This document shows positions 1 to 64,000 of a stretch of 64,000 nucleotides of DNA, one piece after another. Made by a program: the position numbers and the translations under genes. The notes beneath the pieces are model-generated. The model worked only from the letters and a program-made list of their open reading frames with translations, had not been told where the DNA came from and made no database searches. This DNA is from an uncultured Eubacteriales bacterium (GTDB taxonomy: Bacteria; Actinomycetota; Coriobacteriia; Anaerosomatales; PHET01). Position 1 is the stretch's first letter. Each line of letters starts with the position of its first letter. The stretch spans positions 70,188 through 134,187 of the forward strand of contig CAZBLH010000001.1 of NCBI GenBank assembly GCA_964492775.1, written 5' to 3'.

Positions 1-1017
1 ATCAAGAAGTTCGCTGACGACTCAGGACACTCGGCCCAGGAGTTCTACACGAATCGGACACTTGTTCGTCTGATGACCCTGATGCTCGACCCGCAACCCG
101 GCGAGTCGGTCTATGACCCCACGTGTGGTACCGCCGGCATGCTCGTGTCGGCGGCCACCGAGCTCAAGAACCAGGGCAAGGAGTACCGCACACTTCGTCT
201 GTACGGCCAAGAGTCGAACCACATGACTTCCTCGATCGCGCGGATGAACCTGTTCCTCCACGGTATCGAGGACTTCCAAGTCGAGCAGGACGACACTCTG
301 GCAAACCCGCGGTTCACTGAGGGTGGGCGGCTCAAGACCTTCGATGTGGTGCTCGCTAACCCGCCCTACTCCATCAAGAACTGGGATCGTGAGGCGTTCG
401 CGCACGACCCTTGGGGACGCAACCGGTGGGGGACGCCGCCGCAGGGCAGGGCCGACTACGCCTTCTTCCAGCACATCGCAGCGAGCCTCGACCCCGAAAC
501 CGGGCGGGCGGCGATCCTGTTCCCGCACGGCGTTCTGTTTCGAAACGAAGAAGCTGAGATGCGCCGAGCACTCGTCGAGTCGGACCTCATTGAGGCGGTG
601 CTCGGCCTCGGGCCGGGGCTCTTCTACAACTCGCCGATGGAGGCCGTCGTCATCGTCTTGCGAACGAACAAGCCCGAAGGGCGTCGGCGCAAGATCCTCT
701 TCATCAACGCAGTCAACGAGTACGTGCGCGAGAAGGCGCAGTCGTTTCTGAATGACGGGAACATCGGGCGCATACACCTTGCGTATGAACGATTCGAGCC
801 GGAGGCCGGCTTCGCTTCGGTCGCGACGCTGGACGACGTACTCGGTCGCTGTGGTTCGCTGGCAATCCCTTTGTACGTGCACGGGGCGTCATCAGCGGAC
901 GCGTCGGCGGAGTTGACTGTGGAAGCGGCAGTCGCGGAGTGGCTTGCCGCAGGCAACGCGGCCAACGAGGCGGTTGAGTCGGTCATCACGCTGCTTCGCC
1001 GGGGGGTGGCGCAGTGA
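1..1017 (+). CDS. hsdM: Type I restriction-modification DNA methyltransferase subunit M (5' end lies outside the window)
   Basis: The frame is open from base 1 (IKKFADDSGHSAQEFYTNRTLVRLM...). It has the SAM-binding motif DPTCGTAGML and the catalytic N6-adenine motif VLANPPYS. The stop overlaps the GTG start of the next gene (GTGA at 1014-1017). Confidence 0.9.
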   Translation: MKKFADDSGHSAQEFYTNRTLVRLMTLMLDPQPGESVYDPTCGTAGMLVSAATELKNQGKEYRTLRLYGQESNHMTSSIARMNLFLHGIEDFQVEQDDTLANPRFTEGGRLKTFDVVLANPPYSIKNWDREAFAHDPWGRNRWGTPPQGRADYAFFQHIAASLDPETGRAAILFPHGVLFRNEEAEMRRALVESDLIEAVLGLGPGLFYNSPMEAVVIVLRTNKPEGRRRKILFINAVNEYVREKAQSFLNDGNIGRIHLAYERFEPEAGFASVATLDDVLGRCGSLAIPLYVHGASSADASAELTVEAAVAEWLAAGNAANEAVESVITLLRRGVAQ

Positions 1018-2180
1018 TCGAGATTGACCGCTCGAGCTGGCGACGGGTGCGGTTCGGGGACGTTGTCTCCAACAGCAAGGAGGCCGTGAAAGACCCGGCA
1101 GCCTCAGGCTTGGACCGCGTGGTCGCCCTTGAGCACATGGATCCCGGCAACCTGCAACTGTCTGGATGGCAAGATGCCGCCGACGGCACAACCTTCACCC
1201 GCTGCTTCCGTGCAGGTCAGACGCTATTTGCGAAGCGTCGGGCGTATCAACGCAAGGTGGCCTACGCCCAGTTCGACGGCGTTTGTTCGGGCGACATCCT
1301 GGCGTTTGAGGCGAGGCCGGACGAACTGCTTCCGGAGCTGCTTCCATTCATCGTGCAGTCAGATGCATTCTTTGAACATGCGCTTCGCACGTCTGCAGGT
1401 TCGCTCTCTCCGCGCACCAAGTGGCAAGACCTAGCGAGGTGGGAGTTCGATCTGCCGCCACTTGAGCAACAGCGGCCGATGGCCGAGTTGCTGTGGTCGT
1501 TCAAGCGGGCGCTCGATGCCCAGCAGTCGAGACTCGAGGCTGTAGACACGACAATTGGTCGCTTCTGCGCTGATCTCTACTCAAGGAGTTCAGGGCTTGG
1601 TCTCGATCGTCCGATGCCAGACGTTGGCGACATCCGTATGGGCCGCCAGAAGGCGCCGAAGTACATGCGGGGCGTAACACCGCGTCCCTACCTCACTGTG
1701 CTCAGTGTGGGACACCTGGAACTGGACGTCCGCGATTTGCCGCAGATGGACTTCTCCGAGTCCGAGCTCCAGATCTATCGTGTGCTACCCGGCGACATCT
1801 TGCTAACCGAGGGCGACCTGATAAGTCCGCTGAATGTTGGGCGCCCCGTTCTGGTTGCGGACGACCTCCAGGACTGCTGCTTCCAGAACACTTTGATTCG
1901 GCTGCGTCTCAAGGACGACGTTCTTCCGCTCTTTGCCCTGGGGATGCTGGAGGGGATGCGACTTGGTGGGGTGTTCGCCTCGGCGGCGAGCACGACGACT
2001 GTGACCCATCTTGGGCTCAAGCGCTTCTCAGCTCTGAGAATGCCCGTTCCTGCACTCGAGCGGCAAGCAGGTGTTGCCAAGCAATTGGAGTGTCTCCTCG
2101 AGACGCGGAGAGCGTTGCGATCGAGCAGAGTAGCTCTTGAGGCGATGGCGGCTTCGGTTCGAGAGGAACTAATCGTATGA
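1014..2180 (+). CDS. hsdS: Type I restriction-modification specificity subunit S
   Basis: It sits between M and R with 4-nt overlaps on both sides. At 388 aa it fits a two-TRD protein. Two copies of the conserved HsdS spacer motif are present (FDLPPLEQQRPMAELL and MPVPALERQAGVAKQLE). Confidence 0.8.
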   Translation: MIEIDRSSWRRVRFGDVVSNSKEAVKDPAASGLDRVVALEHMDPGNLQLSGWQDAADGTTFTRCFRAGQTLFAKRRAYQRKVAYAQFDGVCSGDILAFEARPDELLPELLPFIVQSDAFFEHALRTSAGSLSPRTKWQDLARWEFDLPPLEQQRPMAELLWSFKRALDAQQSRLEAVDTTIGRFCADLYSRSSGLGLDRPMPDVGDIRMGRQKAPKYMRGVTPRPYLTVLSVGHLELDVRDLPQMDFSESELQIYRVLPGDILLTEGDLISPLNVGRPVLVADDLQDCCFQNTLIRLRLKDDVLPLFALGMLEGMRLGGVFASAASTTTVTHLGLKRFSALRMPVPALERQAGVAKQLECLLETRRALRSSRVALEAMAASVREELIV

Positions 2181-5095
2181 CCTTCAATGAAGCCAACTCC
2201 GTACGTGACTTCGTTCGCGACCGCGCCGTTGCTACTGGTTGGACCTTCGTTGCCGGGTCTGCAACACGCGACGATGACTCAGAGAGCATCGTTGCACGCA
2301 AAGTCCTTGACGCGCTCGTGCGGCTCAATCCCGAGATTGCCGCCGACTCCGCACTCGCCGACGAGGTGCTGCAGAAGCTCCAGGCAATCGCCATATCGGC
2401 TCGTCAAAGCGGCAACCTCCTCACCGCGAACGAGGAGTACCGTGCCTGGCTCGTCGGCGATCGATCGATGCCCTTTGGCCCCGGCGGGGAGCATGTTCCG
2501 ATTCGGCTCATCGATCTCGACGACCCGTACGCGAATGACCTGGTGGTCTCCACAGAAGTCACCTTCTCGCAAGGGGCGGTTACTCGGCGCTTCGACCTGG
2601 TCTTCTGGGTGAATGGCCTGCCGCTTGTCGTCGGTGAGGCCAAGACGCCAACACGACCCGCGTACTCGTGGGTGGACGCGGCCGCGCAGGTGCATGACGA
2701 CTACGAGAAGAACGTTCCGATGTTCTTCGTGCCTAACGTGCTGTCCTTCGGAACTGACGGCAAGGACTACCGGTACGGGTCGGTCGGAATGCCCATCGAC
2801 CTGTGGGGCCCCTGGCGCGAGGCTGACTCCAACCCGGCGCCATGCCTGGAAGCGGTCGGGGCGGCAGTCGATGCGATGCTTCGCCCGGAAGTGATCCTGG
2901 ACTTCCTGCGCTTCTTCGCCGTGTTCGCCACTGACAAGAAGCACCGCAAGATCAAGGTCATCGCACGCTACCAACAGTTCCAGGCGACCAACCAGATCGT
3001 CGACCGCGTCGTGGCCGGCCGCATCAAGAAGGGTCTCATCTGGCACTTCCAGGGGTCGGGCAAGTCACTGCTCATGGTCTTCGCAGCGAACAGGCTCCGC
3101 GCTCACCCGGCGCTGAAGTCCCCGACCGTCGTCATCGTGGTTGACCGAATCGACCTCGACACGCAGATCACTGCGACCTTCAACGCGACCGACGTGCCCA
3201 ACATGGTCTCGACCGATTCGCGCGAGGAACTCCATCAGCTTCTGCGACAAGGCACTCGCAAGGTAATCATCACGACGATTCACAAGTTCGCCGAGGCGGG
3301 CGGCGTTCTCGACGATCGCGACAACATCATCGTCATGGTCGACGAGGCGCACCGCACCCAAGAGGGCGACCTCGGTCATCAGATGCGCTCAGCACTGCCC
3401 AATGCGTTCCTTTTCGGCCTGACCGGTACACCCATTAACCGGGCCGACCGCAACACGTTCTGGGCCTTCGGCGCGGAAGAGGATGCCGGTGGCTACATGT
3501 CCAAGTACTCGTTCTCGGACTCGATCCGAGACGGGGCAACCCTACCGCTCCACTTCGAGCCGAGACTCGTCGAGCTTCGAGTAGACCGTGAGGCGTTGGA
3601 CGCCGGTTTCGAGGCACTCGCGGAGGGGCTCTCGGAGACCGAGCGGGCAGTGCTCGCCAAGAAGACCGGCGAGGCGAGCCGGCTTATCAAGGCGCGAGAG
3701 CGGGTCGCCGCGGTCGCCGCGGACATCGCCGCTCACTACAAGGCGAACGTCGAGCCCAACGGCTTCAAGGCCCAAGTCGTTGTCATAGACAAGGAAGCGT
3801 GTGTCCTCTACAAGAAGGCACTCGACGAGATTCTGCTGCCGGACGAGAGCGCGATCGTCATGTCGATGGACGCGCGCGACCCCCAGGAGTGGCGTGACAA
3901 ATACGGACTCGACAAGGACGCGGAGGCGCGGCTGCTCGATCACTACCGCGACCCCAACGATCCGCTCAAGGTCCTCGTCGTCACGGCGAAGCTGCTAACC
4001 GGCTTTGACGCGCCGATTCTGCAGGCGCAGTACCTGGACCGGCCGCTGCGCGACCATAACCTGCTGCAGGCGATCTGCCGTACCAACCGCCCTGCGCCCG
4101 GCAAGCCGTACGGCCTGGTAGTTGACTACCTCGGCATCTTCGATGACGTGGCACAGGCGCTCGAGTTCGATGACGAGTCGGTCAAGCGCGTGATCACCAA
4201 CCTCAACGAGGTCAAGGCGCAGCTCCCGGCCGCGATTAAGGGAGCACTCTCGTTCTTCCCAGGCGTGGACCGGACCATTGAAGGGCATGAGGGCCTCATG
4301 GCCGCGCAGCAGTGCCTCCCTGACGTTGAGATGCGCGACAAGTTCGCTGCCGCGTATACGTTCCTCGCTCGGCTGTGGGAGGCGCTGTCACCTGACCCGG
4401 TCCTCAACGAGTACCGCGACGACTACCGCTGGCTCTCCGACGTGTACGAGTCCGTGAAGCCCTTCGACCCGGCCGGCCGCCTGGTGTGGCACCGCCTCGG
4501 CCCGAAGACGCTCGAGCTTGTCAACGAGCATGTCCACGTTGATGTAGTACGCGAAGACTTGGACACCATCGAACTTGAGGCCGAACTGCTCGAGTCACTC
4601 GGCGATCTCATCGACGAGGCGGAGGCGAAGAAGAAGGCCAAGCACCTCGACATCCTGCTCGCCGCTCGTCTGGGTCGCCACAAGAACGACCCTCGGTTTG
4701 TCGCGATTGGTGAACGACTCGAGGCGCTTCGCGACAAGTTCTCGGCGGGCCTGATGAACAGCGTTGAGTTCCTGAAGTCCTTGCTCGAACTGGCCCAAGA
4801 AACAGTCGTCATCGAGAAGACGGTCGAGGCGCTGTCGAAAGAGGAGCAGGGCAAAGCCGCACTCAGCGCCCTGTTCGAGTCGATCCAGACTGAGGAGACT
4901 CCGGTCATCGTCGCCCGTGTGGTCGAGGACATCGACACCATCGTGCGGGAGGTCCGCTTCCCGGAGTGGCAGGCCACGTCAGCCGGCGAGCGCGAGGTCA
5001 AGAAGGCGCTGCGTCAGACACTGCTCCGCTACAAGTTGCACCGCGAGCAGGAGCTGTTCGATAAGGCGTACGGCTACATCCGGGAGTACTACTAG
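2177..5095 (+). CDS. hsdR: Type I restriction endonuclease subunit R (SF2 helicase/translocase-nuclease)
   Basis: 972 aa. Walker A FQGSGKSLLMVF, DEAH box MVDEAHRTQ, LTGTPI, and motif VI QAICRTNR. ATGA overlap with hsdS. Confidence 0.9.
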   Translation: MTFNEANSVRDFVRDRAVATGWTFVAGSATRDDDSESIVARKVLDALVRLNPEIAADSALADEVLQKLQAIAISARQSGNLLTANEEYRAWLVGDRSMPFGPGGEHVPIRLIDLDDPYANDLVVSTEVTFSQGAVTRRFDLVFWVNGLPLVVGEAKTPTRPAYSWVDAAAQVHDDYEKNVPMFFVPNVLSFGTDGKDYRYGSVGMPIDLWGPWREADSNPAPCLEAVGAAVDAMLRPEVILDFLRFFAVFATDKKHRKIKVIARYQQFQATNQIVDRVVAGRIKKGLIWHFQGSGKSLLMVFAANRLRAHPALKSPTVVIVVDRIDLDTQITATFNATDVPNMVSTDSREELHQLLRQGTRKVIITTIHKFAEAGGVLDDRDNIIVMVDEAHRTQEGDLGHQMRSALPNAFLFGLTGTPINRADRNTFWAFGAEEDAGGYMSKYSFSDSIRDGATLPLHFEPRLVELRVDREALDAGFEALAEGLSETERAVLAKKTGEASRLIKARERVAAVAADIAAHYKANVEPNGFKAQVVVIDKEACVLYKKALDEILLPDESAIVMSMDARDPQEWRDKYGLDKDAEARLLDHYRDPNDPLKVLVVTAKLLTGFDAPILQAQYLDRPLRDHNLLQAICRTNRPAPGKPYGLVVDYLGIFDDVAQALEFDDESVKRVITNLNEVKAQLPAAIKGALSFFPGVDRTIEGHEGLMAAQQCLPDVEMRDKFAAAYTFLARLWEALSPDPVLNEYRDDYRWLSDVYESVKPFDPAGRLVWHRLGPKTLELVNEHVHVDVVREDLDTIELEAELLESLGDLIDEAEAKKKAKHLDILLAARLGRHKNDPRFVAIGERLEALRDKFSAGLMNSVEFLKSLLELAQETVVIEKTVEALSKEEQGKAALSALFESIQTEETPVIVARVVEDIDTIVREVRFPEWQATSAGEREVKKALRQTLLRYKLHREQELFDKAYGYIREYY

Positions 5096-5100
5096 CAACC

Positions 5101-5138
5101 ACGCACGAACGTGAGAACCGGTTTCCACGTTCGTGCGT
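5101..5138 (+). terminator. Perfect 13-bp hairpin directly after hsdR (possible terminator or attenuator, no U-tract)
   Basis: ACGCACGAACGTG (5101-5113) pairs with CACGTTCGTGCGT (5126-5138) across a 12-nt near-palindromic loop, AGAACCGGTTTC. The hairpin ends 10 nt before the ATG at 5149. Confidence 0.4.
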
Positions 5139-5148
5139 AGATAGTGGG

Positions 5149-5985
5149 ATGGGGATTGCGTTGTCCAGCAAGCCAGCAGGCATACAGTACGCCGGCGAAG
5201 CAGGCCTTACTCTATCCTGCCAAGAGGCGGTGCTCCGTCTGCTGCAGTTTGGCGACAAGATCACGCACGCTCGCATCTTGACGTGCAATGGTGGCCACGG
5301 CCTTCTGCTCACGACGGACAAGCGTGAGACCGTCGGTATCAAGGCCGGATTTGCCTCAGGATACCCCGGGGAGGGGCCGCGCCGCTTCTCCTATGTCCTG
5401 CACGTACTCTGGCATCACGAGGTGGAGATCAGCCAGGCACAAGTGAGCCAAGGGATTCTCGACAGGTTGGACGCCTCAGCTCTCACGGAGGCCGACATGG
5501 AGACCATACGCCGAGCCAAGCCGGGCGATCACTGGAAGTACTACATGCTGCCGCAGCATGTCAGCGTGAGTCCTTGGTCGGAGTTCCCGCCGGCGATTCC
5601 GTACGCCATCGTTGACGAGCGCCTGGCTGACCTTGCTCTGACCTTCTGGGAGGCCCCAGGTGACCGGCTGCTCACGGCCTGGCGGCGTCTTGAAGATGCC
5701 GTGCGGAAGCGCACTGGTCTCGAGGAACACGGAGCCAAGCTCTTCTCGCGCGCTTTCGTCGGCGACGCCGCCCTGCTGCGGTGGGCTGACAAGGGCGCCG
5801 GTGAGGCGGAGGGCGCGGCACAGCTCTTCGCAAATGGATTCAAGGCGTACCGCAACCGGCGAGCGCATCGCGAAGTGAGCGACCATCCAGAAGACCAGCT
5901 CGTCGAGTTCCTGATGCTGAACCAGCTCTTCCGGCTGGAAGGGGCCTCTGAGCTCATCGCTGAGAAGTCGCAGGCGGGTGGATAG
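5149..5985 (+). CDS. HEPN-domain protein of the TIGR02391 / Hypoth_Ymh type with an unassigned ~130-aa N-terminal domain
   Basis: The C-terminal half reads IVDERLADLALTFWEAPGDRLLTAWRRLEDAVRKRTG...LFANGFKAYRNRRAHRE. This contains the R-x4-H HEPN motif in the context typical of TIGR02391. The N-terminal part (e.g. GFASGYPGEGPRRFSYVL) matches nothing I recognise. Confidence 0.65.
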   Translation: MGIALSSKPAGIQYAGEAGLTLSCQEAVLRLLQFGDKITHARILTCNGGHGLLLTTDKRETVGIKAGFASGYPGEGPRRFSYVLHVLWHHEVEISQAQVSQGILDRLDASALTEADMETIRRAKPGDHWKYYMLPQHVSVSPWSEFPPAIPYAIVDERLADLALTFWEAPGDRLLTAWRRLEDAVRKRTGLEEHGAKLFSRAFVGDAALLRWADKGAGEAEGAAQLFANGFKAYRNRRAHREVSDHPEDQLVEFLMLNQLFRLEGASELIAEKSQAGG

Positions 5986-7002
5986 ATGCCGGAGCAGACT
6001 AATCGAGTCGTTACTGAGAATGCCGAGGAAGAACAGTGGCGCCTGCTTACAAGGCTGGCGTATCCACGGAATATCAGGGCGTATCGCGACGGCCACGCGG
6101 AGGCGCCTCTACAGGCAGAGGGCGAGGAGTACGTATCCGGGTGTCTTCACCAGGCGCAAGCGTACTTCGAGTCGGCGGCCGTCGCTCCGATCGACATCAG
6201 CCCACTGCTGCTCTACTACGGGGCCGTCAGTCTGTTCGGGGCTGCAACTGCGCTCGGTACTGGTGTTGTGCCGGCGATACAGTCGCATGGGATGCAGCTT
6301 GACCAGGTCGACGCCGCGCAACAGATTGGCCAGGTCAGCGTGAAGACCTCATCTTCGCTTTCGGGTGGTCTGGGTGCGTTCGCCAAGTACTTCGGCGATG
6401 ACTGTCGTCTTGGCGGAGTGGACACCTGGAGTCTCCAAGAACTGATGGCGTCTGTGCCAGATCTCAAACTTGATGCTCAACTCTGCTATGGAGCCGACGC
6501 GTCTTTCGTTCTTCCGGTTGAGACGGTCCGGTCTGGAGAGCGCTCCGCGGAGCGGATCGCACTCGAGGATTTTGGCGGCAGACCAGTTGATGAAGTCGTA
6601 GGAAGAATCGCCGGATTCACGAAGGCATACTTGCCGCCGCAGTTCTCGAACAAGAACGAATGGGTTGTGCTGCATCGACGGATTGGCTCCCAGCCCATAG
6701 GAATCAGGTCGCTTTCGGGGCAGCGGTATCTGCAGCTCTCACACCTAAAGGGAGGGCAGCAAGTCAGTCCGCGAATCGAGACGCTGATGTTCATGGGGCT
6801 GTTCGTGCTTGGCTCAGTTTCCCGATATCACCCAAGTCTGTGGAACCCGTTTGTCCGCAGCGATCAGACCGGAGAGTTGTTGATCGTTGAGCGGTTCCTG
6901 TCTGTGTGCCGCAGGATGCTGCCCAATCTGGTCTTGGACGCAATTCATGACGAGAGGTTCATCTTCGTTCGTCCGTCCGCGGGAGGTGAGGGTAACGACT
7001 GA
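5986..7002 (+). CDS. YaaC-like family protein (function unknown)
   Basis: The ATG at 5986 directly abuts the TAG of the previous gene (TAGATG). Signatures resemble PF14175: QAQAYFESAA, ISPLLLYYGAVSLFGAA, HGMQL, and the C-terminal SVSRYHPSLWNPFVR...ERFLSVCRRMLPNLVL. Confidence 0.55.
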   Translation: MPEQTNRVVTENAEEEQWRLLTRLAYPRNIRAYRDGHAEAPLQAEGEEYVSGCLHQAQAYFESAAVAPIDISPLLLYYGAVSLFGAATALGTGVVPAIQSHGMQLDQVDAAQQIGQVSVKTSSSLSGGLGAFAKYFGDDCRLGGVDTWSLQELMASVPDLKLDAQLCYGADASFVLPVETVRSGERSAERIALEDFGGRPVDEVVGRIAGFTKAYLPPQFSNKNEWVVLHRRIGSQPIGIRSLSGQRYLQLSHLKGGQQVSPRIETLMFMGLFVLGSVSRYHPSLWNPFVRSDQTGELLIVERFLSVCRRMLPNLVLDAIHDERFIFVRPSAGGEGND

Positions 7003-8011
7003 ACGTCTACGAGCCGTCGCGTACTCGGCGTGCAAGTTGGTCAGGGATTGGGAGGGAAGAGGCGAGTTCGGTGAAGTCATTAGGAGCCTCACAGTCTCCA
7101 CGGGTCAGCCGATGTCGCCGAATGACCGGAGTATGTTCGGCTACGTGGCCCGCCAGCAGCACGCGCAAGTGGCCGGGTATCTGGCGACCGACCAGTACCG
7201 CGACAGACTGGCAGGCCAGCCTTTTGGACCGCCACCACCACTGGTTGAGCACGAACGAAAGTTGCTTGCTGGGGTGCACGCGGAGTTCCTCCGGCTGAAC
7301 GACACATGCATCGATCGGGTATTTGCGGCGGGGCACTCCGCGAGGGCGATTCTCGACCCTTACAACTCTCTCGCACCCGTGTCGGTCGCAGAAGCGGCCC
7401 CAGTAGCGATGTTCAATGAAGAGACCGTGCACCTAGTCGCTGACGCATTCGAGCTCCATCCGGGGCTTGCAGTCGTGCGGGGGCTGAACGTACCAGACGG
7501 CGCCGAAGACGCCGAGCGGATGCTTGAGGCAACCCACGTACTCGAACGACACCTCCAGCAGGCGGGCCCGCTGGAGACTCCCGACGACATCTTCCGCGTC
7601 ATGGTCGAGCGCGATACGCCGCAGCAGCAGATGATGAAGGTGGTCGCCGCATTCATGAACCTGCGAGCGGCTTTGGGCGTGCTCGACCAGCTGGTATATC
7701 AGGCGATGCTCAGAGATAGACTGCCGGCCCTCAGTCCGGACAACACGATCGCAGTAGACAAAGCGGTGCACCACGCCGCCGGTGGCGGATGGCAGCTGCT
7801 CTGCCTTCATGACGAGGCGACGGCGCACATGGAGTGTGGTGGTCTTGCGCTGCTGTCCGGTCTGCCGGGCGTAGTGGACACGTCTCAACTGGCGTCGATA
7901 TCTCGGATTACGACGAGTATGGGAGGGGAGATCGGGCCGACCCTTGAACTAGAACTACGGGAAATCGATGAGAACCTCTCGCCATACGGAGGCCTGCTGT
8001 CTCGAGCATGA
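6986..8011 (+). CDS. Hypothetical protein, no recognisable domain (start uncertain: ORF opens at 6887, GTG at 6986, ATG at 7112)
   Basis: Long ORF in the sense direction that overlaps the stop of the YaaC-like gene. Third-position GC bias is consistent with coding, but rare codons (AGA, AGG, ATA, CTA) are used. There are no motifs I can assign. Confidence 0.5.
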   Translation: MRVTTERLRAVAYSACKLVRDWEGRGEFGEVIRSLTVSTGQPMSPNDRSMFGYVARQQHAQVAGYLATDQYRDRLAGQPFGPPPPLVEHERKLLAGVHAEFLRLNDTCIDRVFAAGHSARAILDPYNSLAPVSVAEAAPVAMFNEETVHLVADAFELHPGLAVVRGLNVPDGAEDAERMLEATHVLERHLQQAGPLETPDDIFRVMVERDTPQQQMMKVVAAFMNLRAALGVLDQLVYQAMLRDRLPALSPDNTIAVDKAVHHAAGGGWQLLCLHDEATAHMECGGLALLSGLPGVVDTSQLASISRITTSMGGEIGPTLELELREIDENLSPYGGLLSRA

Positions 8012-8065
8012 GCACGGGCGCGCGTGAGCCATCGATCTGGTCGCCGTACCGGGTTCCACACGAGT

Positions 8066-8096
8066 AGGTACGTATCCACGTATCCACGTAGTACCT
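8066..8096. promoter_or_regulatory. Operator-like element: a 6-bp inverted repeat enclosing a tandem octamer repeat
   Basis: AGGTAC (8066-8071) and GTACCT (8091-8096) flank GTATCCAC GTATCCAC GTA. It lies ~80 nt upstream of the ATG at 8176, which has a GAGGAGG RBS, in the 164-nt gap after the cassette. Confidence 0.35.
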
Positions 8097-8175
8097 GCGA
8101 CGGAGATCGGCACGAACGGCACGCATTCACCTCCTCGCGGCTACGCTGTGAGTAGTCGATTCGAGGAGGCATCTC

Positions 8176-9396
8176 ATGGCCCGCAAGCCGTTGAACCCGC
8201 GGCAGGTCGAAGTGCTGCAGTGGATTGCCGACGGATGTCCCGATCGCACATGGCCGGACTTCACGTACAAACATACCGCGGTGGCCTTGCGGGGCCGACG
8301 ACTGGCGAAGGTGTCGAAGCGCGGCGGATGGCACGCCGAGATCACCGAGGACGGACGGCACTACCTGGAGCATGGTTGCTATCCCGGGGAGCAGGCCCAT
8401 GCGGCGCACTCAGCGAAAGCGCAGCAGGCGCCCAATAAGGCGCCCAGGCAGGCGATGAAGCCCGATGCCGCCCCGAGACCCAAGAAGAAGAGCGAGCCGC
8501 CAGAGGGGCGGGAGACCGCAGCGCCACCTATCGTCGTTCCCTCGCAACTGCGCAATCCGCATCCGGCGGTTGCTGCGCTTCGCGATGACAAGGAGCACCT
8601 CGGCTTGACTGCGAGCGTGAGGGGGCGGGCGCTGCGTGTGCTGCAGGCGCTTACGACCGCAGCCGAGGAGCAAGGCTGGAGCGTGCGTGCTCCGGAAGTC
8701 CAGCGGCGAAACGAATACGGCTACTCACGTTCTGAGTCAGCGAACCACCTCATCATCGAGACTGGTGAACAGAGCGTGGGCCTTCGCATCGTCCAGCTAG
8801 CCGACCGCAGTCCCCACGTGCCGACGAAAGAAGAGCTGCGCCGGCAAGAGAGCTGGGGCAACGTACCGTCGAAGTACGATCACACGCCCAATGACTACCT
8901 GCGCATCGAACTCGAGCGTTGGGGCTGGGATGGCAAGCAGAACAACTTCAGCGAGGGCCAAAGGGGCCCGATCGATCGGAAGTTGCGCCGCGTCATCGAC
9001 GAGATTGCCCACAGAAGCGAACGGGCCAAAGAGAGGCGACTCGAGCAAGAGGTTCGCGAGGCTGAGCGTGCGCGTCAGTACGAGCAGGCGCTCCAGCGAG
9101 CGAAGCTGCTCTTGCAGCAAGACCATCGAGCGAAGGTACTGCTCGAGCAAATCAGCCGCTCGACGCAGGCTGCGCAGATACGTGAGTACGTGAAAACCAT
9201 GAGGGCGTCAGCCGACGTGCTCGAGGGCGAGGAGAAGACTGCCGCCCAGGAGTGGATCGACTGGGCCGTCCGCTACGCCGACGTGATCGACCCGCTCAGG
9301 CGAGAGCTCAGGATGCCCGAGGACCCCGAGCCGACGGAGGAGGCGCTTCGACCCTTCATGGGCGGCTGGAATGCGTACGGCCCGCGAGGTTGGTAG
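8176..9396 (+). CDS. Hypothetical protein: possible N-terminal wHTH, a Pro/Ala/Lys-rich linker, a central globular region and a C-terminal coiled coil
   Basis: The N-terminus reads RQVEVLQWIADGCPD...HTAVALRGRRLAKVSKRGGWHAEITEDGRHYLEHG. The linker is QAPNKAPRQAMKPDAAPRPKKKSEPPEG. A heptad-like charged stretch follows: RSERAKERRLEQEVREAERARQYEQALQRAKLLLQQDHRAKVLLEQI. Good RBS. I recognise no family. Confidence 0.55.
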   Translation: MARKPLNPRQVEVLQWIADGCPDRTWPDFTYKHTAVALRGRRLAKVSKRGGWHAEITEDGRHYLEHGCYPGEQAHAAHSAKAQQAPNKAPRQAMKPDAAPRPKKKSEPPEGRETAAPPIVVPSQLRNPHPAVAALRDDKEHLGLTASVRGRALRVLQALTTAAEEQGWSVRAPEVQRRNEYGYSRSESANHLIIETGEQSVGLRIVQLADRSPHVPTKEELRRQESWGNVPSKYDHTPNDYLRIELERWGWDGKQNNFSEGQRGPIDRKLRRVIDEIAHRSERAKERRLEQEVREAERARQYEQALQRAKLLLQQDHRAKVLLEQISRSTQAAQIREYVKTMRASADVLEGEEKTAAQEWIDWAVRYADVIDPLRRELRMPEDPEPTEEALRPFMGGWNAYGPRGW

Positions 9397-9528
9397 TCTG
9401 TAGGCGTCTCTAGTCGCCGTGTAGACGTGTTCAGTGCAGCATTCTCGTACGCGGCGTCGCCGGAGCGATGAAGTGTTCAGCAACTGGCTTAACTTGAGCT
9501 GGTCACTCGATTTAGGGACGTAGAAGCC

Positions 9529-11358
9529 TTGCACATTACTAAGCTCCGCATTCGCAATTTCCGCTCACTGCACGATCTGACGCTTGCCATGTCGCCGTTC
9601 ACCGTTCTGTGCGGGCCCAATAGCGCCGGTAAGTCGAACGTGCTCAGGGCGATCGAGTTCGCGTGGCGACCGGAGGACGAGATCACGCCACAGCAGGTCT
9701 ACGCCAACCTTGACTACCGGAAGCGTGATCAGCGAGGCGGCCCTACCTTGGCGATTCGCGTGGAGATTGACTTCGCCTCTTGCCCCACTGAGCTCTGCTC
9801 CCAGTACGGCGGAGTTGATGGGTCTTTGAAGTATGAGTTCAGCGCTACGCGCAAGACCGCGACCGTGAACCGAAAATTCAACGGACACCCCGTCGATCAG
9901 CCTTCGTTCGAGCGTGCGAAAGAGTGCTTTGACATCGTCTATGTGCCGCCAATACGAGACATTTCCGCGGAGGGGCTGAAACCGTTTAGGCGGCTGTTGG
10001 CAAAGGCCGCCGCCAGGGCGCGCGGAGACCACTCTATGCGGCGTGTTGCAGAGACCGCCAGGAAAGTGATTCGGCAGCAAGCGGAAGTACTCCTCAAGAA
10101 CGGGGGCTTCGCGGCAGACCGTCTTGGCGCTGACGGACTACGTGCCGGAACCGACCGAATCGAACTCGACAACCTATTCGATGATCTGTCGCTTGAAGTC
10201 ATGTTCGGGGATCGCAGCGTTGAGCTGGAGGCCGTCGGAACGGGGCACCAGAGCGAAGTCGTGCTCAGCATGTATCGGCAGCTTGGAGAGGCAGCGCCTG
10301 GAGACACTGTCTACCTGTTCGAGGAGCCAGATAACCACCTTCATCCGAGTCTGATACGCGCGGTGGCTGATGACCTCATTCGGCTCTCGAGGAGCGATCA
10401 GGTCATCGCAACCTCACATTCTCCGGTTCTCTTGAATCACGTCGGGTATGGCTCGATACGGGCGTTGAAGACCAATGCCGAGCGAGAGACAGAGCCGCGC
10501 AATATGCAGGTGGCGCTGAGTGAGCCCCAGGTGCGTGCCCTGATGGCCACGCTTGGGGTCCGCGCCACCGAGCCGCTGCTTTCGCAGAAGGTAATTGTGG
10601 TCGAAGGGCCTTCCGATGCGGTGGCGATCAGTGAGCTGCACCGCCTGCGAACCGGAAGAACCCCAGACCAGTGCGACATTCTCGTGATGCCGGCGGGTGG
10701 CAAGGACATGCTGGTTAAGTTGTGCTCGCTGTTGCAGGGGCTCGACGTCGACTGGTACGCAGTGGTGGACAACGATGCCGCGGACTGCGGATATCCACCG
10801 GTGTTGACTGAAGCAGCCGCAACTCTCGACGAAGCTACACGAGGAAGCCTCGCCTCGCTACGCGCAGTCATCGACGACGGCACCAGGCGGGCACGAAGAG
10901 CGGGCAAATTGATCGACTCCCTTATTGACGAGCTCAACGGCGCACCGCCTTCAGTTGTTCGCTACGACGGCTCGCACATCGAAAGTCTCGTTACGGTAGC
11001 GGGGATCCTTATGCCCGCCGAACGAAACCAGCTGGCGACAAGACTGAAAAAGGGCGAACTCCGTCTTCCCCGGACGTTACTCAAGAAATCTCGTGTCTTT
11101 CTCTGTGAATCCACTCTGGAGGAATCCTTGGTCCGTAATCCGGGTGCCGTTAACGTTGTCGAGGCTGTCTTGCTGAAGCACCAGCAACAGCCAATCGGTG
11201 GCAACGATGCGGAATCAAGGAGACGTCTAGCGAGCCAGCGCCTGCATACGAAGGCGGGCGAGCCGGAAGTAGTGCGCCAGGCCGTTGAGGCGCTGGAAGA
11301 GGCGGGCCTGCTTGGCTACACCGACTTGAACTTGAGCTTCAAGTACCTGTTCGAATAG
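9529..11358 (+). CDS. OLD-family nuclease (ABC-type ATPase domain fused to a C-terminal Toprim domain)
   Basis: TTG start. Walker A LCGPNSAGKSNVLRAIEF, Walker B VYLFEEPDNHLHPSL, H-loop VIATSHSPVLL. Toprim glutamate in KVIVVEGPSDAVAISEL, then ILVMPAGGKD, and DxD in YAVVDNDAAD. 609 aa, the size of class 1/2 OLD proteins. Confidence 0.8.
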   Translation: MHITKLRIRNFRSLHDLTLAMSPFTVLCGPNSAGKSNVLRAIEFAWRPEDEITPQQVYANLDYRKRDQRGGPTLAIRVEIDFASCPTELCSQYGGVDGSLKYEFSATRKTATVNRKFNGHPVDQPSFERAKECFDIVYVPPIRDISAEGLKPFRRLLAKAAARARGDHSMRRVAETARKVIRQQAEVLLKNGGFAADRLGADGLRAGTDRIELDNLFDDLSLEVMFGDRSVELEAVGTGHQSEVVLSMYRQLGEAAPGDTVYLFEEPDNHLHPSLIRAVADDLIRLSRSDQVIATSHSPVLLNHVGYGSIRALKTNAERETEPRNMQVALSEPQVRALMATLGVRATEPLLSQKVIVVEGPSDAVAISELHRLRTGRTPDQCDILVMPAGGKDMLVKLCSLLQGLDVDWYAVVDNDAADCGYPPVLTEAAATLDEATRGSLASLRAVIDDGTRRARRAGKLIDSLIDELNGAPPSVVRYDGSHIESLVTVAGILMPAERNQLATRLKKGELRLPRTLLKKSRVFLCESTLEESLVRNPGAVNVVEAVLLKHQQQPIGGNDAESRRRLASQRLHTKAGEPEVVRQAVEALEEAGLLGYTDLNLSFKYLFE

Positions 11359-11411
11359 ACCAGAGCCACTATCGAAAGGTCGGCTCAGCGGACGTGAATC
11401 CGTACCGATGT

Positions 11412-11479
11412 AATCCCCCTCGAAAACCGTTTACCGGGCAACCCCCGGTACGAGGGTTCGAATCCCTCCCTCTCCGCCA
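11412..11479 (+). pseudogene. 3' half of a tRNA-Ser(CGA) (anticodon loop to CCA) with no 5' acceptor strand; putative att site or island boundary
   Basis: Anticodon loop CTCGAAA, a long 6-bp variable arm (ACCGGG/CCCGGT), T-arm GAGGG-TTCGAAT-CCCTC, acceptor 3' strand CCTCTCC, then G and CCA. The required GGAGAGG 5' strand is absent within 130 nt upstream. Confidence 0.6.
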
Positions 11480-11490
11480 GAAGGACATGA

Positions 11491-11528
11491 AGAGAGCCCG
11501 TCACTGGTGTGGCGGGCTCTCTGTTTCT
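11491..11528. terminator. Rho-independent-type terminator shared by the tRNA fragment / OLD gene (+) and the MFS gene (-)
   Basis: AGAGAGCCCG (11491-11500) pairs with CGGGCTCTCT (11513-11522), followed by GTTTCT. Confidence 0.6.
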
Positions 11529-11544
11529 ACTCATGCTGGTGCGA

Positions 11545-12879
11545 TCAGGCTTCGCTTGTCGCTGCCTCACCATCGACTGCCGCTTCTGCTGACGGCGCCA
11601 TCGCTGAGTCCAGTGCCCGTATCGCAGGCACAAGGAGGGCCACGACGGCGCACGCAACGAGAAGGACGCCTGTCAGCGCAAACCACGTCGCGACACCCGT
11701 GCGCTCAGCAAGGGGGCCCGCCAACAGGAGCCCGATCGGTGCGACAAGCATCGACAAGGTCATGTAGAGCGACATTACGCGCCCGAGCTTAGCCGGGTCG
11801 ATCAGCGTCTGGAACATCGCGGTGATCGGGGCACCGAACAAAGGCGCCGAGAATCCCATCCCTGTGCTGAGCGCTGCGAACGCCCAGAACGCCGTGACGG
11901 GAAGCAGGCCGGACAACCCGACCATCACGCCTATCAGCAGGAGCCCGGAGCTGATGAGCCGGACGCCGGAAGTCCGCGAGGATAGCCATCCGATAGCGAG
12001 GGATCCGGCGAGCATGCCTGCGCCGAATGCCAGCTCGACAACGCTGGCCTGCAGCGCTCCACCGCCGAAGTGCGCTTTCGTCATGAGAGGGAAGAGCGCG
12101 TTGATCGGCATGTAGAGCAGAGTGACGACCACGAGCACGAAGGTAAGGTCGAGCAGCCCGCGGTTCCTCGCGAGCTCACGCCAACCAGTCATGAACTCGG
12201 CGACGAGGCTGGATCCGGCAGGGTCGTTCTCTGCGCGCTCGGGATTGGGGATGCGCACGAGCATCAGCAGTGCGACGGCAATGAGGGCGCCGGCTATGTC
12301 GAGCGCGATGACGGTCTGCATCGGTGCGACTCCCATGAGAAATGCACCGAGCACGGGAGCCACCATCGCCACGCCGGAACCCAGGAAGAAGTTCCAGCCT
12401 GCGACCCGCATGAGCTGGTCGGCTGGGACGTACATGGGGACTGCGGCTTGGCTGGCCGGAGTATGGAACGCAGCGCCCACCGACCGCGCGGCGATGACCG
12501 CGATGATGAAGGCGACCGACGGCTCGCCAGCCGCGAAGGCGCCGATCAGGACCATGCTCGTTGCGGCTACGAAGAGGTCGGCGCCGATGATCGTCCATCG
12601 GCGATCCCAGCGGTCGACCAAGGGGCCGGCGATGGGACCCAGGAGCGCTTGCGGCAGCAGTGCCGCGATCGAGGCGTACGCGAGGATGGTCGCCGAGCCC
12701 GTCTCGGCCGTCAGCCACCAGACGAGGGCGAAGTTGATTGCGGAGCTGCCGAGCAGCGAGAATGCCTGGCCGATGAACACGATAAGGAACGTTCGAAGCC
12801 AAGGGTGAGTCTTCAGAGTCACTGGATCTCCAGTCTGCAGGTACGAGTAGGCGGGCCCCCGTAGGGGCATGTGCGCCAC
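11545..12879 (-). CDS. MFS transporter (MFS_3 / enterobactin-exporter-like efflux family)
   Basis: 444 aa and polytopic. It has WLRTFLIVFIGQAFSLLGS and GPLVDRWDRR motifs. It is a paralogue of 38239-39591. Confidence 0.8.
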   Translation of the reverse strand: MAHMPLRGPAYSYLQTGDPVTLKTHPWLRTFLIVFIGQAFSLLGSSAINFALVWWLTAETGSATILAYASIAALLPQALLGPIAGPLVDRWDRRWTIIGADLFVAATSMVLIGAFAAGEPSVAFIIAVIAARSVGAAFHTPASQAAVPMYVPADQLMRVAGWNFFLGSGVAMVAPVLGAFLMGVAPMQTVIALDIAGALIAVALLMLVRIPNPERAENDPAGSSLVAEFMTGWRELARNRGLLDLTFVLVVVTLLYMPINALFPLMTKAHFGGGALQASVVELAFGAGMLAGSLAIGWLSSRTSGVRLISSGLLLIGVMVGLSGLLPVTAFWAFAALSTGMGFSAPLFGAPITAMFQTLIDPAKLGRVMSLYMTLSMLVAPIGLLLAGPLAERTGVATWFALTGVLLVACAVVALLVPAIRALDSAMAPSAEAAVDGEAATSEA

Positions 12880-13010
12880 GGCCTCGCGATGCGAGGCGGG
12901 CTGCTCGTACTAGCGGATCCGGATGTAGAAGCGCACGGTATGTACTCCTGAGAGCGGCGACGAGGGAATGATAGCATCCGCCGGGCCAACTCCAGGGTGG
13001 CCAGAGCAGC

Positions 13011-13078
13011 AATCCGCCTCGAAAACCGTTTGTCCGGTTACCCCGGGCACGAGGGTTCGAATCCCTCCCCCTCCGCCA
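13011..13078 (+). pseudogene. Second, diverged 3' half of a tRNA-Ser(CGA); also lacks a 5' acceptor strand
   Basis: Same 68-nt layout as 11412-11479, about 59/68 identical by hand alignment. The variable-arm stem is kept through compensatory changes (GTCCGG/CCGGGC versus ACCGGG/CCCGGT). The acceptor 3' strand is CCCCTCC, and no GGAGGGG is found upstream. Confidence 0.6.
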
Positions 13079-13091
13079 GTTAGCTGGAAAG

Positions 13092-13139
13092 ACGTGGCCC
13101 CGGTCACCCGAACGGGAGGCCGGGGCCACGTTCGTGTTT
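13092..13139 (+). terminator. Strong hairpin terminator after the second tRNA fragment
   Basis: ACGTGGCCCCGG (13092-13103) pairs perfectly with CCGGGGCCACGT (13120-13131), followed by TCGTGTTTG. Confidence 0.6.
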
Positions 13140-13343
13140 GGCGGACAGCAGTCGCTCTGCGTGCCGCGCCGCGATCAGCCTCGCCGGACTCGGCACCCGA
13201 AATCGTCTTCATCAGCGCCGCACCGGTCTCCCCCAGTGAGTGAGTTGACAAACACTACGTGCCGCGATATAACGTAAACCGATATAGCGCGAAGCGGTGT
13301 AACGCCGCGCGAGCATCGGAAGACAGGACGGAGGCGAGGGCGC

Positions 13344-13670
13344 GTGGAAGAGAACGGACGTCCGCTAACCGAGACCGTGTACTACGTTCTGCTTTCGCTC
13401 GTGGACCAGCGGCACGGCTACGGGATCATGCAGTTCGTCCGGGACATGACCGATGGCCGGGTTGTTCTCGGCGCTGGAACGCTGTACGGAGCGCTCTCCA
13501 CCCTGCAGGGCAAGGGTTGGATCGAGCCAGCGGGGGCTGACACGGGTGATCGGAAGAAGGAGTACAGGATCACGTCTCAGGGGCGCGATGTGCTCGCATC
13601 TGAGCTCAGTCGGCTCGAGCGCCTCGTCGGCGATGGCCGAGCGATGCTGGGGAAGGAGGCTGCATCATGA
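13344..13670 (+). CDS. PadR-family transcriptional regulator
   Basis: YYVLLSLVDQRHGYGIMQFV...GTLYGALSTLQGKGWIE...KKEYRITSQGRDVL. 108 aa. Confidence 0.85.
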   Translation: MEENGRPLTETVYYVLLSLVDQRHGYGIMQFVRDMTDGRVVLGAGTLYGALSTLQGKGWIEPAGADTGDRKKEYRITSQGRDVLASELSRLERLVGDGRAMLGKEAAS

Positions 13671-14215
13671 GCGAGCGAGTCGTGCGGAAGATGTACCTGG
13701 ACTTTGAGAAGGAGGAGCGGTGGCTGAACCACATGGCCGCCGAGGGTTGGGAGTTGGTCCGCCACACATGGTGCCGCTACGTCTTTGAAAAGGGTGTGCC
13801 CGGCCGCTATGTGTACCGGATCCAGCTACTGCCGGACCCGGCTTCTGCGCCGGAGAGCCACGAGTACCTGGGCTTCCTTGAGGAGGCCGGTGTTGAAGTG
13901 GTCGACACATACCAACGCTGGGTCTACGTCCGCAAGTCCGCTGACGGTCAGCCATTCGAGCTGTTCAGCGACGGTCAATCCAGGCTGGCCCACCACAAGC
14001 GTGTCGCCGGAGTCTTCGCTGCCATCGCCGCCGCGCAGCTGCCCCTCATGGCCGCCAATGCGACCAACGTGGCGACTAGCATCCGGGAGCGCGCCTACTT
14101 CCCCCTGCCACTCTTCGTCGTGCACGTGGCGCTCGTCGCGGTGCTCGTGGCAGTCGCGTTGCGACAGCTTGCGGCGGTGCGGCGCCTGGAGCAGGAAGCG
14201 GTGGTTCACGAGTAG
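13667..14215 (+). CDS. DUF2812-like membrane protein (usual PadR partner)
   Basis: ATGA overlap with padR. EKEERWLNHMAAEGWELV motif and two C-terminal TM segments. Confidence 0.6.
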   Translation: MSERVVRKMYLDFEKEERWLNHMAAEGWELVRHTWCRYVFEKGVPGRYVYRIQLLPDPASAPESHEYLGFLEEAGVEVVDTYQRWVYVRKSADGQPFELFSDGQSRLAHHKRVAGVFAAIAAAQLPLMAANATNVATSIRERAYFPLPLFVVHVALVAVLVAVALRQLAAVRRLEQEAVVHE

Positions 14216-14346
14216 AGCTTCGCGCTGAAGCCACGTCGTGCGGCGGATTGGGTCGGCGTTTGTCGGGACGCAGCAGGCTCCCTCCGAGCCCCGTGATGTA
14301 TCCTGCTGACGCGGGCGACTGCTCTCGTCGATCAGGAGTATCGGGC

Positions 14347-16479
14347 GTGCTCCAGCGAATGACCATCATCGGGCTCACGGCAGCCCTGCTCGGCTCGACG
14401 CTTGCGCCTGCGCCAGCCGCGGTGCGCTCGGCTCAGGCCGAGTCCCGCATCGAGACAGCCCAGCGCATCGCCGACGAGAAGCTCGCGCTCACCGACGCGA
14501 CCGTCCCGGTCGGCAGGTATCCGTTCTATACGAGCGGGCCGAGCGACTGGAAGCTCGATGGCGGCACCGGTTGGGTCTACGGCTTCCTGCCAGGCAGCTT
14601 GTGGTACCGGTACGAGCGCGTCGGCGATGAGGCGGCGCGGGCCTCGGCAATCCGTCGGCAGCTCACGCTCGCGCCGAACGCGCGCACGACGCGCAATCAC
14701 GACATCGGCTTCATGTTCCTCACGAGCTACGGCAACGGCTATCGGCTCACCGGCGACCCGCAGATGCGCCAGACGTTGCTCACGGCTGCCGACTCGCTCT
14801 CCGAACGCTACGACTCCCGCGTCGGCATGGTTCGCACCACCAACACGCCGAACGACTTCTGGGTCTACAACGACACGATGATGAACATCGAGCTGCTGTT
14901 CTGGGGAGCGCGGAACGGCGGCGACCCCAAATGGCGCTCGGCGGCCTCCTCACATGCGCTGCGGACCGCCGAGGACTTCCTGCGCCCCGGCGGCGGCAGC
15001 TACCACTACGTCGCGTACAGCGAGACCACCGGTCGGCCGCTGCGCAAGGGGCAGGGCCAGGGCTACGCCGACGAAAGCACCTGGTCGCGCGGACAGGCTT
15101 GGATCATCTACGGCATGACGGTCGCCTATCGCGAGACAGGCGACGCGCGCTTCCTCACTGCTGCCCGCCGAGCGACTGAGTACTGGATCGCGAACGTTCC
15201 CGAGGACTTCGTGCCCTACTGGGACTTCAACGCGCCGAACATCCCCGATGAGCCCCGTGACAGCTCGGCAGCAGCGGTCGTTGCCTCAGCGTGCCTCGAA
15301 CTCGCCGAGCTCGACCCTGACCGGGCGTGGCGGACGACCTACCGCGACCTCGCCGAATCCACCCTCCAGAGCCTGAGCTCCTCGGCCTATCTCGCCGACG
15401 CCGATCCGCTGCCGGCGGTTCTTAGGCACGGCACGCACGCCAAGATGCTCGGCGCTTACGACCACGGGACCTCCTGGGGCGACTACTACTTCCGCGAGGC
15501 GCTCATGCGCCTGACAACGCCGGTCGAGCGCGTGGGCGGTCCGGATCGCTACCACACGTCGGCGCGCACGAGCTCAGCCGCGTTCGACTCGGCCGATGTG
15601 GCCGTGGTCGCGAGCGGGGAGGGCTTCGCCGATGCGCTGGCAGCGAGCGCTCTGGCTGGCTCGCTCGACGCTCCCGTGTTGCTCACCGGCCGAGCGAGCG
15701 TCCCGGGGCCGATTCGCTCCGAGATCGTGCGCCTTGGTGTTCGCCGAGTGATCGTTGTCGGCGGCACGAACGCCGTTTCGGCGCAGGCCGAATCCGAGCT
15801 GGCGGGGCTCCCCGGCATCGAGCGTGTGGAGCGCATCGCCGGGCAGGACCGCTACTCCACAGCTGCGAGCATCGCCGAGCAGTCCGCCGAGTCCGGCGTC
15901 CCGCTTCTCTTCATCGCGCGAGGCGACGAGTTCGCAGACGCGCTCGCGGCTGGGCCTGTCGCCTACGCTCAGGGCGCACCCGTCCTGCTCACCACCGGAA
16001 GCGCACTCCATCCTGACGCCGAGGCAGCGCTTCGGGCGCTACGTCCCGGTCGGGTCGTCGTGCTCGGCGGCAAGAGCTCTATCTCCGCCGCTGTGGAGGA
16101 CAGAGTCCGTCAAGTCATGACCGAGAAGACCTCACTGGAGCCCCGGACCACGGCGCCTGACAGCACCAGGATCGGAGGCACTGATCGCTACGACACTGCG
16201 GCCCTAGTCGCGCAGTGGGCGGATGTGGAGGGCTATGCCAACTTGAGCCACATCGCTGTGGTGTCCGGAGGCGCGTTCCCTGATGCCCTCGGGGCTGCGG
16301 CTGCTGTCGGAAGTCAAGGCGGCGTGCTGCTGATGAGCGCTCGCGACAAGCTCGCGGTGCCGACTTGGGGCGCGCTGGGGTCGGCGGCGGCAGAAGGCGA
16401 GCCTCGCGTGACCGTGTACGGCGGCGAGAGTGTCGTTTCCGGCCGAGTGGCACATGAGATCTTCGTCCGCGTCCGGTGA
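14347..16479 (+). CDS. Secreted glycoside hydrolase family 88-like enzyme with three C-terminal cell-wall-binding repeat 2 (CWB2) modules
   Basis: GTG at 14347 is preceded by AGGAG, and a signal peptide follows (MTIIGLTAALLGSTLAPAPAAVRSAQA). GH88-like motifs NHDIGFMF and TWSRGQAWIIYGM. Three repeats of the form G.DRY.T...ADAL...PVLLT. Confidence 0.7.
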   Translation: MLQRMTIIGLTAALLGSTLAPAPAAVRSAQAESRIETAQRIADEKLALTDATVPVGRYPFYTSGPSDWKLDGGTGWVYGFLPGSLWYRYERVGDEAARASAIRRQLTLAPNARTTRNHDIGFMFLTSYGNGYRLTGDPQMRQTLLTAADSLSERYDSRVGMVRTTNTPNDFWVYNDTMMNIELLFWGARNGGDPKWRSAASSHALRTAEDFLRPGGGSYHYVAYSETTGRPLRKGQGQGYADESTWSRGQAWIIYGMTVAYRETGDARFLTAARRATEYWIANVPEDFVPYWDFNAPNIPDEPRDSSAAAVVASACLELAELDPDRAWRTTYRDLAESTLQSLSSSAYLADADPLPAVLRHGTHAKMLGAYDHGTSWGDYYFREALMRLTTPVERVGGPDRYHTSARTSSAAFDSADVAVVASGEGFADALAASALAGSLDAPVLLTGRASVPGPIRSEIVRLGVRRVIVVGGTNAVSAQAESELAGLPGIERVERIAGQDRYSTAASIAEQSAESGVPLLFIARGDEFADALAAGPVAYAQGAPVLLTTGSALHPDAEAALRALRPGRVVVLGGKSSISAAVEDRVRQVMTEKTSLEPRTTAPDSTRIGGTDRYDTAALVAQWADVEGYANLSHIAVVSGGAFPDALGAAAAVGSQGGVLLMSARDKLAVPTWGALGSAAAEGEPRVTVYGGESVVSGRVAHEIFVRVR

Positions 16480-16541
16480 ACGTCCCGGGGGGATAATCAC
16501 TCGTAGAATCGCGTGACCGACGCCGATGCTCCGGAGGCCTG

Positions 16542-17183
16542 GTGGAAGAACTCAGCATTCTTGAGGCGGGAATCCGCGTGCTGGCCGCCGCCGTCGCCGG
16601 GTTGCTTATCGGACTTGAGCGCGAGCGGCTCGACAAGACCGCCGGCCTCAGGACACTCGCGCTTGTCTCGAGCGGCTGCGCGATCTTCGTGGTCACCGCC
16701 GCAATCGCCGCTCCGACCGAGATCGTGCGCTTGGCTGCGGGTGCGGTTACGGGCATCGGATTTCTCGGCGCTGGGGTGATCCTGCAGGAGCGCGGTCAGG
16801 TGCTGGGACTCACAACGGCGGCCACCGTGTGGACGGCGGCTGCTCTCGGCGTGTCGGCAGGGCTCGGTGCGTTGCCCATCACCGCCATCGGAACGGTGCT
16901 GGCGCTGTTCCTCCTCAGCGGGCTAGGCAGCCTCGACCTGAGCCGCATTCAGCGCGATTCGCGCGTGTACGAGATCACCTACCGCTCGCCCGAGTGGGAG
17001 GAGGCGGCAGCGGCGCAGCCCCTCAGAGACGCCGGGCTGGATGTCTCGCTGATCGCGTTCGCGTGGAGTGGTGAGTGTGCCACCGCGACTTGGCGTGCTG
17101 TCGGGCAAGCGCCCGCGCACGAGCGAGGAATGCGGGCGCTCAAGGGCGACCCGACGGTCGCGTCGTTCACGACGAGGGATTAG
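16542..17183 (+). CDS. MgtC/SapB-family membrane protein
   Basis: LLIGLERERLDKTAGLRT motif, four to five TM segments, and a soluble C-terminal domain. Confidence 0.75.
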   Translation: MEELSILEAGIRVLAAAVAGLLIGLERERLDKTAGLRTLALVSSGCAIFVVTAAIAAPTEIVRLAAGAVTGIGFLGAGVILQERGQVLGLTTAATVWTAAALGVSAGLGALPITAIGTVLALFLLSGLGSLDLSRIQRDSRVYEITYRSPEWEEAAAAQPLRDAGLDVSLIAFAWSGECATATWRAVGQAPAHERGMRALKGDPTVASFTTRD

Positions 17184-17209
17184 CGGGCCCACCGGAAGAG
17201 CACCGGCGG

Positions 17210-17890
17210 CTACTGAGCGGCAGCGGTCTCCACGACACGGCCATCCAGCAGCCGGAGCTGCTCGTCGGCGAACTCGGCCATCCTGACATCGTGAGTCACC
17301 ATGACGCACGTCATCGAGCGTTCATGCACCTGCCGCCTCAGCAGCTCGACCACCTGAAGCCCGCGGTCAGTGTCCAGAGACGCGGTCGGCTCGTCGACCA
17401 GCATGATCTGCGGTCGGTTCATCAGGGCGCGCGCGATCGCGACACGCTGGCGCTCGCCACCTGAGAGTTCCTGAGGCTTGTGCGATGCCCGCTCGGCCAT
17501 CCCTACCGAATCCAGGAGTTCATCGGCACGATCGCGGTCCTGCTGGCGCACTCGTCCGCCGAGATGAGCGACGAGCAGCAGGTTCTCCTTCGCGCTGAGG
17601 TACGGCACGAGATGGTGCTCCTGGAAGACGATGCCGATGTTCTTCAGTCGAAAGCGCGCCGCGTCCCTTGCTGAGCGCAGATGCACGGGATGCCCCGCGA
17701 TGATGATCTCGCCGGCGGTTGGTGTCAGGAGCCCGGCAATGATCGAGATCAGCGTCGTCTTGCCAGAGCCTGACGGGCCGAGCACCGCGAGCATCCTGCC
17801 CGCATCCAGCTTGAACGAGACATCGTCGAGGGCCACGACCTCGGTGTGGCCGCTGCCGTGTCGCTTGCTGATGTTCCGGACCTCCAGCAT
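17210..17890 (-). CDS. ABC transporter ATP-binding protein (MacB/LolD/FtsE-like)
   Basis: Walker A GPSGSGKTT, signature [15 protein letters not shown], Walker B IMLVDEPTASLD. Confidence 0.9.
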   Translation of the reverse strand: MLEVRNISKRHGSGHTEVVALDDVSFKLDAGRMLAVLGPSGSGKTTLISIIAGLLTPTAGEIIIAGHPVHLRSARDAARFRLKNIGIVFQEHHLVPYLSAKENLLLVAHLGGRVRQQDRDRADELLDSVGMAERASHKPQELSGGERQRVAIARALMNRPQIMLVDEPTASLDTDRGLQVVELLRRQVHERSMTCVMVTHDVRMAEFADEQLRLLDGRVVETAAAQ

Positions 17891-17900
17891 GCCGCTCCTC

Positions 17901-19049
17901 TTACGCCGATGTTCTACCGAGAGCCGTCGCAGGGTCGACCTTCAGGATGCTGCGCAGCGAGAACAGGCTGCCGATGTATGCGGTCGCGAACACGGCAGCG
18001 ACGGCCAGGCCCCACCTGGCGGGATCGGGATCGAACGCCATCGTCGGCGGCATGCCGGCGCCCATGCCCAACGCCAGCAGCACTCCGAAAGCGGTGGCCA
18101 GCGCGACGAGCACGGTGATCTGCGCGATCAGGTCGGCGTACAGGCGGCCGTTCGATGCGCCTATCGCTTTGATGGCCGCAATCTGCGGCGTCTTGTGCAA
18201 GGTGGTGATGTAGAAGAACACGCCGACGAGAAGCGCGCCAATCACGAGCGACACCACCTGGATGCCGGTGACCGCGATGATCATCTCGGTCATTCCGTTG
18301 CCTGATAGCGCCGCCTCCTCGGTGGGAGCGGTTGGGTACTCGTCGCCGAGCGCGTCGATGACCTCCTGGAGGTCCGCGTCCGGCTCCAGCTCGATCGCGG
18401 CGATCGATGCGCTGCCGCTGAACTGTTCGGCCATGAGCCGTCCGGCTCCCGGCGCGTCCGCTTCCGGAGCGTCCATCCTGCCGAGCACGGAGGCGGTGTG
18501 GATCTCCTCCCAGGTCGGCATGTCCACCCAGAGCGTGGGAGTCATCACGTACCGGCGGCCCTCGGTGAAGCCGACAACCTTCAGCTCGATGTCGGTGGGC
18601 GTGAGCACCACGGTGTCGCCGAGCTCCACTCCTTTGAGGGCGGCGCTTTCGTCGGCAACCGTCTCACCTGGGCCGATGTCGCCCGTGCCTTCGACGATCG
18701 GCAGCTGGTCGTGATGGTCGCCCAACCCGAAGATGCGCACGTCGAACGGCTCGTCGCTGCTCACGGTCGCAAACGAGTGCCCAACACCGTATGCGTTCTT
18801 GACGCCGGGGGTCTCGGCTATCTCGGCGATGTCGTCAGCCGAGAGGATGCTGCGCTCAAGCGTCGGGTAGGTGTCTGCCTGGAACGCGAGCGCGTCGGCG
18901 GCGAGTTCCATCTTCGCGCCCGACATGCCGGTGAGCAGGCCCTGAGACATGGCCGTCGTCACCATAGTGAGCGAGACCACGAGCCCGATGGCGACGACCA
19001 TCAGGCCGAACTTCAGTTTGCCGCCGAGCAACTCCTTCAAGACAAGCAT
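17901..19049 (-). CDS. ABC transporter permease, FtsX/MacB type
   Basis: The true start is taken as ATG 19049 (MLVLKELLGGKLKFGLMVV...). It has TM1, a large extracytoplasmic domain and three C-terminal TMs. The 253-aa Arg-rich extension of the raw ORF is discarded. Confidence 0.75.
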   Translation of the reverse strand: MLVLKELLGGKLKFGLMVVAIGLVVSLTMVTTAMSQGLLTGMSGAKMELAADALAFQADTYPTLERSILSADDIAEIAETPGVKNAYGVGHSFATVSSDEPFDVRIFGLGDHHDQLPIVEGTGDIGPGETVADESAALKGVELGDTVVLTPTDIELKVVGFTEGRRYVMTPTLWVDMPTWEEIHTASVLGRMDAPEADAPGAGRLMAEQFSGSASIAAIELEPDADLQEVIDALGDEYPTAPTEEAALSGNGMTEMIIAVTGIQVVSLVIGALLVGVFFYITTLHKTPQIAAIKAIGASNGRLYADLIAQITVLVALATAFGVLLALGMGAGMPPTMAFDPDPARWGLAVAAVFATAYIGSLFSLRSILKVDPATALGRTSA

Positions 19050-19150
19050 GGGGCTCCAAGCAACGTCGCGTACTCGCAATACTATCGCACGGCCAAAGCA
19101 TGGCAGACGGTGCTTAGCGGCTAGAGCCGTTCTGGGCCGCCCTCGCGGTG

Positions 19151-20698
19151 TCAGAGCTCGACGGTGGTCTTGTCCGAGGGACTGGAAACCGCCGAATCCA
19201 TCGCGTCGATGGCCTCGTGCGCTCCGAGCACGTACAGCTCGTCGCGTGCCAACAGCCTCACGCCTCCGGTTGGCACGAACAGGCGTCCCTCGCGCCTGAT
19301 CAGAACGACGAGTGGACGGTCCGGACCTCCGATTCGCAGCAGCTTCTCTCCCTCGGCGGCTGAGCCTTCGGCGATGGTCAACTTCGTCAGGCTGAGCCCT
19401 GATTCGGCAGTGCCGACGAGTTCGATCGGCAGGCTCGAGTCCTCCGAGTATGGCTGCGCAACTCCGAGCAGTCGGGCGGCGAGACTGACGGTCGGGCCCT
19501 GTACGAGGACCGAGATGATGACGGCAAAGAACACGATGTTGAAGATTCCTCTGGAGTCTTCGACACCCGCAACCATAGGGAACGTGGCGAGGATGATGGG
19601 CGCCGCGCCGCGCAGGCCGACCCAGGAGATGAGTGTCTTCTCGGCGGTGGTGAATCCTGAGAACACCATCGAGAGGAACACGGCGACGGGCCGAGCGACC
19701 AGGATGAGTGCGACCGAGACGAAGACCGCCGGTGTCGCGGCAGACATCAGCTGTGACGGTGTCACGAGCAGGCCAAGCATCAAGAACATGCCGATCTGCA
19801 TGATCCACGCCACGCCCTGGTGGAAGCGTCGGAGGCTGTTGCGGTGAACAAACACCTTGCCGGCCAGCGCGAGACCCGTGACGTACACGGCCATGAAGCC
19901 GCTCGTCTGGAGAAGCTCCGCCACCCCGAACACCACGCCCACGACGCCGATTGTGTAAACCGGGTACAGGCCGTCATGCTCAAGATCGAGCCGATCGATG
20001 CTCCAGACGAGCATCCTGCCCGCGAGCCAACCGATGAACGCGCCGCCCGCCACCTTGAAGACGAACAGGAAGGGAACGGCTAATGGGGAGACGGCCTGCC
20101 CCTGTACGAGCAGGATGGCGGTCGTCGTCAGGAACACCGCGCTGGGGTCGTTGCTACCCGACTCAAACTCCAGCAGCGTGCGAATACGATCGGGAAGGCC
20201 CACGCCTCGCGCCCGCAGCACGGAGAAGACCGCTGCGGCATCGGTCGAAGACAGAATCGCGCCGACCAGAAGGCCGTTCTGCCACGACGTGCCGAACACG
20301 AACACCGACAGCAGCGTGATGATTGCAGCCGTGATTCCGACGCCGATGGTCGCCATGATGGTGCCCGTACGCACGGCGATACGGTCCATCTGCGACAGGT
20401 CGGTATTCAGGCCTCCATCGAACAGGATGAGCGCCAACGCGATCGATCCAAAGAGCATCGCCGGCTCTGGCGAGTTGAAGGGGATACCGCCAGGGCCTTC
20501 GGATCCCGCGAGCATGCCGATGGCCAGGAACAGCAGCAGCGCAGGCACGCCGAGCTTCGATGACAGCTTGCTGGCGACGACCCCGGCGATGAGCAGGAGC
20601 GCTCCGACGAGGACCAGTTCCGATACTTGAGAAGCTCCTCCGGCTAGATCCAATACGGCCTCCTGTCCGGCGTTCACAAGCGGGTGAGGGTGATCCAC
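19151..20698 (-). CDS. K+/H+ (cation/proton) antiporter with a C-terminal TrkA-C domain
   Basis: Na_H exchanger-like polytopic core (GVPALLLFLAIGMLAGSEG). The C-terminal domain reads LTIAEGSAAEGEKLLRIG...VVLIRREGRLFVPTGGVRLLARDELYVLG. Confidence 0.8.
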   Translation of the reverse strand: MDHPHPLVNAGQEAVLDLAGGASQVSELVLVGALLLIAGVVASKLSSKLGVPALLLFLAIGMLAGSEGPGGIPFNSPEPAMLFGSIALALILFDGGLNTDLSQMDRIAVRTGTIMATIGVGITAAIITLLSVFVFGTSWQNGLLVGAILSSTDAAAVFSVLRARGVGLPDRIRTLLEFESGSNDPSAVFLTTTAILLVQGQAVSPLAVPFLFVFKVAGGAFIGWLAGRMLVWSIDRLDLEHDGLYPVYTIGVVGVVFGVAELLQTSGFMAVYVTGLALAGKVFVHRNSLRRFHQGVAWIMQIGMFLMLGLLVTPSQLMSAATPAVFVSVALILVARPVAVFLSMVFSGFTTAEKTLISWVGLRGAAPIILATFPMVAGVEDSRGIFNIVFFAVIISVLVQGPTVSLAARLLGVAQPYSEDSSLPIELVGTAESGLSLTKLTIAEGSAAEGEKLLRIGGPDRPLVVLIRREGRLFVPTGGVRLLARDELYVLGAHEAIDAMDSAVSSPSDKTTVEL

Positions 20699-20816
20699 CT
20701 ACGTCGGGCAAGGGCGGACTCGAGTGCAGAACGAGCCACCCACGGGCTCTTGCCACTCCTTTGTAACATACGCGCGCGGGTGAACACGCAGGCCTGTCGT
20801 CTGCTGGGCGCGGGTC

Positions 20817-22025
20817 CTAGAGCGTGAGGATGATGTCGGCGATGAAGCGAGCGGAGCCTGCCAGCAGGTCGTAGTCGAGGATCGCTGGGATGTCCCGCGG
20901 CGTGTGCGAGTATATCCGGGATGCCGAGGCGAAGTCCGTGGATGTGATCGCCACCGATGGGATCCCACGCATCGCGAAGATCATGTGGTCGCTCGCGGGC
21001 CAGCTCGGACCCAGCGCGATGTCCGGCCGCTCCCCCGCAAGCTGCGCGATCCTTTCGGCGAGAGTAGCGTCGACTTCGTAGAGCGAGTACGCGCTCGGTA
21101 GACCCGCAAGGCCGGGGGCGTCCACATTGATTTCGAGGCCCACGTCCGAGAGGTCCGGGTTCGCACCGAGCCATGCCAGCTCGCCAGGGGCGAGCACGTG
21201 GTCCTCGCCGTTGAACGGGACGAACTCGACGGTGTGGGCTGGCGGCGTTTCGCGCAGCAGCTCGGCGACCGCGAGCAGTACAGCGACGCCGCTCGCGTTG
21301 TCGATCGCTCCCGGCGTGTTCGGCTTGGTGTCGAAATGCGCGGATACGATGACCCTCTCCGGGCGCGAACCCTCGATTCGGCCGATTGGCTGCTCGCCCT
21401 CGGATGGCGTCACCACCGAGTCGATCGCAATTGTCACGGGTTCGCCCGCATGCTCGGCGAGCCAGGCGCCTGTCTCGGCATCGAGGTACGCCGTCGGCAG
21501 TGGGAATCCGACCTCCTCGATGAGAGGGAAGGGCGACATCGCTCCGGTCATCGCGCTCTCAGTAGTCGCAGCGAGAATGGCGAGGCACCCAGTGGCCTCA
21601 AGCGCGTCGACGATCTCGGTGTGCTGCGGGTTGCTGTAGAACGGGTAGTTGCGGGGGGTGAACTGGTCGCTGGCGATCTCGTCGCAGAGCAGCAGCACGG
21701 CGTCAGGCGTCGGCACGCGGGGTATGTCGCTGGCGCTACGGACGACCATCAGCACGCCGCGGTCCGCCTCGATGCCTGCCGAGAAGGGGCCGGGCTGAAG
21801 CCGCACCGTCTTCCCGGCGACCTCGATGCTCGAGGCGCCGTCGCGCCACTCGGGAACCTCGAATGCGATCGATCGGGTTTCGAGCCCGGCTTCCCGCATC
21901 CGTTCGAGGATGTACCCGGCAGCCGCGCGGTTGCTCTCCGAGCCCGGATGGCGGTCTGGATACGAACAGAGGTGCTCGACGTCTGCCTGGATGCGCTCGG
22001 CGGTATCACGCTGTGGACGCAACAT
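20817..22025 (-). CDS. M28-family zinc aminopeptidase
   Basis: VSAHFDTKPNTPGAIDNASGVAVLL and FVPFNGEDH metal-ligand motifs. Confidence 0.7.
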   Translation of the reverse strand: MLRPQRDTAERIQADVEHLCSYPDRHPGSESNRAAAGYILERMREAGLETRSIAFEVPEWRDGASSIEVAGKTVRLQPGPFSAGIEADRGVLMVVRSASDIPRVPTPDAVLLLCDEIASDQFTPRNYPFYSNPQHTEIVDALEATGCLAILAATTESAMTGAMSPFPLIEEVGFPLPTAYLDAETGAWLAEHAGEPVTIAIDSVVTPSEGEQPIGRIEGSRPERVIVSAHFDTKPNTPGAIDNASGVAVLLAVAELLRETPPAHTVEFVPFNGEDHVLAPGELAWLGANPDLSDVGLEINVDAPGLAGLPSAYSLYEVDATLAERIAQLAGERPDIALGPSWPASDHMIFAMRGIPSVAITSTDFASASRIYSHTPRDIPAILDYDLLAGSARFIADIILTL

Positions 22026-22196
22026 CGGATTCCCCTTCGTCCGAACGGCAGCTTCTTAGACGAATTCCAGCCTACTGCCTCGCGACACCCTCTGCTACTG
22101 CGATTCTCGTTACCCATTTGCCCGGAGGCGATGCCTTGGGCGCGAAGGTGGGGATGCACTCTCCAAGTGGGATTAGCGATGGAGGTGCTTTCTGCG

Positions 22197-22637
22197 ATGC
22201 AGTTCCTATCCGTGTACCTCAACTTCGACGGTGCTGCCCAAGAGGCATTCGAGTTCTACCGCTCGGTGTTCGGCGGCGAGTTCAACGGCATGCTGCGTTT
22301 CCGGGACTTCGATGAGGATGCCATGGGGGTTTCTGAGGCTGACCGCGACAAGATCGCGCATGTGTCGCTACCGCTCTCGAGCGGAGTTGGCCTGATGGCG
22401 TCCGATGTGGCCGGGGAGCAGGCCAAGCGATTCATCGCCGGCAACAACGTCTACATCTATCTTGAGGCCGATAGCGCGGAAGAGGCCGACCGGCTCTACG
22501 AGGGGTTGTCGCAGGACGGTATCGCCGAGATGCCCCTGCAGCCCACAGTATGGGCCGAGAAGTACGGGAGCCTGATTGACCGGTTCGGCGTGCCGTGGAT
22601 GATCTCGTATACCGGCGACGTGGAGTTCACGCTCTAG
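22197..22637 (+). CDS. VOC/glyoxalase-fold protein (PhnB-like)
   Basis: ATG 22197 lies 11 nt after GGAGG. MQFLSVYLNFDG.AQEAFEFYRSVFGGEF...IAHVSLPL...GVPWMI is typical of the family. The long upstream part of ORF 21198-22637 is antisense to the peptidase gene and is rejected. Confidence 0.7.
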   Translation: MQFLSVYLNFDGAAQEAFEFYRSVFGGEFNGMLRFRDFDEDAMGVSEADRDKIAHVSLPLSSGVGLMASDVAGEQAKRFIAGNNVYIYLEADSAEEADRLYEGLSQDGIAEMPLQPTVWAEKYGSLIDRFGVPWMISYTGDVEFTL

Positions 22638-22652
22638 CGGAGCGCGAAGTCG

Positions 22653-23852
22653 CTACCACAGCATGGGTTGGTGCTCGGGTCGCTTCCCGTCCATGAGGAT
22701 GAACGCAGCCGCCCGTTTCGTGATGACGCCAAGCGCGCGCAGGTCGCGCGTCGTTCGGAGTCTGCTCTCTCGACGGGCGGCGATGATCCTCTTCGCACCC
22801 AGAGGGCCGATTCCCGGTACCCGTAGCAGCTGCGAACGCTCGGCGGTGTTGATTTCGATGGGCTTTTCGGCGAGGTGCATGCGCGCCCATGCCAGCTTGG
22901 GGTCCTCGATGAGCGGAAGGTTGCCGTCCGCGCCGTACGGGAGTTCGTCGGCCTCAAATCCGTAGTCTTTGAGCAGGTAGTCGCACTGGTAGAGCCGGTG
23001 CTCGCGCACGGGCGATTCGGGTGGCAGGTCTTCGAACGGCGTGTTGCGAATCGGCGCGAAGGCGCTGAAGTACGTCCGGGCTACCCCTGCGTTCTTGCGC
23101 AGATAGCCGACGGCGTCGAGGATCTCCCGGTCGCTCTCGCCGCCTGGGCCGACTACGAACTGGGTGGTCTGGCTGGGTCCGCTTCTCGACCGGTTGCGCC
23201 AGCCGCCCGGGCTGCCTTCGCTCTGACGGCGGATCTGCTCAACGGTGAGCAGGGGCCGGACGAGCTCCTCGACAAGCCGCTTGTGGGGGGCGAGCTGCGC
23301 CAGCGATGCTCGGGTGGGGGCCTCAAGGTTCACCGAGACGCGATCCGCGAGCTGCATCGAGCGCTCGATCTGTGCGTACTCGGCACCGGGCATGAGCTTC
23401 AGGTGGATGTAGCCCTGAAAGCCGTACCGTTCGCGCAGGATCTCGGCGGTCGCGATGAGCGCGTCCTGGGTGCGCACGCCACCGCCGGAGATCGCCGAGC
23501 TCAGGAATATCCCCTCTGCCATCCGCTTGGCGTGCAGCTGCGTGAAGGCGCTCGCCAGCTCGTCGGGGGTGAATCGCGGCTTGTGGCCGTCTCTGCCCGC
23601 GCGGAAGGGGCAGTAGTTGCAGTCGCGCTCGCACGCCGAGTTCAGGAGCGTCTTGAGGAGCGCGACCTTCTTGCCGCCAGGCATGAGCGCCTGGTGGATG
23701 AAGTGCTGGTCACGCCGGTGAGGTGCCGCGTCGGCGTCGGGAGCCGGTCCCAAGGGTTTCGAGCGAGGCGGTCCACACGCATCACTGCACTGCTCGAACT
23801 CCATGTAGGGAGCGATCTCACCAAGCTTCTCTATGGTCTCCTGTGTGCCCAC
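22653..23852 (-). CDS. Putative DNA modification/repair radical SAM protein (TIGR03916-like) with a C-terminal helix-hairpin-helix
   Basis: CNYCPFRAGRD cluster motif. HhH motif LLRVPGIGPLGAKRIIAARR. 399 aa. Confidence 0.75.
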   Translation of the reverse strand: MGTQETIEKLGEIAPYMEFEQCSDACGPPRSKPLGPAPDADAAPHRRDQHFIHQALMPGGKKVALLKTLLNSACERDCNYCPFRAGRDGHKPRFTPDELASAFTQLHAKRMAEGIFLSSAISGGGVRTQDALIATAEILRERYGFQGYIHLKLMPGAEYAQIERSMQLADRVSVNLEAPTRASLAQLAPHKRLVEELVRPLLTVEQIRRQSEGSPGGWRNRSRSGPSQTTQFVVGPGGESDREILDAVGYLRKNAGVARTYFSAFAPIRNTPFEDLPPESPVREHRLYQCDYLLKDYGFEADELPYGADGNLPLIEDPKLAWARMHLAEKPIEINTAERSQLLRVPGIGPLGAKRIIAARRESRLRTTRDLRALGVITKRAAAFILMDGKRPEHQPMLW

Positions 23853-23899
23853 GGTGCTGCCTCTGATGCTGGAATGGGGGCATGTTCGATCACAGTATA

Positions 23900-23915
23900 T
23901 CGAACAACTGTTCGA
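23900..23915. promoter_or_regulatory. LexA (SOS) box of the Gram-positive / actinobacterial type
   Basis: TCGAACAACTGTTCGA fits TCGAAC-N4-GTTCGA and sits inside the longer palindrome ATATCGAAC....GTTCGATAT (23897-23918). It lies 48 nt upstream of the radical-SAM start codon. An extra GTTCGAT half-site is at 23884-23890. Confidence 0.7.
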
Positions 23916-23997
23916 TATACGAGAGTGCGCGCGTCTACAAGTTGCAGCGTGAGGCGGTCGTGGACGCGATGAAGACCGACACGCGGGCAGTCGCCGC

Positions 23998-24819
23998 CTA
24001 AGCCAGCTCCCGCTCCAGCATCACGAGCTTCCTGTCGAGTCCCCAACGGTATCCGCCGAGGGCGCCGCTCGCGCGCAGCACCCGGTGGCAGGGGATCACG
24101 TACGCGACCGGATTCGCCCCGACGGCACTCGCGACGGCCCGCGTCGCCGAAGGCTCGCCGATGCGCTCGGCCAGGTCGCCGTAGGAGATGAGGCAACGCT
24201 CGGGTATCTGCAGGAGGGCCTCCCAGACACGCAGCTGGAAGTTGGTTCCGCGCAGCAGTAGCGTGATCGGACGGTCGCGTGACGTGTCGTCGCCGAAGAT
24301 CGAGTTGACCACCGGTGCGGTCCGCGCGTCGTCGCGCGATACGCGCGCCCCGCTCCACTCGGCCTCGATCTCCTCGATGACAGCCCCGGCGCCATCGGCC
24401 TCGCAGAACCTCAGGGCGCACACGCCGCGGTCGGTGGTGCCGAGCACGCATGTCCCGAACGGCGTCTCATGGACCCCGGTCGTGATCGTGAGTCCTGCGC
24501 CCCGGGTGGCGTACTCGCCCGGGGTGACCGCTCGGACGGCGACCATGAGGTCGTGCAGGCGCCCGGACCCGCTCAGGCCGACTTCGAAGGCGGCATCCAG
24601 GACGGGCACGGACTCGCGCAGCAACTCCTGCGCTCGGGAGGCGGTGAGGTGTTGAAGGAAGCGCTTCGGGCTCACCCCGGCCCATCGGCGGAAGACCCGC
24701 TGCAGGCGTGCCGGATCAAGGCTTACGTGGGCGGCCACCTCGGCGAGCGAAGGCTGCCGAGTCGGGTTCTCGGCGATGAACACGATCGCCTCGCGGACGC
24801 ATTCGTAGTCTGTGCGCAT
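23998..24819 (-). CDS. Ada-like fusion: AraC-type HTH regulator plus O6-alkylguanine-DNA alkyltransferase
   Basis: The N-terminal AraC HTH reads PSLAEVAAHVSLDPARLQRVFRRWAGVSPKRFLQ. The C-terminal MGMT domain has the active site IPCHRV. Start is taken at ATG 24819, 6 nt after GGGAGG. Confidence 0.8.
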   Translation of the reverse strand: MRTDYECVREAIVFIAENPTRQPSLAEVAAHVSLDPARLQRVFRRWAGVSPKRFLQHLTASRAQELLRESVPVLDAAFEVGLSGSGRLHDLMVAVRAVTPGEYATRGAGLTITTGVHETPFGTCVLGTTDRGVCALRFCEADGAGAVIEEIEAEWSGARVSRDDARTAPVVNSIFGDDTSRDRPITLLLRGTNFQLRVWEALLQIPERCLISYGDLAERIGEPSATRAVASAVGANPVAYVIPCHRVLRASGALGGYRWGLDRKLVMLERELA

Positions 24820-25147
24820 TCCCATCCTCCCGGGCCGGTCGATGCCGACGGTACCAGCGAACCGGCCCGGGCACGACCCGATTTCTGCGACAAGGTGCTC
24901 ACGATGCATGGCGGAAGCGCGGTATCATGGAGTCCGAACGAAGCGGGGGTCGCGTCAGCCACCGTCACCACGGTCACAAGGGGCATTCACTCGGCATGAG
25001 GGCGTAACCGCAGCACTCGATGCTCGGGCCTCGGCAGCGGGGTCTGATACTGCCCGCTCGACGCGAGCGGCGTGGCGGTTCGTTCTCATTCGGATTCGAA
25101 GGTAACAGCCCCGCGCTCGTTCGCGACCCGCAAGTGGAGGTCGCCTC

Positions 25148-26647
25148 ATGTTCCTCGCTCTCACTGACGTCTCATTCTCGTACGAGGGTTCGCCTGCCGA
25201 GATACTCTCGTCGCTCGCCGTCTCGTTGCCCGGGGGCTGGACCGGCGTGGTCGGTCCGAACGGCAGCGGCAAGACGACGTTGATGCGCATCGCCGCCGGT
25301 GAGCTTCGGCCGACTTCCGGTGCCATCTCCCGTCCCGGTGACGCCGTCTACTGCCCGCAACCGACCGAGTTGCCGCCGGCCGGACTCGAGGAGTTCGCGC
25401 TTGACTGGGGCGCCGAGGCAGGCAAGCTGCGTTCGGTTCTCGGCATCGGAGACGACTGGCCGTGGCGCTTCGGCACGCTCTCGCACGGGGAGCGCAAGCG
25501 CCTGCAGCTCGCGGTCGCGCTGTGGCGGATGCCGCACGTGCTTGCCGTCGATGAACCGACCAACCACCTCGACGCGTCGGCCCGGCAGCTGGTGATGGGC
25601 GCGCTGCGCACGTTCGACGGCATCGGCCTGCTCGTGAGCCACGACCGCGGACTGCTCGACGCGCTCACGGAGCGGTCGCTCTTCCTCGCGCCCGGCCGGC
25701 CGGCGGTGCTCCGGCCGGGTTCCTACTCCGTAGCCAAGATGCAGGCGGAGATAGAGGGCGAGACGGCAGCGCGCGAGAGGGAGAATGCGAAGCGGGAGCT
25801 TGCCCGCTTGCGAAGGGCGGCGGCTCGCCGGAGGGTGGAGGCCGACCGCGCCCACTCGGCTCGCTCCAAGCGCAATCTCGATCCCAAGGACCGTGATGGG
25901 AAGGGGCGCATCGGCCTCGCCATCCTCACCGGGAAGGACGGCCAGGCGGGCAGGCTCTCGGCCCAGCTCGCGGGGCGCCTCAGGCTCGCAGAGGCCCGGC
26001 TGGATTCGACGTTTGCCGAGAAGGTGAGCGAAGGCACGATCTGGCTTCCTGAAGGGTACTCGGCGCGACGCACGGCCGCCGAGCTGCCTGCGATCGCGTT
26101 GCCGCTCGGTCCCGGCCGAACCCTCGAGGTGCCGGCGCTGGCCGTCGGCCCGCGCGACCGCATCGCGATCGTCGGGCCGAACGGCGCTGGCAAGTCGACG
26201 CTCGTCGGCGCGCTGCTCAAGCGCGCGAACCTCGAACCCGAGCGCGTGCTGTACCTGCCCCAGGAGGTGTCTGCCGAGGAATCCGCCGCCCTCCTTGCCG
26301 AGCTGGCGGGACTGCAGCCCGAGGTGCTCGGCAGGGTGCTCTCGGTCGTCGCACGGCTTGGGTCGTCCCCGGCCAGCCTGCTTGGGGGCCGCGCGCCGAG
26401 CCCAGGCGAGACCCGGAAACTCATGCTCGCGCTCGGCACGCTTCGCGAGCCGCACTTGGTGGTGATGGACGAGCCGACCAACCACCTCGATCTGCCGTCC
26501 ACCGAGGCGCTCGAAGACGCTCTCGCCGAATGCCCCTGCGCGCTCGTCCTGGTGTCGCATGATGCGAAGTTCGTTGAACGGCTGGCGGATGTGCGGTGGG
26601 AGCTATGGCGTGATGACGATGGAGTCTCTCGGCTGAGGGAAAGATGA
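25148..26647 (+). CDS. ABC-F family ATPase (two ABC domains joined by a charged linker)
   Basis: Two Walker A motifs (GPNGSGKTT, GPNGAGKST), two Walker B motifs (LAVDEPTNHLD, VVMDEPTNHLD) and an Arg/Glu-rich interdomain linker. No TM segments. Confidence 0.8.
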   Translation: MFLALTDVSFSYEGSPAEILSSLAVSLPGGWTGVVGPNGSGKTTLMRIAAGELRPTSGAISRPGDAVYCPQPTELPPAGLEEFALDWGAEAGKLRSVLGIGDDWPWRFGTLSHGERKRLQLAVALWRMPHVLAVDEPTNHLDASARQLVMGALRTFDGIGLLVSHDRGLLDALTERSLFLAPGRPAVLRPGSYSVAKMQAEIEGETAARERENAKRELARLRRAAARRRVEADRAHSARSKRNLDPKDRDGKGRIGLAILTGKDGQAGRLSAQLAGRLRLAEARLDSTFAEKVSEGTIWLPEGYSARRTAAELPAIALPLGPGRTLEVPALAVGPRDRIAIVGPNGAGKSTLVGALLKRANLEPERVLYLPQEVSAEESAALLAELAGLQPEVLGRVLSVVARLGSSPASLLGGRAPSPGETRKLMLALGTLREPHLVVMDEPTNHLDLPSTEALEDALAECPCALVLVSHDAKFVERLADVRWELWRDDDGVSRLRER

Positions 26648-26725
26648 GTGCGGGCTTCCTGACAGGTGAGCACGGAGGTCCTACAGTGGTGACAGGTCGG
26701 CATCCGGAAGCAAGAGGGGATACGC

Positions 26726-27649
26726 ATGACGACAGTGATCGAGACGCGTGGCCTGGAGAAGCGGTTTGGGAAGGTGCGCGCGCTCGATGGCCTGGACCTG
26801 ACCGTCGGGCAAGGCGAGGTCCACGGGTTTCTCGGCCCGAACGGCGCGGGGAAGACGACCACCATCCGCATCTTGCTCGGCCTGCTGCGATCCGACGGCG
26901 GTAGCGCCACGCTGCTCGGCGGCGATCCGTGGGCCGATGCAGTCAGGCTGCACCGACGTCTCGCCTACGTCCCCGGGGACGTCGAACTCTGGCCGAACCT
27001 CACCGGCGGCGAGACGATAGACCTGCTCGGCAGGCTGCGCGGCTCGCTGGACGCGAAGCGCCGCGACGAACTCATCGAGCGGTTCGACCTCGACCCGACC
27101 AAGAAGGGCCGCACCTACTCGAAGGGCAACCGCCAGAAGGTCGCGCTCATCGCGGCGCTAGCCTCGAACGCCGAGTTGCTGATGCTGGACGAGCCGACCG
27201 CCGGTCTCGATCCGCTGATGGAGGCGGTCTTCCAAGAGATCATTCGTCAGCTGAAGGCCGAGGGGCGCACCGTACTGCTGTCGAGCCACATCCTCGCGCA
27301 GGTCGAGGTGCTCGCCGACAAGGTCTCCATCATCCGGCAGGGCCGAATCGTAGAGTCGGGGACCCTTCGAGACCTGCAGCATCTCCGCCGCACCACCTTC
27401 GTGGTCGACACTGTGCAGCCCGCCGAGCCTATCGCGGCGCTGCCGGGCGTCCGTGACTTCGCCTCAACCGATGGGCTTTGGAGCTTCGATGTCGACGCCG
27501 AGCAGATCGACGCCGTCGTGCGTGAGCTCGCGCGACTCGGGCTGCGCTCAATCACCTCGCACCCGCCGACTCTCGAGCAGTTGCTGCTGAGCCACTACAG
27601 TGACACGCACGAGGTGTCGGGCGAGGAGCTTGCCGAGGCGGAGCGATGA
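26726..27649 (+). CDS. ABC transporter ATP-binding protein (ABC-2 / DrrA-like exporter)
   Basis: [41 protein letters not shown]. Confidence 0.85.
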
Positions 27650-29277
27650 GTGCTGCAGCCGCGACACATACCGGTCAGGGCACGCTCGCGGGCACATGGT
27701 CGCTCGTCGGGTTCACCCTGCGGCGGGACCGCTTCAAGCTCCTCGGCTGGATTCTCGGCGCTGCGCTGTTCTGGTTCTACTGCACCCGGGCGGTTCCAAT
27801 CGCATACCCGAATCCGGAGGACCTCGAGGCCATCAAGCTGCTGCTCACTGGCCCCACAGGTCGCATGTGGCTAGGGCCGACGTATTTTCTCGACGACCTC
27901 ACCCACCAGACGCTGATCCCCTCGGGGTACGGTCTGTACCTCTCTATCCTCGTGGCACTCATGAGCATCCTGCTCGTCGTGCGCAACACTCGTGTGGAGG
28001 AGCAATCCGGCCGAGCCGATCTGGTGCGGGCCGGCGTGGTCGGACGCCACGCACCGCTTGCAGCGACGACGATCGTGGTGTTGCTCGCAAACCTTGCTGT
28101 TGCCATAGCGGTCCTGCTCGTGATGATCTCTGACCCACTCTTCGACCTCGACGGGGCGGTCCTCTTCGCTGCGGGTCAGTTCGTCACGGGCCTCGCGTTC
28201 GCCGGCCTCACGTTGCTCGTGGTTCAGGTCACTGAGTACTCGAGGACTGCCACAAGCATCTCTGCTGGATTGGGCCTCGGCGGAGCATTTCTGCTTCGCG
28301 CGATCGGCGACATGGGACACGAGCACGGCACTTGGCTGTCGTGGTGCTCGCCGCTCGCATGGCCGCAGCAGACCGCTCCCTACATCCTGGATCGCTGGTG
28401 GCCGCTGGCTCTTTCGCTAACGTTCGCGGTGGTCACGTCGGCGGCAGGAGCGTACTTGTCCACGAGGCGCGACGTCGGCGGGGGCTTCGTCGCGCCGCGC
28501 AGGGGTAACGCGCGCGCTTCGGTACTGCTCGGCTCGCCGCTTGGGCTTGCGTGGCGTCTGGAGCGCCGAGCGATTGCGTGGTGGGCGCTGGTGCTCTTCA
28601 TGGTCGGCCTCGGCTACGGTGCTTTCGTGGCCGATCTCGTCACCGAAGACATGCCCGAGGCGATACTCATGGTTCTCGGAGGCGAGGAGAACATCCGGGC
28701 GGCCTATCTTGCGTTCACCGCGCTCTTCAATGTGATCTGCGCCGCCATCTACGCCGTGCTCGCTGTGCAGGGTCTGCGCGCCGAGGAGGCAGGCGGCCGA
28801 GGGGAAGCGGTGCTCGCGACGGCTACCGGCCGTACGAGCTGGCTCGGCAGTACAGTCGCGGTCGCCGCGCTCGGCTCGGCGATCATCGTGATCGCGGCAG
28901 GAGTCGGACTGGGAGTCGGCGCCGCAGCGGCAATCGGCGAGTGGGATCTCGTCGGTGAGCTGCTGCTTGCACACCTCAACTCCCTGCCTCCAGTGTTCGT
29001 GGTGCTCGGCATCGCGGTGTTGCTGTTCGGGATCTACCCTCGTGGCGTCGGGCTTACATGGCTGGTGGTGGGGTGGGGGTTCCTCGCTGCTACGCTCGCA
29101 CAGGTGCTGCCCGACCTCCCCGAGCTGCTGATCAGTCTCTCGCCGTTTGAGCATCCCGCGCGGATGCCGCTCGAGGAGTTCGCCGCCCGGCCGGTCGTGT
29201 GGCTGAGTGTCATCGCCTTGGCGTGCGTCGCGGTGGGAATACTCGGCTTCAGAGGGCGCGACATCCAGTCGTGGTAA
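27646..29277 (+). CDS. ABC-2-type exporter permease (12-TM, duplicated)
   Basis: ATGA overlap with the ATPase gene. 543 aa, polytopic throughout. Confidence 0.7.
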
Positions 29278-29323
29278 GTCCGCGCGGGGCGCGTCTGTCC
29301 GCCGGCAAAGGAGGCCGACACTC

Positions 29324-29836
29324 ATGACCAAGACCATCTACCTGGCAGGCGGCTGCTTCTGGGGAGTGGAGGAGTACTACTCGGCGGTACCTGGCGTGAT
29401 CGCGACTGAGGTCGGATACGCCAACGGCAACACCGATACACCCACCTACGAGCAGGTTTGCACCGGCACGACCGGTCATACGGAGGCGGTCCGGGTCGAC
29501 TACGACCCAGATGTGGCCCCGCTCACGTTCCTGCTCAAGCACTTCTTCGAGATCATCGACCCGACCTCGGTGAACCGGCAGGGCAACGACATCGGGACGC
29601 AGTACCGCACCGGCATCTACTGGGTCGATCCGGGTGATCGCGAGGTCGTCGAGCAGGCGCTGGCCGAGGAGCAGCAGCGGCATCGCAAGCCGCTCGCGGT
29701 CGAGAGCGAGCCGCTCCGAAACTTCAGCCGCGCCGAGGAGTACCACCAGCGGTACCTGAAGAAGCACCCCTCCGGATACTGCCATATCCCGCGTTCGGCG
29801 ATGGCCCGCGCCGCCTGCGCTCGGCCGACCGACTAA
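29324..29836 (+). CDS. msrA: Peptide-methionine (S)-S-oxide reductase
   Basis: ATG 29324 follows AGGAGG. GGCFWGVEEYY active-site motif and GHTEAVRVDYDP. Confidence 0.9.
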   Translation: MTKTIYLAGGCFWGVEEYYSAVPGVIATEVGYANGNTDTPTYEQVCTGTTGHTEAVRVDYDPDVAPLTFLLKHFFEIIDPTSVNRQGNDIGTQYRTGIYWVDPGDREVVEQALAEEQQRHRKPLAVESEPLRNFSRAEEYHQRYLKKHPSGYCHIPRSAMARAACARPTD

Positions 29837-29897
29837 GCGCCCGGTAACCGCTCGCCACAGCGCGATCGGCTGTGGTACTATCGTCGACTGATACTTA

Positions 29898-30389
29898 ATG
29901 TCAAGAACTATTGATGTGGAGAATATTCCTGTGTCGTCCGCTCCCGTTCCTGATGAGCTTCTCGTAGACCTCGCTGACGTGATGCGAGGGCTATGGCGTA
30001 ACGCGTCACGCGACTTCCATCTGCCTCAGGGTGCCGAGCGGCCCAAGCGCCAGCAGTACTGGGTGCTCGGCGCTCTCGAACAGGGGCCGCTGCGTATGCG
30101 GGAACTCGCCGAGCGCGCGTGTACCTCGCAGGCCTCGATCACTGGCGTGGTCGATCGCCTCGAGACGCTCGGCTTCGTCACGCGCACGCGTTCTGACAGC
30201 GACCGCCGAGTCGTTGAGGTAGCGCTAACGCCAGCGGGCGCCACCGAGATCGAGAGTCTCCGCCAGCGTGTCGCCGAGCGGATGCGCGTACTCACGGAGC
30301 CGCTTTCTCCCGAGGAGACGCGGGATCTGCTCGCGCTCTTGCGTAAGGTCTCCCGCAGCGAGAACAGCTGCGGGTCTCGCGGGCGCTGA
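29898..30389 (+). CDS. MarR-family transcriptional regulator
   Basis: YWVLGALEQGPLRMRELAERACTSQASITGVVDRLETLGFVTRTRSDSDRRVVEVALT is a winged-helix MarR signature. It lies upstream of an efflux pump. Confidence 0.8.
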   Translation: MSRTIDVENIPVSSAPVPDELLVDLADVMRGLWRNASRDFHLPQGAERPKRQQYWVLGALEQGPLRMRELAERACTSQASITGVVDRLETLGFVTRTRSDSDRRVVEVALTPAGATEIESLRQRVAERMRVLTEPLSPEETRDLLALLRKVSRSENSCGSRGR

Positions 30390-30457
30390 CACTAGCGTCT
30401 CCCCTCAACCTTCTCGACCCAAGAACACCCCACTCGCCAGATTAGGAGTCGCCCCAC

Positions 30458-32107
30458 ATGCACCTGCGTGACCTGCCACAACGAAAGAAGATGTCCGTTC
30501 TCGGCGGAGTGCTGCTCGCCATGCTTCTCGGCGCGCTCGACCTCACCATCGTCTCGCCGGCGCTGCCTACGATCGTGCGCGACCTCGGCGGAATGGCGAT
30601 GCTCTCATGGGTATTCACGATCTACTCACTTACCTCGACGATCACGATCCCGGTCGTCGGCAAGCTCTCCGACCTCTACGGTCGTAAGTGGTTCTACCTC
30701 GGTGGAATCACGATCTTCCTCATCGGGTCGGCGCTCTGTGGCGCGTCAGGTGAGCCGTTCTTCAATGTGATCTTCGAAGCACTCACCGGCAGCGCGAACC
30801 CGATGCTTCAGCTCATCATCTTCCGAGGCATCCAGGGCATCGGCGGTGGCGCGATGATGGCGAACGCCATGGCGATCATCGGTGACCTGTTCACGCCTCG
30901 CGAACGTGGTCGCTATCAGGGACTCACTGGTGGCGTGTTCGGCCTCGCGTCCGTCTTCGGTCCGATGCTCGGCGGATGGATCACCGACATCGCCTCGTGG
31001 CGCTGGGTGTTCTACATCAACCTGCCCTTCGGAATCCTCGCCCTCGCGGCCCTCACCGTCGTGATGCCGCGGCCGGAGCGGGGCGCGAAGCATGACATCG
31101 ACTGGTGGGGCGTGCTTGCGTTGATCGCCGGGCTCGTCCCGCTGCTGCTCGCGCTCAGCTGGGGTGGTTCCGAGTATGCCTGGAACTCGTCGGTCATCTT
31201 GGGGCTGTTCGGGTTCGCCGGCATGGCGCTTCTGGTCTTCGTCTTCTGGGAGCTGCAGGCCAAAGAGCCCATTCTCGACGTGCGCCTCTTTGGCGACAGC
31301 TCGTTCGTCGCCAGCATGGTCGTGCTGTTCCTGTCCGGCGCCGGGATGTTCGCTGCCGAGATGTTCCTGCCGACGTTCATGCAGATCGCCCAGGGCGCTT
31401 CGGCCTCCAACGCCGGCGCGCTGCTGACGCCGCTTCTCGTCTCGATGGTCACGGCGTCATTCCTGAGCGGTCAGCTCATCAGCCGCACCGGGCGGTACAA
31501 GCTCTACGGCATCATTGGACTCGCCAGCTCAACGATCGGTCTCTTCGGTCTCTCACGCGTGTCTGTTGACACCAGCGGACTTCAGCTCGCCACCAACATG
31601 GTACTCACGGGAGCCGGACTCGGCGTGACCATGCCGATGTTCACGATTTCGCTGCAGTCGCAGTTTCCGCGGCGAATTGGCGAGGTGACCGGCGCGATGC
31701 AGTTCTTCCGCTCGATCGGCGGCACCGTCGGCGTGGCGCTGCTCGGCGGCGTGATGAACGCGCGCCTTGCCTCCGAGCTTTCGTCGCTCGTCGAGGCGCA
31801 GAAGCCGTTGTTCGGCGGCGCGTACGAGACCTTCGCCGAGCTTGCGAGCAACCCCGCTGCGCTTCTGAACGAGGGCGCGATGCAGGCGATCGCAGCGAAG
31901 CTGCCGGCCGAGATGCTGCCTTTGCTCAAGACCTTCGCGGTCGACTTGAAGCAGGCAGTGGCGGCTGGCGTGGCGCTCGCGTTCCTCGGTGCGTTCGTGA
32001 TGATGGCCGTCGCGTTCGTCGGGATGTTCTTCGTGCGCGAGGTCGAGCTTGCCGGCTCGCCTCAGCCCGAGGTGGCGGAGGCGGTGGAGGCTGAGCCGGC
32101 CGCCTAG
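30458..32107 (+). CDS. MFS drug efflux transporter, DHA2 (EmrB/QacA, 14-TM) family
   Basis: GKLSDLYGRKWFYLGG motif A. 549 aa with about 14 TM segments. Confidence 0.8.
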   Translation: MHLRDLPQRKKMSVLGGVLLAMLLGALDLTIVSPALPTIVRDLGGMAMLSWVFTIYSLTSTITIPVVGKLSDLYGRKWFYLGGITIFLIGSALCGASGEPFFNVIFEALTGSANPMLQLIIFRGIQGIGGGAMMANAMAIIGDLFTPRERGRYQGLTGGVFGLASVFGPMLGGWITDIASWRWVFYINLPFGILALAALTVVMPRPERGAKHDIDWWGVLALIAGLVPLLLALSWGGSEYAWNSSVILGLFGFAGMALLVFVFWELQAKEPILDVRLFGDSSFVASMVVLFLSGAGMFAAEMFLPTFMQIAQGASASNAGALLTPLLVSMVTASFLSGQLISRTGRYKLYGIIGLASSTIGLFGLSRVSVDTSGLQLATNMVLTGAGLGVTMPMFTISLQSQFPRRIGEVTGAMQFFRSIGGTVGVALLGGVMNARLASELSSLVEAQKPLFGGAYETFAELASNPAALLNEGAMQAIAAKLPAEMLPLLKTFAVDLKQAVAAGVALAFLGAFVMMAVAFVGMFFVREVELAGSPQPEVAEAVEAEPAA

Positions 32108-32347
32108 AGCTGGCACGTTGACGCGGTATCTTGAGCCACCCGCGCCGGGGTCCCGCGCTGCCTCCGTTGTGCCTGTAGAGACTCGCGAATCGCATCCTGC
32201 TAGACTGTAGCTCGCACGGGGGAGCGTGGATAGCGGCGCAAGAGCCAGCCGTCAGGGAATTGTCGGCTTCGATTATCCTTGTCGCCGCATACACTCCGTG
32301 TCGCGTACCATGCGCCCATGCTCGGGCGGAAGGCATTAGGAGTTGAA

Positions 32348-33073
32348 TTGATTGAGCTCGTCGGTGTAAACAAACATTTCGGCAGCCACCAGGCGCTGAA
32401 GGATGTCAGTCTCCAGGTTCCTACGGGCCAGAAACTCGTCGTGATCGGGCCGTCCGGCTCGGGCAAGTCGACGCTGATCCGCTGTATCAACATGCTTGAG
32501 AAGCCGAACTCCGGCCAGGTCATCGTGGACGGGGTCGACCTCACTGCACCGCGCGCTCCCATCGCGAAGGTCAGGCAGTCGGTCGCGATGGTCTTCCAGC
32601 AGTTCAACCTGTATCCGCACAAGACCGTACTTGAGAACGTCTCGCTCGCTCCTATCGTGGTCAAGGGTGTGCCGAAGGCCGAGGCAACCGAGTCGGCACT
32701 CAAGTACCTCGAACGCGTTGGGCTGAGCGAGAAGGCCGACAAGTACCCTGCTCAGCTGTCCGGTGGACAACAGCAGCGTGTCGCCATCGCCCGGGCGCTC
32801 AACATGCACCCGAAGATCATGCTCTTCGACGAGCCGACGTCAGCGCTCGATCCCGAGATGATCCAAGAGGTGCTCGAGGTCATCATCGACCTCGCTCAGG
32901 GTGGTATCACGATGGTCGTGGTCACGCACGAGATGGGTTTCGCGCGTGAGGCTGCGGATCGCGTGATCTTCCTCGATGACGGTCAGGTCATCGAAGATGG
33001 AACGCCCGAGCACTTCTTCCAGAATCCGCAGCACGATCGGACGAAGTTGTTCTTGAGCAAGATCCTGCGCTAG
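32348..33073 (+). CDS. Polar amino-acid ABC transporter ATP-binding protein (GlnQ-like)
   Basis: TTG 32348 lies 5 nt after AGGAG and gives [12 protein letters not shown]. An ATG at 32318 is an alternative start. [36 protein letters not shown]. Confidence 0.85.
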
Positions 33074-33180
33074 TCTGGCGCACTGAATCAGTCAGTCGAG
33101 GCCGCCTCCGGCCTCTGGGATGAGTAGCACGTCGCATCGGTAAGCCCGGGGAGGCACGGGTCCATTGGTAGGGAGGAAGT

Positions 33181-34014
33181 ATGAAGAAGCTGCTACTTAC
33201 GCTGTCGCTGGTGTTGGTGCTGTGCCTGGGTGCCTTCGCGCTCACCGGGTGCGGTGGCGCCGAGGAGCCCGAAGAGCCCACGACTGAAGAGCCCGCCGTC
33301 GAGCTGCCGGCTGGCGTTCAGGCCATCAAGGACGCCGGGACGCTCCGTGTTGGCGTCAAGGCTGACGTGCCGAACTTCGGCCTCCAGGATGCTGCCACTG
33401 GCGAGTTCTCCGGCATGGAGATCGACCTGGCAATCGCACTTGCCGAGCGCATCGGCCTGTCCGCAGATGACGTGAAGTTCGAGGCCGTCACGGCCAAGAC
33501 CCGCGGTCCGCTGCTCGACAACGGCCAGCTCGACGTCGTTATCGCTACGTTCACGATCAAGCCTGAGCGTCTTGAGCAGTGGAACTTCTCGCAGCCGTAC
33601 TACCAGGACGAGGTTGGTCTGCTGGTGAAGAAGTCCGCTGGTTTCAAGGGTCTTGCTGATCTCGATGGCAAGACGATCGGTGTCGCCCAGGGTGCCACCT
33701 CGCGTGACGCTGCCCAGGCAGAAGCCGACAAGGCCGGCATCAAGGTCAGCTTCCTTGAGTTCGCCACCTACCCCGAGATCAACGCAGCTCTCGAGTCCGG
33801 CCGCGTCGATGCCTTCTGCGTCGACAAGTCCATCCTTTCGGGCTATGTGACCGACCAGACCGAGATCCTTCCGGACGGCTTCTCGCCGCAGGACTACGGC
33901 GTAGCCTCCAAGCTCGGCACCGATGACCTGACCCAGTTCATCAATGACATGCTCGATGAGATGGAAGCCAACGGCGAGATGGATGCTCTCCTCGCGAAGT
34001 GGGGTCTGTCGTAA
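33181..34014 (+). CDS. Amino-acid ABC transporter substrate-binding lipoprotein (family 3)
   Basis: Lipobox LTGCGG. GTLRVGVKADVPNFG and DVVIATFTIKPER motifs. Confidence 0.85.
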   Translation: MKKLLLTLSLVLVLCLGAFALTGCGGAEEPEEPTTEEPAVELPAGVQAIKDAGTLRVGVKADVPNFGLQDAATGEFSGMEIDLAIALAERIGLSADDVKFEAVTAKTRGPLLDNGQLDVVIATFTIKPERLEQWNFSQPYYQDEVGLLVKKSAGFKGLADLDGKTIGVAQGATSRDAAQAEADKAGIKVSFLEFATYPEINAALESGRVDAFCVDKSILSGYVTDQTEILPDGFSPQDYGVASKLGTDDLTQFINDMLDEMEANGEMDALLAKWGLS

Positions 34015-34051
34015 CCCGTCGTCTTAACTGACGAGGGCCGATATCGAAAAC

Positions 34052-34762
34052 ATGGCTGAGCTGATCTCCCGCATAGGCTTCCTGCAACAGGGGCCATTCT
34101 CGATACCTCGCTGGCAGGCGCTGTTTGAGAACATCGACCTGATCTGGCAAGGGGCGCTCGTCACACTGCTGGTGGCGTCCCTAGGGCTGGCGCTCGCGCT
34201 GGTCCTAGGGATCGTCATCGGCGTAATGTCCGCATCACACTGGCGGATTCCTCGCGCATTCGCGCGTGCATACGTCGAGTTCTTCCAGAACACCCCGCTG
34301 CTCATTCAGGTGTTCATGCTCTACAACGCGCTTCCGATCCTGTATCCGAAGCTGTTCATCCCAGTTGTCGTGATCGGCATCATGGGTGTGGGCATGTACC
34401 ACGGCGCCTACATCGCCGAGGTCGTGCGAGCGGGCATCCAGTCGATCGGCGGCGGTCAGCTCGAGGCCGCTCTGTCACAAGGCTTCACCTATGTGGGCGC
34501 CATGCGCTACATCATCATCCCGCAGGCGATGCGCATCGTCCTGCCGCCGCTCACAAACCAGGCCGTCAACCTCATCAAGAACACGTCGGTGATCGCGATC
34601 ATCGCCGGCGGTGATCTGATGTACGCAGGAGACTCGTTCGCTGGTCGCTACGGGCACTATGGTCCGACCTACATCGTCGTGGGCGGCCTTTACTTCCTGA
34701 TGTGCTTCCCGCTCGCTACGCTCGCGCGGCGCCTTGAGGAACGTCTGAGGGCAGGCCAATGA
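34052..34762 (+). CDS. Amino-acid ABC transporter permease
   Basis: His/Glu/Gln/Arg-type permease with an EAA-like loop, EAALSQGFTYVGAMRYIIIPQAMRIVLPPLTNQ. Confidence 0.85.
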   Translation: MAELISRIGFLQQGPFSIPRWQALFENIDLIWQGALVTLLVASLGLALALVLGIVIGVMSASHWRIPRAFARAYVEFFQNTPLLIQVFMLYNALPILYPKLFIPVVVIGIMGVGMYHGAYIAEVVRAGIQSIGGGQLEAALSQGFTYVGAMRYIIIPQAMRIVLPPLTNQAVNLIKNTSVIAIIAGGDLMYAGDSFAGRYGHYGPTYIVVGGLYFLMCFPLATLARRLEERLRAGQ

Positions 34763-35445
34763 GCATCCTTGCAGGCAACCCAGTCATCGAGATGCTCTCC
34801 GATCCGATCCTGTACGTCGGGCTCGGTTACGGCCTGCTGCTCACGTTGCAGATCGCTGGCCTCTCGATTGTCTTCAGCTTCGTGTTCGGCACGATCCTGG
34901 GCTCGATGCGCTACACCAGGCTGCCGGTCATATCGCACATCGCGGGGGCGTACATCGAGGTCGTCCGCAACTTGCCCACGCTGCTGCTCATTCTGATGAG
35001 CTACTTCGTGCTCGGCCTTCCTGCCGTGTGGGCTGCGACGATCGGCCTCACCATCTATACCTCGGCGATCATCGCTGAGATCATTCGAGGAGGTCTGAAC
35101 TCGGTTGCCACTGGGCAGTGGGAGGCGGCGCGTTCACAGGGCTTTACCTTCATGCAGTCCATGCGCTACATCGTGCTTCCCCCGGCAGTCGTCAAGATGA
35201 TTCCGCCGATCGTTTCCCAGTTCGTGACGGTCATCAAAGACTCGTCGTTCGCCATGGCCATCGGTGCCTACGAGCTCATGTTCAAAGGCACGATCCTCGC
35301 GGCGAAATACTGGAAGCCGTCGCAGATCATCTCGATCTACCTGCTGATCTCGCTCATCTACTTCGCGATCAACTTCGCGATCTCGTTGGTTGCCCGCCGC
35401 CTGCAGACCAAGATGTCTGAGGGCCGGGGAACCATCGGCTCCTAG
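34759..35445 (+). CDS. Amino-acid ABC transporter permease (second subunit)
   Basis: ATGA overlap with the first permease gene. EAARSQGFTFMQSMRYIVLPPAVVKMIPPIVSQ. Confidence 0.85.
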   Translation: MSILAGNPVIEMLSDPILYVGLGYGLLLTLQIAGLSIVFSFVFGTILGSMRYTRLPVISHIAGAYIEVVRNLPTLLLILMSYFVLGLPAVWAATIGLTIYTSAIIAEIIRGGLNSVATGQWEAARSQGFTFMQSMRYIVLPPAVVKMIPPIVSQFVTVIKDSSFAMAIGAYELMFKGTILAAKYWKPSQIISIYLLISLIYFAINFAISLVARRLQTKMSEGRGTIGS

Positions 35446-35557
35446 TCGATTTCCTGGCGTTGTCCAGCCTATTGCGTGCGCTCGGCATTAACACTAAAAT
35501 GCAACTTAGCGATATTGGAGTACACGCTGCACTGGAGGGTCGAGGGAGGAGAACGAC

Positions 35558-36382
35558 ATGGAGGGGAAGGGTAGAAGGCCGAGAGTTCTGCTGGTCACCA
35601 TGCTTTCGGCGGTGATCGCGTTTTGCGCCTTCGGGTGCTCGTCTGACGAGCCGAGCGCCACTCCTGAGCCCGAGGCCAAGCCAGACCCTGCCGTGGCGCT
35701 GAGTATTCAGGCGGCATCTTCGCTCACCGACGCGCTCACCGAGATCAGCGACCAGTACAGCGCTGATAACAGGAACGTGACCATCGAGATCAACTTCGAC
35801 TCCTCCGGCACGCTGCAGGAGCAGATTTCGCAGGGGGCACCGGCCGACCTCTTCATCTCCGCAGCCAACAAGAACATGGACGCGCTTGAGGAGGATGGGC
35901 TTCTGCTCGAGGGCACGCGGACTAACCTGCTCGGCAATACGCTCGCCTTGATCGTGCCCGCCGACAGCTCGCTGGCGGTTTCGTCGCTGGTGGACCTCGC
36001 GGGGTCCGGAGTCAAGGTTGTCGCGCTCGGCGACGCCGAGTCGGTGCCCGCCGGCAAGTATGCTGCCCAGGCCCTCAAGGCTGCGGGCGTTGCCGACGCT
36101 GTCAACGACAAGGCCGTGCTTGGCAAGGACGTCCGCGCGGTGCTGACCTACGTCGAGACCAAGGACGCTGACGCCGGCATCGTCTACCAGACAGACGCGC
36201 TCGTAAGTGACAAGGTCAAGATCGCAGCCGAGATTCCCAGCGATACGTACGACGCGATCGTGTACCCGGCCGCGGTGATTGGCGCAAGCGAGAACGTTGA
36301 CGCTGCGAAGGCGTTCCTTGAGTACCTCTCGAGTCCGGCCGCGGCAAAGGTCTGGGAGAAGTACGGCTTCACCGCAGAGTAA
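35558..36382 (+). CDS. modA: Molybdate ABC transporter substrate-binding protein
   Basis: Lipoprotein-like N-terminus (FCAFGCSS). SSGTLQEQISQGAPADLFISAA and SVPAGKYA motifs. Confidence 0.85.
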   Translation: MEGKGRRPRVLLVTMLSAVIAFCAFGCSSDEPSATPEPEAKPDPAVALSIQAASSLTDALTEISDQYSADNRNVTIEINFDSSGTLQEQISQGAPADLFISAANKNMDALEEDGLLLEGTRTNLLGNTLALIVPADSSLAVSSLVDLAGSGVKVVALGDAESVPAGKYAAQALKAAGVADAVNDKAVLGKDVRAVLTYVETKDADAGIVYQTDALVSDKVKIAAEIPSDTYDAIVYPAAVIGASENVDAAKAFLEYLSSPAAAKVWEKYGFTAE

Positions 36383-36492
36383 TCGACAGCGCAAGTGGCG
36401 GACCGGGGCGGCGGGAATACCCTGTCGCCCGGGTACCTTGTATTGTGTGTCGTGCGCGACGTCCGTGCACGCCGATTGCGGTAGAGGGGCAG

Positions 36493-37203
36493 ATGGAGGC
36501 AGCGCTCGAGTTCTTCGCACAGTTCGACTTCCGGCCGCTGTACGTGTCGCTGAGAACGTCGGCAGCGGCGACGGCCATCGTCGTCGTGCTCGGCATTCTT
36601 GCTGCGTGGTGGACGCTCGGTGCGCGCGAGAGCGTCAAGGGGTGGCTCGACTCCCTCTTCACCCTGCCGATGGTCCTCCCACCCACGGTGGTGGGTTTCT
36701 TCTTGCTCGTGATCTTCGGCCGCTCGACGCCGATCGGCACATTCCTCATCGAGCATGGCTTCAGGATCATCTTCTCCTGGCCCGCGACAGTGATCGCCGC
36801 GGCCGTGGTCGCGTTTCCGCTGATGTACCGCACCGTGCGAGCCGCGTTCGAGCAGGTCGACACGAACATGCTTGACGCCGCGCGCACGCTCGGGTTCTCA
36901 GAGTGGCGGGTCTTTCGGCAGATCATGCTCCCGCTCTCGTGGTCGGGCGTGGCGGCAGGCACCATGCTCGCGTTCGCGCGCGCCATGGGGGAGTTCGGAG
37001 CGACACTGTTCGTCGCGGGCAACTTTCCTGGCAGGACCCAGACGATGCCCATCGCCGTCTACTTCTCGTGGGCTGCCGGCGACCTGCTGACCGCGGGTGT
37101 GTGGGTCATCATCATTGCGATCATCTCGTTTGCCGCAGTTTTCGGAATCAACGCGTACGCCGCGCGGGCGAACCGCTACCGAAAGGCTGATCCGGCCCGA
37201 TGA
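36493..37203 (+). CDS. modB: Molybdate ABC transporter permease
   Basis: Start is taken at ATG 36493 (MEAALEFF...). DAARTLGFSEWRVFRQIMLP and the C-terminal FPGRTQTMPIAVY are typical of ModB. Confidence 0.85.
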   Translation: MEAALEFFAQFDFRPLYVSLRTSAAATAIVVVLGILAAWWTLGARESVKGWLDSLFTLPMVLPPTVVGFFLLVIFGRSTPIGTFLIEHGFRIIFSWPATVIAAAVVAFPLMYRTVRAAFEQVDTNMLDAARTLGFSEWRVFRQIMLPLSWSGVAAGTMLAFARAMGEFGATLFVAGNFPGRTQTMPIAVYFSWAAGDLLTAGVWVIIIAIISFAAVFGINAYAARANRYRKADPAR

Positions 37204-38279
37204 GTCTGTATGCGCGCATACGCAAAGAACTGCCCTCGTTCACGCTCGACGTTGAGATCGAAGCAACCGCTGAGACGCTCGGCCTTCTTGGCGCCTCAGG
37301 TAGCGGCAAGAGCATGACGCTGCGCTGTATCGCTGGCGTGGAGCGGCCGGATTCGGGCCGTATCGTCGTCAGCGGGACTACGTTCTTCGACTCCGAACGT
37401 GGCATCGACCTCTCACCGCAGCAGCGCAAGACCGCGCTCCTGTTCCAGAACTACCAGTTGTTCCCCACGATGACGGTGGCCGAGAACATTGCGGCGGGCA
37501 TGGACCGCTCGGTCGACCGGCCCGCGCGCGACGCACGCGTCGACTCACTGCTCGAGTTCTTCCATCTCGAGGGATTCGGAAACCAGTACCCTGCACGGCT
37601 TTCAGGAGGTCAGCAGCAGCGCGTCGCCCTTGCGCGGATGCTCGCAGCCGAGCCGGGAATCCTCATGCTCGACGAGCCCTTCTCGGCGCTGGACGAACAC
37701 CTCAAGGCGAGCTTCGAGCAGGAGCTGCTCGACACCTTCGACCAGTTCGACGGGACGATTCTGTACGTGTCGCACGACATCGACGAAGCCTTCCGTTTCT
37801 CCGACCGGATTGCCGTGCTCGACGGCGGTCGGATCAGTGACATCGGGCCTGCCGAACGGATCGTCTCGCACCCGAGCACGGCGGCCGCGCTCCGGCTCTC
37901 GGGGTGCAAGAACATCTCGCCAGCTCGGAGGCTCTCCGAGCACACCCTCTATGCCGAAGACTGGAGGATCGAGATGCGCTCGAGCCAGCCGGTTCCCGAG
38001 AACCTGGCGTTCGTCGGCATACACGCATTCCATGTCCGCCGAGCGGCCGGAGGCGACGCAGTGAACGTGTTCGACGCGGTCGCCGCTCGTGTGAGTGACT
38101 CGCGGTTCGAGCGCACGGTGCTGCTTTCGCTCGGCGATCAGCAGGAGCACGCAGAAGTCTCGCGCTACATTCACTGGAAGATCGACAAGCTCGCGGTGCC
38201 CGCCGACAAGCTCGTGGGCCGGGGCGATCGGGTGAGGATCAGCCTGCCGGAGGACAGTCTCCACCTGGTGTGTCGCTGA
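37200..38279 (+). CDS. modC: Molybdate ABC transporter ATP-binding protein
   Basis: ATGA overlap with mod[43 protein letters not shown], plus a C-terminal extension. Confidence 0.8.
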   Translation: MSLYARIRKELPSFTLDVEIEATAETLGLLGASGSGKSMTLRCIAGVERPDSGRIVVSGTTFFDSERGIDLSPQQRKTALLFQNYQLFPTMTVAENIAAGMDRSVDRPARDARVDSLLEFFHLEGFGNQYPARLSGGQQQRVALARMLAAEPGILMLDEPFSALDEHLKASFEQELLDTFDQFDGTILYVSHDIDEAFRFSDRIAVLDGGRISDIGPAERIVSHPSTAAALRLSGCKNISPARRLSEHTLYAEDWRIEMRSSQPVPENLAFVGIHAFHVRRAAGGDAVNVFDAVAARVSDSRFERTVLLSLGDQQEHAEVSRYIHWKIDKLAVPADKLVGRGDRVRISLPEDSLHLVCR

Positions 38280-39591
38280 CCGCGAGCGAGGGCTCCTCGG
38301 TGATGGAAGACTCGGTATCGGCCGTTTGGGCCTCGGCGACGACGGCAGCCGCTGTGGCAGCGCGGACCTCGGCGTCGAGTCTCTGGATCGCCCGAGGCGC
38401 CAGCACGAGCCCGCCCGAGGCGAACATCGCAACTCCTGAGACGGCGAACCAGACGGCCACCCCGGTCTGCTCGGCGATAGGGCCTGCCAGGAGCAGCCCG
38501 ACAGCGGCGACCAGCATCGACAGCGTCATGTAGAGCGAGAGCACGCGCCCGAGCTTGGCCGGATCGATCAGCGTCTGGAACAGGGCGGTTGTCGGCGCGC
38601 CAAACAACGGCGCCGAGATTCCCATCGCGACGCAGAGCGCGGCAAACGCGGGAAAGGCTGTTCTCGGCAGGATGCCCGCGAACGCCACCGCCGCCCCAAG
38701 CACGAAGATGCCGGCCGCGATAAGTCGCGTGGGGGAGAGCTTGGCGGCTGCGACACCGATGCCAAGCGAGCCCGCGAGCATTCCCGCTCCGAATGCGAGC
38801 TCAGCGATCGAAGCCGCGATTGCTCCGCCGCCGAAGTGTTCGCGGGTCATGAGCGGGAAAAGCGCGTTGAGTGGCATGTACAGGAGTGTCACGCCGACAA
38901 GCACCAGCGTGAGCTGCGCCAGGCCCCGGTTGCCGAGAAGAGCCCGCCATCCCTCTTTGAACTCGGCGATGATCCCGCCTCTGGATACTCCGCTTTCGGC
39001 GGCCTGCTCCGGGTGTGGGATGCGTACCAGCAGCAACGACGTGACGGCGATCAGCGCACCGGCCACGTCAGTGGCGATCACGACGGTGATGGGCGCGATG
39101 CCCATGAGGAACGCGCCGAGAACCGGGCCGGCCATCGCAGTCCCCGAGTTCATGAAGTAGTTCCATCCCGACACGCGCATGAGATGCTCGGCGGGCACGT
39201 ACATCGGCACAGCCGCCTGGCTCGCGGGTGTGTGAAACGCCGCGCCTGCCGAGCGGGCCGCGATGAAGGCGACGATCACCGGCACCGACGGGTCACCGGC
39301 GGCAAAGAGCGCGATGAGAACCAGGCTCGTCGCGGCGATGAACAGGTCGGCGACGATCATGATGATCCGGCGGTCCCAGCGGTCGACCAGCGGTCCCGCC
39401 ACCGGGCCCAGAAGCGCCTGCGGGAGCATCGCAGCGATCGCCGCGTACGCCAGAACGGACGCGGAGCCTGTCTCGGCGGTCAGCCACCAGACGAGCGCGA
39501 AGTTGACGGCGACGCTGCCGAGCAGCGAGAAGGCCTGGCCGGTGAAGATGACGAGGAACGTTCGAAGCCAGCGGTCGGCGGTCAGCCTCAC
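38239..39591 (-). CDS. MFS transporter (MFS_3 family), paralogue of 11545-12879
   Basis: WLRTFLVIFTGQAFSLLGS and GPLVDRWDRR. It aligns colinearly with the other copy. Its 3' end overlaps modC by 41 nt (convergent). Confidence 0.8.
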   Translation of the reverse strand: MRLTADRWLRTFLVIFTGQAFSLLGSVAVNFALVWWLTAETGSASVLAYAAIAAMLPQALLGPVAGPLVDRWDRRIIMIVADLFIAATSLVLIALFAAGDPSVPVIVAFIAARSAGAAFHTPASQAAVPMYVPAEHLMRVSGWNYFMNSGTAMAGPVLGAFLMGIAPITVVIATDVAGALIAVTSLLLVRIPHPEQAAESGVSRGGIIAEFKEGWRALLGNRGLAQLTLVLVGVTLLYMPLNALFPLMTREHFGGGAIAASIAELAFGAGMLAGSLGIGVAAAKLSPTRLIAAGIFVLGAAVAFAGILPRTAFPAFAALCVAMGISAPLFGAPTTALFQTLIDPAKLGRVLSLYMTLSMLVAAVGLLLAGPIAEQTGVAVWFAVSGVAMFASGGLVLAPRAIQRLDAEVRAATAAAVVAEAQTADTESSITEEPSLAVSDTPGGDCPPAG

Positions 39592-39907
39592 GGGGTCTCC
39601 ACTCTGGACGTGGTCGACAAAGACGCACCTATGCTACCTGAACGGTCGCTGCAGGTAACGGGCGTGTTGCGCTCGTGTCGGTTCCGTGACGGAGGGCGGA
39701 CTCGACGCATCGTACCGGTATGGTCGGTGGCGAGAACCGTTGGACATGAGGGGACGCATGGCCGTCCGAGCGCCGAGCAGAGCACGCCGAAACCGCGCTG
39801 ATGCCAACAGCACGCGCGCTGGCTCGACGGCGGGCTCCGTCGGAGGCCGCACGGCGCTGCCGCGTGTCTCTTCAGAGTTCAAGGGCGCGCATCCCCGGCG
39901 CCGAGCG

Positions 39908-40507
39908 ATGCGTGGGCGCACGAATGCGCCACGCCGTAGCGATGCACGCCGCCGTCGCACGCCTGGTCGAGGCCCACTGCGGCTTTTCTCGGCGATTGCG
40001 CTCGTTGCGTTGCTGCTCGTCGGCGTCGGAGCCTGGCGGATGTACGAGCCCGGCGTCAGCCCCAACGACGTTCTCGCCCGCGCGCGCACGTGGACGGATG
40101 CGGGCATCACCTATGACCAGCTCGGATACCACGAGGGGTATCGCACGGACTGCAGCGGGTTTGTCTCGATGGCATGGGCGCTGCCAGAGAACCTCACGAC
40201 CTGGCGTATCCCGCTCGTCGCCGAGCCCATCGAGAAGGAAGAGCTGCGCGCGGGTGACGTGCTGGTAGACGCGACGAGCGACAACAGGCACTGCGTCATC
40301 TTCGAGCGATGGGCCGATCCGACCCGGACCCGCTACTGGGCGCTCGAGTCCTCAGGCCGCCCCGACCTGCACCGGGCCGTGCGCCGCGTCGTGCCGTACC
40401 CGTACGAGATCAACGCCGAGCATTACGTGCCGTATCGCTACGTGGGGATGTCTCGCTACTACGACGAGGTGCCCAAGGGCGATCGGCAGCCCGTCGGGGC
40501 GCGGTAG
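39908..40507 (+). CDS. Membrane-anchored NlpC/P60-like (papain-fold) protein; start uncertain (ORF opens at 39686)
   Basis: Arg-rich N-terminus, then a TM segment (LRLFSAIALVALLLVGVGAW). Candidate Cys/His pair at DCSGFVSMAWAL and NRHCVIFERW. Confidence 0.45.
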   Translation: MRGRTNAPRRSDARRRRTPGRGPLRLFSAIALVALLLVGVGAWRMYEPGVSPNDVLARARTWTDAGITYDQLGYHEGYRTDCSGFVSMAWALPENLTTWRIPLVAEPIEKEELRAGDVLVDATSDNRHCVIFERWADPTRTRYWALESSGRPDLHRAVRRVVPYPYEINAEHYVPYRYVGMSRYYDEVPKGDRQPVGAR

Positions 40508-40538
40508 GGCATTGCCGAACGGCCTCGCGCTTGAGGCG

Positions 40539-41609
40539 CTACGCCGCCCCGGCCCAGTCCAACACCTGAAGCGCCCTCAGGGTGAGCCACTTGCTCGGCT
40601 CGCCTTTTGCCTCGATGTCGGCGAGCATCTTGCCGTTGAGGGTGTTTCTGAGCGTCCAGCGCACCTGGCCGTCAGCGGCACCTCGAACCACCTCTATCGC
40701 TGGTTGGTACTCGGTGCGCGGAGACTCGCCTGAGCGCGCTAGCGCGAGCAGCGCCTCGAGTGCGTCCGAGTTGTACGACAGCGGATAGCCGAACCGGAGC
40801 CACCCCTTCTTCGGCCCGAAGTGCAGCTCGGGGTGCTCGGCGAGGAATCGCTCGTGAACTGCAGGCCGTTCGGCGGGCTTGACCGACCACACCATGCCCT
40901 CGAACTCCCGGTACTCGGCGGGCAGACTGTTGAAGACCGACTTGTCGCGCAGCTTCGCGACGCACTCCGCTCGCAGCTCCTCGCAACCATCGGGCCAGAG
41001 CTCGCGCGGCATCTCGGCGAGGAAAAGCAGCACCTTTACGGTGAGCATGTGGCAGTAGCCGCTGAGGTGGTAGCACGTGCCGCTGCGACAGTCGACGGCG
41101 CCGAGTTCGCGGTAGGTGTCGACAAGGCTCTGAAGCGCTGCAGCGATACGCGGGTCACGCGCCCATCCCATACGAGCGAGCGCGCGGCCGACGTTCGAGG
41201 TCAGGCAGCAGATCGACCCGGCCGGCCGCATGTTGGTCGCGCTCCAGGAGCCGTCATCCAGCTGGCGTGAGAACGCATACTCCGCTGCTCGTTGCACGCG
41301 GGGGTCCTTACCCTTCGCGTAGAGCTCGCCGAGAAGGTGCACCTGCCAGAGCGACCCCCCGTACTTCTGGTAGTCGCGCGCGGGTGGTGCCCAGGGCCCA
41401 TCGTCGAGCTGCGCGTCGAGAATCGCCGCGACCGGTGCGTACTCGTTGCGTCGCTCCCAGAGCGCTGCCGTTGCCACGTCATCCTGCTCGCCGAGAAGGA
41501 CTCGGCGCGTGAGAACCGCGACAGCCGGGTTTTCGGGCTCGAGCAGCCATTCAATCGTCTCGGCGGGTACCTGCGAGATGATGCGGGCTGTGCGCGTCGC
41601 GTCGCCCAT
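40539..41609 (-). CDS. Hypothetical protein with a possible alpha/alpha-toroid fold (prenyltransferase / squalene-cyclase repeat-like)
   Basis: Repeated DDGPW / GGSLWQ / DDGSW type motifs spaced about 45-50 aa apart. No signal peptide. Confidence 0.35.
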   Translation of the reverse strand: MGDATRTARIISQVPAETIEWLLEPENPAVAVLTRRVLLGEQDDVATAALWERRNEYAPVAAILDAQLDDGPWAPPARDYQKYGGSLWQVHLLGELYAKGKDPRVQRAAEYAFSRQLDDGSWSATNMRPAGSICCLTSNVGRALARMGWARDPRIAAALQSLVDTYRELGAVDCRSGTCYHLSGYCHMLTVKVLLFLAEMPRELWPDGCEELRAECVAKLRDKSVFNSLPAEYREFEGMVWSVKPAERPAVHERFLAEHPELHFGPKKGWLRFGYPLSYNSDALEALLALARSGESPRTEYQPAIEVVRGAADGQVRWTLRNTLNGKMLADIEAKGEPSKWLTLRALQVLDWAGAA

Positions 41610-41824
41610 CGTAAAAAACCCCCTGCTCGACTTCGCCCTAAGACTCGAGTGTCATCCCCGTGTACCTACCCGCTTGAGTCCCTGGCCAGCGGCTCATGCC
41701 ACAAACCCGCAGGTGACACGGCAGGAGTCACGCAGTCGCGGATCTGGTGCGTGTAGAATCTCGGCAGGGGATTTCTCACTATGGCTGCCCGCTGAGTGGC
41801 GGACTGCCGAGAGGAGCACGAGGA

Positions 41825-43711
41825 ATGCGGTCCGCGGTCTGGTCACGATCGCGTCATGCGCTGGGGGTGGCGCTGTGCGTCGCCCTGCTTTCGGCGTTCA
41901 TCGTACCCGTGCAGGCTCCCGCGTTCAGTAGCGCGATTGCAGGACGCGTTGTGGTCGCGGGCACGGGTGCGCCGCTTGGCGGGCTCTACCTGCGCCTTCA
42001 GCGTTACTCCGAGGGGGCAGGCGCCTGGATCCAGGTCGCCTCGAACTACACCGGCAATGATGGCCGCTATGGTTTCGATGTCAGCGAACCCGGGTCGTAC
42101 CGCGTTCAGTCCGAGAGCACCTGGCATTTCGATGCGACCTCAGCGCCGGTAGCCTTCGACGGGGTGAATCCGCGCATCGTCGACTTGGCCGTTCAGCCGC
42201 TACCACCGGCTGTCGCTGGGTCGGTCAGGCGCGCGGACACACTGGCGCCGTTGTGGGGAGCCTTGGTCGAGGTCTACAAGCAAGAGGGCGACGGCTCGTG
42301 GATGCTTGTTGATGATGAGTTCACGGAGTCGGATGGGACGTTCACCTTCTCGCTGCCGCTCGGCCAGTACAAGATCGTCGCGGACGCGGCGGAGAGCTAC
42401 CGGAGTCAGGAAGCGATCGTCGACTTCACTGAAGCCACGGTCCATCAGGACTTCCTGCTTCAGTCGGCAGCGGTCGGTGTGCAGGGTCGGGTAACGGACA
42501 AGACCCTCGGCAAGTCAGTCCGAGGGGCGCATGTGGCCCTCTACGTGTACGACCCTGCCGAGAATGCGTGGGATCCTGTGCCGGTGTCCGAGGCCTTGAC
42601 GGGTACCGATGGCGCGTTCGCGCTGTTCGATGATTGGGAATCGGCGAGCCCGTTGCGGCGGGTTGTGATCGGGCATGACAAGTTCGAGGGTTCCGTACAC
42701 GAGTACTCGGCCGAGCCTGACCGGACGCACAGCTACAGCGTGGCGTTGATGCCAATCGAGCCTGTTTCGCCACCCAGCGGGGCCGAGCGAGTCGCCGGTG
42801 CTGATCGGTACCGGACCGCGATCGAGGCTTCGCGACGTGCGTATCCGCATGGCTCCAAGGCGGTCGTGATTGCGACAGGCGAGGACTTCGCCGACGCGCT
42901 CGGCGGCGCGGCTCTTGCGGGCGCGCTGGATGCGCCACTGCTGCTGACGCGTAGACTCACGCTGCCGTCGGAGGTGAGCGGAGAGATCCAGCGCCTCAAG
43001 GCGAGTCGCGCGTACATCCTCGGCGGTAACGCGGCGATCGACTACGACGTATACGTCGAGATCGAGGGCGCACTCAGCGGCACCACGGACATGTACCGCA
43101 TCGAGGGCAAGAACCGCTACGAGACCGCGTACAACATCGCCGATTGGACGATTGCCATACTTGGGTCGAACTACCTGGGTGACGCCTTCGTCGCCACCGG
43201 CGCGAACTTTCCCGACGCTCTCGCGGCCTCGCCAGTAGCGGCGTCTGCAGGCGTCCCGGTGCTGCTGGCCGACCCGAAGGCCAAGGGGATTGCGGTGCCG
43301 TCGGGGGTGGAGAGGGCGACGATCACCGGAGGCGCGGATGTGGTGCCGGCGGCCATCATGAAGTCGCTGGAGAACACGCTCGGCAAGGGGAAGGTCCGCA
43401 GGGTCGCCGGCAGTGATCGCTTCGATACAGCCGCGCGCGTCGCGCAGCTCGGCGTGGACGAGTACTACATGCGCTGGAACGGGACGGGCGTGGCCACGGG
43501 GCTGAACTTCCCCGACGCGCTGGCGGGCGGAGCGATGCTCGGGCGGTTCGGAAGCGTGATGCTGCTCACGAGGCCGGACTCCCTGAGCCCGTCAGCTACG
43601 CGCAAGCTCGCGACCAACGCTAGCCACATCGAAGCACTATTCTTCCTCGGCGGCGTAGACACCGTTCACGAGAACGTGAGAGGGGCCGCGCAGAAAGCGG
43701 CTGGGTTGTAG
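41825..43711 (+). CDS. Secreted cell-wall-anchored protein: Ig-like / carboxypeptidase-regulatory-like repeats plus three CWB2 modules
   Basis: ATG 41825 starts a signal peptide (ALGVALCVALLSAFIVPVQAPAFS). Several G.V......PL.G..V.....DG.Y.F beta-sandwich repeats are present. Three G.DR[YF].TA...ADAL...P[VL]LL repeats follow. Confidence 0.65.
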   Translation: MRSAVWSRSRHALGVALCVALLSAFIVPVQAPAFSSAIAGRVVVAGTGAPLGGLYLRLQRYSEGAGAWIQVASNYTGNDGRYGFDVSEPGSYRVQSESTWHFDATSAPVAFDGVNPRIVDLAVQPLPPAVAGSVRRADTLAPLWGALVEVYKQEGDGSWMLVDDEFTESDGTFTFSLPLGQYKIVADAAESYRSQEAIVDFTEATVHQDFLLQSAAVGVQGRVTDKTLGKSVRGAHVALYVYDPAENAWDPVPVSEALTGTDGAFALFDDWESASPLRRVVIGHDKFEGSVHEYSAEPDRTHSYSVALMPIEPVSPPSGAERVAGADRYRTAIEASRRAYPHGSKAVVIATGEDFADALGGAALAGALDAPLLLTRRLTLPSEVSGEIQRLKASRAYILGGNAAIDYDVYVEIEGALSGTTDMYRIEGKNRYETAYNIADWTIAILGSNYLGDAFVATGANFPDALAASPVAASAGVPVLLADPKAKGIAVPSGVERATITGGADVVPAAIMKSLENTLGKGKVRRVAGSDRFDTAARVAQLGVDEYYMRWNGTGVATGLNFPDALAGGAMLGRFGSVMLLTRPDSLSPSATRKLATNASHIEALFFLGGVDTVHENVRGAAQKAAGL

Positions 43712-43719
43712 GGGGGCTG

Positions 43720-44322
43720 ATGAACGAGCTGGTCTATCGTGCGGTCGCTCTGGCCCTGATGGCCGCCTACATCGTGATCCGCACGGCTTTCGAACGGCGG
43801 CTCAACAGGTCCGCGAAGCAGGCTCAGAGTGAGAACGCGGACGCCCGGAACCGCTTGGAACTCGGAGTGGTTGGCTACGGCCAGCTGCCGCACTGGTTCT
43901 ACGTCCTCTCGACCCTGCTCCAGTTCGCCGCGCTCGGCCTTCCCGGATGGGTGCGGTGGCTTGGCGCAGCGGTCACCGCACTCGGGCTCGTCGGATTCGT
44001 CTGGACTCACCGCGAGCTCGCCGGGAACTGGTCGCCGTGCGTCGAGCCGGCGAGGGCTGGAAGCCTCGTGACGACCGGACCGTATCGGTGGGTGCGCCAC
44101 CCCATGTACACGTCGTTCTTCCTCTACTACATTGGGCTGGCGCTTCTGATGTCCAACTGGGTCGCAAGCCTTCTGCCACTGGCCACGTTCGTCTGGATGT
44201 ACGCGAACCGTGTCCGCCGAGAAGAGGTCGTCATGCTTGAGCAGTTCGGCGACGTGTACCGTGCGTATGCCGAGAAGACCGGCCGCCTGGTGCCCCGGTT
44301 TGGCCGGCGCGCGGCGTTCTGA
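43720..44322 (+). CDS. Isoprenylcysteine carboxyl methyltransferase (ICMT/PEMT)-family membrane methyltransferase
   Basis: TGPYRWVRHPMYTSFFLYYIG and RREEVVMLEQFGDVYRAY motifs. Multi-TM protein. Confidence 0.75.
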   Translation: MNELVYRAVALALMAAYIVIRTAFERRLNRSAKQAQSENADARNRLELGVVGYGQLPHWFYVLSTLLQFAALGLPGWVRWLGAAVTALGLVGFVWTHRELAGNWSPCVEPARAGSLVTTGPYRWVRHPMYTSFFLYYIGLALLMSNWVASLLPLATFVWMYANRVRREEVVMLEQFGDVYRAYAEKTGRLVPRFGRRAAF

Positions 44323-44427
44323 CGCAGCCTCGGCGAGGGTCCTGGGTATGAAGGCTGCACGAGGCGGTCAGCGCTTTTCGACCTTCGGGCGCCGCCGTTG
44401 TCCTGATAGCTGCGGTGAGGAGGCCTC

Positions 44428-44910
44428 ATGAGCGTCCGTGTGCACGTTCCGGAGTCGCTCGGCGACTACGTCGAGCAGATGTCGCGCGCGGTGTTCTATG
44501 CCGGCATGAGCTGGTCCGTGATTGACGCGAAGTGGCCGGGTATCCGCGAGGCGTTCGAGGGGTTCGACCCAGCCACGGTCGCCGGATTCACGCCCGCCGA
44601 TGTCGACCGGCTGATGGAGGATGCCCGGATCGTCCGCAACCGCAGGAAGATCGAGGGCGTGATCCATAACGCAGGGGAGGCTATCAACGTCGAGAGGGAG
44701 TTCGGCGGGTTCGGCCGGTATCTTGCGTCTTTCCCCGACAACGAATCGCTCGTGCACGATCTTCACAGGCGGTTCAAGTTCATGGGCGAGTCGACCGCGC
44801 ACTTCTTCCTGTTCGCGATCGGTTTCGATCTTCCGGCACAAGAGGAGTGGGCACGGAGCCATTTCGGAGAGGCGGAGGCTGCCGAGCACCGGCGTCATCA
44901 GCACGGGTAG
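44428..44910 (+). CDS. tag: DNA-3-methyladenine glycosylase I-like protein
   Basis: AVFYAGMSWSVIDAKWPGIREAFEGFDP and RIVRNRRKIEGVIHNA are Adenine_glyco-type motifs. The N-terminal zinc-binding segment of E. coli Tag is not evident. Confidence 0.65.
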   Translation: MSVRVHVPESLGDYVEQMSRAVFYAGMSWSVIDAKWPGIREAFEGFDPATVAGFTPADVDRLMEDARIVRNRRKIEGVIHNAGEAINVEREFGGFGRYLASFPDNESLVHDLHRRFKFMGESTAHFFLFAIGFDLPAQEEWARSHFGEAEAAEHRRHQHG

Positions 44911-45061
44911 TCGGCTCATAACGCTGCATCTCGACTGCTTCCTCAGGACCTCGCTCTCTGCTTGCGTGAGCCCCCGCATCGGCTATCGGCAATCATCCTC
45001 GCGCAGGGCGTTCCTCCCGCTAGAATGGTCGGACATACCCGCTATTCACCGGAGGGCGAAG

Positions 45062-48307
<3,246 letters not shown>

Positions 48308-48367
48308 CGATCACGGGGTCCCACTCGCGCGGCGCAACCCGGTGTGTGAGGCCCTGGTGCAAGGAGT

Positions 48368-48422
48368 CGTAGTCGGTTAAGCGACTACGCGGACGCGCCT
48401 CACCGCAGCTGCGGTGAGGCGC
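48368..48422 (+). terminator. Tandem hairpins after carB
   Basis: CGTAGTCG/CGACTACG (48368-48389), then a perfect 12-bp stem GCGCCTCACCGC-AGCT-GCGGTGAGGCGC (48395-48422). The U-tract is weak. Confidence 0.5.
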
Positions 48423-48514
48423 TGCTGTTGTCTAAAGAACCGCCTGCAATGTATTATTACCAAACACGTATTGATGTACTGTCTTTTCTTATAGTGTTTC
48501 GAAAGGGGTAACGG

Positions 48515-49207
48515 ATGAAGAAACTCTCGCTCCTCCTGCTGGCCAGCGTGCTCGCCGCATCCTTTGCGCTCGTCGGATGCCAGAGCGACACGGGTAGCGA
48601 GGCCGAAGAGCCTGTCGCCGAAGAGCCTGTCGCCGAGGCTCCTGCCTTGGAGCAGCCGACGGCTGACAACCCGCTCGTGATCGACAAGGAGAACAAGCAG
48701 GTCCGCGTCTACGCCGAGGTCAACCGCAAGTGGGTCACCGAACCTACCCGCCACGGTGTTGTCACCGCTGCCGGCAGCAACGGCGACAAGGCGATCTTCA
48801 AGGCCGGCGGCGACGCCCTCGAGTTCCACCAGGCTCTGGTCGACATCGGCGCTGCTCCAGGCGACAACGTGAAGAAGGACTCGCCGGCGGGTACGGCCGT
48901 CGAGGGTAGCGCGCTCGACATCACTGTGAGCTGGGACGATCAGGAGTACGCGATCGCCGACCTGGTCGTCGCGAGCGGCGAACTCAAGGACAACGGCATC
49001 GCGCCGAAGTTCGGTGGCAACTACGACTTCCAGTCCGAGGTCAAGACCGGCTGCCTGTTCTGCCTCGACTCCTGTGCCGCCGGCATTACCTCGAACTCCG
49101 CCATCGGCTGGAAGTCGTTCGACTCCGGCAAGATTGAGTTCCGGGGCAACGGCGACGTCCTCCCTGCGGACGGCACCGCCGTCGTCATCACCTGGACCCT
49201 GCAGTAG
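48515..49207 (+). CDS. Lipoprotein, YdjY-like domain
   Basis: Lipobox LVGCQS and an acidic linker with a repeated EEPVAE. The C-terminal segment TGCLFCLDSCAAGITSN resembles YdjY-domain proteins (from memory, unverified). It is preceded by a strikingly AT-rich ~90-nt promoter region. Confidence 0.5.
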   Translation: MKKLSLLLLASVLAASFALVGCQSDTGSEAEEPVAEEPVAEAPALEQPTADNPLVIDKENKQVRVYAEVNRKWVTEPTRHGVVTAAGSNGDKAIFKAGGDALEFHQALVDIGAAPGDNVKKDSPAGTAVEGSALDITVSWDDQEYAIADLVVASGELKDNGIAPKFGGNYDFQSEVKTGCLFCLDSCAAGITSNSAIGWKSFDSGKIEFRGNGDVLPADGTAVVITWTLQ

Positions 49208-49305
49208 GACTACCTTCGGCAGCCTTCGGGGTTGCCGGCACTGATATGGAAAATTGCGGTGCCGCGGCGACGAAAGTCGTCGCGGCCCACATTCGAGGAG
49301 TGCAA

Positions 49306-50580
49306 ATGTCTGACAAGAAGCTTCCGCCCTCCGACGCCCCGCTCGCCGATAAGGTGCGCGTTGGGGTCGCGACGATGCTTATTGCCTGCGCGACGGGTTT
49401 CTCGGCAGCTTGGCTGCTCGGGAAGATGAAGATGCTGTCGATGGTCTTCAACTCGTCCTGGCTTGTGACCTCAGGACTGGTAATTGGCGTGGTGGCCACG
49501 TACTACGCGGTCCGCAACACCGGTCGCAGCAGTATCGGAGCACTGGCTGCCCGTTCTTCGAGCGGAGCCATCATCGCGCTCGGTACGATCTTTGTCGTTT
49601 GGGACATGCTTACGGCCAAGTACGTCACCGACACGATGACCATCATGTGGCTGGAAGGGACGTTCCTCCGCGGCACGGTGCCCACCGAGGTCGCGAAGTG
49701 GATCTTCCTGCCTGTGACGTTCGCCGGTGCAGCCATCGGTGTTTTCTGGGGTGCGAAGTCCTTCATCGAGCAGCGACAAGCGATCAAGGAGCTCGGCGAG
49801 GAAGCTCCCGAGCCGCTTGTCTCGCGCGGACAGCTCATAGCCGGCATCGTGGTTGTCGCAGCCGGGGTCATCGCCTACAACTTCGTTCCGGGCGTCCGCG
49901 ACTGGGTCAATAACGCCGTCGAGCTCCTCTGGAGCGGTGACATCGAGTACGTGAAGGACTACCTGCTCGGCTTCGGTGTCCTCGCGCCTGTGGTCTCGGC
50001 GACGCTCATGATTCTCCAGTCGATCGCGGCGCCGATCCCCGCGTTCGTCGTGACCTTCACCAACGGCTTGCTGTTCGGCTGGTTCTGGGGCGCGCTCCTG
50101 TCGTGGTCAAGCGCGATGGCCGGTGCAGCGCTCTGCTTTTGGATCGCACGCACTCTCGGGCGACCGGTCGTTGAGCGACTGGCCGGTGGTAGCGCGGCGC
50201 TCGAGGTATCCGATCTCTTCTTCGAGCGCTATGGCGACCGAGCGGTCCTTATCGCTAGGCTGCTCCCGTTCGTGAGCTTCGACATCATCAGCTACGGCGC
50301 AGGCCTGACTTCGATGGGCTTCTGGCGCTTCTTCTGGGCGACCGGTCTCGGCCAGCTTCCTGCGACCATCGTCTACTCGTACCTCGGCCAGAACATGACG
50401 GACAGCGTCCGCGTGCTGTTTATGATCTTCTTGTTCACCGCTGTCGTGTTCGTCATCGGCGCGACGCTCCGTCCGCTGTTCATGAAGAAGATCAAGACCG
50501 AGGTCGAGGCTCCCGAGGGTGCCGAGAGTTCCGAGGTCGCTGCAGCCGTCGAGGTCGAGACGGAGCCTGCAGGCGCATGA
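49306..50580 (+). CDS. TVP38/TMEM64 (DedA-related, VTT domain) membrane protein with an extra N-terminal TM bundle
   Basis: ATG 49306 follows GAGGAG. RLLPFVSFDIISYGAGLT VTT motif. About 9 TM segments. Confidence 0.7.
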   Translation: MSDKKLPPSDAPLADKVRVGVATMLIACATGFSAAWLLGKMKMLSMVFNSSWLVTSGLVIGVVATYYAVRNTGRSSIGALAARSSSGAIIALGTIFVVWDMLTAKYVTDTMTIMWLEGTFLRGTVPTEVAKWIFLPVTFAGAAIGVFWGAKSFIEQRQAIKELGEEAPEPLVSRGQLIAGIVVVAAGVIAYNFVPGVRDWVNNAVELLWSGDIEYVKDYLLGFGVLAPVVSATLMILQSIAAPIPAFVVTFTNGLLFGWFWGALLSWSSAMAGAALCFWIARTLGRPVVERLAGGSAALEVSDLFFERYGDRAVLIARLLPFVSFDIISYGAGLTSMGFWRFFWATGLGQLPATIVYSYLGQNMTDSVRVLFMIFLFTAVVFVIGATLRPLFMKKIKTEVEAPEGAESSEVAAAVEVETEPAGA

Positions 50581-51581
50581 GTGATTCTGCGGAAGTCATC
50601 GCACTGAACGATGACGCGGTTGCGGCCAGCGCTGGAGAGGCGTCGGCCGAGCGCCGCTACCCATGGAGCACGGTGCTCAGAATCGCCATCAGCGTCATCG
50701 CGCTTGGAATCATCCTGACGCGTATCGATACAGGCTCGGCGCTTGAGCTGGTGACCACCATGAGCCCAGTGTGGCTCTTGGCAGCGTTCGCCTCTGTGTA
50801 CGCGGCGATACTGGTCTCGGCGTACAAGTGGCAGCTGCTGGTGCAGGCGACGGGCAGAACCATTGGTCTGGCGCGCCTTGCTCGGCACTATTTTGTGGGG
50901 TTCTTCTTCAACAACTTCCTGCCGACGTCGGTCGGCGGAGACGTTGTGCGCGCTTGGGACGCCGGGGCGGACATGAATGACATACCGACCGGCGCCGCTA
51001 CCGTCATCGCCGAGCGGCTGATTGCATCGGTCGCTCTCGGCGTGACTGCGTTGATTGGCCTGCCGTTCGTAGAGGTGAACTCCCGCGTCGTGCTCGCGGT
51101 GGCGATCGTTGCTGTGGTCTCGATCGGGCTTACCGGCCTCTTCCTGATCCCGTCGCGTTCGGCGGAGATGGTTCGCAAGGCGATGGGCGGGCGCTTCGGC
51201 GATGCGGTGGAGCCGGTGCAGCGCGCGGTCCACATCGTGAACGACCTCCTGCGGAACCCGGGCACGCTCGCGAAGGTGTTCATCCTTTCTGTCGTGTTCC
51301 AGGTGTTCGTGGCTCTCGTCAACTGGTGCCTCTTCAGTGCTCTCGGCTATCCGGTCAGCGTGGGTGAGGCGATCGTCAACACCTCGATCGTCTCCGCGGT
51401 GACGATGGTGCCGATCTCGATCGCCGGGCACGGCGTACGGGAGGCTGGATACGCGTACTTCTTTGGTCTTGCTGGCGTTCCCGAGAACGCGGCGGTGAGT
51501 GCATCGATACTGTTCTTCCTGGTGGTCGCCGTGTCGACAATGCCGGGAGCCCTGTTCTTCGCGCAGGGAAGGCGGCAATGA
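50577..51581 (+). CDS. Flippase-like membrane protein (UPF0104 / lysyl-PG synthase TM-region family)
   Basis: ATGA overlap with the previous gene. FFFNNFLPTSVGGDVVRAWD signature. Confidence 0.7.
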   Translation: MSDSAEVIALNDDAVAASAGEASAERRYPWSTVLRIAISVIALGIILTRIDTGSALELVTTMSPVWLLAAFASVYAAILVSAYKWQLLVQATGRTIGLARLARHYFVGFFFNNFLPTSVGGDVVRAWDAGADMNDIPTGAATVIAERLIASVALGVTALIGLPFVEVNSRVVLAVAIVAVVSIGLTGLFLIPSRSAEMVRKAMGGRFGDAVEPVQRAVHIVNDLLRNPGTLAKVFILSVVFQVFVALVNWCLFSALGYPVSVGEAIVNTSIVSAVTMVPISIAGHGVREAGYAYFFGLAGVPENAAVSASILFFLVVAVSTMPGALFFAQGRRQ

Positions 51582-52411
51582 TGGACGTACGTGGTGCGGC
51601 TGCCGATCGCGCGCGTGAGCGCTACTCCGACGGCGGCAACTGTGCGCAGTCGGTGTTCGTGGCGCTGGCAGACGTGCCGGGCGCTCCTGAAATCCCCGAG
51701 TCGTTCGGCGGAGGGTTCACGACCGGTATCGGTGGTAACGGCTGCGTGTGTGGGGCGCTCGCCGCTGGAGTCTTCGTCTTGGGCGAGCACGCCACACGCC
51801 AAGGCCTCGAGCCTGGCGCCGCTCGGCAGCTTGCCGAGGAGATGTCGACTGCTCTGTACGACGAGTTCCGCGAGCGGTTCGGCGGAACGTGCTGCCGGGT
51901 GCTCAAGCGAGGGCAGACCGAGGGTTCGGATGAGTGGATGTCCGACTGCGTACGGATCTCCGAGGAGACCGCACAAATCGCCGCAGGCCTGATGGCCGAT
52001 CGTGTGGAGGGCCGACCCAAGCGCAACTTCCGCGACATGATGTCTGATGCGCGTCGTGCGGGGTTGGGTGTCCTTGCGGCGGCTTCTTTGGCGCTCTTGG
52101 TGGCGCTGGTCGTGCCCGTGGCTGCCGCGACGGTGTTTCCGCTCGTGGCGCTCGCTCTCGGTGTCGTGGCCGTGGCAGCTGAGTTCGTCGGGCCTGGCGG
52201 TCGCAAGGTTGGTAGGGTGCTTCGGGCCATCGGCACGGCGTCGGCTGCAGTAGCCGCGTGCGTCGTGCTATTTGCGCCGCAGAACGCCGAAGTCGTCCTG
52301 AGTGCCGTGCTCTCGGACGGCGGCTTCGTGCTGATTGCGAGAGTGTTCATCGCCGTTGCGACGCTTGTTGTGGCCGCCACTTCGGTCTTCGTGTTGAAAC
52401 GATACCGATAG
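51578..52411 (+). CDS. C_GCAxxG_C_C-family protein fused to a C-terminal multi-TM segment
   Basis: ATGA overlap with the previous gene. GGNCAQSVF, GNGCVCGALAAG and GGTCCRVL cysteine motifs. The C-terminal ~130 aa is hydrophobic. Confidence 0.65.
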   Translation: MMDVRGAAADRARERYSDGGNCAQSVFVALADVPGAPEIPESFGGGFTTGIGGNGCVCGALAAGVFVLGEHATRQGLEPGAARQLAEEMSTALYDEFRERFGGTCCRVLKRGQTEGSDEWMSDCVRISEETAQIAAGLMADRVEGRPKRNFRDMMSDARRAGLGVLAAASLALLVALVVPVAAATVFPLVALALGVVAVAAEFVGPGGRKVGRVLRAIGTASAAVAACVVLFAPQNAEVVLSAVLSDGGFVLIARVFIAVATLVVAATSVFVLKRYR

Positions 52412-52505
52412 GAGAGGCGCGGTTCGAAACGCGTTTCGTGTACCACTGCAAGTTGGCAGTGCGTTGAGCGGGGAGTGATTCGTTCGCCTGGTGCTGAGTG
52501 CCGGT

Positions 52506-53852
52506 TCAGCGTCGCCAGCGGCGTATCACTCCCCGCCGCCATTCGACGATCTCGGCGGGCGTAGCCCCTCCGCGGTATCGAGCGAGGGTGAGCATGTTGA
52601 GCGCCGTCCACCGCCACGTCCCATACTCCCGCCACCTGCGGGCAGACGTGACGAGCGGTAACGGGGAGATCGCGACCTTCCCGGCACGCCCGGCAGTCTC
52701 GACCAGGATCAGGTCCTCAAGCAGCGGCTCCTCAGGAAACCCGCCGAGCGCCTCGTAAGCGACTCGGCGCAGGAAGAGCCCTTGGTCACCGTAGGGCAGC
52801 TGCAGCAGCCGCGCCCGGAGATTCGTGTTCCGCTCGAAGAGCCGTAGCGTGGGTGTCGTGGCGTCCATCGCGAACGTGTAAGCGCCGAGCAAGACCCCTG
52901 GATCGGCGAGTACCTCGAACGCCGCGTTCCTGAAGCCTTGCGACGGCATGGAGTCGGCGTGAACGAAGAGCAGCACGTCGCTTGACGTGCTGTGTGCACC
53001 GAGGTTCTGCTGGAGGCCGCGCCCGGGCGACGAATCGATGACGCGCACCCCCGCATGCCGAGCGACGTCCGTGCTTTCATCCGTGCTGCCGCCGTCTACG
53101 ACGACCACCTCGTCCGCCTCGGCAAGCAGCCTCGGGAGCAGCGCAGCAAGCGATGCCGACTCGTTCAGAACGGGTACGACCACAGCAAGCGTCTCGGGCT
53201 TGCCGTACCATGACCGGCGCAAGGACTCCCAAGCCGGCAGGTCCTCGGGAAGGTCGACGTCGGAGCGCGCTTCGCCGAGCGCGGGGGTGATGCCCGCCAA
53301 GCGAAAGCGCTCCACAGTCTGGTTCAGCACTGCTTCGGTGCCCCAGTTGATGCCCTCGAGCAGCAGCGGGAGGGAGTCTCGGCGCGTATGGTGCACGGCC
53401 ATGGCGCAGAAGCCGCCGTCGGCCGCCGGGATGATAGCGACCCCCGCTTCCGTCGCAGAGCGGATGCATACGCGGAGATCCTGGGCGGTCACCGCCGGGC
53501 AGTCCGCGCCCAGAACGAGTGCGACCTGGGCGGTCTCGAGCCCTCGCTTGAGTGCGCGCACGATTCGCTCGCCGAGTCCGCCGCCGCCCTGGCCGACCGC
53601 CCGCAGACCGAGCCAGCGCTGGGCCTCAGTAGCCGTGCGCCTCTCGTCCCTCGCCGATGCGGTGACGCAGGCCTCCAGCGAGACGTTCTCCCGTGCGGCG
53701 AGGACCCGGCACTGCCTGACCACGTGCTCGGCCATCCGGCGCTGCAGGTCGGCGGCACCCTGGGGGCCGAGCGCGGGGATCAGGCGGGTCTTGGATAGTC
53801 CCGGTTCAGGAAGCCGAGTCATGAGGCTGACGTGTGCGTGGATGTCGCGCAT
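52506..53852 (-). CDS. Fusion of a DUF2064 (TIGR04282-like) glycosyltransferase with a GT2 (TIGR04283-like) glycosyltransferase
   Basis: Start is taken at ATG 53852. The N-terminal part has LMTRLPEPGLSKTRLIPALG. The C-terminal part has LAVVVPVLNESASL and VVVVDGGSTDES. Confidence 0.65.
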   Translation of the reverse strand: MRDIHAHVSLMTRLPEPGLSKTRLIPALGPQGAADLQRRMAEHVVRQCRVLAARENVSLEACVTASARDERRTATEAQRWLGLRAVGQGGGGLGERIVRALKRGLETAQVALVLGADCPAVTAQDLRVCIRSATEAGVAIIPAADGGFCAMAVHHTRRDSLPLLLEGINWGTEAVLNQTVERFRLAGITPALGEARSDVDLPEDLPAWESLRRSWYGKPETLAVVVPVLNESASLAALLPRLLAEADEVVVVDGGSTDESTDVARHAGVRVIDSSPGRGLQQNLGAHSTSSDVLLFVHADSMPSQGFRNAAFEVLADPGVLLGAYTFAMDATTPTLRLFERNTNLRARLLQLPYGDQGLFLRRVAYEALGGFPEEPLLEDLILVETAGRAGKVAISPLPLVTSARRWREYGTWRWTALNMLTLARYRGGATPAEIVEWRRGVIRRWRR

Positions 53853-53916
53853 CCGCACAGCATAGCGTTCTGGCACGGCGGCCTGAAGGAGCGTCCGCGC
53901 AAGCGCTGTGCGGTCC

Positions 53917-54393
53917 CTACGCGGCGTAGATGCGGACCCTCTCGCCCTTATTGCCGTCGACGGTGACCTCCATCTCGCGCAGCGACTTGACGAGCTCGTC
54001 AATGTCTTCCGCCTTGAGGTTGTTGAAGTCGATCGAGATGTCGGACTTGGCGAGCGACTCGTTGATCTCGTCCATCGCCGAGGAGGGGATCAGCGACGTC
54101 AGCTTGAGTCCTGCACGCACGAGCGATAGCGGCACCTTGATGTCGACGTTCTCGCCCTCAGGCGATTCGACCTTCACGTAGAGAGTCTTCGGCAGCGCCT
54201 CCAGGACCGGCGTGGGGTCGCCGGTGATCCGGGAGGCCGATTCAGCCGCGCCGACACCCGCAGCGCCGCCCTCGGCACCGGACACGCTGGTGCGAGCGGA
54301 GAGGGCGTCGAGCAGCTTGTCGGCCTCCTCGGCAGTGATCTTGCCTTCGGCGAGCATGTTCAGTATCCGGACTCTGCCTTCACTCATCTGCAA
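53917..54393 (-). CDS. SHOCT-like / YvlB-type small protein (partner of DUF2089)
   Basis: The N-terminus reads RILNMLAEGKITAEEADKLLDAL. It lies immediately downstream of the DUF2089 gene on the same strand. Confidence 0.5.
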   Translation of the reverse strand: MQMSEGRVRILNMLAEGKITAEEADKLLDALSARTSVSGAEGGAAGVGAAESASRITGDPTPVLEALPKTLYVKVESPEGENVDIKVPLSLVRAGLKLTSLIPSSAMDEINESLAKSDISIDFNNLKAEDIDELVKSLREMEVTVDGNKGERVRIYAA

Positions 54394-54453
54394 ACACCTC
54401 TCTCATCTGATCGCGACATTGACGTGCCTTCACGTGGATGAGGTGCGGAGGCA

Positions 54454-54852
54454 TCAGTCCCATGCCCGCAGCCTCTTGGTAGCCTCAGCGGCGGTAATCT
54501 CGCCGCGCTCCAGCATGCCGAGGATGTCGTCGGCGTCTGCGCCCTCCGCCGGAGAGGCCGGCTTCGGCGGGGCCGTGTCGACCTCGATCAACTGGAGTTG
54601 CTCGGCAATTCGGTTGAGGCGGTTCTTCACGGTGGGGTAACTGACTCCGAATGCGCGCTCCATGTCCTTGATCGAGCCGTGGTTTCGGATGAACGCGGCG
54701 ACGAACACCTGGTCCTCGTAGGTGAGGCGTGCAAGCGGCGGGAGCTCGAAGTCTCCCCCGATCGCGATGCCGGAGTCGGTGAGCCGAATCCCCGTGATGG
54801 TGAACGGCTTGTCGCCGGTGAGGTCGGTGAGCTGGTGCCAATCGTGAGCCAT
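54454..54852 (-). CDS. DUF2089-family protein (zinc-ribbon-less variant with an HTH)
   Basis: LTYEDQVFVAAFIRNHGSIKDMERAFGVSYPTVKNRLNRI, then a C-terminal ILGMLERGEITAAEATKRL. Confidence 0.65.
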   Translation of the reverse strand: MAHDWHQLTDLTGDKPFTITGIRLTDSGIAIGGDFELPPLARLTYEDQVFVAAFIRNHGSIKDMERAFGVSYPTVKNRLNRIAEQLQLIEVDTAPPKPASPAEGADADDILGMLERGEITAAEATKRLRAWD

Positions 54853-55119
54853 TCTCTTCCTCCTTGAGTTTCTGTACTCAGTATCGGACTGTGAATCATA
54901 AAAATCAAGTCAAACCTTAAAGAAATCAAGGCAACCGCGCGATACAAGTAAGATCCTCATCAATGAACCGGGACATGTGGGCAGATAGAGGCGAGCTCTT
55001 GGTGTGTGAGGCGGAGGACGGAATTCTTCGGCGCGTTGGGCGATTTGAAGTAGTCTGAGTGCACCCGACCGTCCATCGGCGGTTCATTCGAGTCGCACAT
55101 GCTGAATGAGGAGCTGAAG

Positions 55120-56466
55120 ATGATCCCGCGTTACTCCCGCCCCGAGATGGCCCGCATCTGGTCACTCGAGAACAAGTTCGACGTCTGGCGTGAGATTGAA
55201 GTGCTAGCGTGCGAGGCTCAGGCCGAGCTCGGCGAGATCGGTATCACCCGCGAGGAGGCTGCCCACATCCGGGCCACCGCCGCGTTTGAGGTTGAGCGCA
55301 TTGATGAGCTTGAGGCCACGCTCAACCACGACGTGATCGCGTTTCTCACCAACATGGCCGAGCACATTGACGCGGGCATCCCCGAGGGTGAGCCTAAGCC
55401 GAGCCGCTGGGTGCATTACGGCATGACCTCGTCCGATCTGGGCGACACGGCGCTTTGCTACCAGATGACGCAGGCGATCGACATCATCCTCGCCGACGTC
55501 CGCCGCCTGGGCGCCATCTGCAAGCGGCGTGCGCTTGAGACCCGCGACGTGCTGTGCGTGGGCCGTACTCACGGCATCCACGCCGAGCCGATGGTGATGG
55601 GGATGAAGTTCGGCCGCTGGGCGTGGGCGCTCAAGCGCGCTGAGTCCCGGCTGATCGCCACGCGCCAGTACTCGTGCGCGTGGGGAGCGATCTCCGGTGC
55701 GGTCGGAAGCTACTCCAACATCGACCCGTACGTTGAAACCTACGTCTGCGAGAAGCTCGGGCTCAAGCCCGACCCGCTCTCCTCGCAGGTGATCGCGCGC
55801 GACCGCCACGCGCACTTCCTTGCGGTACTCGCCGTCATCGCATCCACGGCGGAGGAGATCGCCACCGAGGTGCGCGCTCTGCAGAAGTCCGACACCCTGG
55901 AGGCAGAGGAGCCGTTCGCTGCGGGCCAGAAAGGTTCCTCGGCGATGCCGCACAAGCGCAACCCCATAACCGCCGAGCGGGTCTGCGGGCTCGCGCGCGT
56001 AGTGAAGGCCAACGCGCAGGTCGGCTTCGATAACGTCGCGTTGTGGCATGAGCGCGACATCTCGCACTCGAGCGCCGAGCGAGTTGTGCTTGCCGATTCG
56101 ACGATCGCGCTCGACTACCTGCTCGGCAAGCTGGAGTGGATCCTCGACGGGCTCGTCATCTACCCCGAGCGCATGCGCGCGAACCTCGAGATGACGCGCG
56201 GGTTGATCTACAGCTCGCGGGTGCTGCTTGCGCTCGTCGACACCGGTATCACGCGCGAGGCCGCGTACGCGATCGTGCAGCGCAACGCGATGGCAGTCTG
56301 GGACGACATTCAGCAGGCACGCCCGGGGGCGACCTACCGCGAGCGGCTTGAGGCCGACGTCGAGTGCCCGCTCAGTCCCGAACAGCTCGACGAGATCTTC
56401 GACCCGTGGGCGTTTCTGGCCCGCACCGACGTGCTCTTCGACAGGCTCGAGGAGTGCGAGTTCTAG
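55120..56466 (+). CDS. purB: Adenylosuccinate lyase
   Basis: ATG 55120 follows GAGGAG. MIPRYSRPEM and the fumarate-lyase signature GSSAMPHKRNP. Confidence 0.95.
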   Translation: MIPRYSRPEMARIWSLENKFDVWREIEVLACEAQAELGEIGITREEAAHIRATAAFEVERIDELEATLNHDVIAFLTNMAEHIDAGIPEGEPKPSRWVHYGMTSSDLGDTALCYQMTQAIDIILADVRRLGAICKRRALETRDVLCVGRTHGIHAEPMVMGMKFGRWAWALKRAESRLIATRQYSCAWGAISGAVGSYSNIDPYVETYVCEKLGLKPDPLSSQVIARDRHAHFLAVLAVIASTAEEIATEVRALQKSDTLEAEEPFAAGQKGSSAMPHKRNPITAERVCGLARVVKANAQVGFDNVALWHERDISHSSAERVVLADSTIALDYLLGKLEWILDGLVIYPERMRANLEMTRGLIYSSRVLLALVDTGITREAAYAIVQRNAMAVWDDIQQARPGATYRERLEADVECPLSPEQLDEIFDPWAFLARTDVLFDRLEECEF

Positions 56467-56894
56467 GGTAAGCGTGAACCGCCGCCGAGGCCGTCGGGCA
56501 TCGTCGGCGTGTCGTCGGCATCAAGTGCTTCCCATGAGCCGTTCGCCTTCGCGCGCTCGATCGCCTCGAACCCTGCCGGCGTCATTCGACCCTCGGCGAT
56601 CAGGCGTTCGACCCGCTGTCTATTCGAGCGCGCCCAGCCGCTTCTCGGGCGGCGCGGAGTGAGGCTGATGATGTAGCGCTCGTCGTCGAGCTTCATGGCG
56701 GTGCTGTCGATCCACCCGAAGCTCAGTGCCTCCTCGACTGCATCGTCGTAGGTGAGCGTAGTCTTCGTGCCGCCCTTCTTCGAGACGGCGGCTCGCACTC
56801 CCGTCGAGGTAGAGTGGTTCTCGCTGAGCCACGCGCGTAGCTCAGCGCGGTCCGCGACCTCAAGAAGAGGCCGCTCGGCAGGCTTCGGGCTCAC
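56463..56894 (-). CDS. YdeI/OmpD-associated family protein
   Basis: LRAWLSENHSTS...EEALSFGWIDS...LTPRRPRSGWARSNRQRVERL pattern. 143 aa. Confidence 0.55.
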   Translation of the reverse strand: MSPKPAERPLLEVADRAELRAWLSENHSTSTGVRAAVSKKGGTKTTLTYDDAVEEALSFGWIDSTAMKLDDERYIISLTPRRPRSGWARSNRQRVERLIAEGRMTPAGFEAIERAKANGSWEALDADDTPTMPDGLGGGSRLP

Positions 56895-57125
56895 TCGGCA
56901 ACCTCGCCTTCCAGACTGACTGAGAGCACTCGACCATGGCGACTCGCGCTCATTGCACTTCGGCGCACGTGTTCGAGCCGACTGCGGTCATTCGACACGT
57001 ACGCATTGTAGCGAGAACGCGCGGACCAGCCTCGAAACGGTATGCTGTTGCGTCGAACGACAATATGGGCTCGCATGGACACCAGAGTGGCGCCCTGATG
57101 CGCGCCGGACCAAAGGAGACGGATC

Positions 57126-57407
57126 ATGGCAACTGCAGCCGCCAGGCACATCTTGGTTGCGACCGAGGAAGAGGCGCTCGAACTCAAGAACAAGATCGCT
57201 GCAGGCGCTGATTTCGCGCAGATGGCGCGCGAGCATTCGCAGTGCCCGTCGGGCGCCCGCGGCGGCGACCTTGGCATCTTCTCGCCCGGACAGATGGTCA
57301 AGGAGTTCAACGACGTCTGCTTCACCGGCGAAGTCGGCGTGGTTCACGGCCCCGTGCAGACGCAGTTCGGGTACCACCTCATCGAGATCACTGACCGCCA
57401 GGACTGA
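57126..57407 (+). CDS. ppiC: Parvulin-type peptidyl-prolyl cis-trans isomerase
   Basis: ARHILV...ADFAQMAREHSQCPSGARGGDLGIFSPGQMVKEFNDV...FGYHLIEI. 93 aa. Confidence 0.9.
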   Translation: MATAAARHILVATEEEALELKNKIAAGADFAQMAREHSQCPSGARGGDLGIFSPGQMVKEFNDVCFTGEVGVVHGPVQTQFGYHLIEITDRQD

Positions 57408-58670
57408 TCTGGCGGTGCAGGGAGAGTCGGCCTCACGGAACGCCTCGTAGACACCGATCACGCAGCTCGCCGGGACCTCGTCCCGTTCCTATCGCTTGAA
57501 GCCGCGACGCTCATCGCCGCAGTCGGCAATGGCGTCGCGGCGATTGCGCTGCCTTGGCTAACGCTGCGACTCACCGACGACCCGGCCGCCGCCGGAGTCG
57601 TCGTCGCCGTTGCTGCGGTACCGACGCTGATCGCCTCGCTTGCGAGCGGTGTGATCATCGACCGGCTCGGCCGGCAGCGCACGAGTGTCGGCTCCGACGT
57701 TTTCTCGGCGATCTCGGCGGCGATGATCCCCGTCTTCGCGCTTGCGGGTGTGCTCACCTACCCGCTTGTCGTGGTGGCGTCGGTCATCGGCTCCGTGTTC
57801 GACCCGGTCGGCGTGACCGCTCGCGAGGCGATGCTGCCCGATGTCGCGAAGCAGGCGCACCTGCCGCTCGAGCGCGTCAACGGGGTGCACGAGGCCATCT
57901 GGGGGCTGGGTTGGCTCATCGGCCCAGGCATGGCGGGCGTGCTTATCGCCGCCATCGGGGCTGAACTCTCCTTCTGGGCGATGTTCGGCGGTTTCGTAGC
58001 ATCGGCGCTCCTTGTCGGGCTCGGTGTGATGCGCACGCCGCCGCCGGTCGTGCACGTGAAGCAGCACTGGATCAGGGATGCGCTTGACGGCGCCAGGATC
58101 GTCATCCGCGACCCGGCGATCAGATCGACGACGGTGCTCTCCACCATCGTGTTCGCAATCAGCTACTCGGTTCTCGCCGTCGTGCTGCCCGTCATCTACG
58201 AGCGGCTCGACAAGCCCCGGGAGCTCGGCGTCCTGCTCATGGTCTTTTCGGCGGGCGGGGTGATTGGCGCCCTGCTGTACAGCGCCTTCGGAACGCGCAT
58301 GCCGCGCCGGGTGCTCTTCGTCGCCGGGATGATCGTGACCGCGGTACTGATCGGCGTGCTGGCGCTGGACCCCGCATACTGGGTGCTCCTCGTCGCGATG
58401 GCGATCGGCGGGGCCCTGAACGGACCGGTCGCCCCCATCGCCAACGTGGTCTTGCAGGAGCGCGTGGCCGAACAGGCCAGAGGGCGTGCCCTGTCGATGG
58501 TGTTCGCCTTCGCGTACGCGCTGTACCCGGTGGGCTACGTAGCATCGGGCTTCCTGATCAATGCAACGAGTATCACCTTCACGCTCGTGGCTGCAGCGGT
58601 GATTACAGGTCTCGCGGCGCTCTGGTCGCTGTTTACGCCAGCCCTTCGGAACCTGGACGCCCCGTCCTAG
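57408..58670 (+). CDS. MFS transporter (MFS_3 family) with an unresolved 5' end. The first canonical start is GTG 57651, but clear TM1-TM2 coding extends upstream to 57408.
   Basis: The in-frame upstream translation is RRDLVPFLSLEAATLIAAVGNGVAAIALPWLTLRLTDDPAAAGVVVAVAAVPTLIASLASGVIIDRLGR, typical MFS TM1/TM2 plus motif A. No ATG, GTG or TTG occurs in that frame between 57408 and 57650. Confidence 0.6.
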   Translation, partial: SGGAGRVGLTERLVDTDHAARRDLVPFLSLEAATLIAAVGNGVAAIALPWLTLRLTDDPAAAGVVVAVAAVPTLIASLASGVIIDRLGRQRTSVGSDVFSAISAAMIPVFALAGVLTYPLVVVASVIGSVFDPVGVTAREAMLPDVAKQAHLPLERVNGVHEAIWGLGWLIGPGMAGVLIAAIGAELSFWAMFGGFVASALLVGLGVMRTPPPVVHVKQHWIRDALDGARIVIRDPAIRSTTVLSTIVFAISYSVLAVVLPVIYERLDKPRELGVLLMVFSAGGVIGALLYSAFGTRMPRRVLFVAGMIVTAVLIGVLALDPAYWVLLVAMAIGGALNGPVAPIANVVLQERVAEQARGRALSMVFAFAYALYPVGYVASGFLINATSITFTLVAAAVITGLAALWSLFTPALRNLDAPS

Positions 58671-59051
58671 TCCAGGTCGGTGAGGCGAAGCAACCGCTTC
58701 TCGGCGTCACCGCCGAGGAACTGCAGAAGGCGCTCGCCATCCTCGGCCACCTCCGCGCGCTGGCTCTTCGAAGTTGCCGAGAGCAGCCTGACGATCAGGG
58801 TCTTGGCGGGGCATCAGGCGCCTGCCGAGCGCCGGGTCGAGGAAGCGGGACCTGTCGCGCTCCGCTCGGTCATTCGCCCTGTGCACGCCGCAGCTCATGG
58901 AGTGATTGTTCCCCGAGCCCAGCGCACGCGCGTCTGACATTACTAGCATGGTCATCGCAGCTCGTGCCTGCTGCAGTGCCGAGCATTCGAGTATCGTTGT
59001 GGCAGAAGCTGCCAGAAGATACCCCGCACGATCCCGTAGGAGCGAAGTGAC

Positions 59052-59507
59052 GTGGCGCGCTGCTCGTACCACCCCGACGTCGAGACGGAGATGTCCTGCG
59101 CCGAGTGCGGCCGGCCCATCTGTCCCAAAGAGATGGTCCTCACGCCGGTCGGCTACAAGTGTCCCGAGCACGCTCGGCCGAAGCGAAGCCAGTACGTGCT
59201 CGTTAAGCCGCGGCAGTTGCTGTTCGCGTCGCTCGCCGGATTTGGCGCTGGTGTCGGGGGAGGCATTCTCGTCGGGCTGATCGGGTGGGGTGGGTTCCTT
59301 CTCGGCATCCTGTGGGGCTCACTCACAAGCGAGGCCGTGCGCCGAGCCTCCGGCGGCCATCGTGGCGGCACCGTCGGTGCGGTGGCGGCAGTTGCTCTCG
59401 TGCTGGGCTGGCTCGTGGGTAACCTCACCGGTGGCGTGAGCATCGTGACGGTCATCATCGCCGTAGTGATCGCGCTCGTTCAGCTCGCGGTGATCGGCAC
59501 GCGCTGA
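59052..59507 (+). CDS. Zinc-ribbon (B-box-like) membrane protein, function unknown
   Basis: CSYHPDVETEMSCAECGRPICPKEMV...YKCPEH, followed by three Gly-rich TM segments. AGGAG lies about 10 nt upstream of the GTG start. Confidence 0.55.
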   Translation: MARCSYHPDVETEMSCAECGRPICPKEMVLTPVGYKCPEHARPKRSQYVLVKPRQLLFASLAGFGAGVGGGILVGLIGWGGFLLGILWGSLTSEAVRRASGGHRGGTVGAVAAVALVLGWLVGNLTGGVSIVTVIIAVVIALVQLAVIGTR

Positions 59508-59599
59508 GCCGCCGCCGGGCTGCCTCGGAGGCGCCCTGAGGCGCGTGGCAAGGTATCATACTCTGAGAGAGGGATCGTTCTTCGACGGAAGGAGTCCCC

Positions 59600-59992
59600 A
59601 TGCTCAAGGAGTTCAAGGAGTTCGCGCTCAGAGGTAGCGTTCTGGACCTGGCGGTCGGTGTTGTGATCGGCGCGGCATTCGGTGCGATCGTCACCTCGTT
59701 CGTCAACGATCTCGTCAATCCGCTCATCGGCGTGTTGATCGGCGACACGAACCTTGCGGACAAGACCGTTTCACTTGGCGGCCAGGCGGTTCTGAACTAC
59801 GGGTCGTTCTTGAACGCGGTCATCAACTTCCTGGTTGTCGCGTTCGCGCTGTTCCTTATCGTCAAGGTGATCAACCGCTTCCGCAGGGCGGAGGACCCGG
59901 TCACTCGGCCATGCCCGTTCTGCGAGACCGAGATCTCCAAGTCCGCGACGAAGTGCCCGGCATGCACTTCAGAGCTCACCGCGGAGGCGTAG
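59600..59992 (+). CDS. mscL: Large-conductance mechanosensitive channel with a C-terminal CxxC...CxxC extension
   Basis: [44 protein letters not shown]. The tail reads [18 protein letters not shown]. Confidence 0.9.
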
Positions 59993-60119
59993 GTAGCCTC
60001 CGAGCGTCTGGAGATTCGGTGGAAAGCGCCCGCCGCGTGTAGGGTAGGCGCAGACTTCGCTTCGGCTCGGACAGCGCCGAGCATGTGCGGCACGGACTCG
60101 ATCTCCGGAAGGCAGGCCG

Positions 60120-60830
60120 ATGGTAGCCGAGGCAAAACGAATACTGCTGGTCGAAGACGAGAAGGCAATCCGCGATGTCGTCTCCGCCTACCTCGAGCGT
60201 GAAGGGTACTGGGTCACGCCTGCGGCGGACGGGCAGATGGCGCTCGACCAGTTCGGCAAGAACCGGTTCGACCTTGTGGTGCTGGATCTGATGCTGCCCA
60301 AGGTCTCAGGCGAGGATGTCTGCCGAGCGATTCGCGACTCCTCTGACGTGCCGATCATCATGCTGACGGCCAAAGGCGAGCTTGAGGACCGGGTCGCAGG
60401 GCTCGAACTCGGAGCCGACGATTACCTCGTCAAGCCGTTCTCTCCTCGCGAGCTGGTTGCCCGCGTCCGTGCGCTGCTGCGCCGGGCCCGCGTCGGCAAC
60501 GAACCGCAGAGGGACCGGCTCATCTACGGGCCTCTGGAGATCGACAACGCCGGTCACAAGGCCTTCCTCGACGGCCGGGAGCTGGACCTTACCGCGAGCG
60601 AGTTCAAGCTGCTTGTCACGCTCGCTCGCTATCCGGGGCGCGTCTACTCGCGGATGGAACTCGTTGAGAAGGTGCTCGGCTATGACTTCGAAGGCTACGA
60701 GCGCACGGTGGACAGCCACGTGAAGAACCTCCGGGCCAAGCTGGGCGACGATCCGCGTTCGCCGACGTTCATCTGGACCGTTCACGGCGTCGGGTACCGT
60801 TTCGAGGCGCCGAGGTCGGATGGCGACTGA
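60120..60830 (+). CDS. OmpR/PhoB-family response regulator
   Basis: Receiver domain (DLVVLDLMLP, LTAKG) and a winged-helix output domain (LTASEFKLLVTLARYPGRVYSR...VHGVGYRF). Confidence 0.9.
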   Translation: MVAEAKRILLVEDEKAIRDVVSAYLEREGYWVTPAADGQMALDQFGKNRFDLVVLDLMLPKVSGEDVCRAIRDSSDVPIIMLTAKGELEDRVAGLELGADDYLVKPFSPRELVARVRALLRRARVGNEPQRDRLIYGPLEIDNAGHKAFLDGRELDLTASEFKLLVTLARYPGRVYSRMELVEKVLGYDFEGYERTVDSHVKNLRAKLGDDPRSPTFIWTVHGVGYRFEAPRSDGD

Positions 60831-62265
60831 CACCGAGTACTTCGACGTGCCCTCGGACGAGCGTCCGCGCGGTACGTTCAGCCGCAGGCTCGCGTTCGCG
60901 TTCGCGACTGTGGCCGCGGTCACCGCGCTTCTGGCGACGGTGCTTCTCTCGGTTGTCTGGAACTACCAATTCGATCAGTACGTCCGTGGCAATCTGCAGC
61001 CGGTGAGCGACGCTGTGGCGCAGCTCGCTGCTGAGGGCTACGAGGTTTGGGGCGGCTGGACAATCCAAGCGCTCTCGGTCCTTCCGCAGATGAGCACCAC
61101 ACGCGGCCTCTCCGTCCAGGTCTTCGACGAGTCGGGCAATCTGATCTATGACGACTCGGACGCGCAGTCGGCGGAGGACCCAGACGGCCAGACAGCCGGA
61201 GCCGCAGCCGACCCGCAAGGCCCTGCTGTGACCGCGCCTGTGGTGGTGGGCGGGCAGGTGGTCGGGACCGTACGTGTCTGGGCACACGGCACCGGCGCTG
61301 TGCTCACCGAGCGAGACGTGCAGTTCCGGCAAGGCTCCTTCACCGCTGTGGCGCTGGCCGCCATCGTCGCTATCGTGTTCGCGTCGATCGCCGGCGTCTG
61401 GTACGCACGGCGTCTGGTCCGGCCGATCGCGTCGATCACTGCGGCGGCTCGCTCGCTCCGTCAAGGCGACAGGGAGGCTCGCACCGCGCTCCGCGGCGAC
61501 GACGAGATCTCCGTGCTTGGCGCGACCTTCGACGAGATGGCCGACGCTATCGAAGCCGACCGCCAGCTTGAGCGGAGGCTCACAGCCGACGTCGCCCACG
61601 AGCTACGCACTCCGCTCCAGGCGATCCAGGCGACGGTCGAGGCCATGCAGGACAACGTTCTGCCGGCCGACGCAGAACATCTCGGCATTGTGCGCAACGA
61701 GACGATGCGTTTGGGGCGGCTCGCCGATGCGATTCTCGAGCTCACCCGGTTGGAGCGCGGCTCACTGCCCTTCACGATGCAAGAGATCGATGCTGCCGAC
61801 CCGGTCCGTGCAGCAGTCGACGCGAGTGGCGCGCTGATCGAGTCCCGGGACCTGGCGTTCTCGATCGACATCACGGAGGGACTCACCATCCTCGGCGACA
61901 CCGACCGGCTGCAGCAGGCGGTGGGGAACCTCATCTCAAACGCGGCGCGCTACACGCCTGCGGGCGGTCAGGTGCGTGTGAGTGTCGTCCCGAACGGCTC
62001 GGGCGTGGAGATCGCGGTCGAGGACACCGGCTGCGGAATCGCCGAGGACGACCTGCCGCACGTGTTTAGCCGCTTCTGGCGCGCGGACAGCGCGCGCACG
62101 TCCGCCACGGGAGGCTTGGGGATCGGCCTCGCCGTCACGAAGGAGATCGTGGAGCGTCACCGGGGCACGATCGGCGTTCGGTCGGTGTGCGGCGAGGGCA
62201 CGCGTTTTTCGATTCGCCTGCCGAGAGCCCCCAAGCCCACGGCAAAGGGCAACGGTCGTACCTGA
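60820..62265 (+). CDS. Sensor histidine kinase (two TM segments, HAMP, HisKA, HATPase_c)
   Basis: H-box VAHELRTPL, N-box LISNAARYTP, G-boxes EDTGCGI and GGLGIGLAV. It overlaps the regulator gene by 11 nt. Confidence 0.9.
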   Translation: MATDTEYFDVPSDERPRGTFSRRLAFAFATVAAVTALLATVLLSVVWNYQFDQYVRGNLQPVSDAVAQLAAEGYEVWGGWTIQALSVLPQMSTTRGLSVQVFDESGNLIYDDSDAQSAEDPDGQTAGAAADPQGPAVTAPVVVGGQVVGTVRVWAHGTGAVLTERDVQFRQGSFTAVALAAIVAIVFASIAGVWYARRLVRPIASITAAARSLRQGDREARTALRGDDEISVLGATFDEMADAIEADRQLERRLTADVAHELRTPLQAIQATVEAMQDNVLPADAEHLGIVRNETMRLGRLADAILELTRLERGSLPFTMQEIDAADPVRAAVDASGALIESRDLAFSIDITEGLTILGDTDRLQQAVGNLISNAARYTPAGGQVRVSVVPNGSGVEIAVEDTGCGIAEDDLPHVFSRFWRADSARTSATGGLGIGLAVTKEIVERHRGTIGVRSVCGEGTRFSIRLPRAPKPTAKGNGRT

Positions 62266-62319
62266 CGCACCGCTCGCCGTGGCGCACCGAGCGGACTCCG
62301 CGCCATGCAGGCTCCGCGG

Positions 62320-62766
62320 TCAATCACCCAGTCCGGGTACCTGCGGGAGTGGTTTGGCGTAGCAGCCCGTGACGCGCACGCGCTCGGCATCCGCCTGCCC
62401 CGGGTAGGACTCGCGGACGGGACCCGTGAACCAGACCTCGACGATGTCGCCGACCTGCAACTCGCTTGGTTCGATGCGCTCATAGTCACCCGACCCCGCG
62501 GTTCGTTCTACGATTGCGTCGGAGGCGATGCCGACCTGGGCAGCGACGAGGTCGGTGGAGTCTCCGACGTCAGGGTCGTCGGTCCACACGACGAGCATGT
62601 GAGCCGCCTTTGCGTTCTCGGCAAGGTCGAGCGAGGTGATGACTCCGCGTACAGCAGGCTCGGTGCGCGCCACACCGCCGGAAGTGTTGCAGCCGCCGAG
62701 GACGATGCTCATCGCAAGAACGAGCACAGCGGTCAGCGTCTGGACAAGCGCTTGTGTCCGTCCCAA
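62320..62766 (-). CDS. DUF3221-like lipoprotein
   Basis: Lipobox LGGCNTS. The C-terminus LQVGDIVEVWFTGPVRESYPGQADAERVRV matches the DUF3221/YobA-like pattern. Confidence 0.55.
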   Translation of the reverse strand: MGRTQALVQTLTAVLVLAMSIVLGGCNTSGGVARTEPAVRGVITSLDLAENAKAAHMLVVWTDDPDVGDSTDLVAAQVGIASDAIVERTAGSGDYERIEPSELQVGDIVEVWFTGPVRESYPGQADAERVRVTGCYAKPLPQVPGLGD

Positions 62767-62854
62767 TGCCGCCCTCCACTTCGGGTAAGGTAATCAGCAG
62801 ATGCCCTGTCCATTAGACGCTTCAAATGCGCCGTTTGGCGAGAAGAGGACAGCC

Positions 62855-63064
62855 ATGTTCACGGTATTCCCCGGGACGAACCTGAGAATCGTCGCAGTGG
62901 CCGGCCTGATCACGCTCATCGTTCTGATGCTGCAGATGCTCATCGGCTATCGCAAGATCAAGTTCCAGGGTCGCACCCACCTCAAGGTCCACAAGACCGT
63001 TGGGTGGATCATCCTGACCGTCGGCCTCATTCACGCCGCTCTGGCATTCTTACTATTCCGCTAG
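62855..63064 (+). CDS. Small two-TM membrane protein, function unknown
   Basis: ATG 62855 follows AGAGGA. There are two hydrophobic helices separated by YRKIKFQGRTHLKVHK. Confidence 0.4.
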   Translation: MFTVFPGTNLRIVAVAGLITLIVLMLQMLIGYRKIKFQGRTHLKVHKTVGWIILTVGLIHAALAFLLFR

Positions 63065-63174
63065 GCCGACTGCGGAGCGCGGAGCAGCGCGTACCGCTAC
63101 AATATCGACGTACCACGGATCACCGGGCGATGCAGGGCATGACCGCAGCCGCCCTCCACGAGAAGGAGTCCCGT

Positions 63175-64000
63175 TGCCTGACCTCCCGAGCCTTTCGCCT
63201 GATGCGCAAGGCAAGGTTCGCGACATCTACGACCTGGGCGAGAGCCTGCTTCTCGTCGCCTCGGACCGGATCAGCGCGTTCGACGTCGTCCTCCCGCAGC
63301 CCATCCCCTATAAGGGCGAGGTGCTGACCAAGCTCTCTCTGTTCTGGTTCGAGCTGCTCTCCGACCTCGTGCCAAATCATTTGCTCTCGGCCGACACCGC
63401 CGACCTTCCCGCGGATTTCGCCTCCTACGCCGACCAGCTGCGCGGGCGCTTCATGCTCGTGAAGAAGGCGCGTGTCTATCCGGTCGAGTGCATCGTGCGC
63501 GGGTACTTGGCTGGCAGCGGCTGGAAGGAGTACCTCGACCGCGGCACCGTGTGCGACATCCCGCTTCCGGCGGGACTCACCGAGTCAGCCCAGCTCGTCG
63601 AGCCGCTGTTCACGCCCTCGACCAAGGCCGAGATCGGCGACCATGACGAGAACATCAGCTTCGAGGCGATGGCGGAGATCGTTGGCGATGAGCTCGCGAG
63701 CGAGCTGCGTGAGCGTTCGATCGCGGTGTACTCGGCGGCGCGCGCACACGCCGCGTCCAGGGGCATCATCATTGCCGACACCAAGTTCGAGTTCGGCGAG
63801 ATCGACGGCGTGCCGACGCTCGTGGATGAGGTGCTGACGCCGGACTCGAGCCGTTTCTGGCCTGCCGATATCTACGAGCCCGGCCGGTCGCAGCCGAGCT
63901 TCGACAAGCAGTTCGTTCGCGACTGGCTGGAGGCGAGCGGCTGGGACAAGCAGTCGGCGCCGCCGTCGCTGCCTTCGGATGTCATTGAGGCGACCTCCGC
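63175..64000 (+). CDS. purC: Phosphoribosylaminoimidazole-succinocarboxamide (SAICAR) synthase; the 3' end runs off the window
   Basis: This gene is not in the supplied ORF list because there is no stop in the window. TTG 63175 lies 5 nt after GAAGGAG. My own translation gives GKVRDIYDLGESLLLVASDRISAFDVVLP...ECIVRGYLAGSGW...LFTPSTKAE.GDHDENI...IIIADTKFEFG...DEVLTPDSSRFW. Confidence 0.9.

Follow-up and report, generated by a model that had tools for sequence, protein, structure and literature searches.

The 64,000-nt stretch of DNA that we analyzed (the window) begins with a type I restriction-modification (R-M) operon on the + strand. hsdM (73 to 1017), the 5′ end of which is cut by the window edge, codes for the methyltransferase (Pfam N6_Mtase, 1.6e-71), hsdS (1014 to 2180) for the specificity subunit (Methylase_S), and hsdR (2177 to 5095) for a restriction subunit of 972 residues with HSDR_N, SWI2_SNF2, ResIII and T1R_D3-like matches. 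HsdM, HsdS and HsdR domains in a single same-strand cluster identify the operon as type I R-M, and the cluster members of hsdR, which are named type I R subunits, come from Coriobacteriia/Actinobacteria MAGs. Three further genes follow directly on the same strand, as had been noticed in a reading of the sequence alone, giving the order hsdM, hsdS, hsdR, g1, g2, g3. The gene junctions described in that sequence-only reading were confirmed: the TAG of g1 (5983 to 5985) abuts the ATG of g2 (5986), and g3 opens with a GTG at 6986, inside the end of g2 (stop at 7000 to 7002), for a 17-nt overlap.

Downstream of the cassette, a spacer (8012 to 8175, + strand) that holds the tandem GTATCCAC GTATCCAC precedes g4 (8176 to 9396, + strand), a neighbor outside the cassette whose 406-residue product had no match in any library. 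DNA homology to three other loci (L003, L004 and L044; L numbers designate the loci compared with the window) stops in the g4 region, at 8366 to 8372. The next gene, g5 (9529 to 11358, + strand), is a neighboring defense gene for an OLD-family ATPase-Toprim nuclease (Pfam AAA_15, AAA_21 and OLD-like_TOPRIM). It shares the ATPase-plus-Toprim architecture of class 1 Old and of GajA of Gabija, with Old as its best PADLOC model (1.9e-38); Gabija is set apart by its GajB helicase, as no GajB-like helicase adjoins g5 and its upstream partner g4 belongs to no family. The same-strand gene run ends at a terminator-like hairpin (11491 to 11522, + strand; 14-bp stem with 9 G-C pairs, T-rich tail).

A conserved stem-loop (5101 to 5138, + strand) lies between the hsdR stop codon and g1. 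The 76-nt stretch from 5090 to 5165, which includes it and another small hairpin covering the region of the g1 start, folds at −29.9 kcal/mol (z = −3.5). L001 and L036 both retain the stem-loop, with a single compensatory change (C-G to T-A) and a single U.G pair, and no T-run follows it. Since the hairpin takes up the space that a promoter between hsdR and g1 would need, transcription of g1 probably comes from the hsd operon or begins within the final ~60 nt of hsdR. A scan for sigma-70-type promoters, which leaves actinobacterial types out of its reach, found none for the cassette between 4800 and 11600. The hairpin and about 60 nt from the 3′ end of hsdR accompany g1 into other R-M contexts (L001 and L036).

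g1 (5149 to 5985, + strand) codes for an N-terminal domain of about 150 residues followed by a Ymh-family HEPN domain. Residues 175 to 258 match Pfam Hypoth_Ymh (PF09509) with 43.4 bits (cutoff 25, E 3.6e-11), and the R-x4-H catalytic motif, RNRRAH (residues 235 to 240; 5851 to 5868, + strand), is intact. The motif is identical in L001 and reads RNRRSH in the 50%-identical relative L037, whose gene contains an in-frame stop and frameshifts. The HEPN assignment of the sequence-only reading thus stands for Pfam but not for TIGR02391 (NCBIfam hypoth_ymh), where the 30.7 bits of g1 (E 2.7e-7) fall below the curated cutoff of 39.45; g1 is related to that family, yet NCBI's rule would not give it the name. 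In PADLOC, g1 was matched only at E values of about 1e-3 (Aga_HEPN, 8.4e-4; PD-Lambda-3_B, 1.2e-3). The N-terminal ~150 to 160 residues, already described as unassigned, contain no ATPase domain and had no Pfam match even at E≤10. The three-gene layout proposed earlier holds, but the start assigned to g1 is doubtful: ATG 5149 is ACG in L001 and L036, and TTG 5161, the start common to all three, is probably the one used. Depending on the start, g1 begins 54 to 66 nt past the end of hsdR, in the same orientation, and L051, L043 and L044 keep its linkage to hsd.

The HEPN family Ymh was described in 2013 as encoded in R-M operons and was discussed alongside the PrrC/RloC fail-safe model, in which a latent RNase backs up blocked restriction (Anantharaman et al. 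2013, PMC3710099). g1 resembles the R-M-operon Ymh proteins in its PF09509 match, its R-x4-H motif and its position directly after hsdR on the same strand. It differs from them in its N-terminal ~150 residues, which are none of the paraMORC, AbiJ-NTD1 or AbiTii fusions of that study, and in its score under the TIGR02391 cutoff, and its RNase activity is a prediction. Like PrrC/RloC (EcoprrI), it is a predicted RNase of HEPN type whose gene is in physical linkage with a type I hsd locus; however, g1 lies after hsdR and not inside the hsd cluster, comes from a different HEPN family and has no ABC-type ATPase N-terminal domain. The HEPN-after-hsdR part of the cassette is ordinary and already described. 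For g2 and g3, PADLOC v2.0 models (PADLOC-DB v2.0.0) gave no match at E≤0.01.

g2 (5986 to 7002, + strand; 338 residues), the first gene of what proved to be a conserved pair, is a YaaC-family gene, in agreement with the sequence-only reading. It matches Pfam YaaC (PF14175) with 91.7 bits (cutoff 27, E 7.7e-26) over nearly the full model (positions 36 to 307 of 307). All 46 aligned relatives match this family too; some YaaC matches are truncated (L029 to L031 and L033). The best-conserved motifs of its subfamily are SPLLLYYG, which had suggested the family, and SRYHPSLWNPF. The 46-sequence alignment has 19 invariant columns, and YaaC carries the invariant polar residues N29, Q56, H101, S156, R280, E297 and R310. 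The AF2 model of g2 is confident (pLDDT 93.6, pTM 0.93) and found no fold match in PDB (by Foldseek) or BFVD. By tblastn, g2 had no match in phage and plasmid collections, nor was it found in 2.9 million viral contigs. A full-text literature search for YaaC, or for YaaC with its partner, retrieved no paper, the matches being acronyms or sequence motifs such as RYYYAAC.

YaaC genes more distant from g2 (20 to 23% identity; L034 and L035), which fall outside the g2 subfamily (at least 29% identity), have no g3-family partner, and those of Bacillales are solitary (L035), which makes a non-defense role possible. The yaaC gene of Bacillus subtilis is a solitary gene that adjoins guaB. Pfam may place YaaC in the HEPN clan, a point that is not used as evidence here.

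g3 (6986 to 8011, + strand), in which the earlier reading recognized nothing, had no match in Pfam, NCBIfam, PADLOC or PHROGs, but it is not an orphan. A word-indexed search yielded three relatives only, whereas a full profile scan of 1.84 billion representatives yielded a family of 377 clusters at 50% identity (E≤1e-3), and 25 loci have a g3 homologue as the open reading frame (ORF) next to YaaC. In phmmer comparisons, the ORFs after YaaC in the genome-collection loci matched g3 with E values of 7e-40 to 5.5e-6, and those of L001 and L002 more strongly. Gene callers chose ATG 6947 as the start in the window's own sequence and in relatives at least 90% identical to it; GTG 6986 is supported instead, since it is the counterpart of the earliest in-frame start codon in the L001 ORF (at 9992) and lies only a few residues from where homologues begin. 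In the structural comparison proposed earlier for g3, Foldseek gave no PDB match, with a model that is only moderate (pLDDT 65.8, below 50 for the C-terminal 95 residues), which makes the fold search weak evidence.

We considered whether YaaC or g3 might be a hidden HEPN domain and found no support for it. No HEPN-family match was found among the 46 YaaC proteins at E≤5, hhalign against g1 was negative, Foldseek gave no PDB match, and of the g3 motif E90-R91-x6-H98, only 65% of 185 family members keep R91 and 86% keep H98. Profile comparisons detected no relation among the g1, g2 and g3 proteins, and no relatives of solved structure were found for YaaC or g3 by sequence or profile. Neither protein has a recognizable catalytic fold, which counts against the reading that we prefer below.

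The pairing of g2 and g3 extends far beyond the window. A g3-family gene lies directly 3′ of YaaC on the same strand at 25 of 25 genome loci with room for one, and again in three of three further YaaC look-ups; conversely, YaaC lies directly upstream of all three g3-family proteins that were looked up. In total, the YaaC subfamily of g2 is always accompanied by a g3-family gene, at more than 30 loci, while a Ymh gene occurs only in the window's own lineage (L001 and L043 to L045); of 109 neighbors of the pair, the only match to g1 was in L001. The pair is distributed over Chloroflexi, Acidobacteria, Clostridia and Actinobacteria, mostly without a Ymh gene. Its genes overlap by 4 nt in L002, L007, L015, L024, L039, L041 and L046 to L050, with gaps of 0 to 63 nt elsewhere. 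In every comparison, g3 has diverged further than YaaC (83/91, 53/62, 29/43 and about 20/31% identity for g3/YaaC). Pairs 97 to 99% identical are found in four Firmicute genera, which points to recent transfer among them.

The neighborhoods of the pair, surveyed descriptively and not as a statistical enrichment against genome background, include integrases, TnpV and MobA/Mob_Pre on the mobile side, and Eco57I/N6/EcoRI methylases, GmrSD-HNH, AIPR, AAA_15, Cas1, PemK, DUF5677 and Pnkp/Hen1 among defense and other genes. Often the pair has defense genes beside it (R-M, AIPR, Cas1 and AAA_15 ATPases). In at least five independent contexts (the window, L001, L002, L018 and L046/47) it comes immediately after R-M genes in the same orientation, and in L016 an hsdM comes after the pair. 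Several pairs are located among ordinary chromosomal genes (L038 and L032). A link to MADS was rejected, because the neighbors that matched "mad2" are ordinary methyltransferases, MAD2 being treated as R-M-like by the MADS authors, and the NCBIfam MADS models had no match in g1 to g4.

The association of g1 with the pair is looser. All three genes are present in L001, L043 and L044, and L045 has g1 and g2 with the beginning of g3; cluster members co-occur on contigs of 26,029, 14,872 and 7,849 bp, every close relative has intact ORFs, and both the TAG-ATG junction and the g2/g3 overlap are kept in L001. The co-occurrence of TIGR02391-like and YaaC genes expected from the sequence-only reading is found in this lineage, but not at the other pair loci. 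What comes after hsdMSR and g1 in L051 is a 423-aa gene and then a SIR2_2 gene, with neither YaaC nor g3 behind g1. The L051 locus is closely related to the window: hsdR is 93% identical, hsdM 88%, and the g1 homologue 88% over residues 1 to 268 (tblastn), with conservation of hsdS confined to its N-terminal half. DNA homology between the two ends at window position 5945, and the spacer at 8012 to 8175 is homologous to the L051 post-g1 spacer, marking the right edge of a g2-g3 insert.

Comparison with L001 separates the genes again. Synonymous divergence (dS) is 0.25 for g1, compared with 0.69 for g2 and 0.63 for g3, which makes the g1-g3 block a mosaic. DNA identity to L001 is 94 to 97% over most of the g1 body (about 88 to 90% in three of its 100-nt windows) and 76 to 90% from about 5870 onward. 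The final ~40 to 115 nt of g1 seem to move together with the pair. This, and the TAG-ATG junction kept in L001, could reflect a functional link between g1 and the pair in this lineage. All three genes are under purifying selection relative to L001, with dN/dS values of 0.06 to 0.17 (0.16 for g1, 0.06 for g2). The rare codons noted earlier as a sign of horizontal acquisition are clear in g2 and g3 (GC3 of 0.66 to 0.69, 32 to 37 rare codons per 1,000) and weak in g1 (0.75 and 14), most other genes having a GC3 of about 0.80 to 0.85 and about 10 to 15 rare codons per 1,000. The low-GC3, rare-codon pattern recurs in hsdS (GC3 of 0.69), g4 and g5. The trio was probably acquired horizontally.

We read the cassette as two modules in series, hsdR-hairpin-g1 and g2-g3, at about even odds, because the pair lacks a Ymh gene at most loci, L051 has g1 behind hsdR but no pair, and divergence from L001 differs between them. 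These observations also bear on the proposal of the sequence-only reading that g1-g3 form one integrated system, with the HEPN RNase as effector and YaaC and g3 sensing infection or neutralizing the RNase until triggered. Conservation of the abutment and overlap in L001, movement of the trio as a block between two R-M contexts with its recurrence on several metagenomic contigs, and a g1 3′ end at the divergence level of g2-g3, unlike the g1 body, would all fit such a system. So would the variable genes found directly upstream of the pair elsewhere, such as DUF5677 in L007 and, in L039/L040, a gene for 440 residues that overlaps the start of YaaC, if the design were a variable effector plus a constant pair. 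However, most pair loci have no effector-like gene upstream, several pairs stand alone (L038, L041, L032 and L048 to L050), and profile comparisons relate none of the three proteins. With the L051 arrangement and the unequal dS values, this makes a single system unlikely; as the pair exists alone, regulation of the HEPN protein by YaaC and g3 is not required.

It may also be that YaaC and g3 are not immune genes but serve mobile-element maintenance or addiction, anti-defense, or a cellular function akin to that of solitary Bacillales YaaC, in a slot that collects cargo. In favor of this, transposon- or ICE-like elements (with TnpV, MobA, Mob_Pre and integrases) carry the pair, housekeeping genes surround it at some loci, and distant YaaC genes occur singly. 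No PADLOC model matches, and neither protein showed a nuclease, NADase or pore-like domain. Nevertheless, we find this explanation doubtful, given the position directly after R-M genes in at least five independent contexts, the SIR2_2 gene in the equivalent slot of L051, and the OLD and HEPN genes that are its neighbors here; the absence of the pair from the 2.9 million viral contigs and from phage and plasmid records argues specifically against a phage anti-defense gene. That the adjacency is fortuitous, or that the ORFs are decaying remnants without current function, is very improbable: the damaged g1 relative in L037 and the truncated YaaC genes would fit it, but the low dN/dS of all three genes, the intact ORFs of close relatives, the 25 of 25 pairing across phyla and the confident YaaC model speak against it.

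The preferred reading, two modules in series, places the region in a defense-island slot directly behind a type I R-M operon. In the first module, hsdR-hairpin-g1, the g1 product would be a latent RNase that backs up restriction by a logic analogous to that of PrrC and RloC: when the R-M complex is disabled, the RNase would halt translation. The second module, g2-g3, would be an autonomous two-gene unit of YaaC and its partner. Overlapping or closely spaced stop and start signals kept across phyla suggest that the two proteins are made together, and they may form a complex. YaaC, strongly conserved and with invariant polar residues, would be the likelier catalytic or core subunit, while specificity, sensing or regulation would more likely fall to the faster-evolving partner. 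The second module would have inserted, in this lineage, exactly between g1 and the next spacer, creating the TAG-ATG junction.

We regard the YaaC/g3 pair as a candidate new conflict module. It resembles two-gene defense or toxin-antitoxin (TA) modules such as HEPN-MNT, AbiE and PD-Lambda-3 in its translational coupling, sporadic distribution, mobile carriage and R-M neighbors, whereas neither protein is homologous to theirs, and both, at about 340 residues, are large compared with a classical type II TA pair. The g2 subfamily differs from distant YaaC genes in always having the g3-family gene downstream. That the pair is an undescribed autonomous anti-phage or anti-mobile-element system, wired here behind an R-M-linked HEPN RNase, is a tentative proposal that we hold at clearly less than even odds.

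If it is correct, a system of two proteins without known fold has been spread by ICEs and transposons over at least four phyla, and the locus would be a layered array in which restriction comes first, an RNase fail-safe second and the YaaC system third. The variable defense slot, with its conserved flanks, could be mined for further cargo, and it offers a natural comparison between the same hsdR-Ymh backbone carrying YaaC/g3 and an OLD nuclease, as in the window, or a SIR2_2 gene, as in L051. YaaC (PF14175), a family without known function, is now a testable two-gene unit, and the proposed role would be the first function for this long-unexplained family.

The first 11.4 kb of the window form a single run of genes on the + strand, from hsdM (73-1017, its 5' end cut by the window edge), hsdS (1014-2180) and hsdR (2177-5095) to a terminator-like + strand hairpin (11491-11522). 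hsdR is followed by g1 (5149-5985), which matches Pfam Hypoth_Ymh, g2 (5986-7002), which matches Pfam YaaC, and g3 (6986-8011), then by g4 (8176-9396) and g5 (9529-11358). The G+C content is 0.57-0.65 in this run versus 0.64-0.71 from 14 kb onward, and the named members of the hsdR cluster come from MAGs of Coriobacteriia/Actinobacteria. A sequence-only reading of this DNA had described g1, g2 and g3 as apparently translationally coupled, and the window sequence bears out the junctions: the TAG of g1 (5983-5985) abuts the ATG of g2 (5986), and g3 opens at GTG 6986, 17 nt inside g2. Gene callers (window sequence and relatives at least 90% identical to it) favored ATG 6947 for g3. We do not regard this start as supported, because GTG 6986 is also the first in-frame start in L001, a relative bearing all three genes, and homologues start within a few residues of it. 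ATG 5149 is probably not the g1 start; it is ACG in L001 and in L036, a locus with a g1 relative, and TTG 5161 is conserved instead.

The same reading had noted rare codons throughout the three genes and their avoidance by core genes. This holds for g2 and g3, with a GC3 of 0.66-0.69 versus about 0.80-0.85 elsewhere and 32-37 AGA/AGG/ATA/CTA codons per 1000 versus 10-15 elsewhere; the bias is mild in g1, and hsdS, g4 and g5 have it too. Relative to L001, dN/dS was 0.16 for g1, 0.06 for g2 and 0.15 for g3, and thus all three genes are maintained by selection.

The assignment of g1 as a TIGR02391/Ymh-type HEPN gene stood in part. Its product matched Pfam Hypoth_Ymh at 43.4 bits (cutoff 25) and carries RNRRAH at residues 235-240, but TIGR02391 scored 30.7 bits, below the NCBIfam cutoff of 39.45. 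Residues 1-160 had no match in Pfam, NCBIfam, PADLOC or PHROGs. The 2013 HEPN survey already described the Ymh family "in operon with R-M" and treated it with PrrC/RloC in one section on R-M-linked HEPN domains (PMC3710099). g1 is a new member of that kind.

A stem-loop with a 13-16-bp stem (5101-5138) lies directly 3' of the hsdR stop codon and is kept in L001 and L036 (alignment A5). Across these contexts one C-G pair has undergone a compensatory change to T-A, and there is a U.G pair, which can form only in + strand RNA. It has no U-tract, and it may act as a terminator, an attenuator or a stabilizer for the downstream genes. This conserved hairpin between hsdR and g1 leaves no space for a promoter of g1's own. 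The gene ahead of the block in L001 and L036 is a different, unrelated R-M gene of Eco57I type, yet the hairpin and the final 60 nt or so of hsdR remain in place; the latter encode the last HsdR residues (KAYGYIREYY; window 5040-5095, L001 about 8080-8140, L036 about 690-740). The retention of both elements indicates that the hsdR linkage is ancestral for g1. Judged from these sequences, the hsdR remnant is a recombination scar and g1 derives from an hsdR-linked site. A further g1 relative (L037, 767-1560; 50% identity) retains RNRRSH and, in its N-terminal domain, the motif GFASGYLGEGPRTF. It has frameshifts and an in-frame stop, with no YaaC gene downstream on its short contig. Either this copy is decaying or its sequence was misassembled.

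The YaaC assignment of g2 was confirmed (Pfam YaaC, 91.7 bits). g3, read initially as an orphan matching nothing, had no match in Pfam, NCBIfam, PADLOC or PHROGs, and a word-indexed protein search returned only 3 relatives. With an alignment of YaaC relatives (A1) as query, a search of one genome for each species yielded 30 loci. Wherever the YaaC gene was complete and the contig continued past it, the ORF that followed on the same strand was a g3 homologue of 329-400 aa that aligned with g3 over its full length (25 of 25 loci); partner ORFs of the scan loci matched g3 at phmmer E values of 7e-40 to 5.5e-6. Among the other loci of that search, L006 and L030 run off the contig, L029, L031 and L033 hold YaaC fragments, and L034 and L035 are distant YaaC genes (20-23% identity). 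On long contigs, a partner of 339-356 aa without a Pfam match also lay directly downstream of each of three further YaaC proteins, and these partners matched the g3 profile at about 1e-68. Conversely, YaaC was directly upstream, with a 4-nt overlap, of 3 of 3 g3-family proteins looked up. When all 1.84 billion representatives were scanned with a profile, the g3 family came to 377 clusters, 301 of them at E<=1e-10; among the matches listed nearly all were 330-370 aa, the shorter ones were fragment-like, and none was a fusion. g3 is therefore no orphan, but a member of a 377-cluster family with YaaC as its partner in all 25 loci. Hosts of the pair include Chloroflexi, Acidobacteria, many Clostridia and Actinobacteria. 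The g3/YaaC identities were 83/91, 53/62, 29/43 and about 20/31%, with g3 diverging faster than YaaC in every comparison. The pair is shown to be a co-inherited, co-oriented, usually tightly spaced unit under purifying selection.

The three genes had been proposed to form one integrated defense system. As a block they do recur within one narrow lineage: L043 matches the window exactly and L044 at 97% DNA identity, L045 carries g1, g2 and the first part of g3, L001 has identities of 92/91/83% for g1/g2/g3, and cluster members of all three genes lie together on 3 contigs (26,029, 14,872 and 7,849 bp). Elsewhere the pair occurs without g1, a relative of which was found only at L001 among 109 neighbors of the pair. 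The gene upstream of the pair varies, from none to an XRE-type HTH gene, TnpV, DUF5677 (L007) or a 440-aa unknown gene that overlaps the YaaC start (L039/L040). g1 also occurs without the pair, in L051, which is 88% identical to the window in hsdM, 79% in the N-terminal half of hsdS, 93% in hsdR and 88% in g1, with no YaaC or g3 after hsdMSR-g1. The two remain homologous at the DNA level up to window position 5945, some 40 nt short of the g1 stop, and the 125-nt spacer after g1 in L051 (10826-10950) is homologous, from the stop codon on, to the window's g3-g4 spacer (8012-8175). Thus, relative to L051, the window has a discrete insert of about 2 kb comprising the g1 tail and g2-g3. Similarly, most of the g1 body has 94-97% DNA identity with L001 (88-90% in three 100-nt windows), falling to 76-90% from about 5870 onward; dS rises from 0.25 in g1 to 0.63-0.69 in g2 and g3.

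That the tail of g1 appears to move together with the pair, and that other lineages also have a variable gene just upstream of it, would suit an integrated three-gene system. Given the separate occurrences of g1 and the pair and their different dS, we consider such a system unlikely. The conserved unit is YaaC plus g3, and the HEPN gene belongs with hsdR. The spacer at 8012-8175, which contains a tandem GTATCCAC GTATCCAC, may be a shared promoter/operator or, at the edge of a slot for variable cargo, a hotspot of recombination. In the slot of the window's YaaC and g3, L051 carries genes for a 423-aa protein without a family and a 1242-aa SIR2_2 protein (10950-16041), possibly another uncharacterized defense pair. 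DNA homology of g4 to L003, L004 and L044 ends abruptly at 8366-8372. The first 65-72 or so residues are shared (82% identity in L044, about 49% overall in L003 and L004), indicating a conserved N-terminal region with swapped C-terminal parts. g4 had no match in Pfam, NCBIfam, PADLOC or PHROGs. By homology g5 is an OLD-family ATPase-Toprim nuclease (PADLOC Old, 1.9e-38) that weakly matches MAD3/PtuA/AriA-type ATPase models; no GajB-like helicase adjoins it, and g4 is its sole candidate partner.

The survey of pair neighborhoods is a descriptive listing. R-M genes immediately precede the pair, in the same orientation, in the window, L001, L002, L018 and L046/47 (EcoRI_methylase plus GmrSD_N/HNH in the last), and hsdM lies downstream in L016. 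Mobile-element neighbors comprise integrases, TnpV, MobA/MobL and Mob_Pre; guaA, beside which mobile elements often insert, is another neighbor. Pairs with 97-99% identical proteins occur in Granulicatella, Anaerococcus, Peptostreptococcus and Lachnoanaerobaculum (L016-L020), some beside guaA; the TnpV neighbors belong to other Firmicute loci (L011-L013, L028). Such identity across four genera suggests that a mobile element recently carried the pair between genera. Other neighbors are AIPR, an AAA_15 ATPase with a 229-aa partner, Cas1, PemK, an APH/TCAD9 kinase, Pnkp/Hen1 and DUF5677, the last reported to be enriched on recombinase-associated defense contigs (PMC12632615). Some pairs lie among ordinary genes (L038, L032), and no relative was found in phage records, plasmid records or IMG/VR contigs. 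In L039 (1693-8086) and L040, a Hen1 methyltransferase and Pnkp (RNA repair) directly precede the 440-aa gene, whose stop forms the overlap with YaaC; this association may hint at an RNA-directed activity.

The YaaC model is confident (pLDDT 93.6, pTM 0.93), and its secondary-structure elements suggest a helical core, formed by residues 44-92 and 264-321, that is interrupted by an alpha/beta insert (93-263). Foldseek found no match in PDB (best E 0.38) or BFVD (best E 0.21), and a profile search of PDB sequences was empty. Invariant polar residues in A1 are N29, Q56, H101, S156, R280, E297 and R310. The g3 model was moderate (pLDDT 65.8), with a helical part (1-245) and a low-confidence beta C-terminal region, and at that quality had no PDB match. 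Across 185 family members the best-kept positions are P125-Y126 (95-99%), G317 (99%), C108 (88%) and H98 (86%), with C16/K17 at 81-82%; E-R-x6-H is not called a HEPN site here, R91 being kept in only 65%. Five Firmicute g3-family proteins (L008-L012) end in a SEC-C zinc motif (CPCGSGLKYKFCCGK) that the window g3 lacks. Profile comparisons found g1, g2 and g3 unrelated to one another.

By analogy with PrrC/RloC, g1 would be a latent RNase backing up restriction. YaaC and g3 would form a complex that works on its own, with YaaC as the conserved core and g3 as a putative fast-evolving specificity or regulatory part, and in the window's lineage the hsdR-g1 and YaaC-g3 modules may act in series. 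Neither g2 nor g3 matched a PADLOC v2.0 model, in line with the earlier view that this is no named system, and the pair has no known fold and was not found in the searchable literature. We regard it as a new candidate conflict module of two genes. The locus is defense-island cargo next to R-M, of a known kind, and a new gene pair in a defense island is a common class of finding. The pair is a solid candidate, open to testing, and offers a way into the YaaC family.

Follow-up and report, generated by a model that had tools for sequence, protein, structure and literature searches.

The locus analysed here raises the question of whether an OLD-family gene and the gene preceding it, which encodes a 406-aa protein, constitute a new two-gene OLD system with a coiled-coil sensor or regulator, as proposed in the initial annotation, or whether a stand-alone class 1 OLD lies beside an unrelated neighbour, which was the alternative reading given there. 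Both annotated genes were present in the window (the whole 64,000-nt stretch of DNA analysed), in the same orientation and 132 nt apart:

8176-9396, + strand: 406-aa gene, ATG start; wHTH, disordered linker, alpha/beta domain and long helix; probable hotspot anchor gene
9529-11358, + strand: OLD gene, TTG start; putative class 1 ATPase-Toprim nuclease of 609 aa, exchangeable cargo of slot 2

The protein encoded by the second gene showed the features of the OLD family, namely an N-terminal ABC-type ATPase (Walker A GPNSAGKS at residues 29-36, Walker B LFEEPD at 263-268, H-loop TSHSP at 295-299) and, C-terminally, a Toprim domain bearing the conserved Glu and the DxD (VEGPSD at 358-363, AGGKD at 389-393, DNDA at 414-417). 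The motifs matched residue for residue those of Thermus scotoductus OLD (TsOLD, 6p74), in which the Toprim counterparts are VEGYGD, CGGK and DEDV. Pfam matches were found to AAA_15 (3.9e-25), AAA_21 (5.1e-19) and OLD-like_TOPRIM (PF20469; 2.4e-12, residues 350-416), and the top PADLOC model was 'Old' (1.9e-38, 130.7 bits), so that all the hallmarks claimed for this gene were recovered. The TTG start and its purine-rich Shine-Dalgarno (SD) sequence were retained in the two closest OLD loci.

Based on published class definitions (PMC10568477, PMC12392090), the multi-gene OLD classes were rejected. The genes upstream were type I RM genes, a Hypoth_Ymh HEPN gene, a YaaC-like gene and a 374-aa orphan, and the downstream gene, beyond a tRNA fragment, was an MFS transporter on the - strand. 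For class 2 (Gabija), no UvrD/PcrA/Rep-like GajB was adjacent, Pfam and PADLOC detected no UvrD domain among the ORFs of the first 16.5 kb of the window, and the 'Old' model outscored every GajA model (the best at 95.4 bits in PADLOC; matches at 1e-28 or weaker). GajA has the same two-domain OLD architecture, and the sister islands L027, L025 and L035 hold a true GajA or UvrD genes at the corresponding slot, but the GajA of L027 is only ~22% identical to the OLD of the window, which has no GajB beside it. For class 3 (retrons), there was no adjacent RT and no msr-msd ncRNA: neither an RT domain among the neighbour genes nor a retron RNA was found, and an Rfam scan of positions 4900-13400 (E <= 1) returned tRNA-Ser-derived matches only. 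For class 4 (PARIS), ATPase and Toprim are fused here in one 609-aa protein, AriA models matched the ATPase part only, and no DUF4435 or separate Toprim ORF was detected nearby (Pfam, PADLOC). The absence of GajB, RT/msr-msd and AriB, as initially annotated, was therefore upheld by the domain, PADLOC and Rfam scans, and a helicase, RT or AriB partner hidden beyond the called genes was also looked for, with none present.

The nearest solved structure was the class 1 enzyme TsOLD (2e-19, 72.7 bits), with GajA chains scoring 1.6e-7 (33 bits); this closeness to class 1 is a matter of pairwise and model scores (6p74 and PADLOC) rather than of a reference phylogeny. The OLD clade (44 matches) was followed through six contexts (the window, L034, L028, the P0075 contig, L029/L030 and L031), to which no neighbour was common, the 406-aa gene adjoining OLD in two of the six. 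These results support a predicted stand-alone class 1 OLD at 9529-11358, with no dedicated partner. Firm clustering within a stand-alone class, which the initial annotation had named as evidence against its two-gene reading, was borne out in part: the closest solved relative is of class 1, and no conserved partner emerged across the six contexts. Class 1 members (P2 Old, TsOLD, Vibrio cholerae Vc OLD, E. coli YbjD) likewise lack a conserved partner gene, and lone OLD genes such as those of Vc OLD and YbjD give defence by themselves. In comparison with TsOLD (528 aa), the protein of the window is only about 25-30% similar over the aligned parts and is longer (609 aa), with a ~190-aa C-terminal extension past the DxD; moreover, the gene lies inside a defence island, whereas a 2023 review describes class 1 genes as non-proximal to other defence genes. 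By analogy, the OLD unit would act alone, like P2 Old, Ts OLD and Vc OLD, with the ABC-type ATPase, probably dimeric, controlling a two-metal Toprim nuclease that would nick or degrade replicating phage DNA.

Conservation of the pair, set in advance as a test, was evaluated in 23 genome loci, 33 metagenome loci and 10 loci gathered by exact protein, which yielded about 31 non-redundant loci with a full-length 406-aa homologue and at least 1.5 kb of downstream sequence. Since the loci were gathered via peptide patterns in the wHTH, the sampling is biased, and gene calls in them were crude; downstream OLD genes were sought with five tblastn queries (three diverse OLDs, two GajAs). Synteny was not conserved: OLD was directly downstream in 2 of the about 31 loci, the window and L034, and the nearest relatives of the 406-aa protein (73%, 67% and 57% identity) were followed by different cargo. 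Conversely, L028 carries an OLD (81% identical to that of the window and 86% to that of L034) in a different slot, beside AbiE; on its 12-kb contig the 6 kb to each side of OLD lack a 406-aa gene, and the genome may encode a homologue elsewhere. The 406-aa gene was also absent beside three more distant OLD relatives (P0075, L029 and L031 contigs), which had no neighbour in common among themselves or with the window. In the 406-aa tree, the gene of the window was sister to those of L024 (followed by small genes) and L025 (followed by UvrD), and L034 (OLD) was sister to L035 (UvrD), while the OLDs of the window and L034 were 80% identical and the UvrDs of L025 and L035 88.6% identical; tree and downstream cargo are thus discordant. 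Taken together, the frequency of 2 in about 31, the other cargo of the nearest relatives and the 81-86% identical OLD found apart from a 406-aa gene in its contig speak against the proposed two-gene system, and synteny, the six contexts and class 1 similarity favour the alternative, in which the neighbour of a class 1 OLD is unrelated to it.

The comparison of loci also delimited the DNA elements around the two genes:

5101-5138, strand not assigned: P1, near-perfect palindrome of 38 bp that follows hsdR and forms the left edge of cargo slot 1
8046-8093, + strand: P2, a conserved upstream element with tandem ACGTATCC x2 at 8070-8085
8117-8130, + strand: left copy of the 14-bp inverted repeat CGGYACGSATTCAC
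8130-8169, + strand: 5'UTR hairpin in which CCTCCTCG is paired with the SD sequence CGAGGAGG of the 406-aa gene
9424-9480, + strand: direct repeat GA[CA]GTGTTCAG x2, located in the 406-aa/OLD spacer
11394-11407, - strand: right-hand copy of the 14-bp inverted repeat, bounding cargo slot 2 on the right
11419-11479, + strand: tRNA-Ser(CGA) 3' fragment, from anticodon loop to CCA, island boundary
11491-11522, + strand: strong terminator hairpin after the tRNA fragment (-28.9 kcal/mol, z -6.5)

P2 corresponds to the operator-like repeat that had been reported upstream of the gene pair; it was conserved 5' of the 406-aa homologues in L001, L002, L032 and L034, and shares the motif CACGTN5CGTAG with P1. 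Copies of P1 (-25.5 kcal/mol, z -5.0) that were 92-100% identical occurred at the same junction in seven other loci, and both P1 and P2 retained 90-100% identity between islands with protein identities of 31-73%. In L028, P1 lies directly 5' of OLD, and P2 follows OLD and precedes AbiEi. The 14-bp inverted repeat had only two matches in the 64 kb (0.18 expected), and bracketed the 406-aa gene and its cargo in five loci (the window, L001, L002, L024 and L034), with no convincing bracket found in distant loci. Pairs of the 5'UTR hairpin (-24.2 kcal/mol, z -3.4) were retained in 9-11 loci, several via one-sided changes. The tRNA fragment was recognised by alignment to the intact tRNA-Ser of L035 and by Rfam matches to the tRNA-Ser-derived model; ARAGORN called no tRNA in the window.

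L024, L002, L001 and L032 were homologous to the window up to the stop codon of the 406-aa gene and again from 11393-11394 onward, so defining slot 2, with the stop codon as its left edge and, as its right edge, the inverted-repeat copy that abuts the tRNA-Ser(CGA) fragment. In related islands the slot held GajA (L027; PADLOC 3e-160), UvrD accompanied by a 224-aa gene (L025, L035), AbiD (L002; 9e-74), RosmerTA-like genes of RmrA type (L004, 1e-111; likewise L001), an Mrr-like gene (L006), or genes of no known kind (L003, L024, L032). Judged by this comparison of loci, OLD is exchangeable cargo in a defence-island slot, and its exchange would proceed by homologous recombination between the conserved flanks. 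From the lack of conserved synteny, the discordant trees and the occurrence of OLD apart from the 406-aa gene, it follows that OLD is class 1 slot cargo, and we consider it probable that the two genes are independent units juxtaposed by cassette exchange, the OLD cargo having come to lie beside a hotspot anchor gene. For OLD biology the outcome is mostly negative, as no fifth, wHTH-partnered class emerged at this locus; what is added is an actinobacterial class 1 clade visibly mobile among islands, in agreement with recent evidence of single OLD genes defending alone.

In the portions of the literature considered, this arrangement resembles the defence-island hotspots of E. coli (PMC10121019), the variable defence locus of Streptococcus suis (PMC5398294) and the P2 old locus, where unrelated defence systems are swapped between conserved flanks at a fixed chromosomal site, here beside a tRNA gene and a type I RM operon. 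It differs from them in that the conserved flank consists of a wHTH gene, so far uncharacterised, that carries conserved regulatory DNA of its own, and in that the slots are delimited by short junction elements conserved at 90-100% (the P1 palindrome, P2 and the 14-bp inverted repeat), for which no description as slot delimiters was found in the portions of the hotspot literature searched. Such delimiters could help demarcate defence cassettes in Coriobacteriia-like Actinomycetota and reveal new ones, e.g. the 374-aa, 216-aa and 224-aa orphans.

Some coupling between anchor gene and cargo may nonetheless exist. In all close relatives the cargo was co-oriented with the 406-aa gene and located 27-213 nt downstream. 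The spacer of the window contains no terminator and folds no better than its shuffles (z -0.19); given the co-orientation and short spacing as well, the 406-aa gene and OLD may be co-transcribed, with some functional coupling. In islands of close relatives, 5 of about 11 downstream cargos were of OLD, GajA or UvrD type, which could hint at a preference for that enzyme class. The pair recurs once, in L034, with much the same distance between the genes (104 nt, against 132 nt in the window). The spacer sequence was unconserved in L034 and L028, save for the last ~20 nt with the SD and TTG.

The architecture described for the 406-aa protein (N-terminal wHTH, linker, central domain, coiled coil) was accurate according to the AlphaFold2 model (pLDDT 89.5), in which the wHTH spans residues 8-66, the linker 78-98 (pLDDT below 50), the alpha/beta domain about 130-260, and two helices 266-346 (81 residues) and 352-371. 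Foldseek matches for the wHTH were of MarR type only. The central domain, modelled alone, had a pLDDT of 91 and no significant Foldseek match and no recognisable fold, and the protein had no match in Pfam (even at E <= 10), NCBIfam, PADLOC or PHROGs. Homologue searches returned 72 sequences, and the family comprised 983 clusters at E <= 1e-30 (about 1000, clustered at 50% identity), with members of 400-500 aa sharing the central domain and a conserved C-terminal motif. The neighbours of 21 distant members matched models for pAgo-SIR2, Lamassu, Shango, Tiamat, Dnd/Pbe, Ssp, GajB and type I RM. On sequence grounds, the family is large, unnamed and mostly actinobacterial, and consistently embedded in defence islands of many kinds; its fold is confidently modelled but unmatched, and it could plausibly be a new regulator or defence gene.

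A function as DNA-binding regulator or scaffold is favoured. A possible but tentative model, drawn from the architecture and the conserved upstream DNA, is that the protein would bind its own upstream repeat and the inverted repeat as a dimer and autoregulate, that the hairpin burying the SD would keep its translation low, and that its transcript may run on into whichever cargo follows, because no terminator stands after the gene; any link with OLD would in that case come from position, as with any other cargo, and have no specificity for OLD. This recalls the BrxR/CapW regulators (PMC9122589), which are found upstream of many defence systems, as the 406-aa gene lies upstream of and co-oriented with diverse systems, and which share with it an N-terminal wHTH, an operator-like repeat in the promoter of the gene itself and a wide spread in defence islands. 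Identity with BrxR/CapW was nevertheless rejected: WYL was not detected in Pfam at E <= 10, the Foldseek probability for CapW was 0.02, and in place of WYL or WCX the protein has a novel alpha/beta domain and a long coiled coil. Distant members, furthermore, are not 5' of a co-oriented system, and regulation by the 406-aa protein is a prediction. AbiEi, weighed because P2 precedes AbiEi in L028, was rejected as well (no AbiEi Pfam match; BLASTP against the AbiEi of L028, E = 1.0). Extending the regulator model, it is conceivable, though rather doubtful, that the family acts as a defence-island scaffold/regulator that would recognise the conserved DNA of the junctions (the repeat in P2 as well as the 14-bp inverted repeats around its gene and the cargo), controlling and marking the slot for swapped cassettes (OLD, Gabija parts, AbiD, RosmerTA and others); if true, BrxR/CapW would gain a new counterpart, one lacking WYL and linked to a defined site of cassette exchange.

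Unlikely, but the strongest of the competing explanations, is that the family is an autonomous single-gene defence or conflict protein combining a wHTH sensor with an effector domain and having no link, even regulatory, to its neighbours, so that the adjacency to OLD would be pure island clustering. The Streptomyces and Kitasatospora members are monocistronic and flanked by opposite-strand genes, the family sits among many unrelated defence systems, its members are bigger than typical regulators, and an SD-burying hairpin suits a gene whose product must stay low. However, the 406-aa protein showed neither a catalytic motif nor a known effector fold, only three columns were invariant across 64 aligned members, none obviously catalytic, there was no PADLOC or PHROG match, and guilt by association does not equal function.

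It is improbable that the 406-aa gene and its cargo form a mobile or recombination module whose protein acts on the 14-bp repeats and P1/P2 to capture or exchange cassettes. The five bracketed loci, the near-identity of P1 and P2 across divergent islands, their position flanking OLD itself in L028, and the near-identical cargos behind divergent 406-aa genes would fit such a module; yet searches of the protein by fold and by family revealed no recombinase, transposase or integrase, orientation and position beside the tRNA-Ser fragment never vary, distant loci yielded no convincing bracket, and homologous recombination between conserved flanks accounts for the exchange without a dedicated enzyme. 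Least probable of all is a dedicated system in which the 406-aa protein is the specific sensor or regulator of the OLD clade and both genes are required: the gene order recurs in L034 with an 80% identical OLD, the genes are co-oriented and closely spaced with no terminator-like hairpin between them, and class-defining partners are absent, but OLD follows so few of the 406-aa homologues, the OLD of L028 and three further relatives lie apart from the gene, the tree does not track the cargo, the window and L034 lack a conserved spacer, and the 406-aa family, with its about 1000 clusters, is far larger than the OLD clade.

The defence island occupied the first 11.5 kb of the window (G+C ~64%), on the + strand. 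Its features, and those of its right-hand boundary, were as follows:

73-1017, + strand, hsdM fragment of a type I restriction-modification (RM) operon
1014-2180, + strand, hsdS of the same operon
2177-5095, + strand, hsdR of the same operon
5149-5985, + strand, Hypoth_Ymh HEPN gene (slot 1, the first of two exchangeable cargo positions)
5986-7002, + strand, YaaC-like gene (slot 1)
6887-8011, + strand, 374-aa orphan with no match in any library (slot 1)
8176-9396, + strand, 406-aa gene
9529-11358, + strand, OLD gene
11419-11479, tRNA-Ser(CGA) 3' fragment, anticodon loop to CCA
11491-11522, strong terminator 3' of the tRNA-Ser fragment
11545-12879, - strand, MFS gene between both tRNA-Ser fragments
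13018-13078, second tRNA-Ser(CGA) 3' fragment, anticodon loop to CCA

The two tRNA-Ser(CGA) fragments are direct copies, neither of which was called as a functional tRNA by ARAGORN, and the genes sampled to the right of the island are of housekeeping type, encoding carbamoyl-phosphate synthase, transporters and CWB2 wall proteins. The slot 1 cargo (5149-8011; HEPN, YaaC-like and 374-aa genes) may constitute a three-gene HEPN system; the start of the 374-aa ORF is uncertain because it overlaps the YaaC ORF by 116 nt.

All the hallmarks attributed to the OLD protein in the initial annotation were present, including matches to Pfam AAA_15, AAA_21 and OLD-like_TOPRIM, a top PADLOC match to the 'Old' model (1.9e-38), and the Walker A (residues 29-36), Walker B (263-268), H-loop (295-299), Toprim Glu (358-363), GGK (389-393) and DxD (414-417) motifs, which align with their counterparts in the class 1 enzyme of Thermus scotoductus (TsOLD, structure 6p74). 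The lack of a helicase, reverse transcriptase (RT) or AriB partner was likewise borne out, as Pfam, PADLOC and Rfam scans of the neighbourhood detected no UvrD, RT, DUF4435 or retron RNA near the gene. OLD classes are defined by gene context (PMC10568477, PMC12392090), and by these context-based definitions the window OLD is class 1; the sequence concurs, with 72.7 bits against TsOLD vs. 33 bits against GajA, the OLD nuclease of Gabija. Single OLD genes such as Vc OLD and YbjD have been shown to defend alone, and the window protein, like P2 Old, Ts OLD and Vc OLD, would by itself act on phage DNA as a Toprim nuclease under ATP control.

Homologues of the 406-aa protein were obtained from a protein database (72 hits, every one annotated 'hypothetical'), from species genomes (23 loci, searched with an alignment of 12 closer sequences) and from metagenome contigs (33 loci); contigs of eight chosen homologues were also examined. 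Based on a tblastn scan with three diverse OLDs and two GajAs as queries, an OLD gene lay directly downstream of the 406-aa homologue in 2 of the approximately 31 non-redundant loci that combined a full-length homologue with 1.5 kb or more of downstream sequence, namely the window and one related island, L034. The cargo found downstream of the homologue in other related loci was:

L027, slot 2, GajA (PADLOC 3e-160)
L025, slot 2, UvrD helicase at 9249-10211, the contig stopping within UvrD
L035, slot 2, UvrD helicase and a 224-aa orphan at 10411-12920
L002, slot 2, AbiD
L001, slot 2, RosmerTA-type RmrA
L004, RosmerTA-type RmrA and a 220-aa gene
L006, Mrr-like gene
L003, L024 and L032, unknown genes

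When the neighbours were clustered all against all, no recurrent partner of the 406-aa gene emerged, and only HsdR, HsdM and a ThiF-type E1 recurred further upstream. In a neighbour-joining tree of the 406-aa proteins the window grouped with L024 (small genes) and L025 (UvrD), and L034 (OLD) with L035 (UvrD), yet the OLDs of the window and L034 were 80% identical, the UvrDs of L025 and L035 88.6%, and the 406-aa proteins of the window and L034 54%. Tree and cargo identities are thus at odds, and cargo therefore passes from one island to another irrespective of the 406-aa gene.

A similar picture was obtained from the side of the OLD gene. The closest relative, in L028, is 81% identical to the window OLD and 86% to that of L034; the 406-aa gene is absent from its 12-kb contig, where OLD is preceded by a Helicase_C gene and followed by AbiEi/AbiEii. 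A 52% identical relative is flanked by a methyltransferase operon and an HD protein, one of 40% overlaps the end of an MmeI-like gene, and one of 37% (Massilia) is located near a complete Gabija with its own GajA. L028 and another locus, L031, have mutually unrelated genes immediately before OLD; neighbours on the contig of the OLD relative P0075 were compared through Pfam annotation only. Hence OLD has no conserved partner, and this, together with its closeness to TsOLD, supports the first of two alternatives put forward initially, a class 1 OLD that stands alone beside an unrelated gene.

Comparison of the window with the related loci at the DNA level revealed short non-coding elements far more conserved than the surrounding genes:

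5101-5138, P1, near-perfect 38-bp palindrome that immediately follows the RM operon (-25.5 kcal/mol, z -5.0)
P1 copies: L001 3399-3439; L002 4125-4164; L024 2826-2866; L027 4019-4058
further P1 copies: L028 5841-5879; L032 452-492; L035 239-272
8046-8093, P2, carrying a tandem ACGTATCC repeat and preceding the 406-aa gene
8117-8130, + strand, left copy of the inverted repeat CGGYACGSATTCAC, ~50 nt upstream of the 406-aa start
11394-11407, - strand, right copy of CGGYACGSATTCAC, at the junction with the tRNA-Ser fragment

P1 follows the RM operon in the window, L001, L002, L024, L027, L032 and L035. Between islands it is conserved at 92-100% identity, against only 31-35% for the HsdR proteins. 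Its RNA folds into a strong hairpin (z -5.0) that lacks a T-run, and the palindrome may serve as a terminator, as a site bound by a protein or as a site of recombination. P2, whose tandem ACGTATCC confirmed the operator-like repeat noted earlier upstream of the 406-aa gene, has the motif CACGTN5CGTAG in common with the right arm of P1. In L028, P1 and P2 flank OLD itself, and slot 1, filled in the window by the HEPN, YaaC and 374-aa genes, can therefore accept the same cassette.

There are exactly two copies of the 14-bp CGGYACGSATTCAC in the 64 kb (0.18 expected), and the repeat also brackets the 406-aa gene and its cargo in L001, L002, L024 and L034; the repeats detected in a search for such brackets in the distant loci L003, L004, L006, L037 and L038 were at the chance level typical of GC-rich DNA. 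Homology between islands breaks off at the 406-aa stop codon and returns at the right CGGYACGSATTCAC copy, points that define the second cargo slot (slot 2). Cargo is thus exchanged at a defined position, probably as cassettes whose conserved flanks recombine homologously. The window and all loci stop short of the island's left end, and an intact tRNA-Ser is present to the right of the module in L035 (~770 nt after the right CGGYACGSATTCAC copy). The island may be either an element inserted in tRNA-Ser, in which case the intact tRNA would lie left of the window, or a hotspot of the chromosome in which the tRNA 5' half was lost.

Two features were found in the DNA preceding the 406-aa and OLD genes:

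8130-8169, conserved 5'UTR hairpin of the 406-aa gene, in which CCTCCTCG pairs with the Shine-Dalgarno CGAGGAGG
9424-9434 and 9470-9480, direct repeat GA[CA]GTGTTCAG, 46 nt apart, in the spacer upstream of OLD

The hairpin (-24.2 kcal/mol, z -3.4) has its pairs preserved in 9-11 loci, partly by G-U and one-sided changes, and the burying of the Shine-Dalgarno suggests translational throttling of the 406-aa gene. Between the 406-aa and OLD genes, the spacer contained no terminator and no structure beyond chance (folding vs. shuffles); apart from its last ~20 nt it showed no conservation ahead of OLD in L034 or L028, nor did its direct repeat. A scan of 7900-11700 for sigma-70-type promoters, a scan type uninformative for an actinobacterial-type genome, gave 0 sites.

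An AlphaFold2 model of the 406-aa protein, built from 64 homologues (mean pLDDT 89.5), consisted of a wHTH (residues 8-66), a disordered Pro/Lys linker (78-98), an alpha/beta domain (~130-260) and an 81-residue helix (266-346) followed by a shorter return helix. Searches of Pfam (also at E<=10), NCBIfam, PADLOC, PHROGs and PDB profiles were empty or returned noise. Foldseek comparison of the full model with PDB and BFVD gave weak wHTH matches only, of MarR type, and the central domain modelled alone (pLDDT 91) gave nothing under E = 0.39 against PDB. No relation to the AbiEi wHTH was found; a PD-(D/E)xK or RNase H-like core, considered from sequence for the central domain, was dropped because the candidate acidic residues vary in the 64-member alignment and no fold matched.

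A profile search of 1.84 billion representative proteins retrieved 983 clusters at E<=1e-30 and 5004 at E<=1e-10, mostly of 400-500 aa. Members in Streptomyces and Kitasatospora are lone genes between opposite-strand genes, the former among Abi_C, a MORC-like ATPase and a type II RM, the latter adjoining a Wadjet operon. Among 117 neighbours from 21 further loci, strong PADLOC matches comprised SIR2-pAgo, Lamassu, Shango, Tiamat, Dnd/Pbe, Ssp, GajB, BrxH and type I RM; members thus consistently occur in defence islands, without a fixed partner. We tentatively favour the reading that the 406-aa protein is a dimeric DNA-binding protein, which would control itself and, via read-through, the cargo. 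That it is an autonomous defence protein is an only slightly less likely alternative. A dedicated two-gene system of the 406-aa gene and OLD, the second alternative raised initially, was not supported and is very improbable given OLD in 2 of ~31 loci and cargo discordant with the 406-aa tree, the slight chance left to it reflecting that the pair recurs once (L034) and that OLD- or UvrD-type cargo is frequent in slot 2. With the OLD itself of known type, what remains of interest is the unnamed wHTH/coiled-coil family, along with the hotspot junction elements.

Some further cargo was observed in the sister islands. The UvrD-type helicases in slot 2 of L035 and L025, 88.6% identical and placed behind 406-aa genes of different clades, matched GajB-like models (1e-39) with no GajA, and may represent an undescribed helicase-based system. 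In L034, the only other island with the OLD cargo, the gene immediately preceding the 406-aa homologue encodes a 1247-aa SIR2_2 protein (5076-8819). Bil-type sets (ThiF E1, Prok-E2 and ubiquitin-like gene) occupy slot 1 in several sister islands, where they adjoin an HTH and Peptidase_M78 pair and a DUF8426 gene:

L024, 4863-6863, Bil-type set
L025, 5502-7672, Bil-type set
L002, 7657-9625, Bil-type set
L032, 5764-7761, Bil-type set
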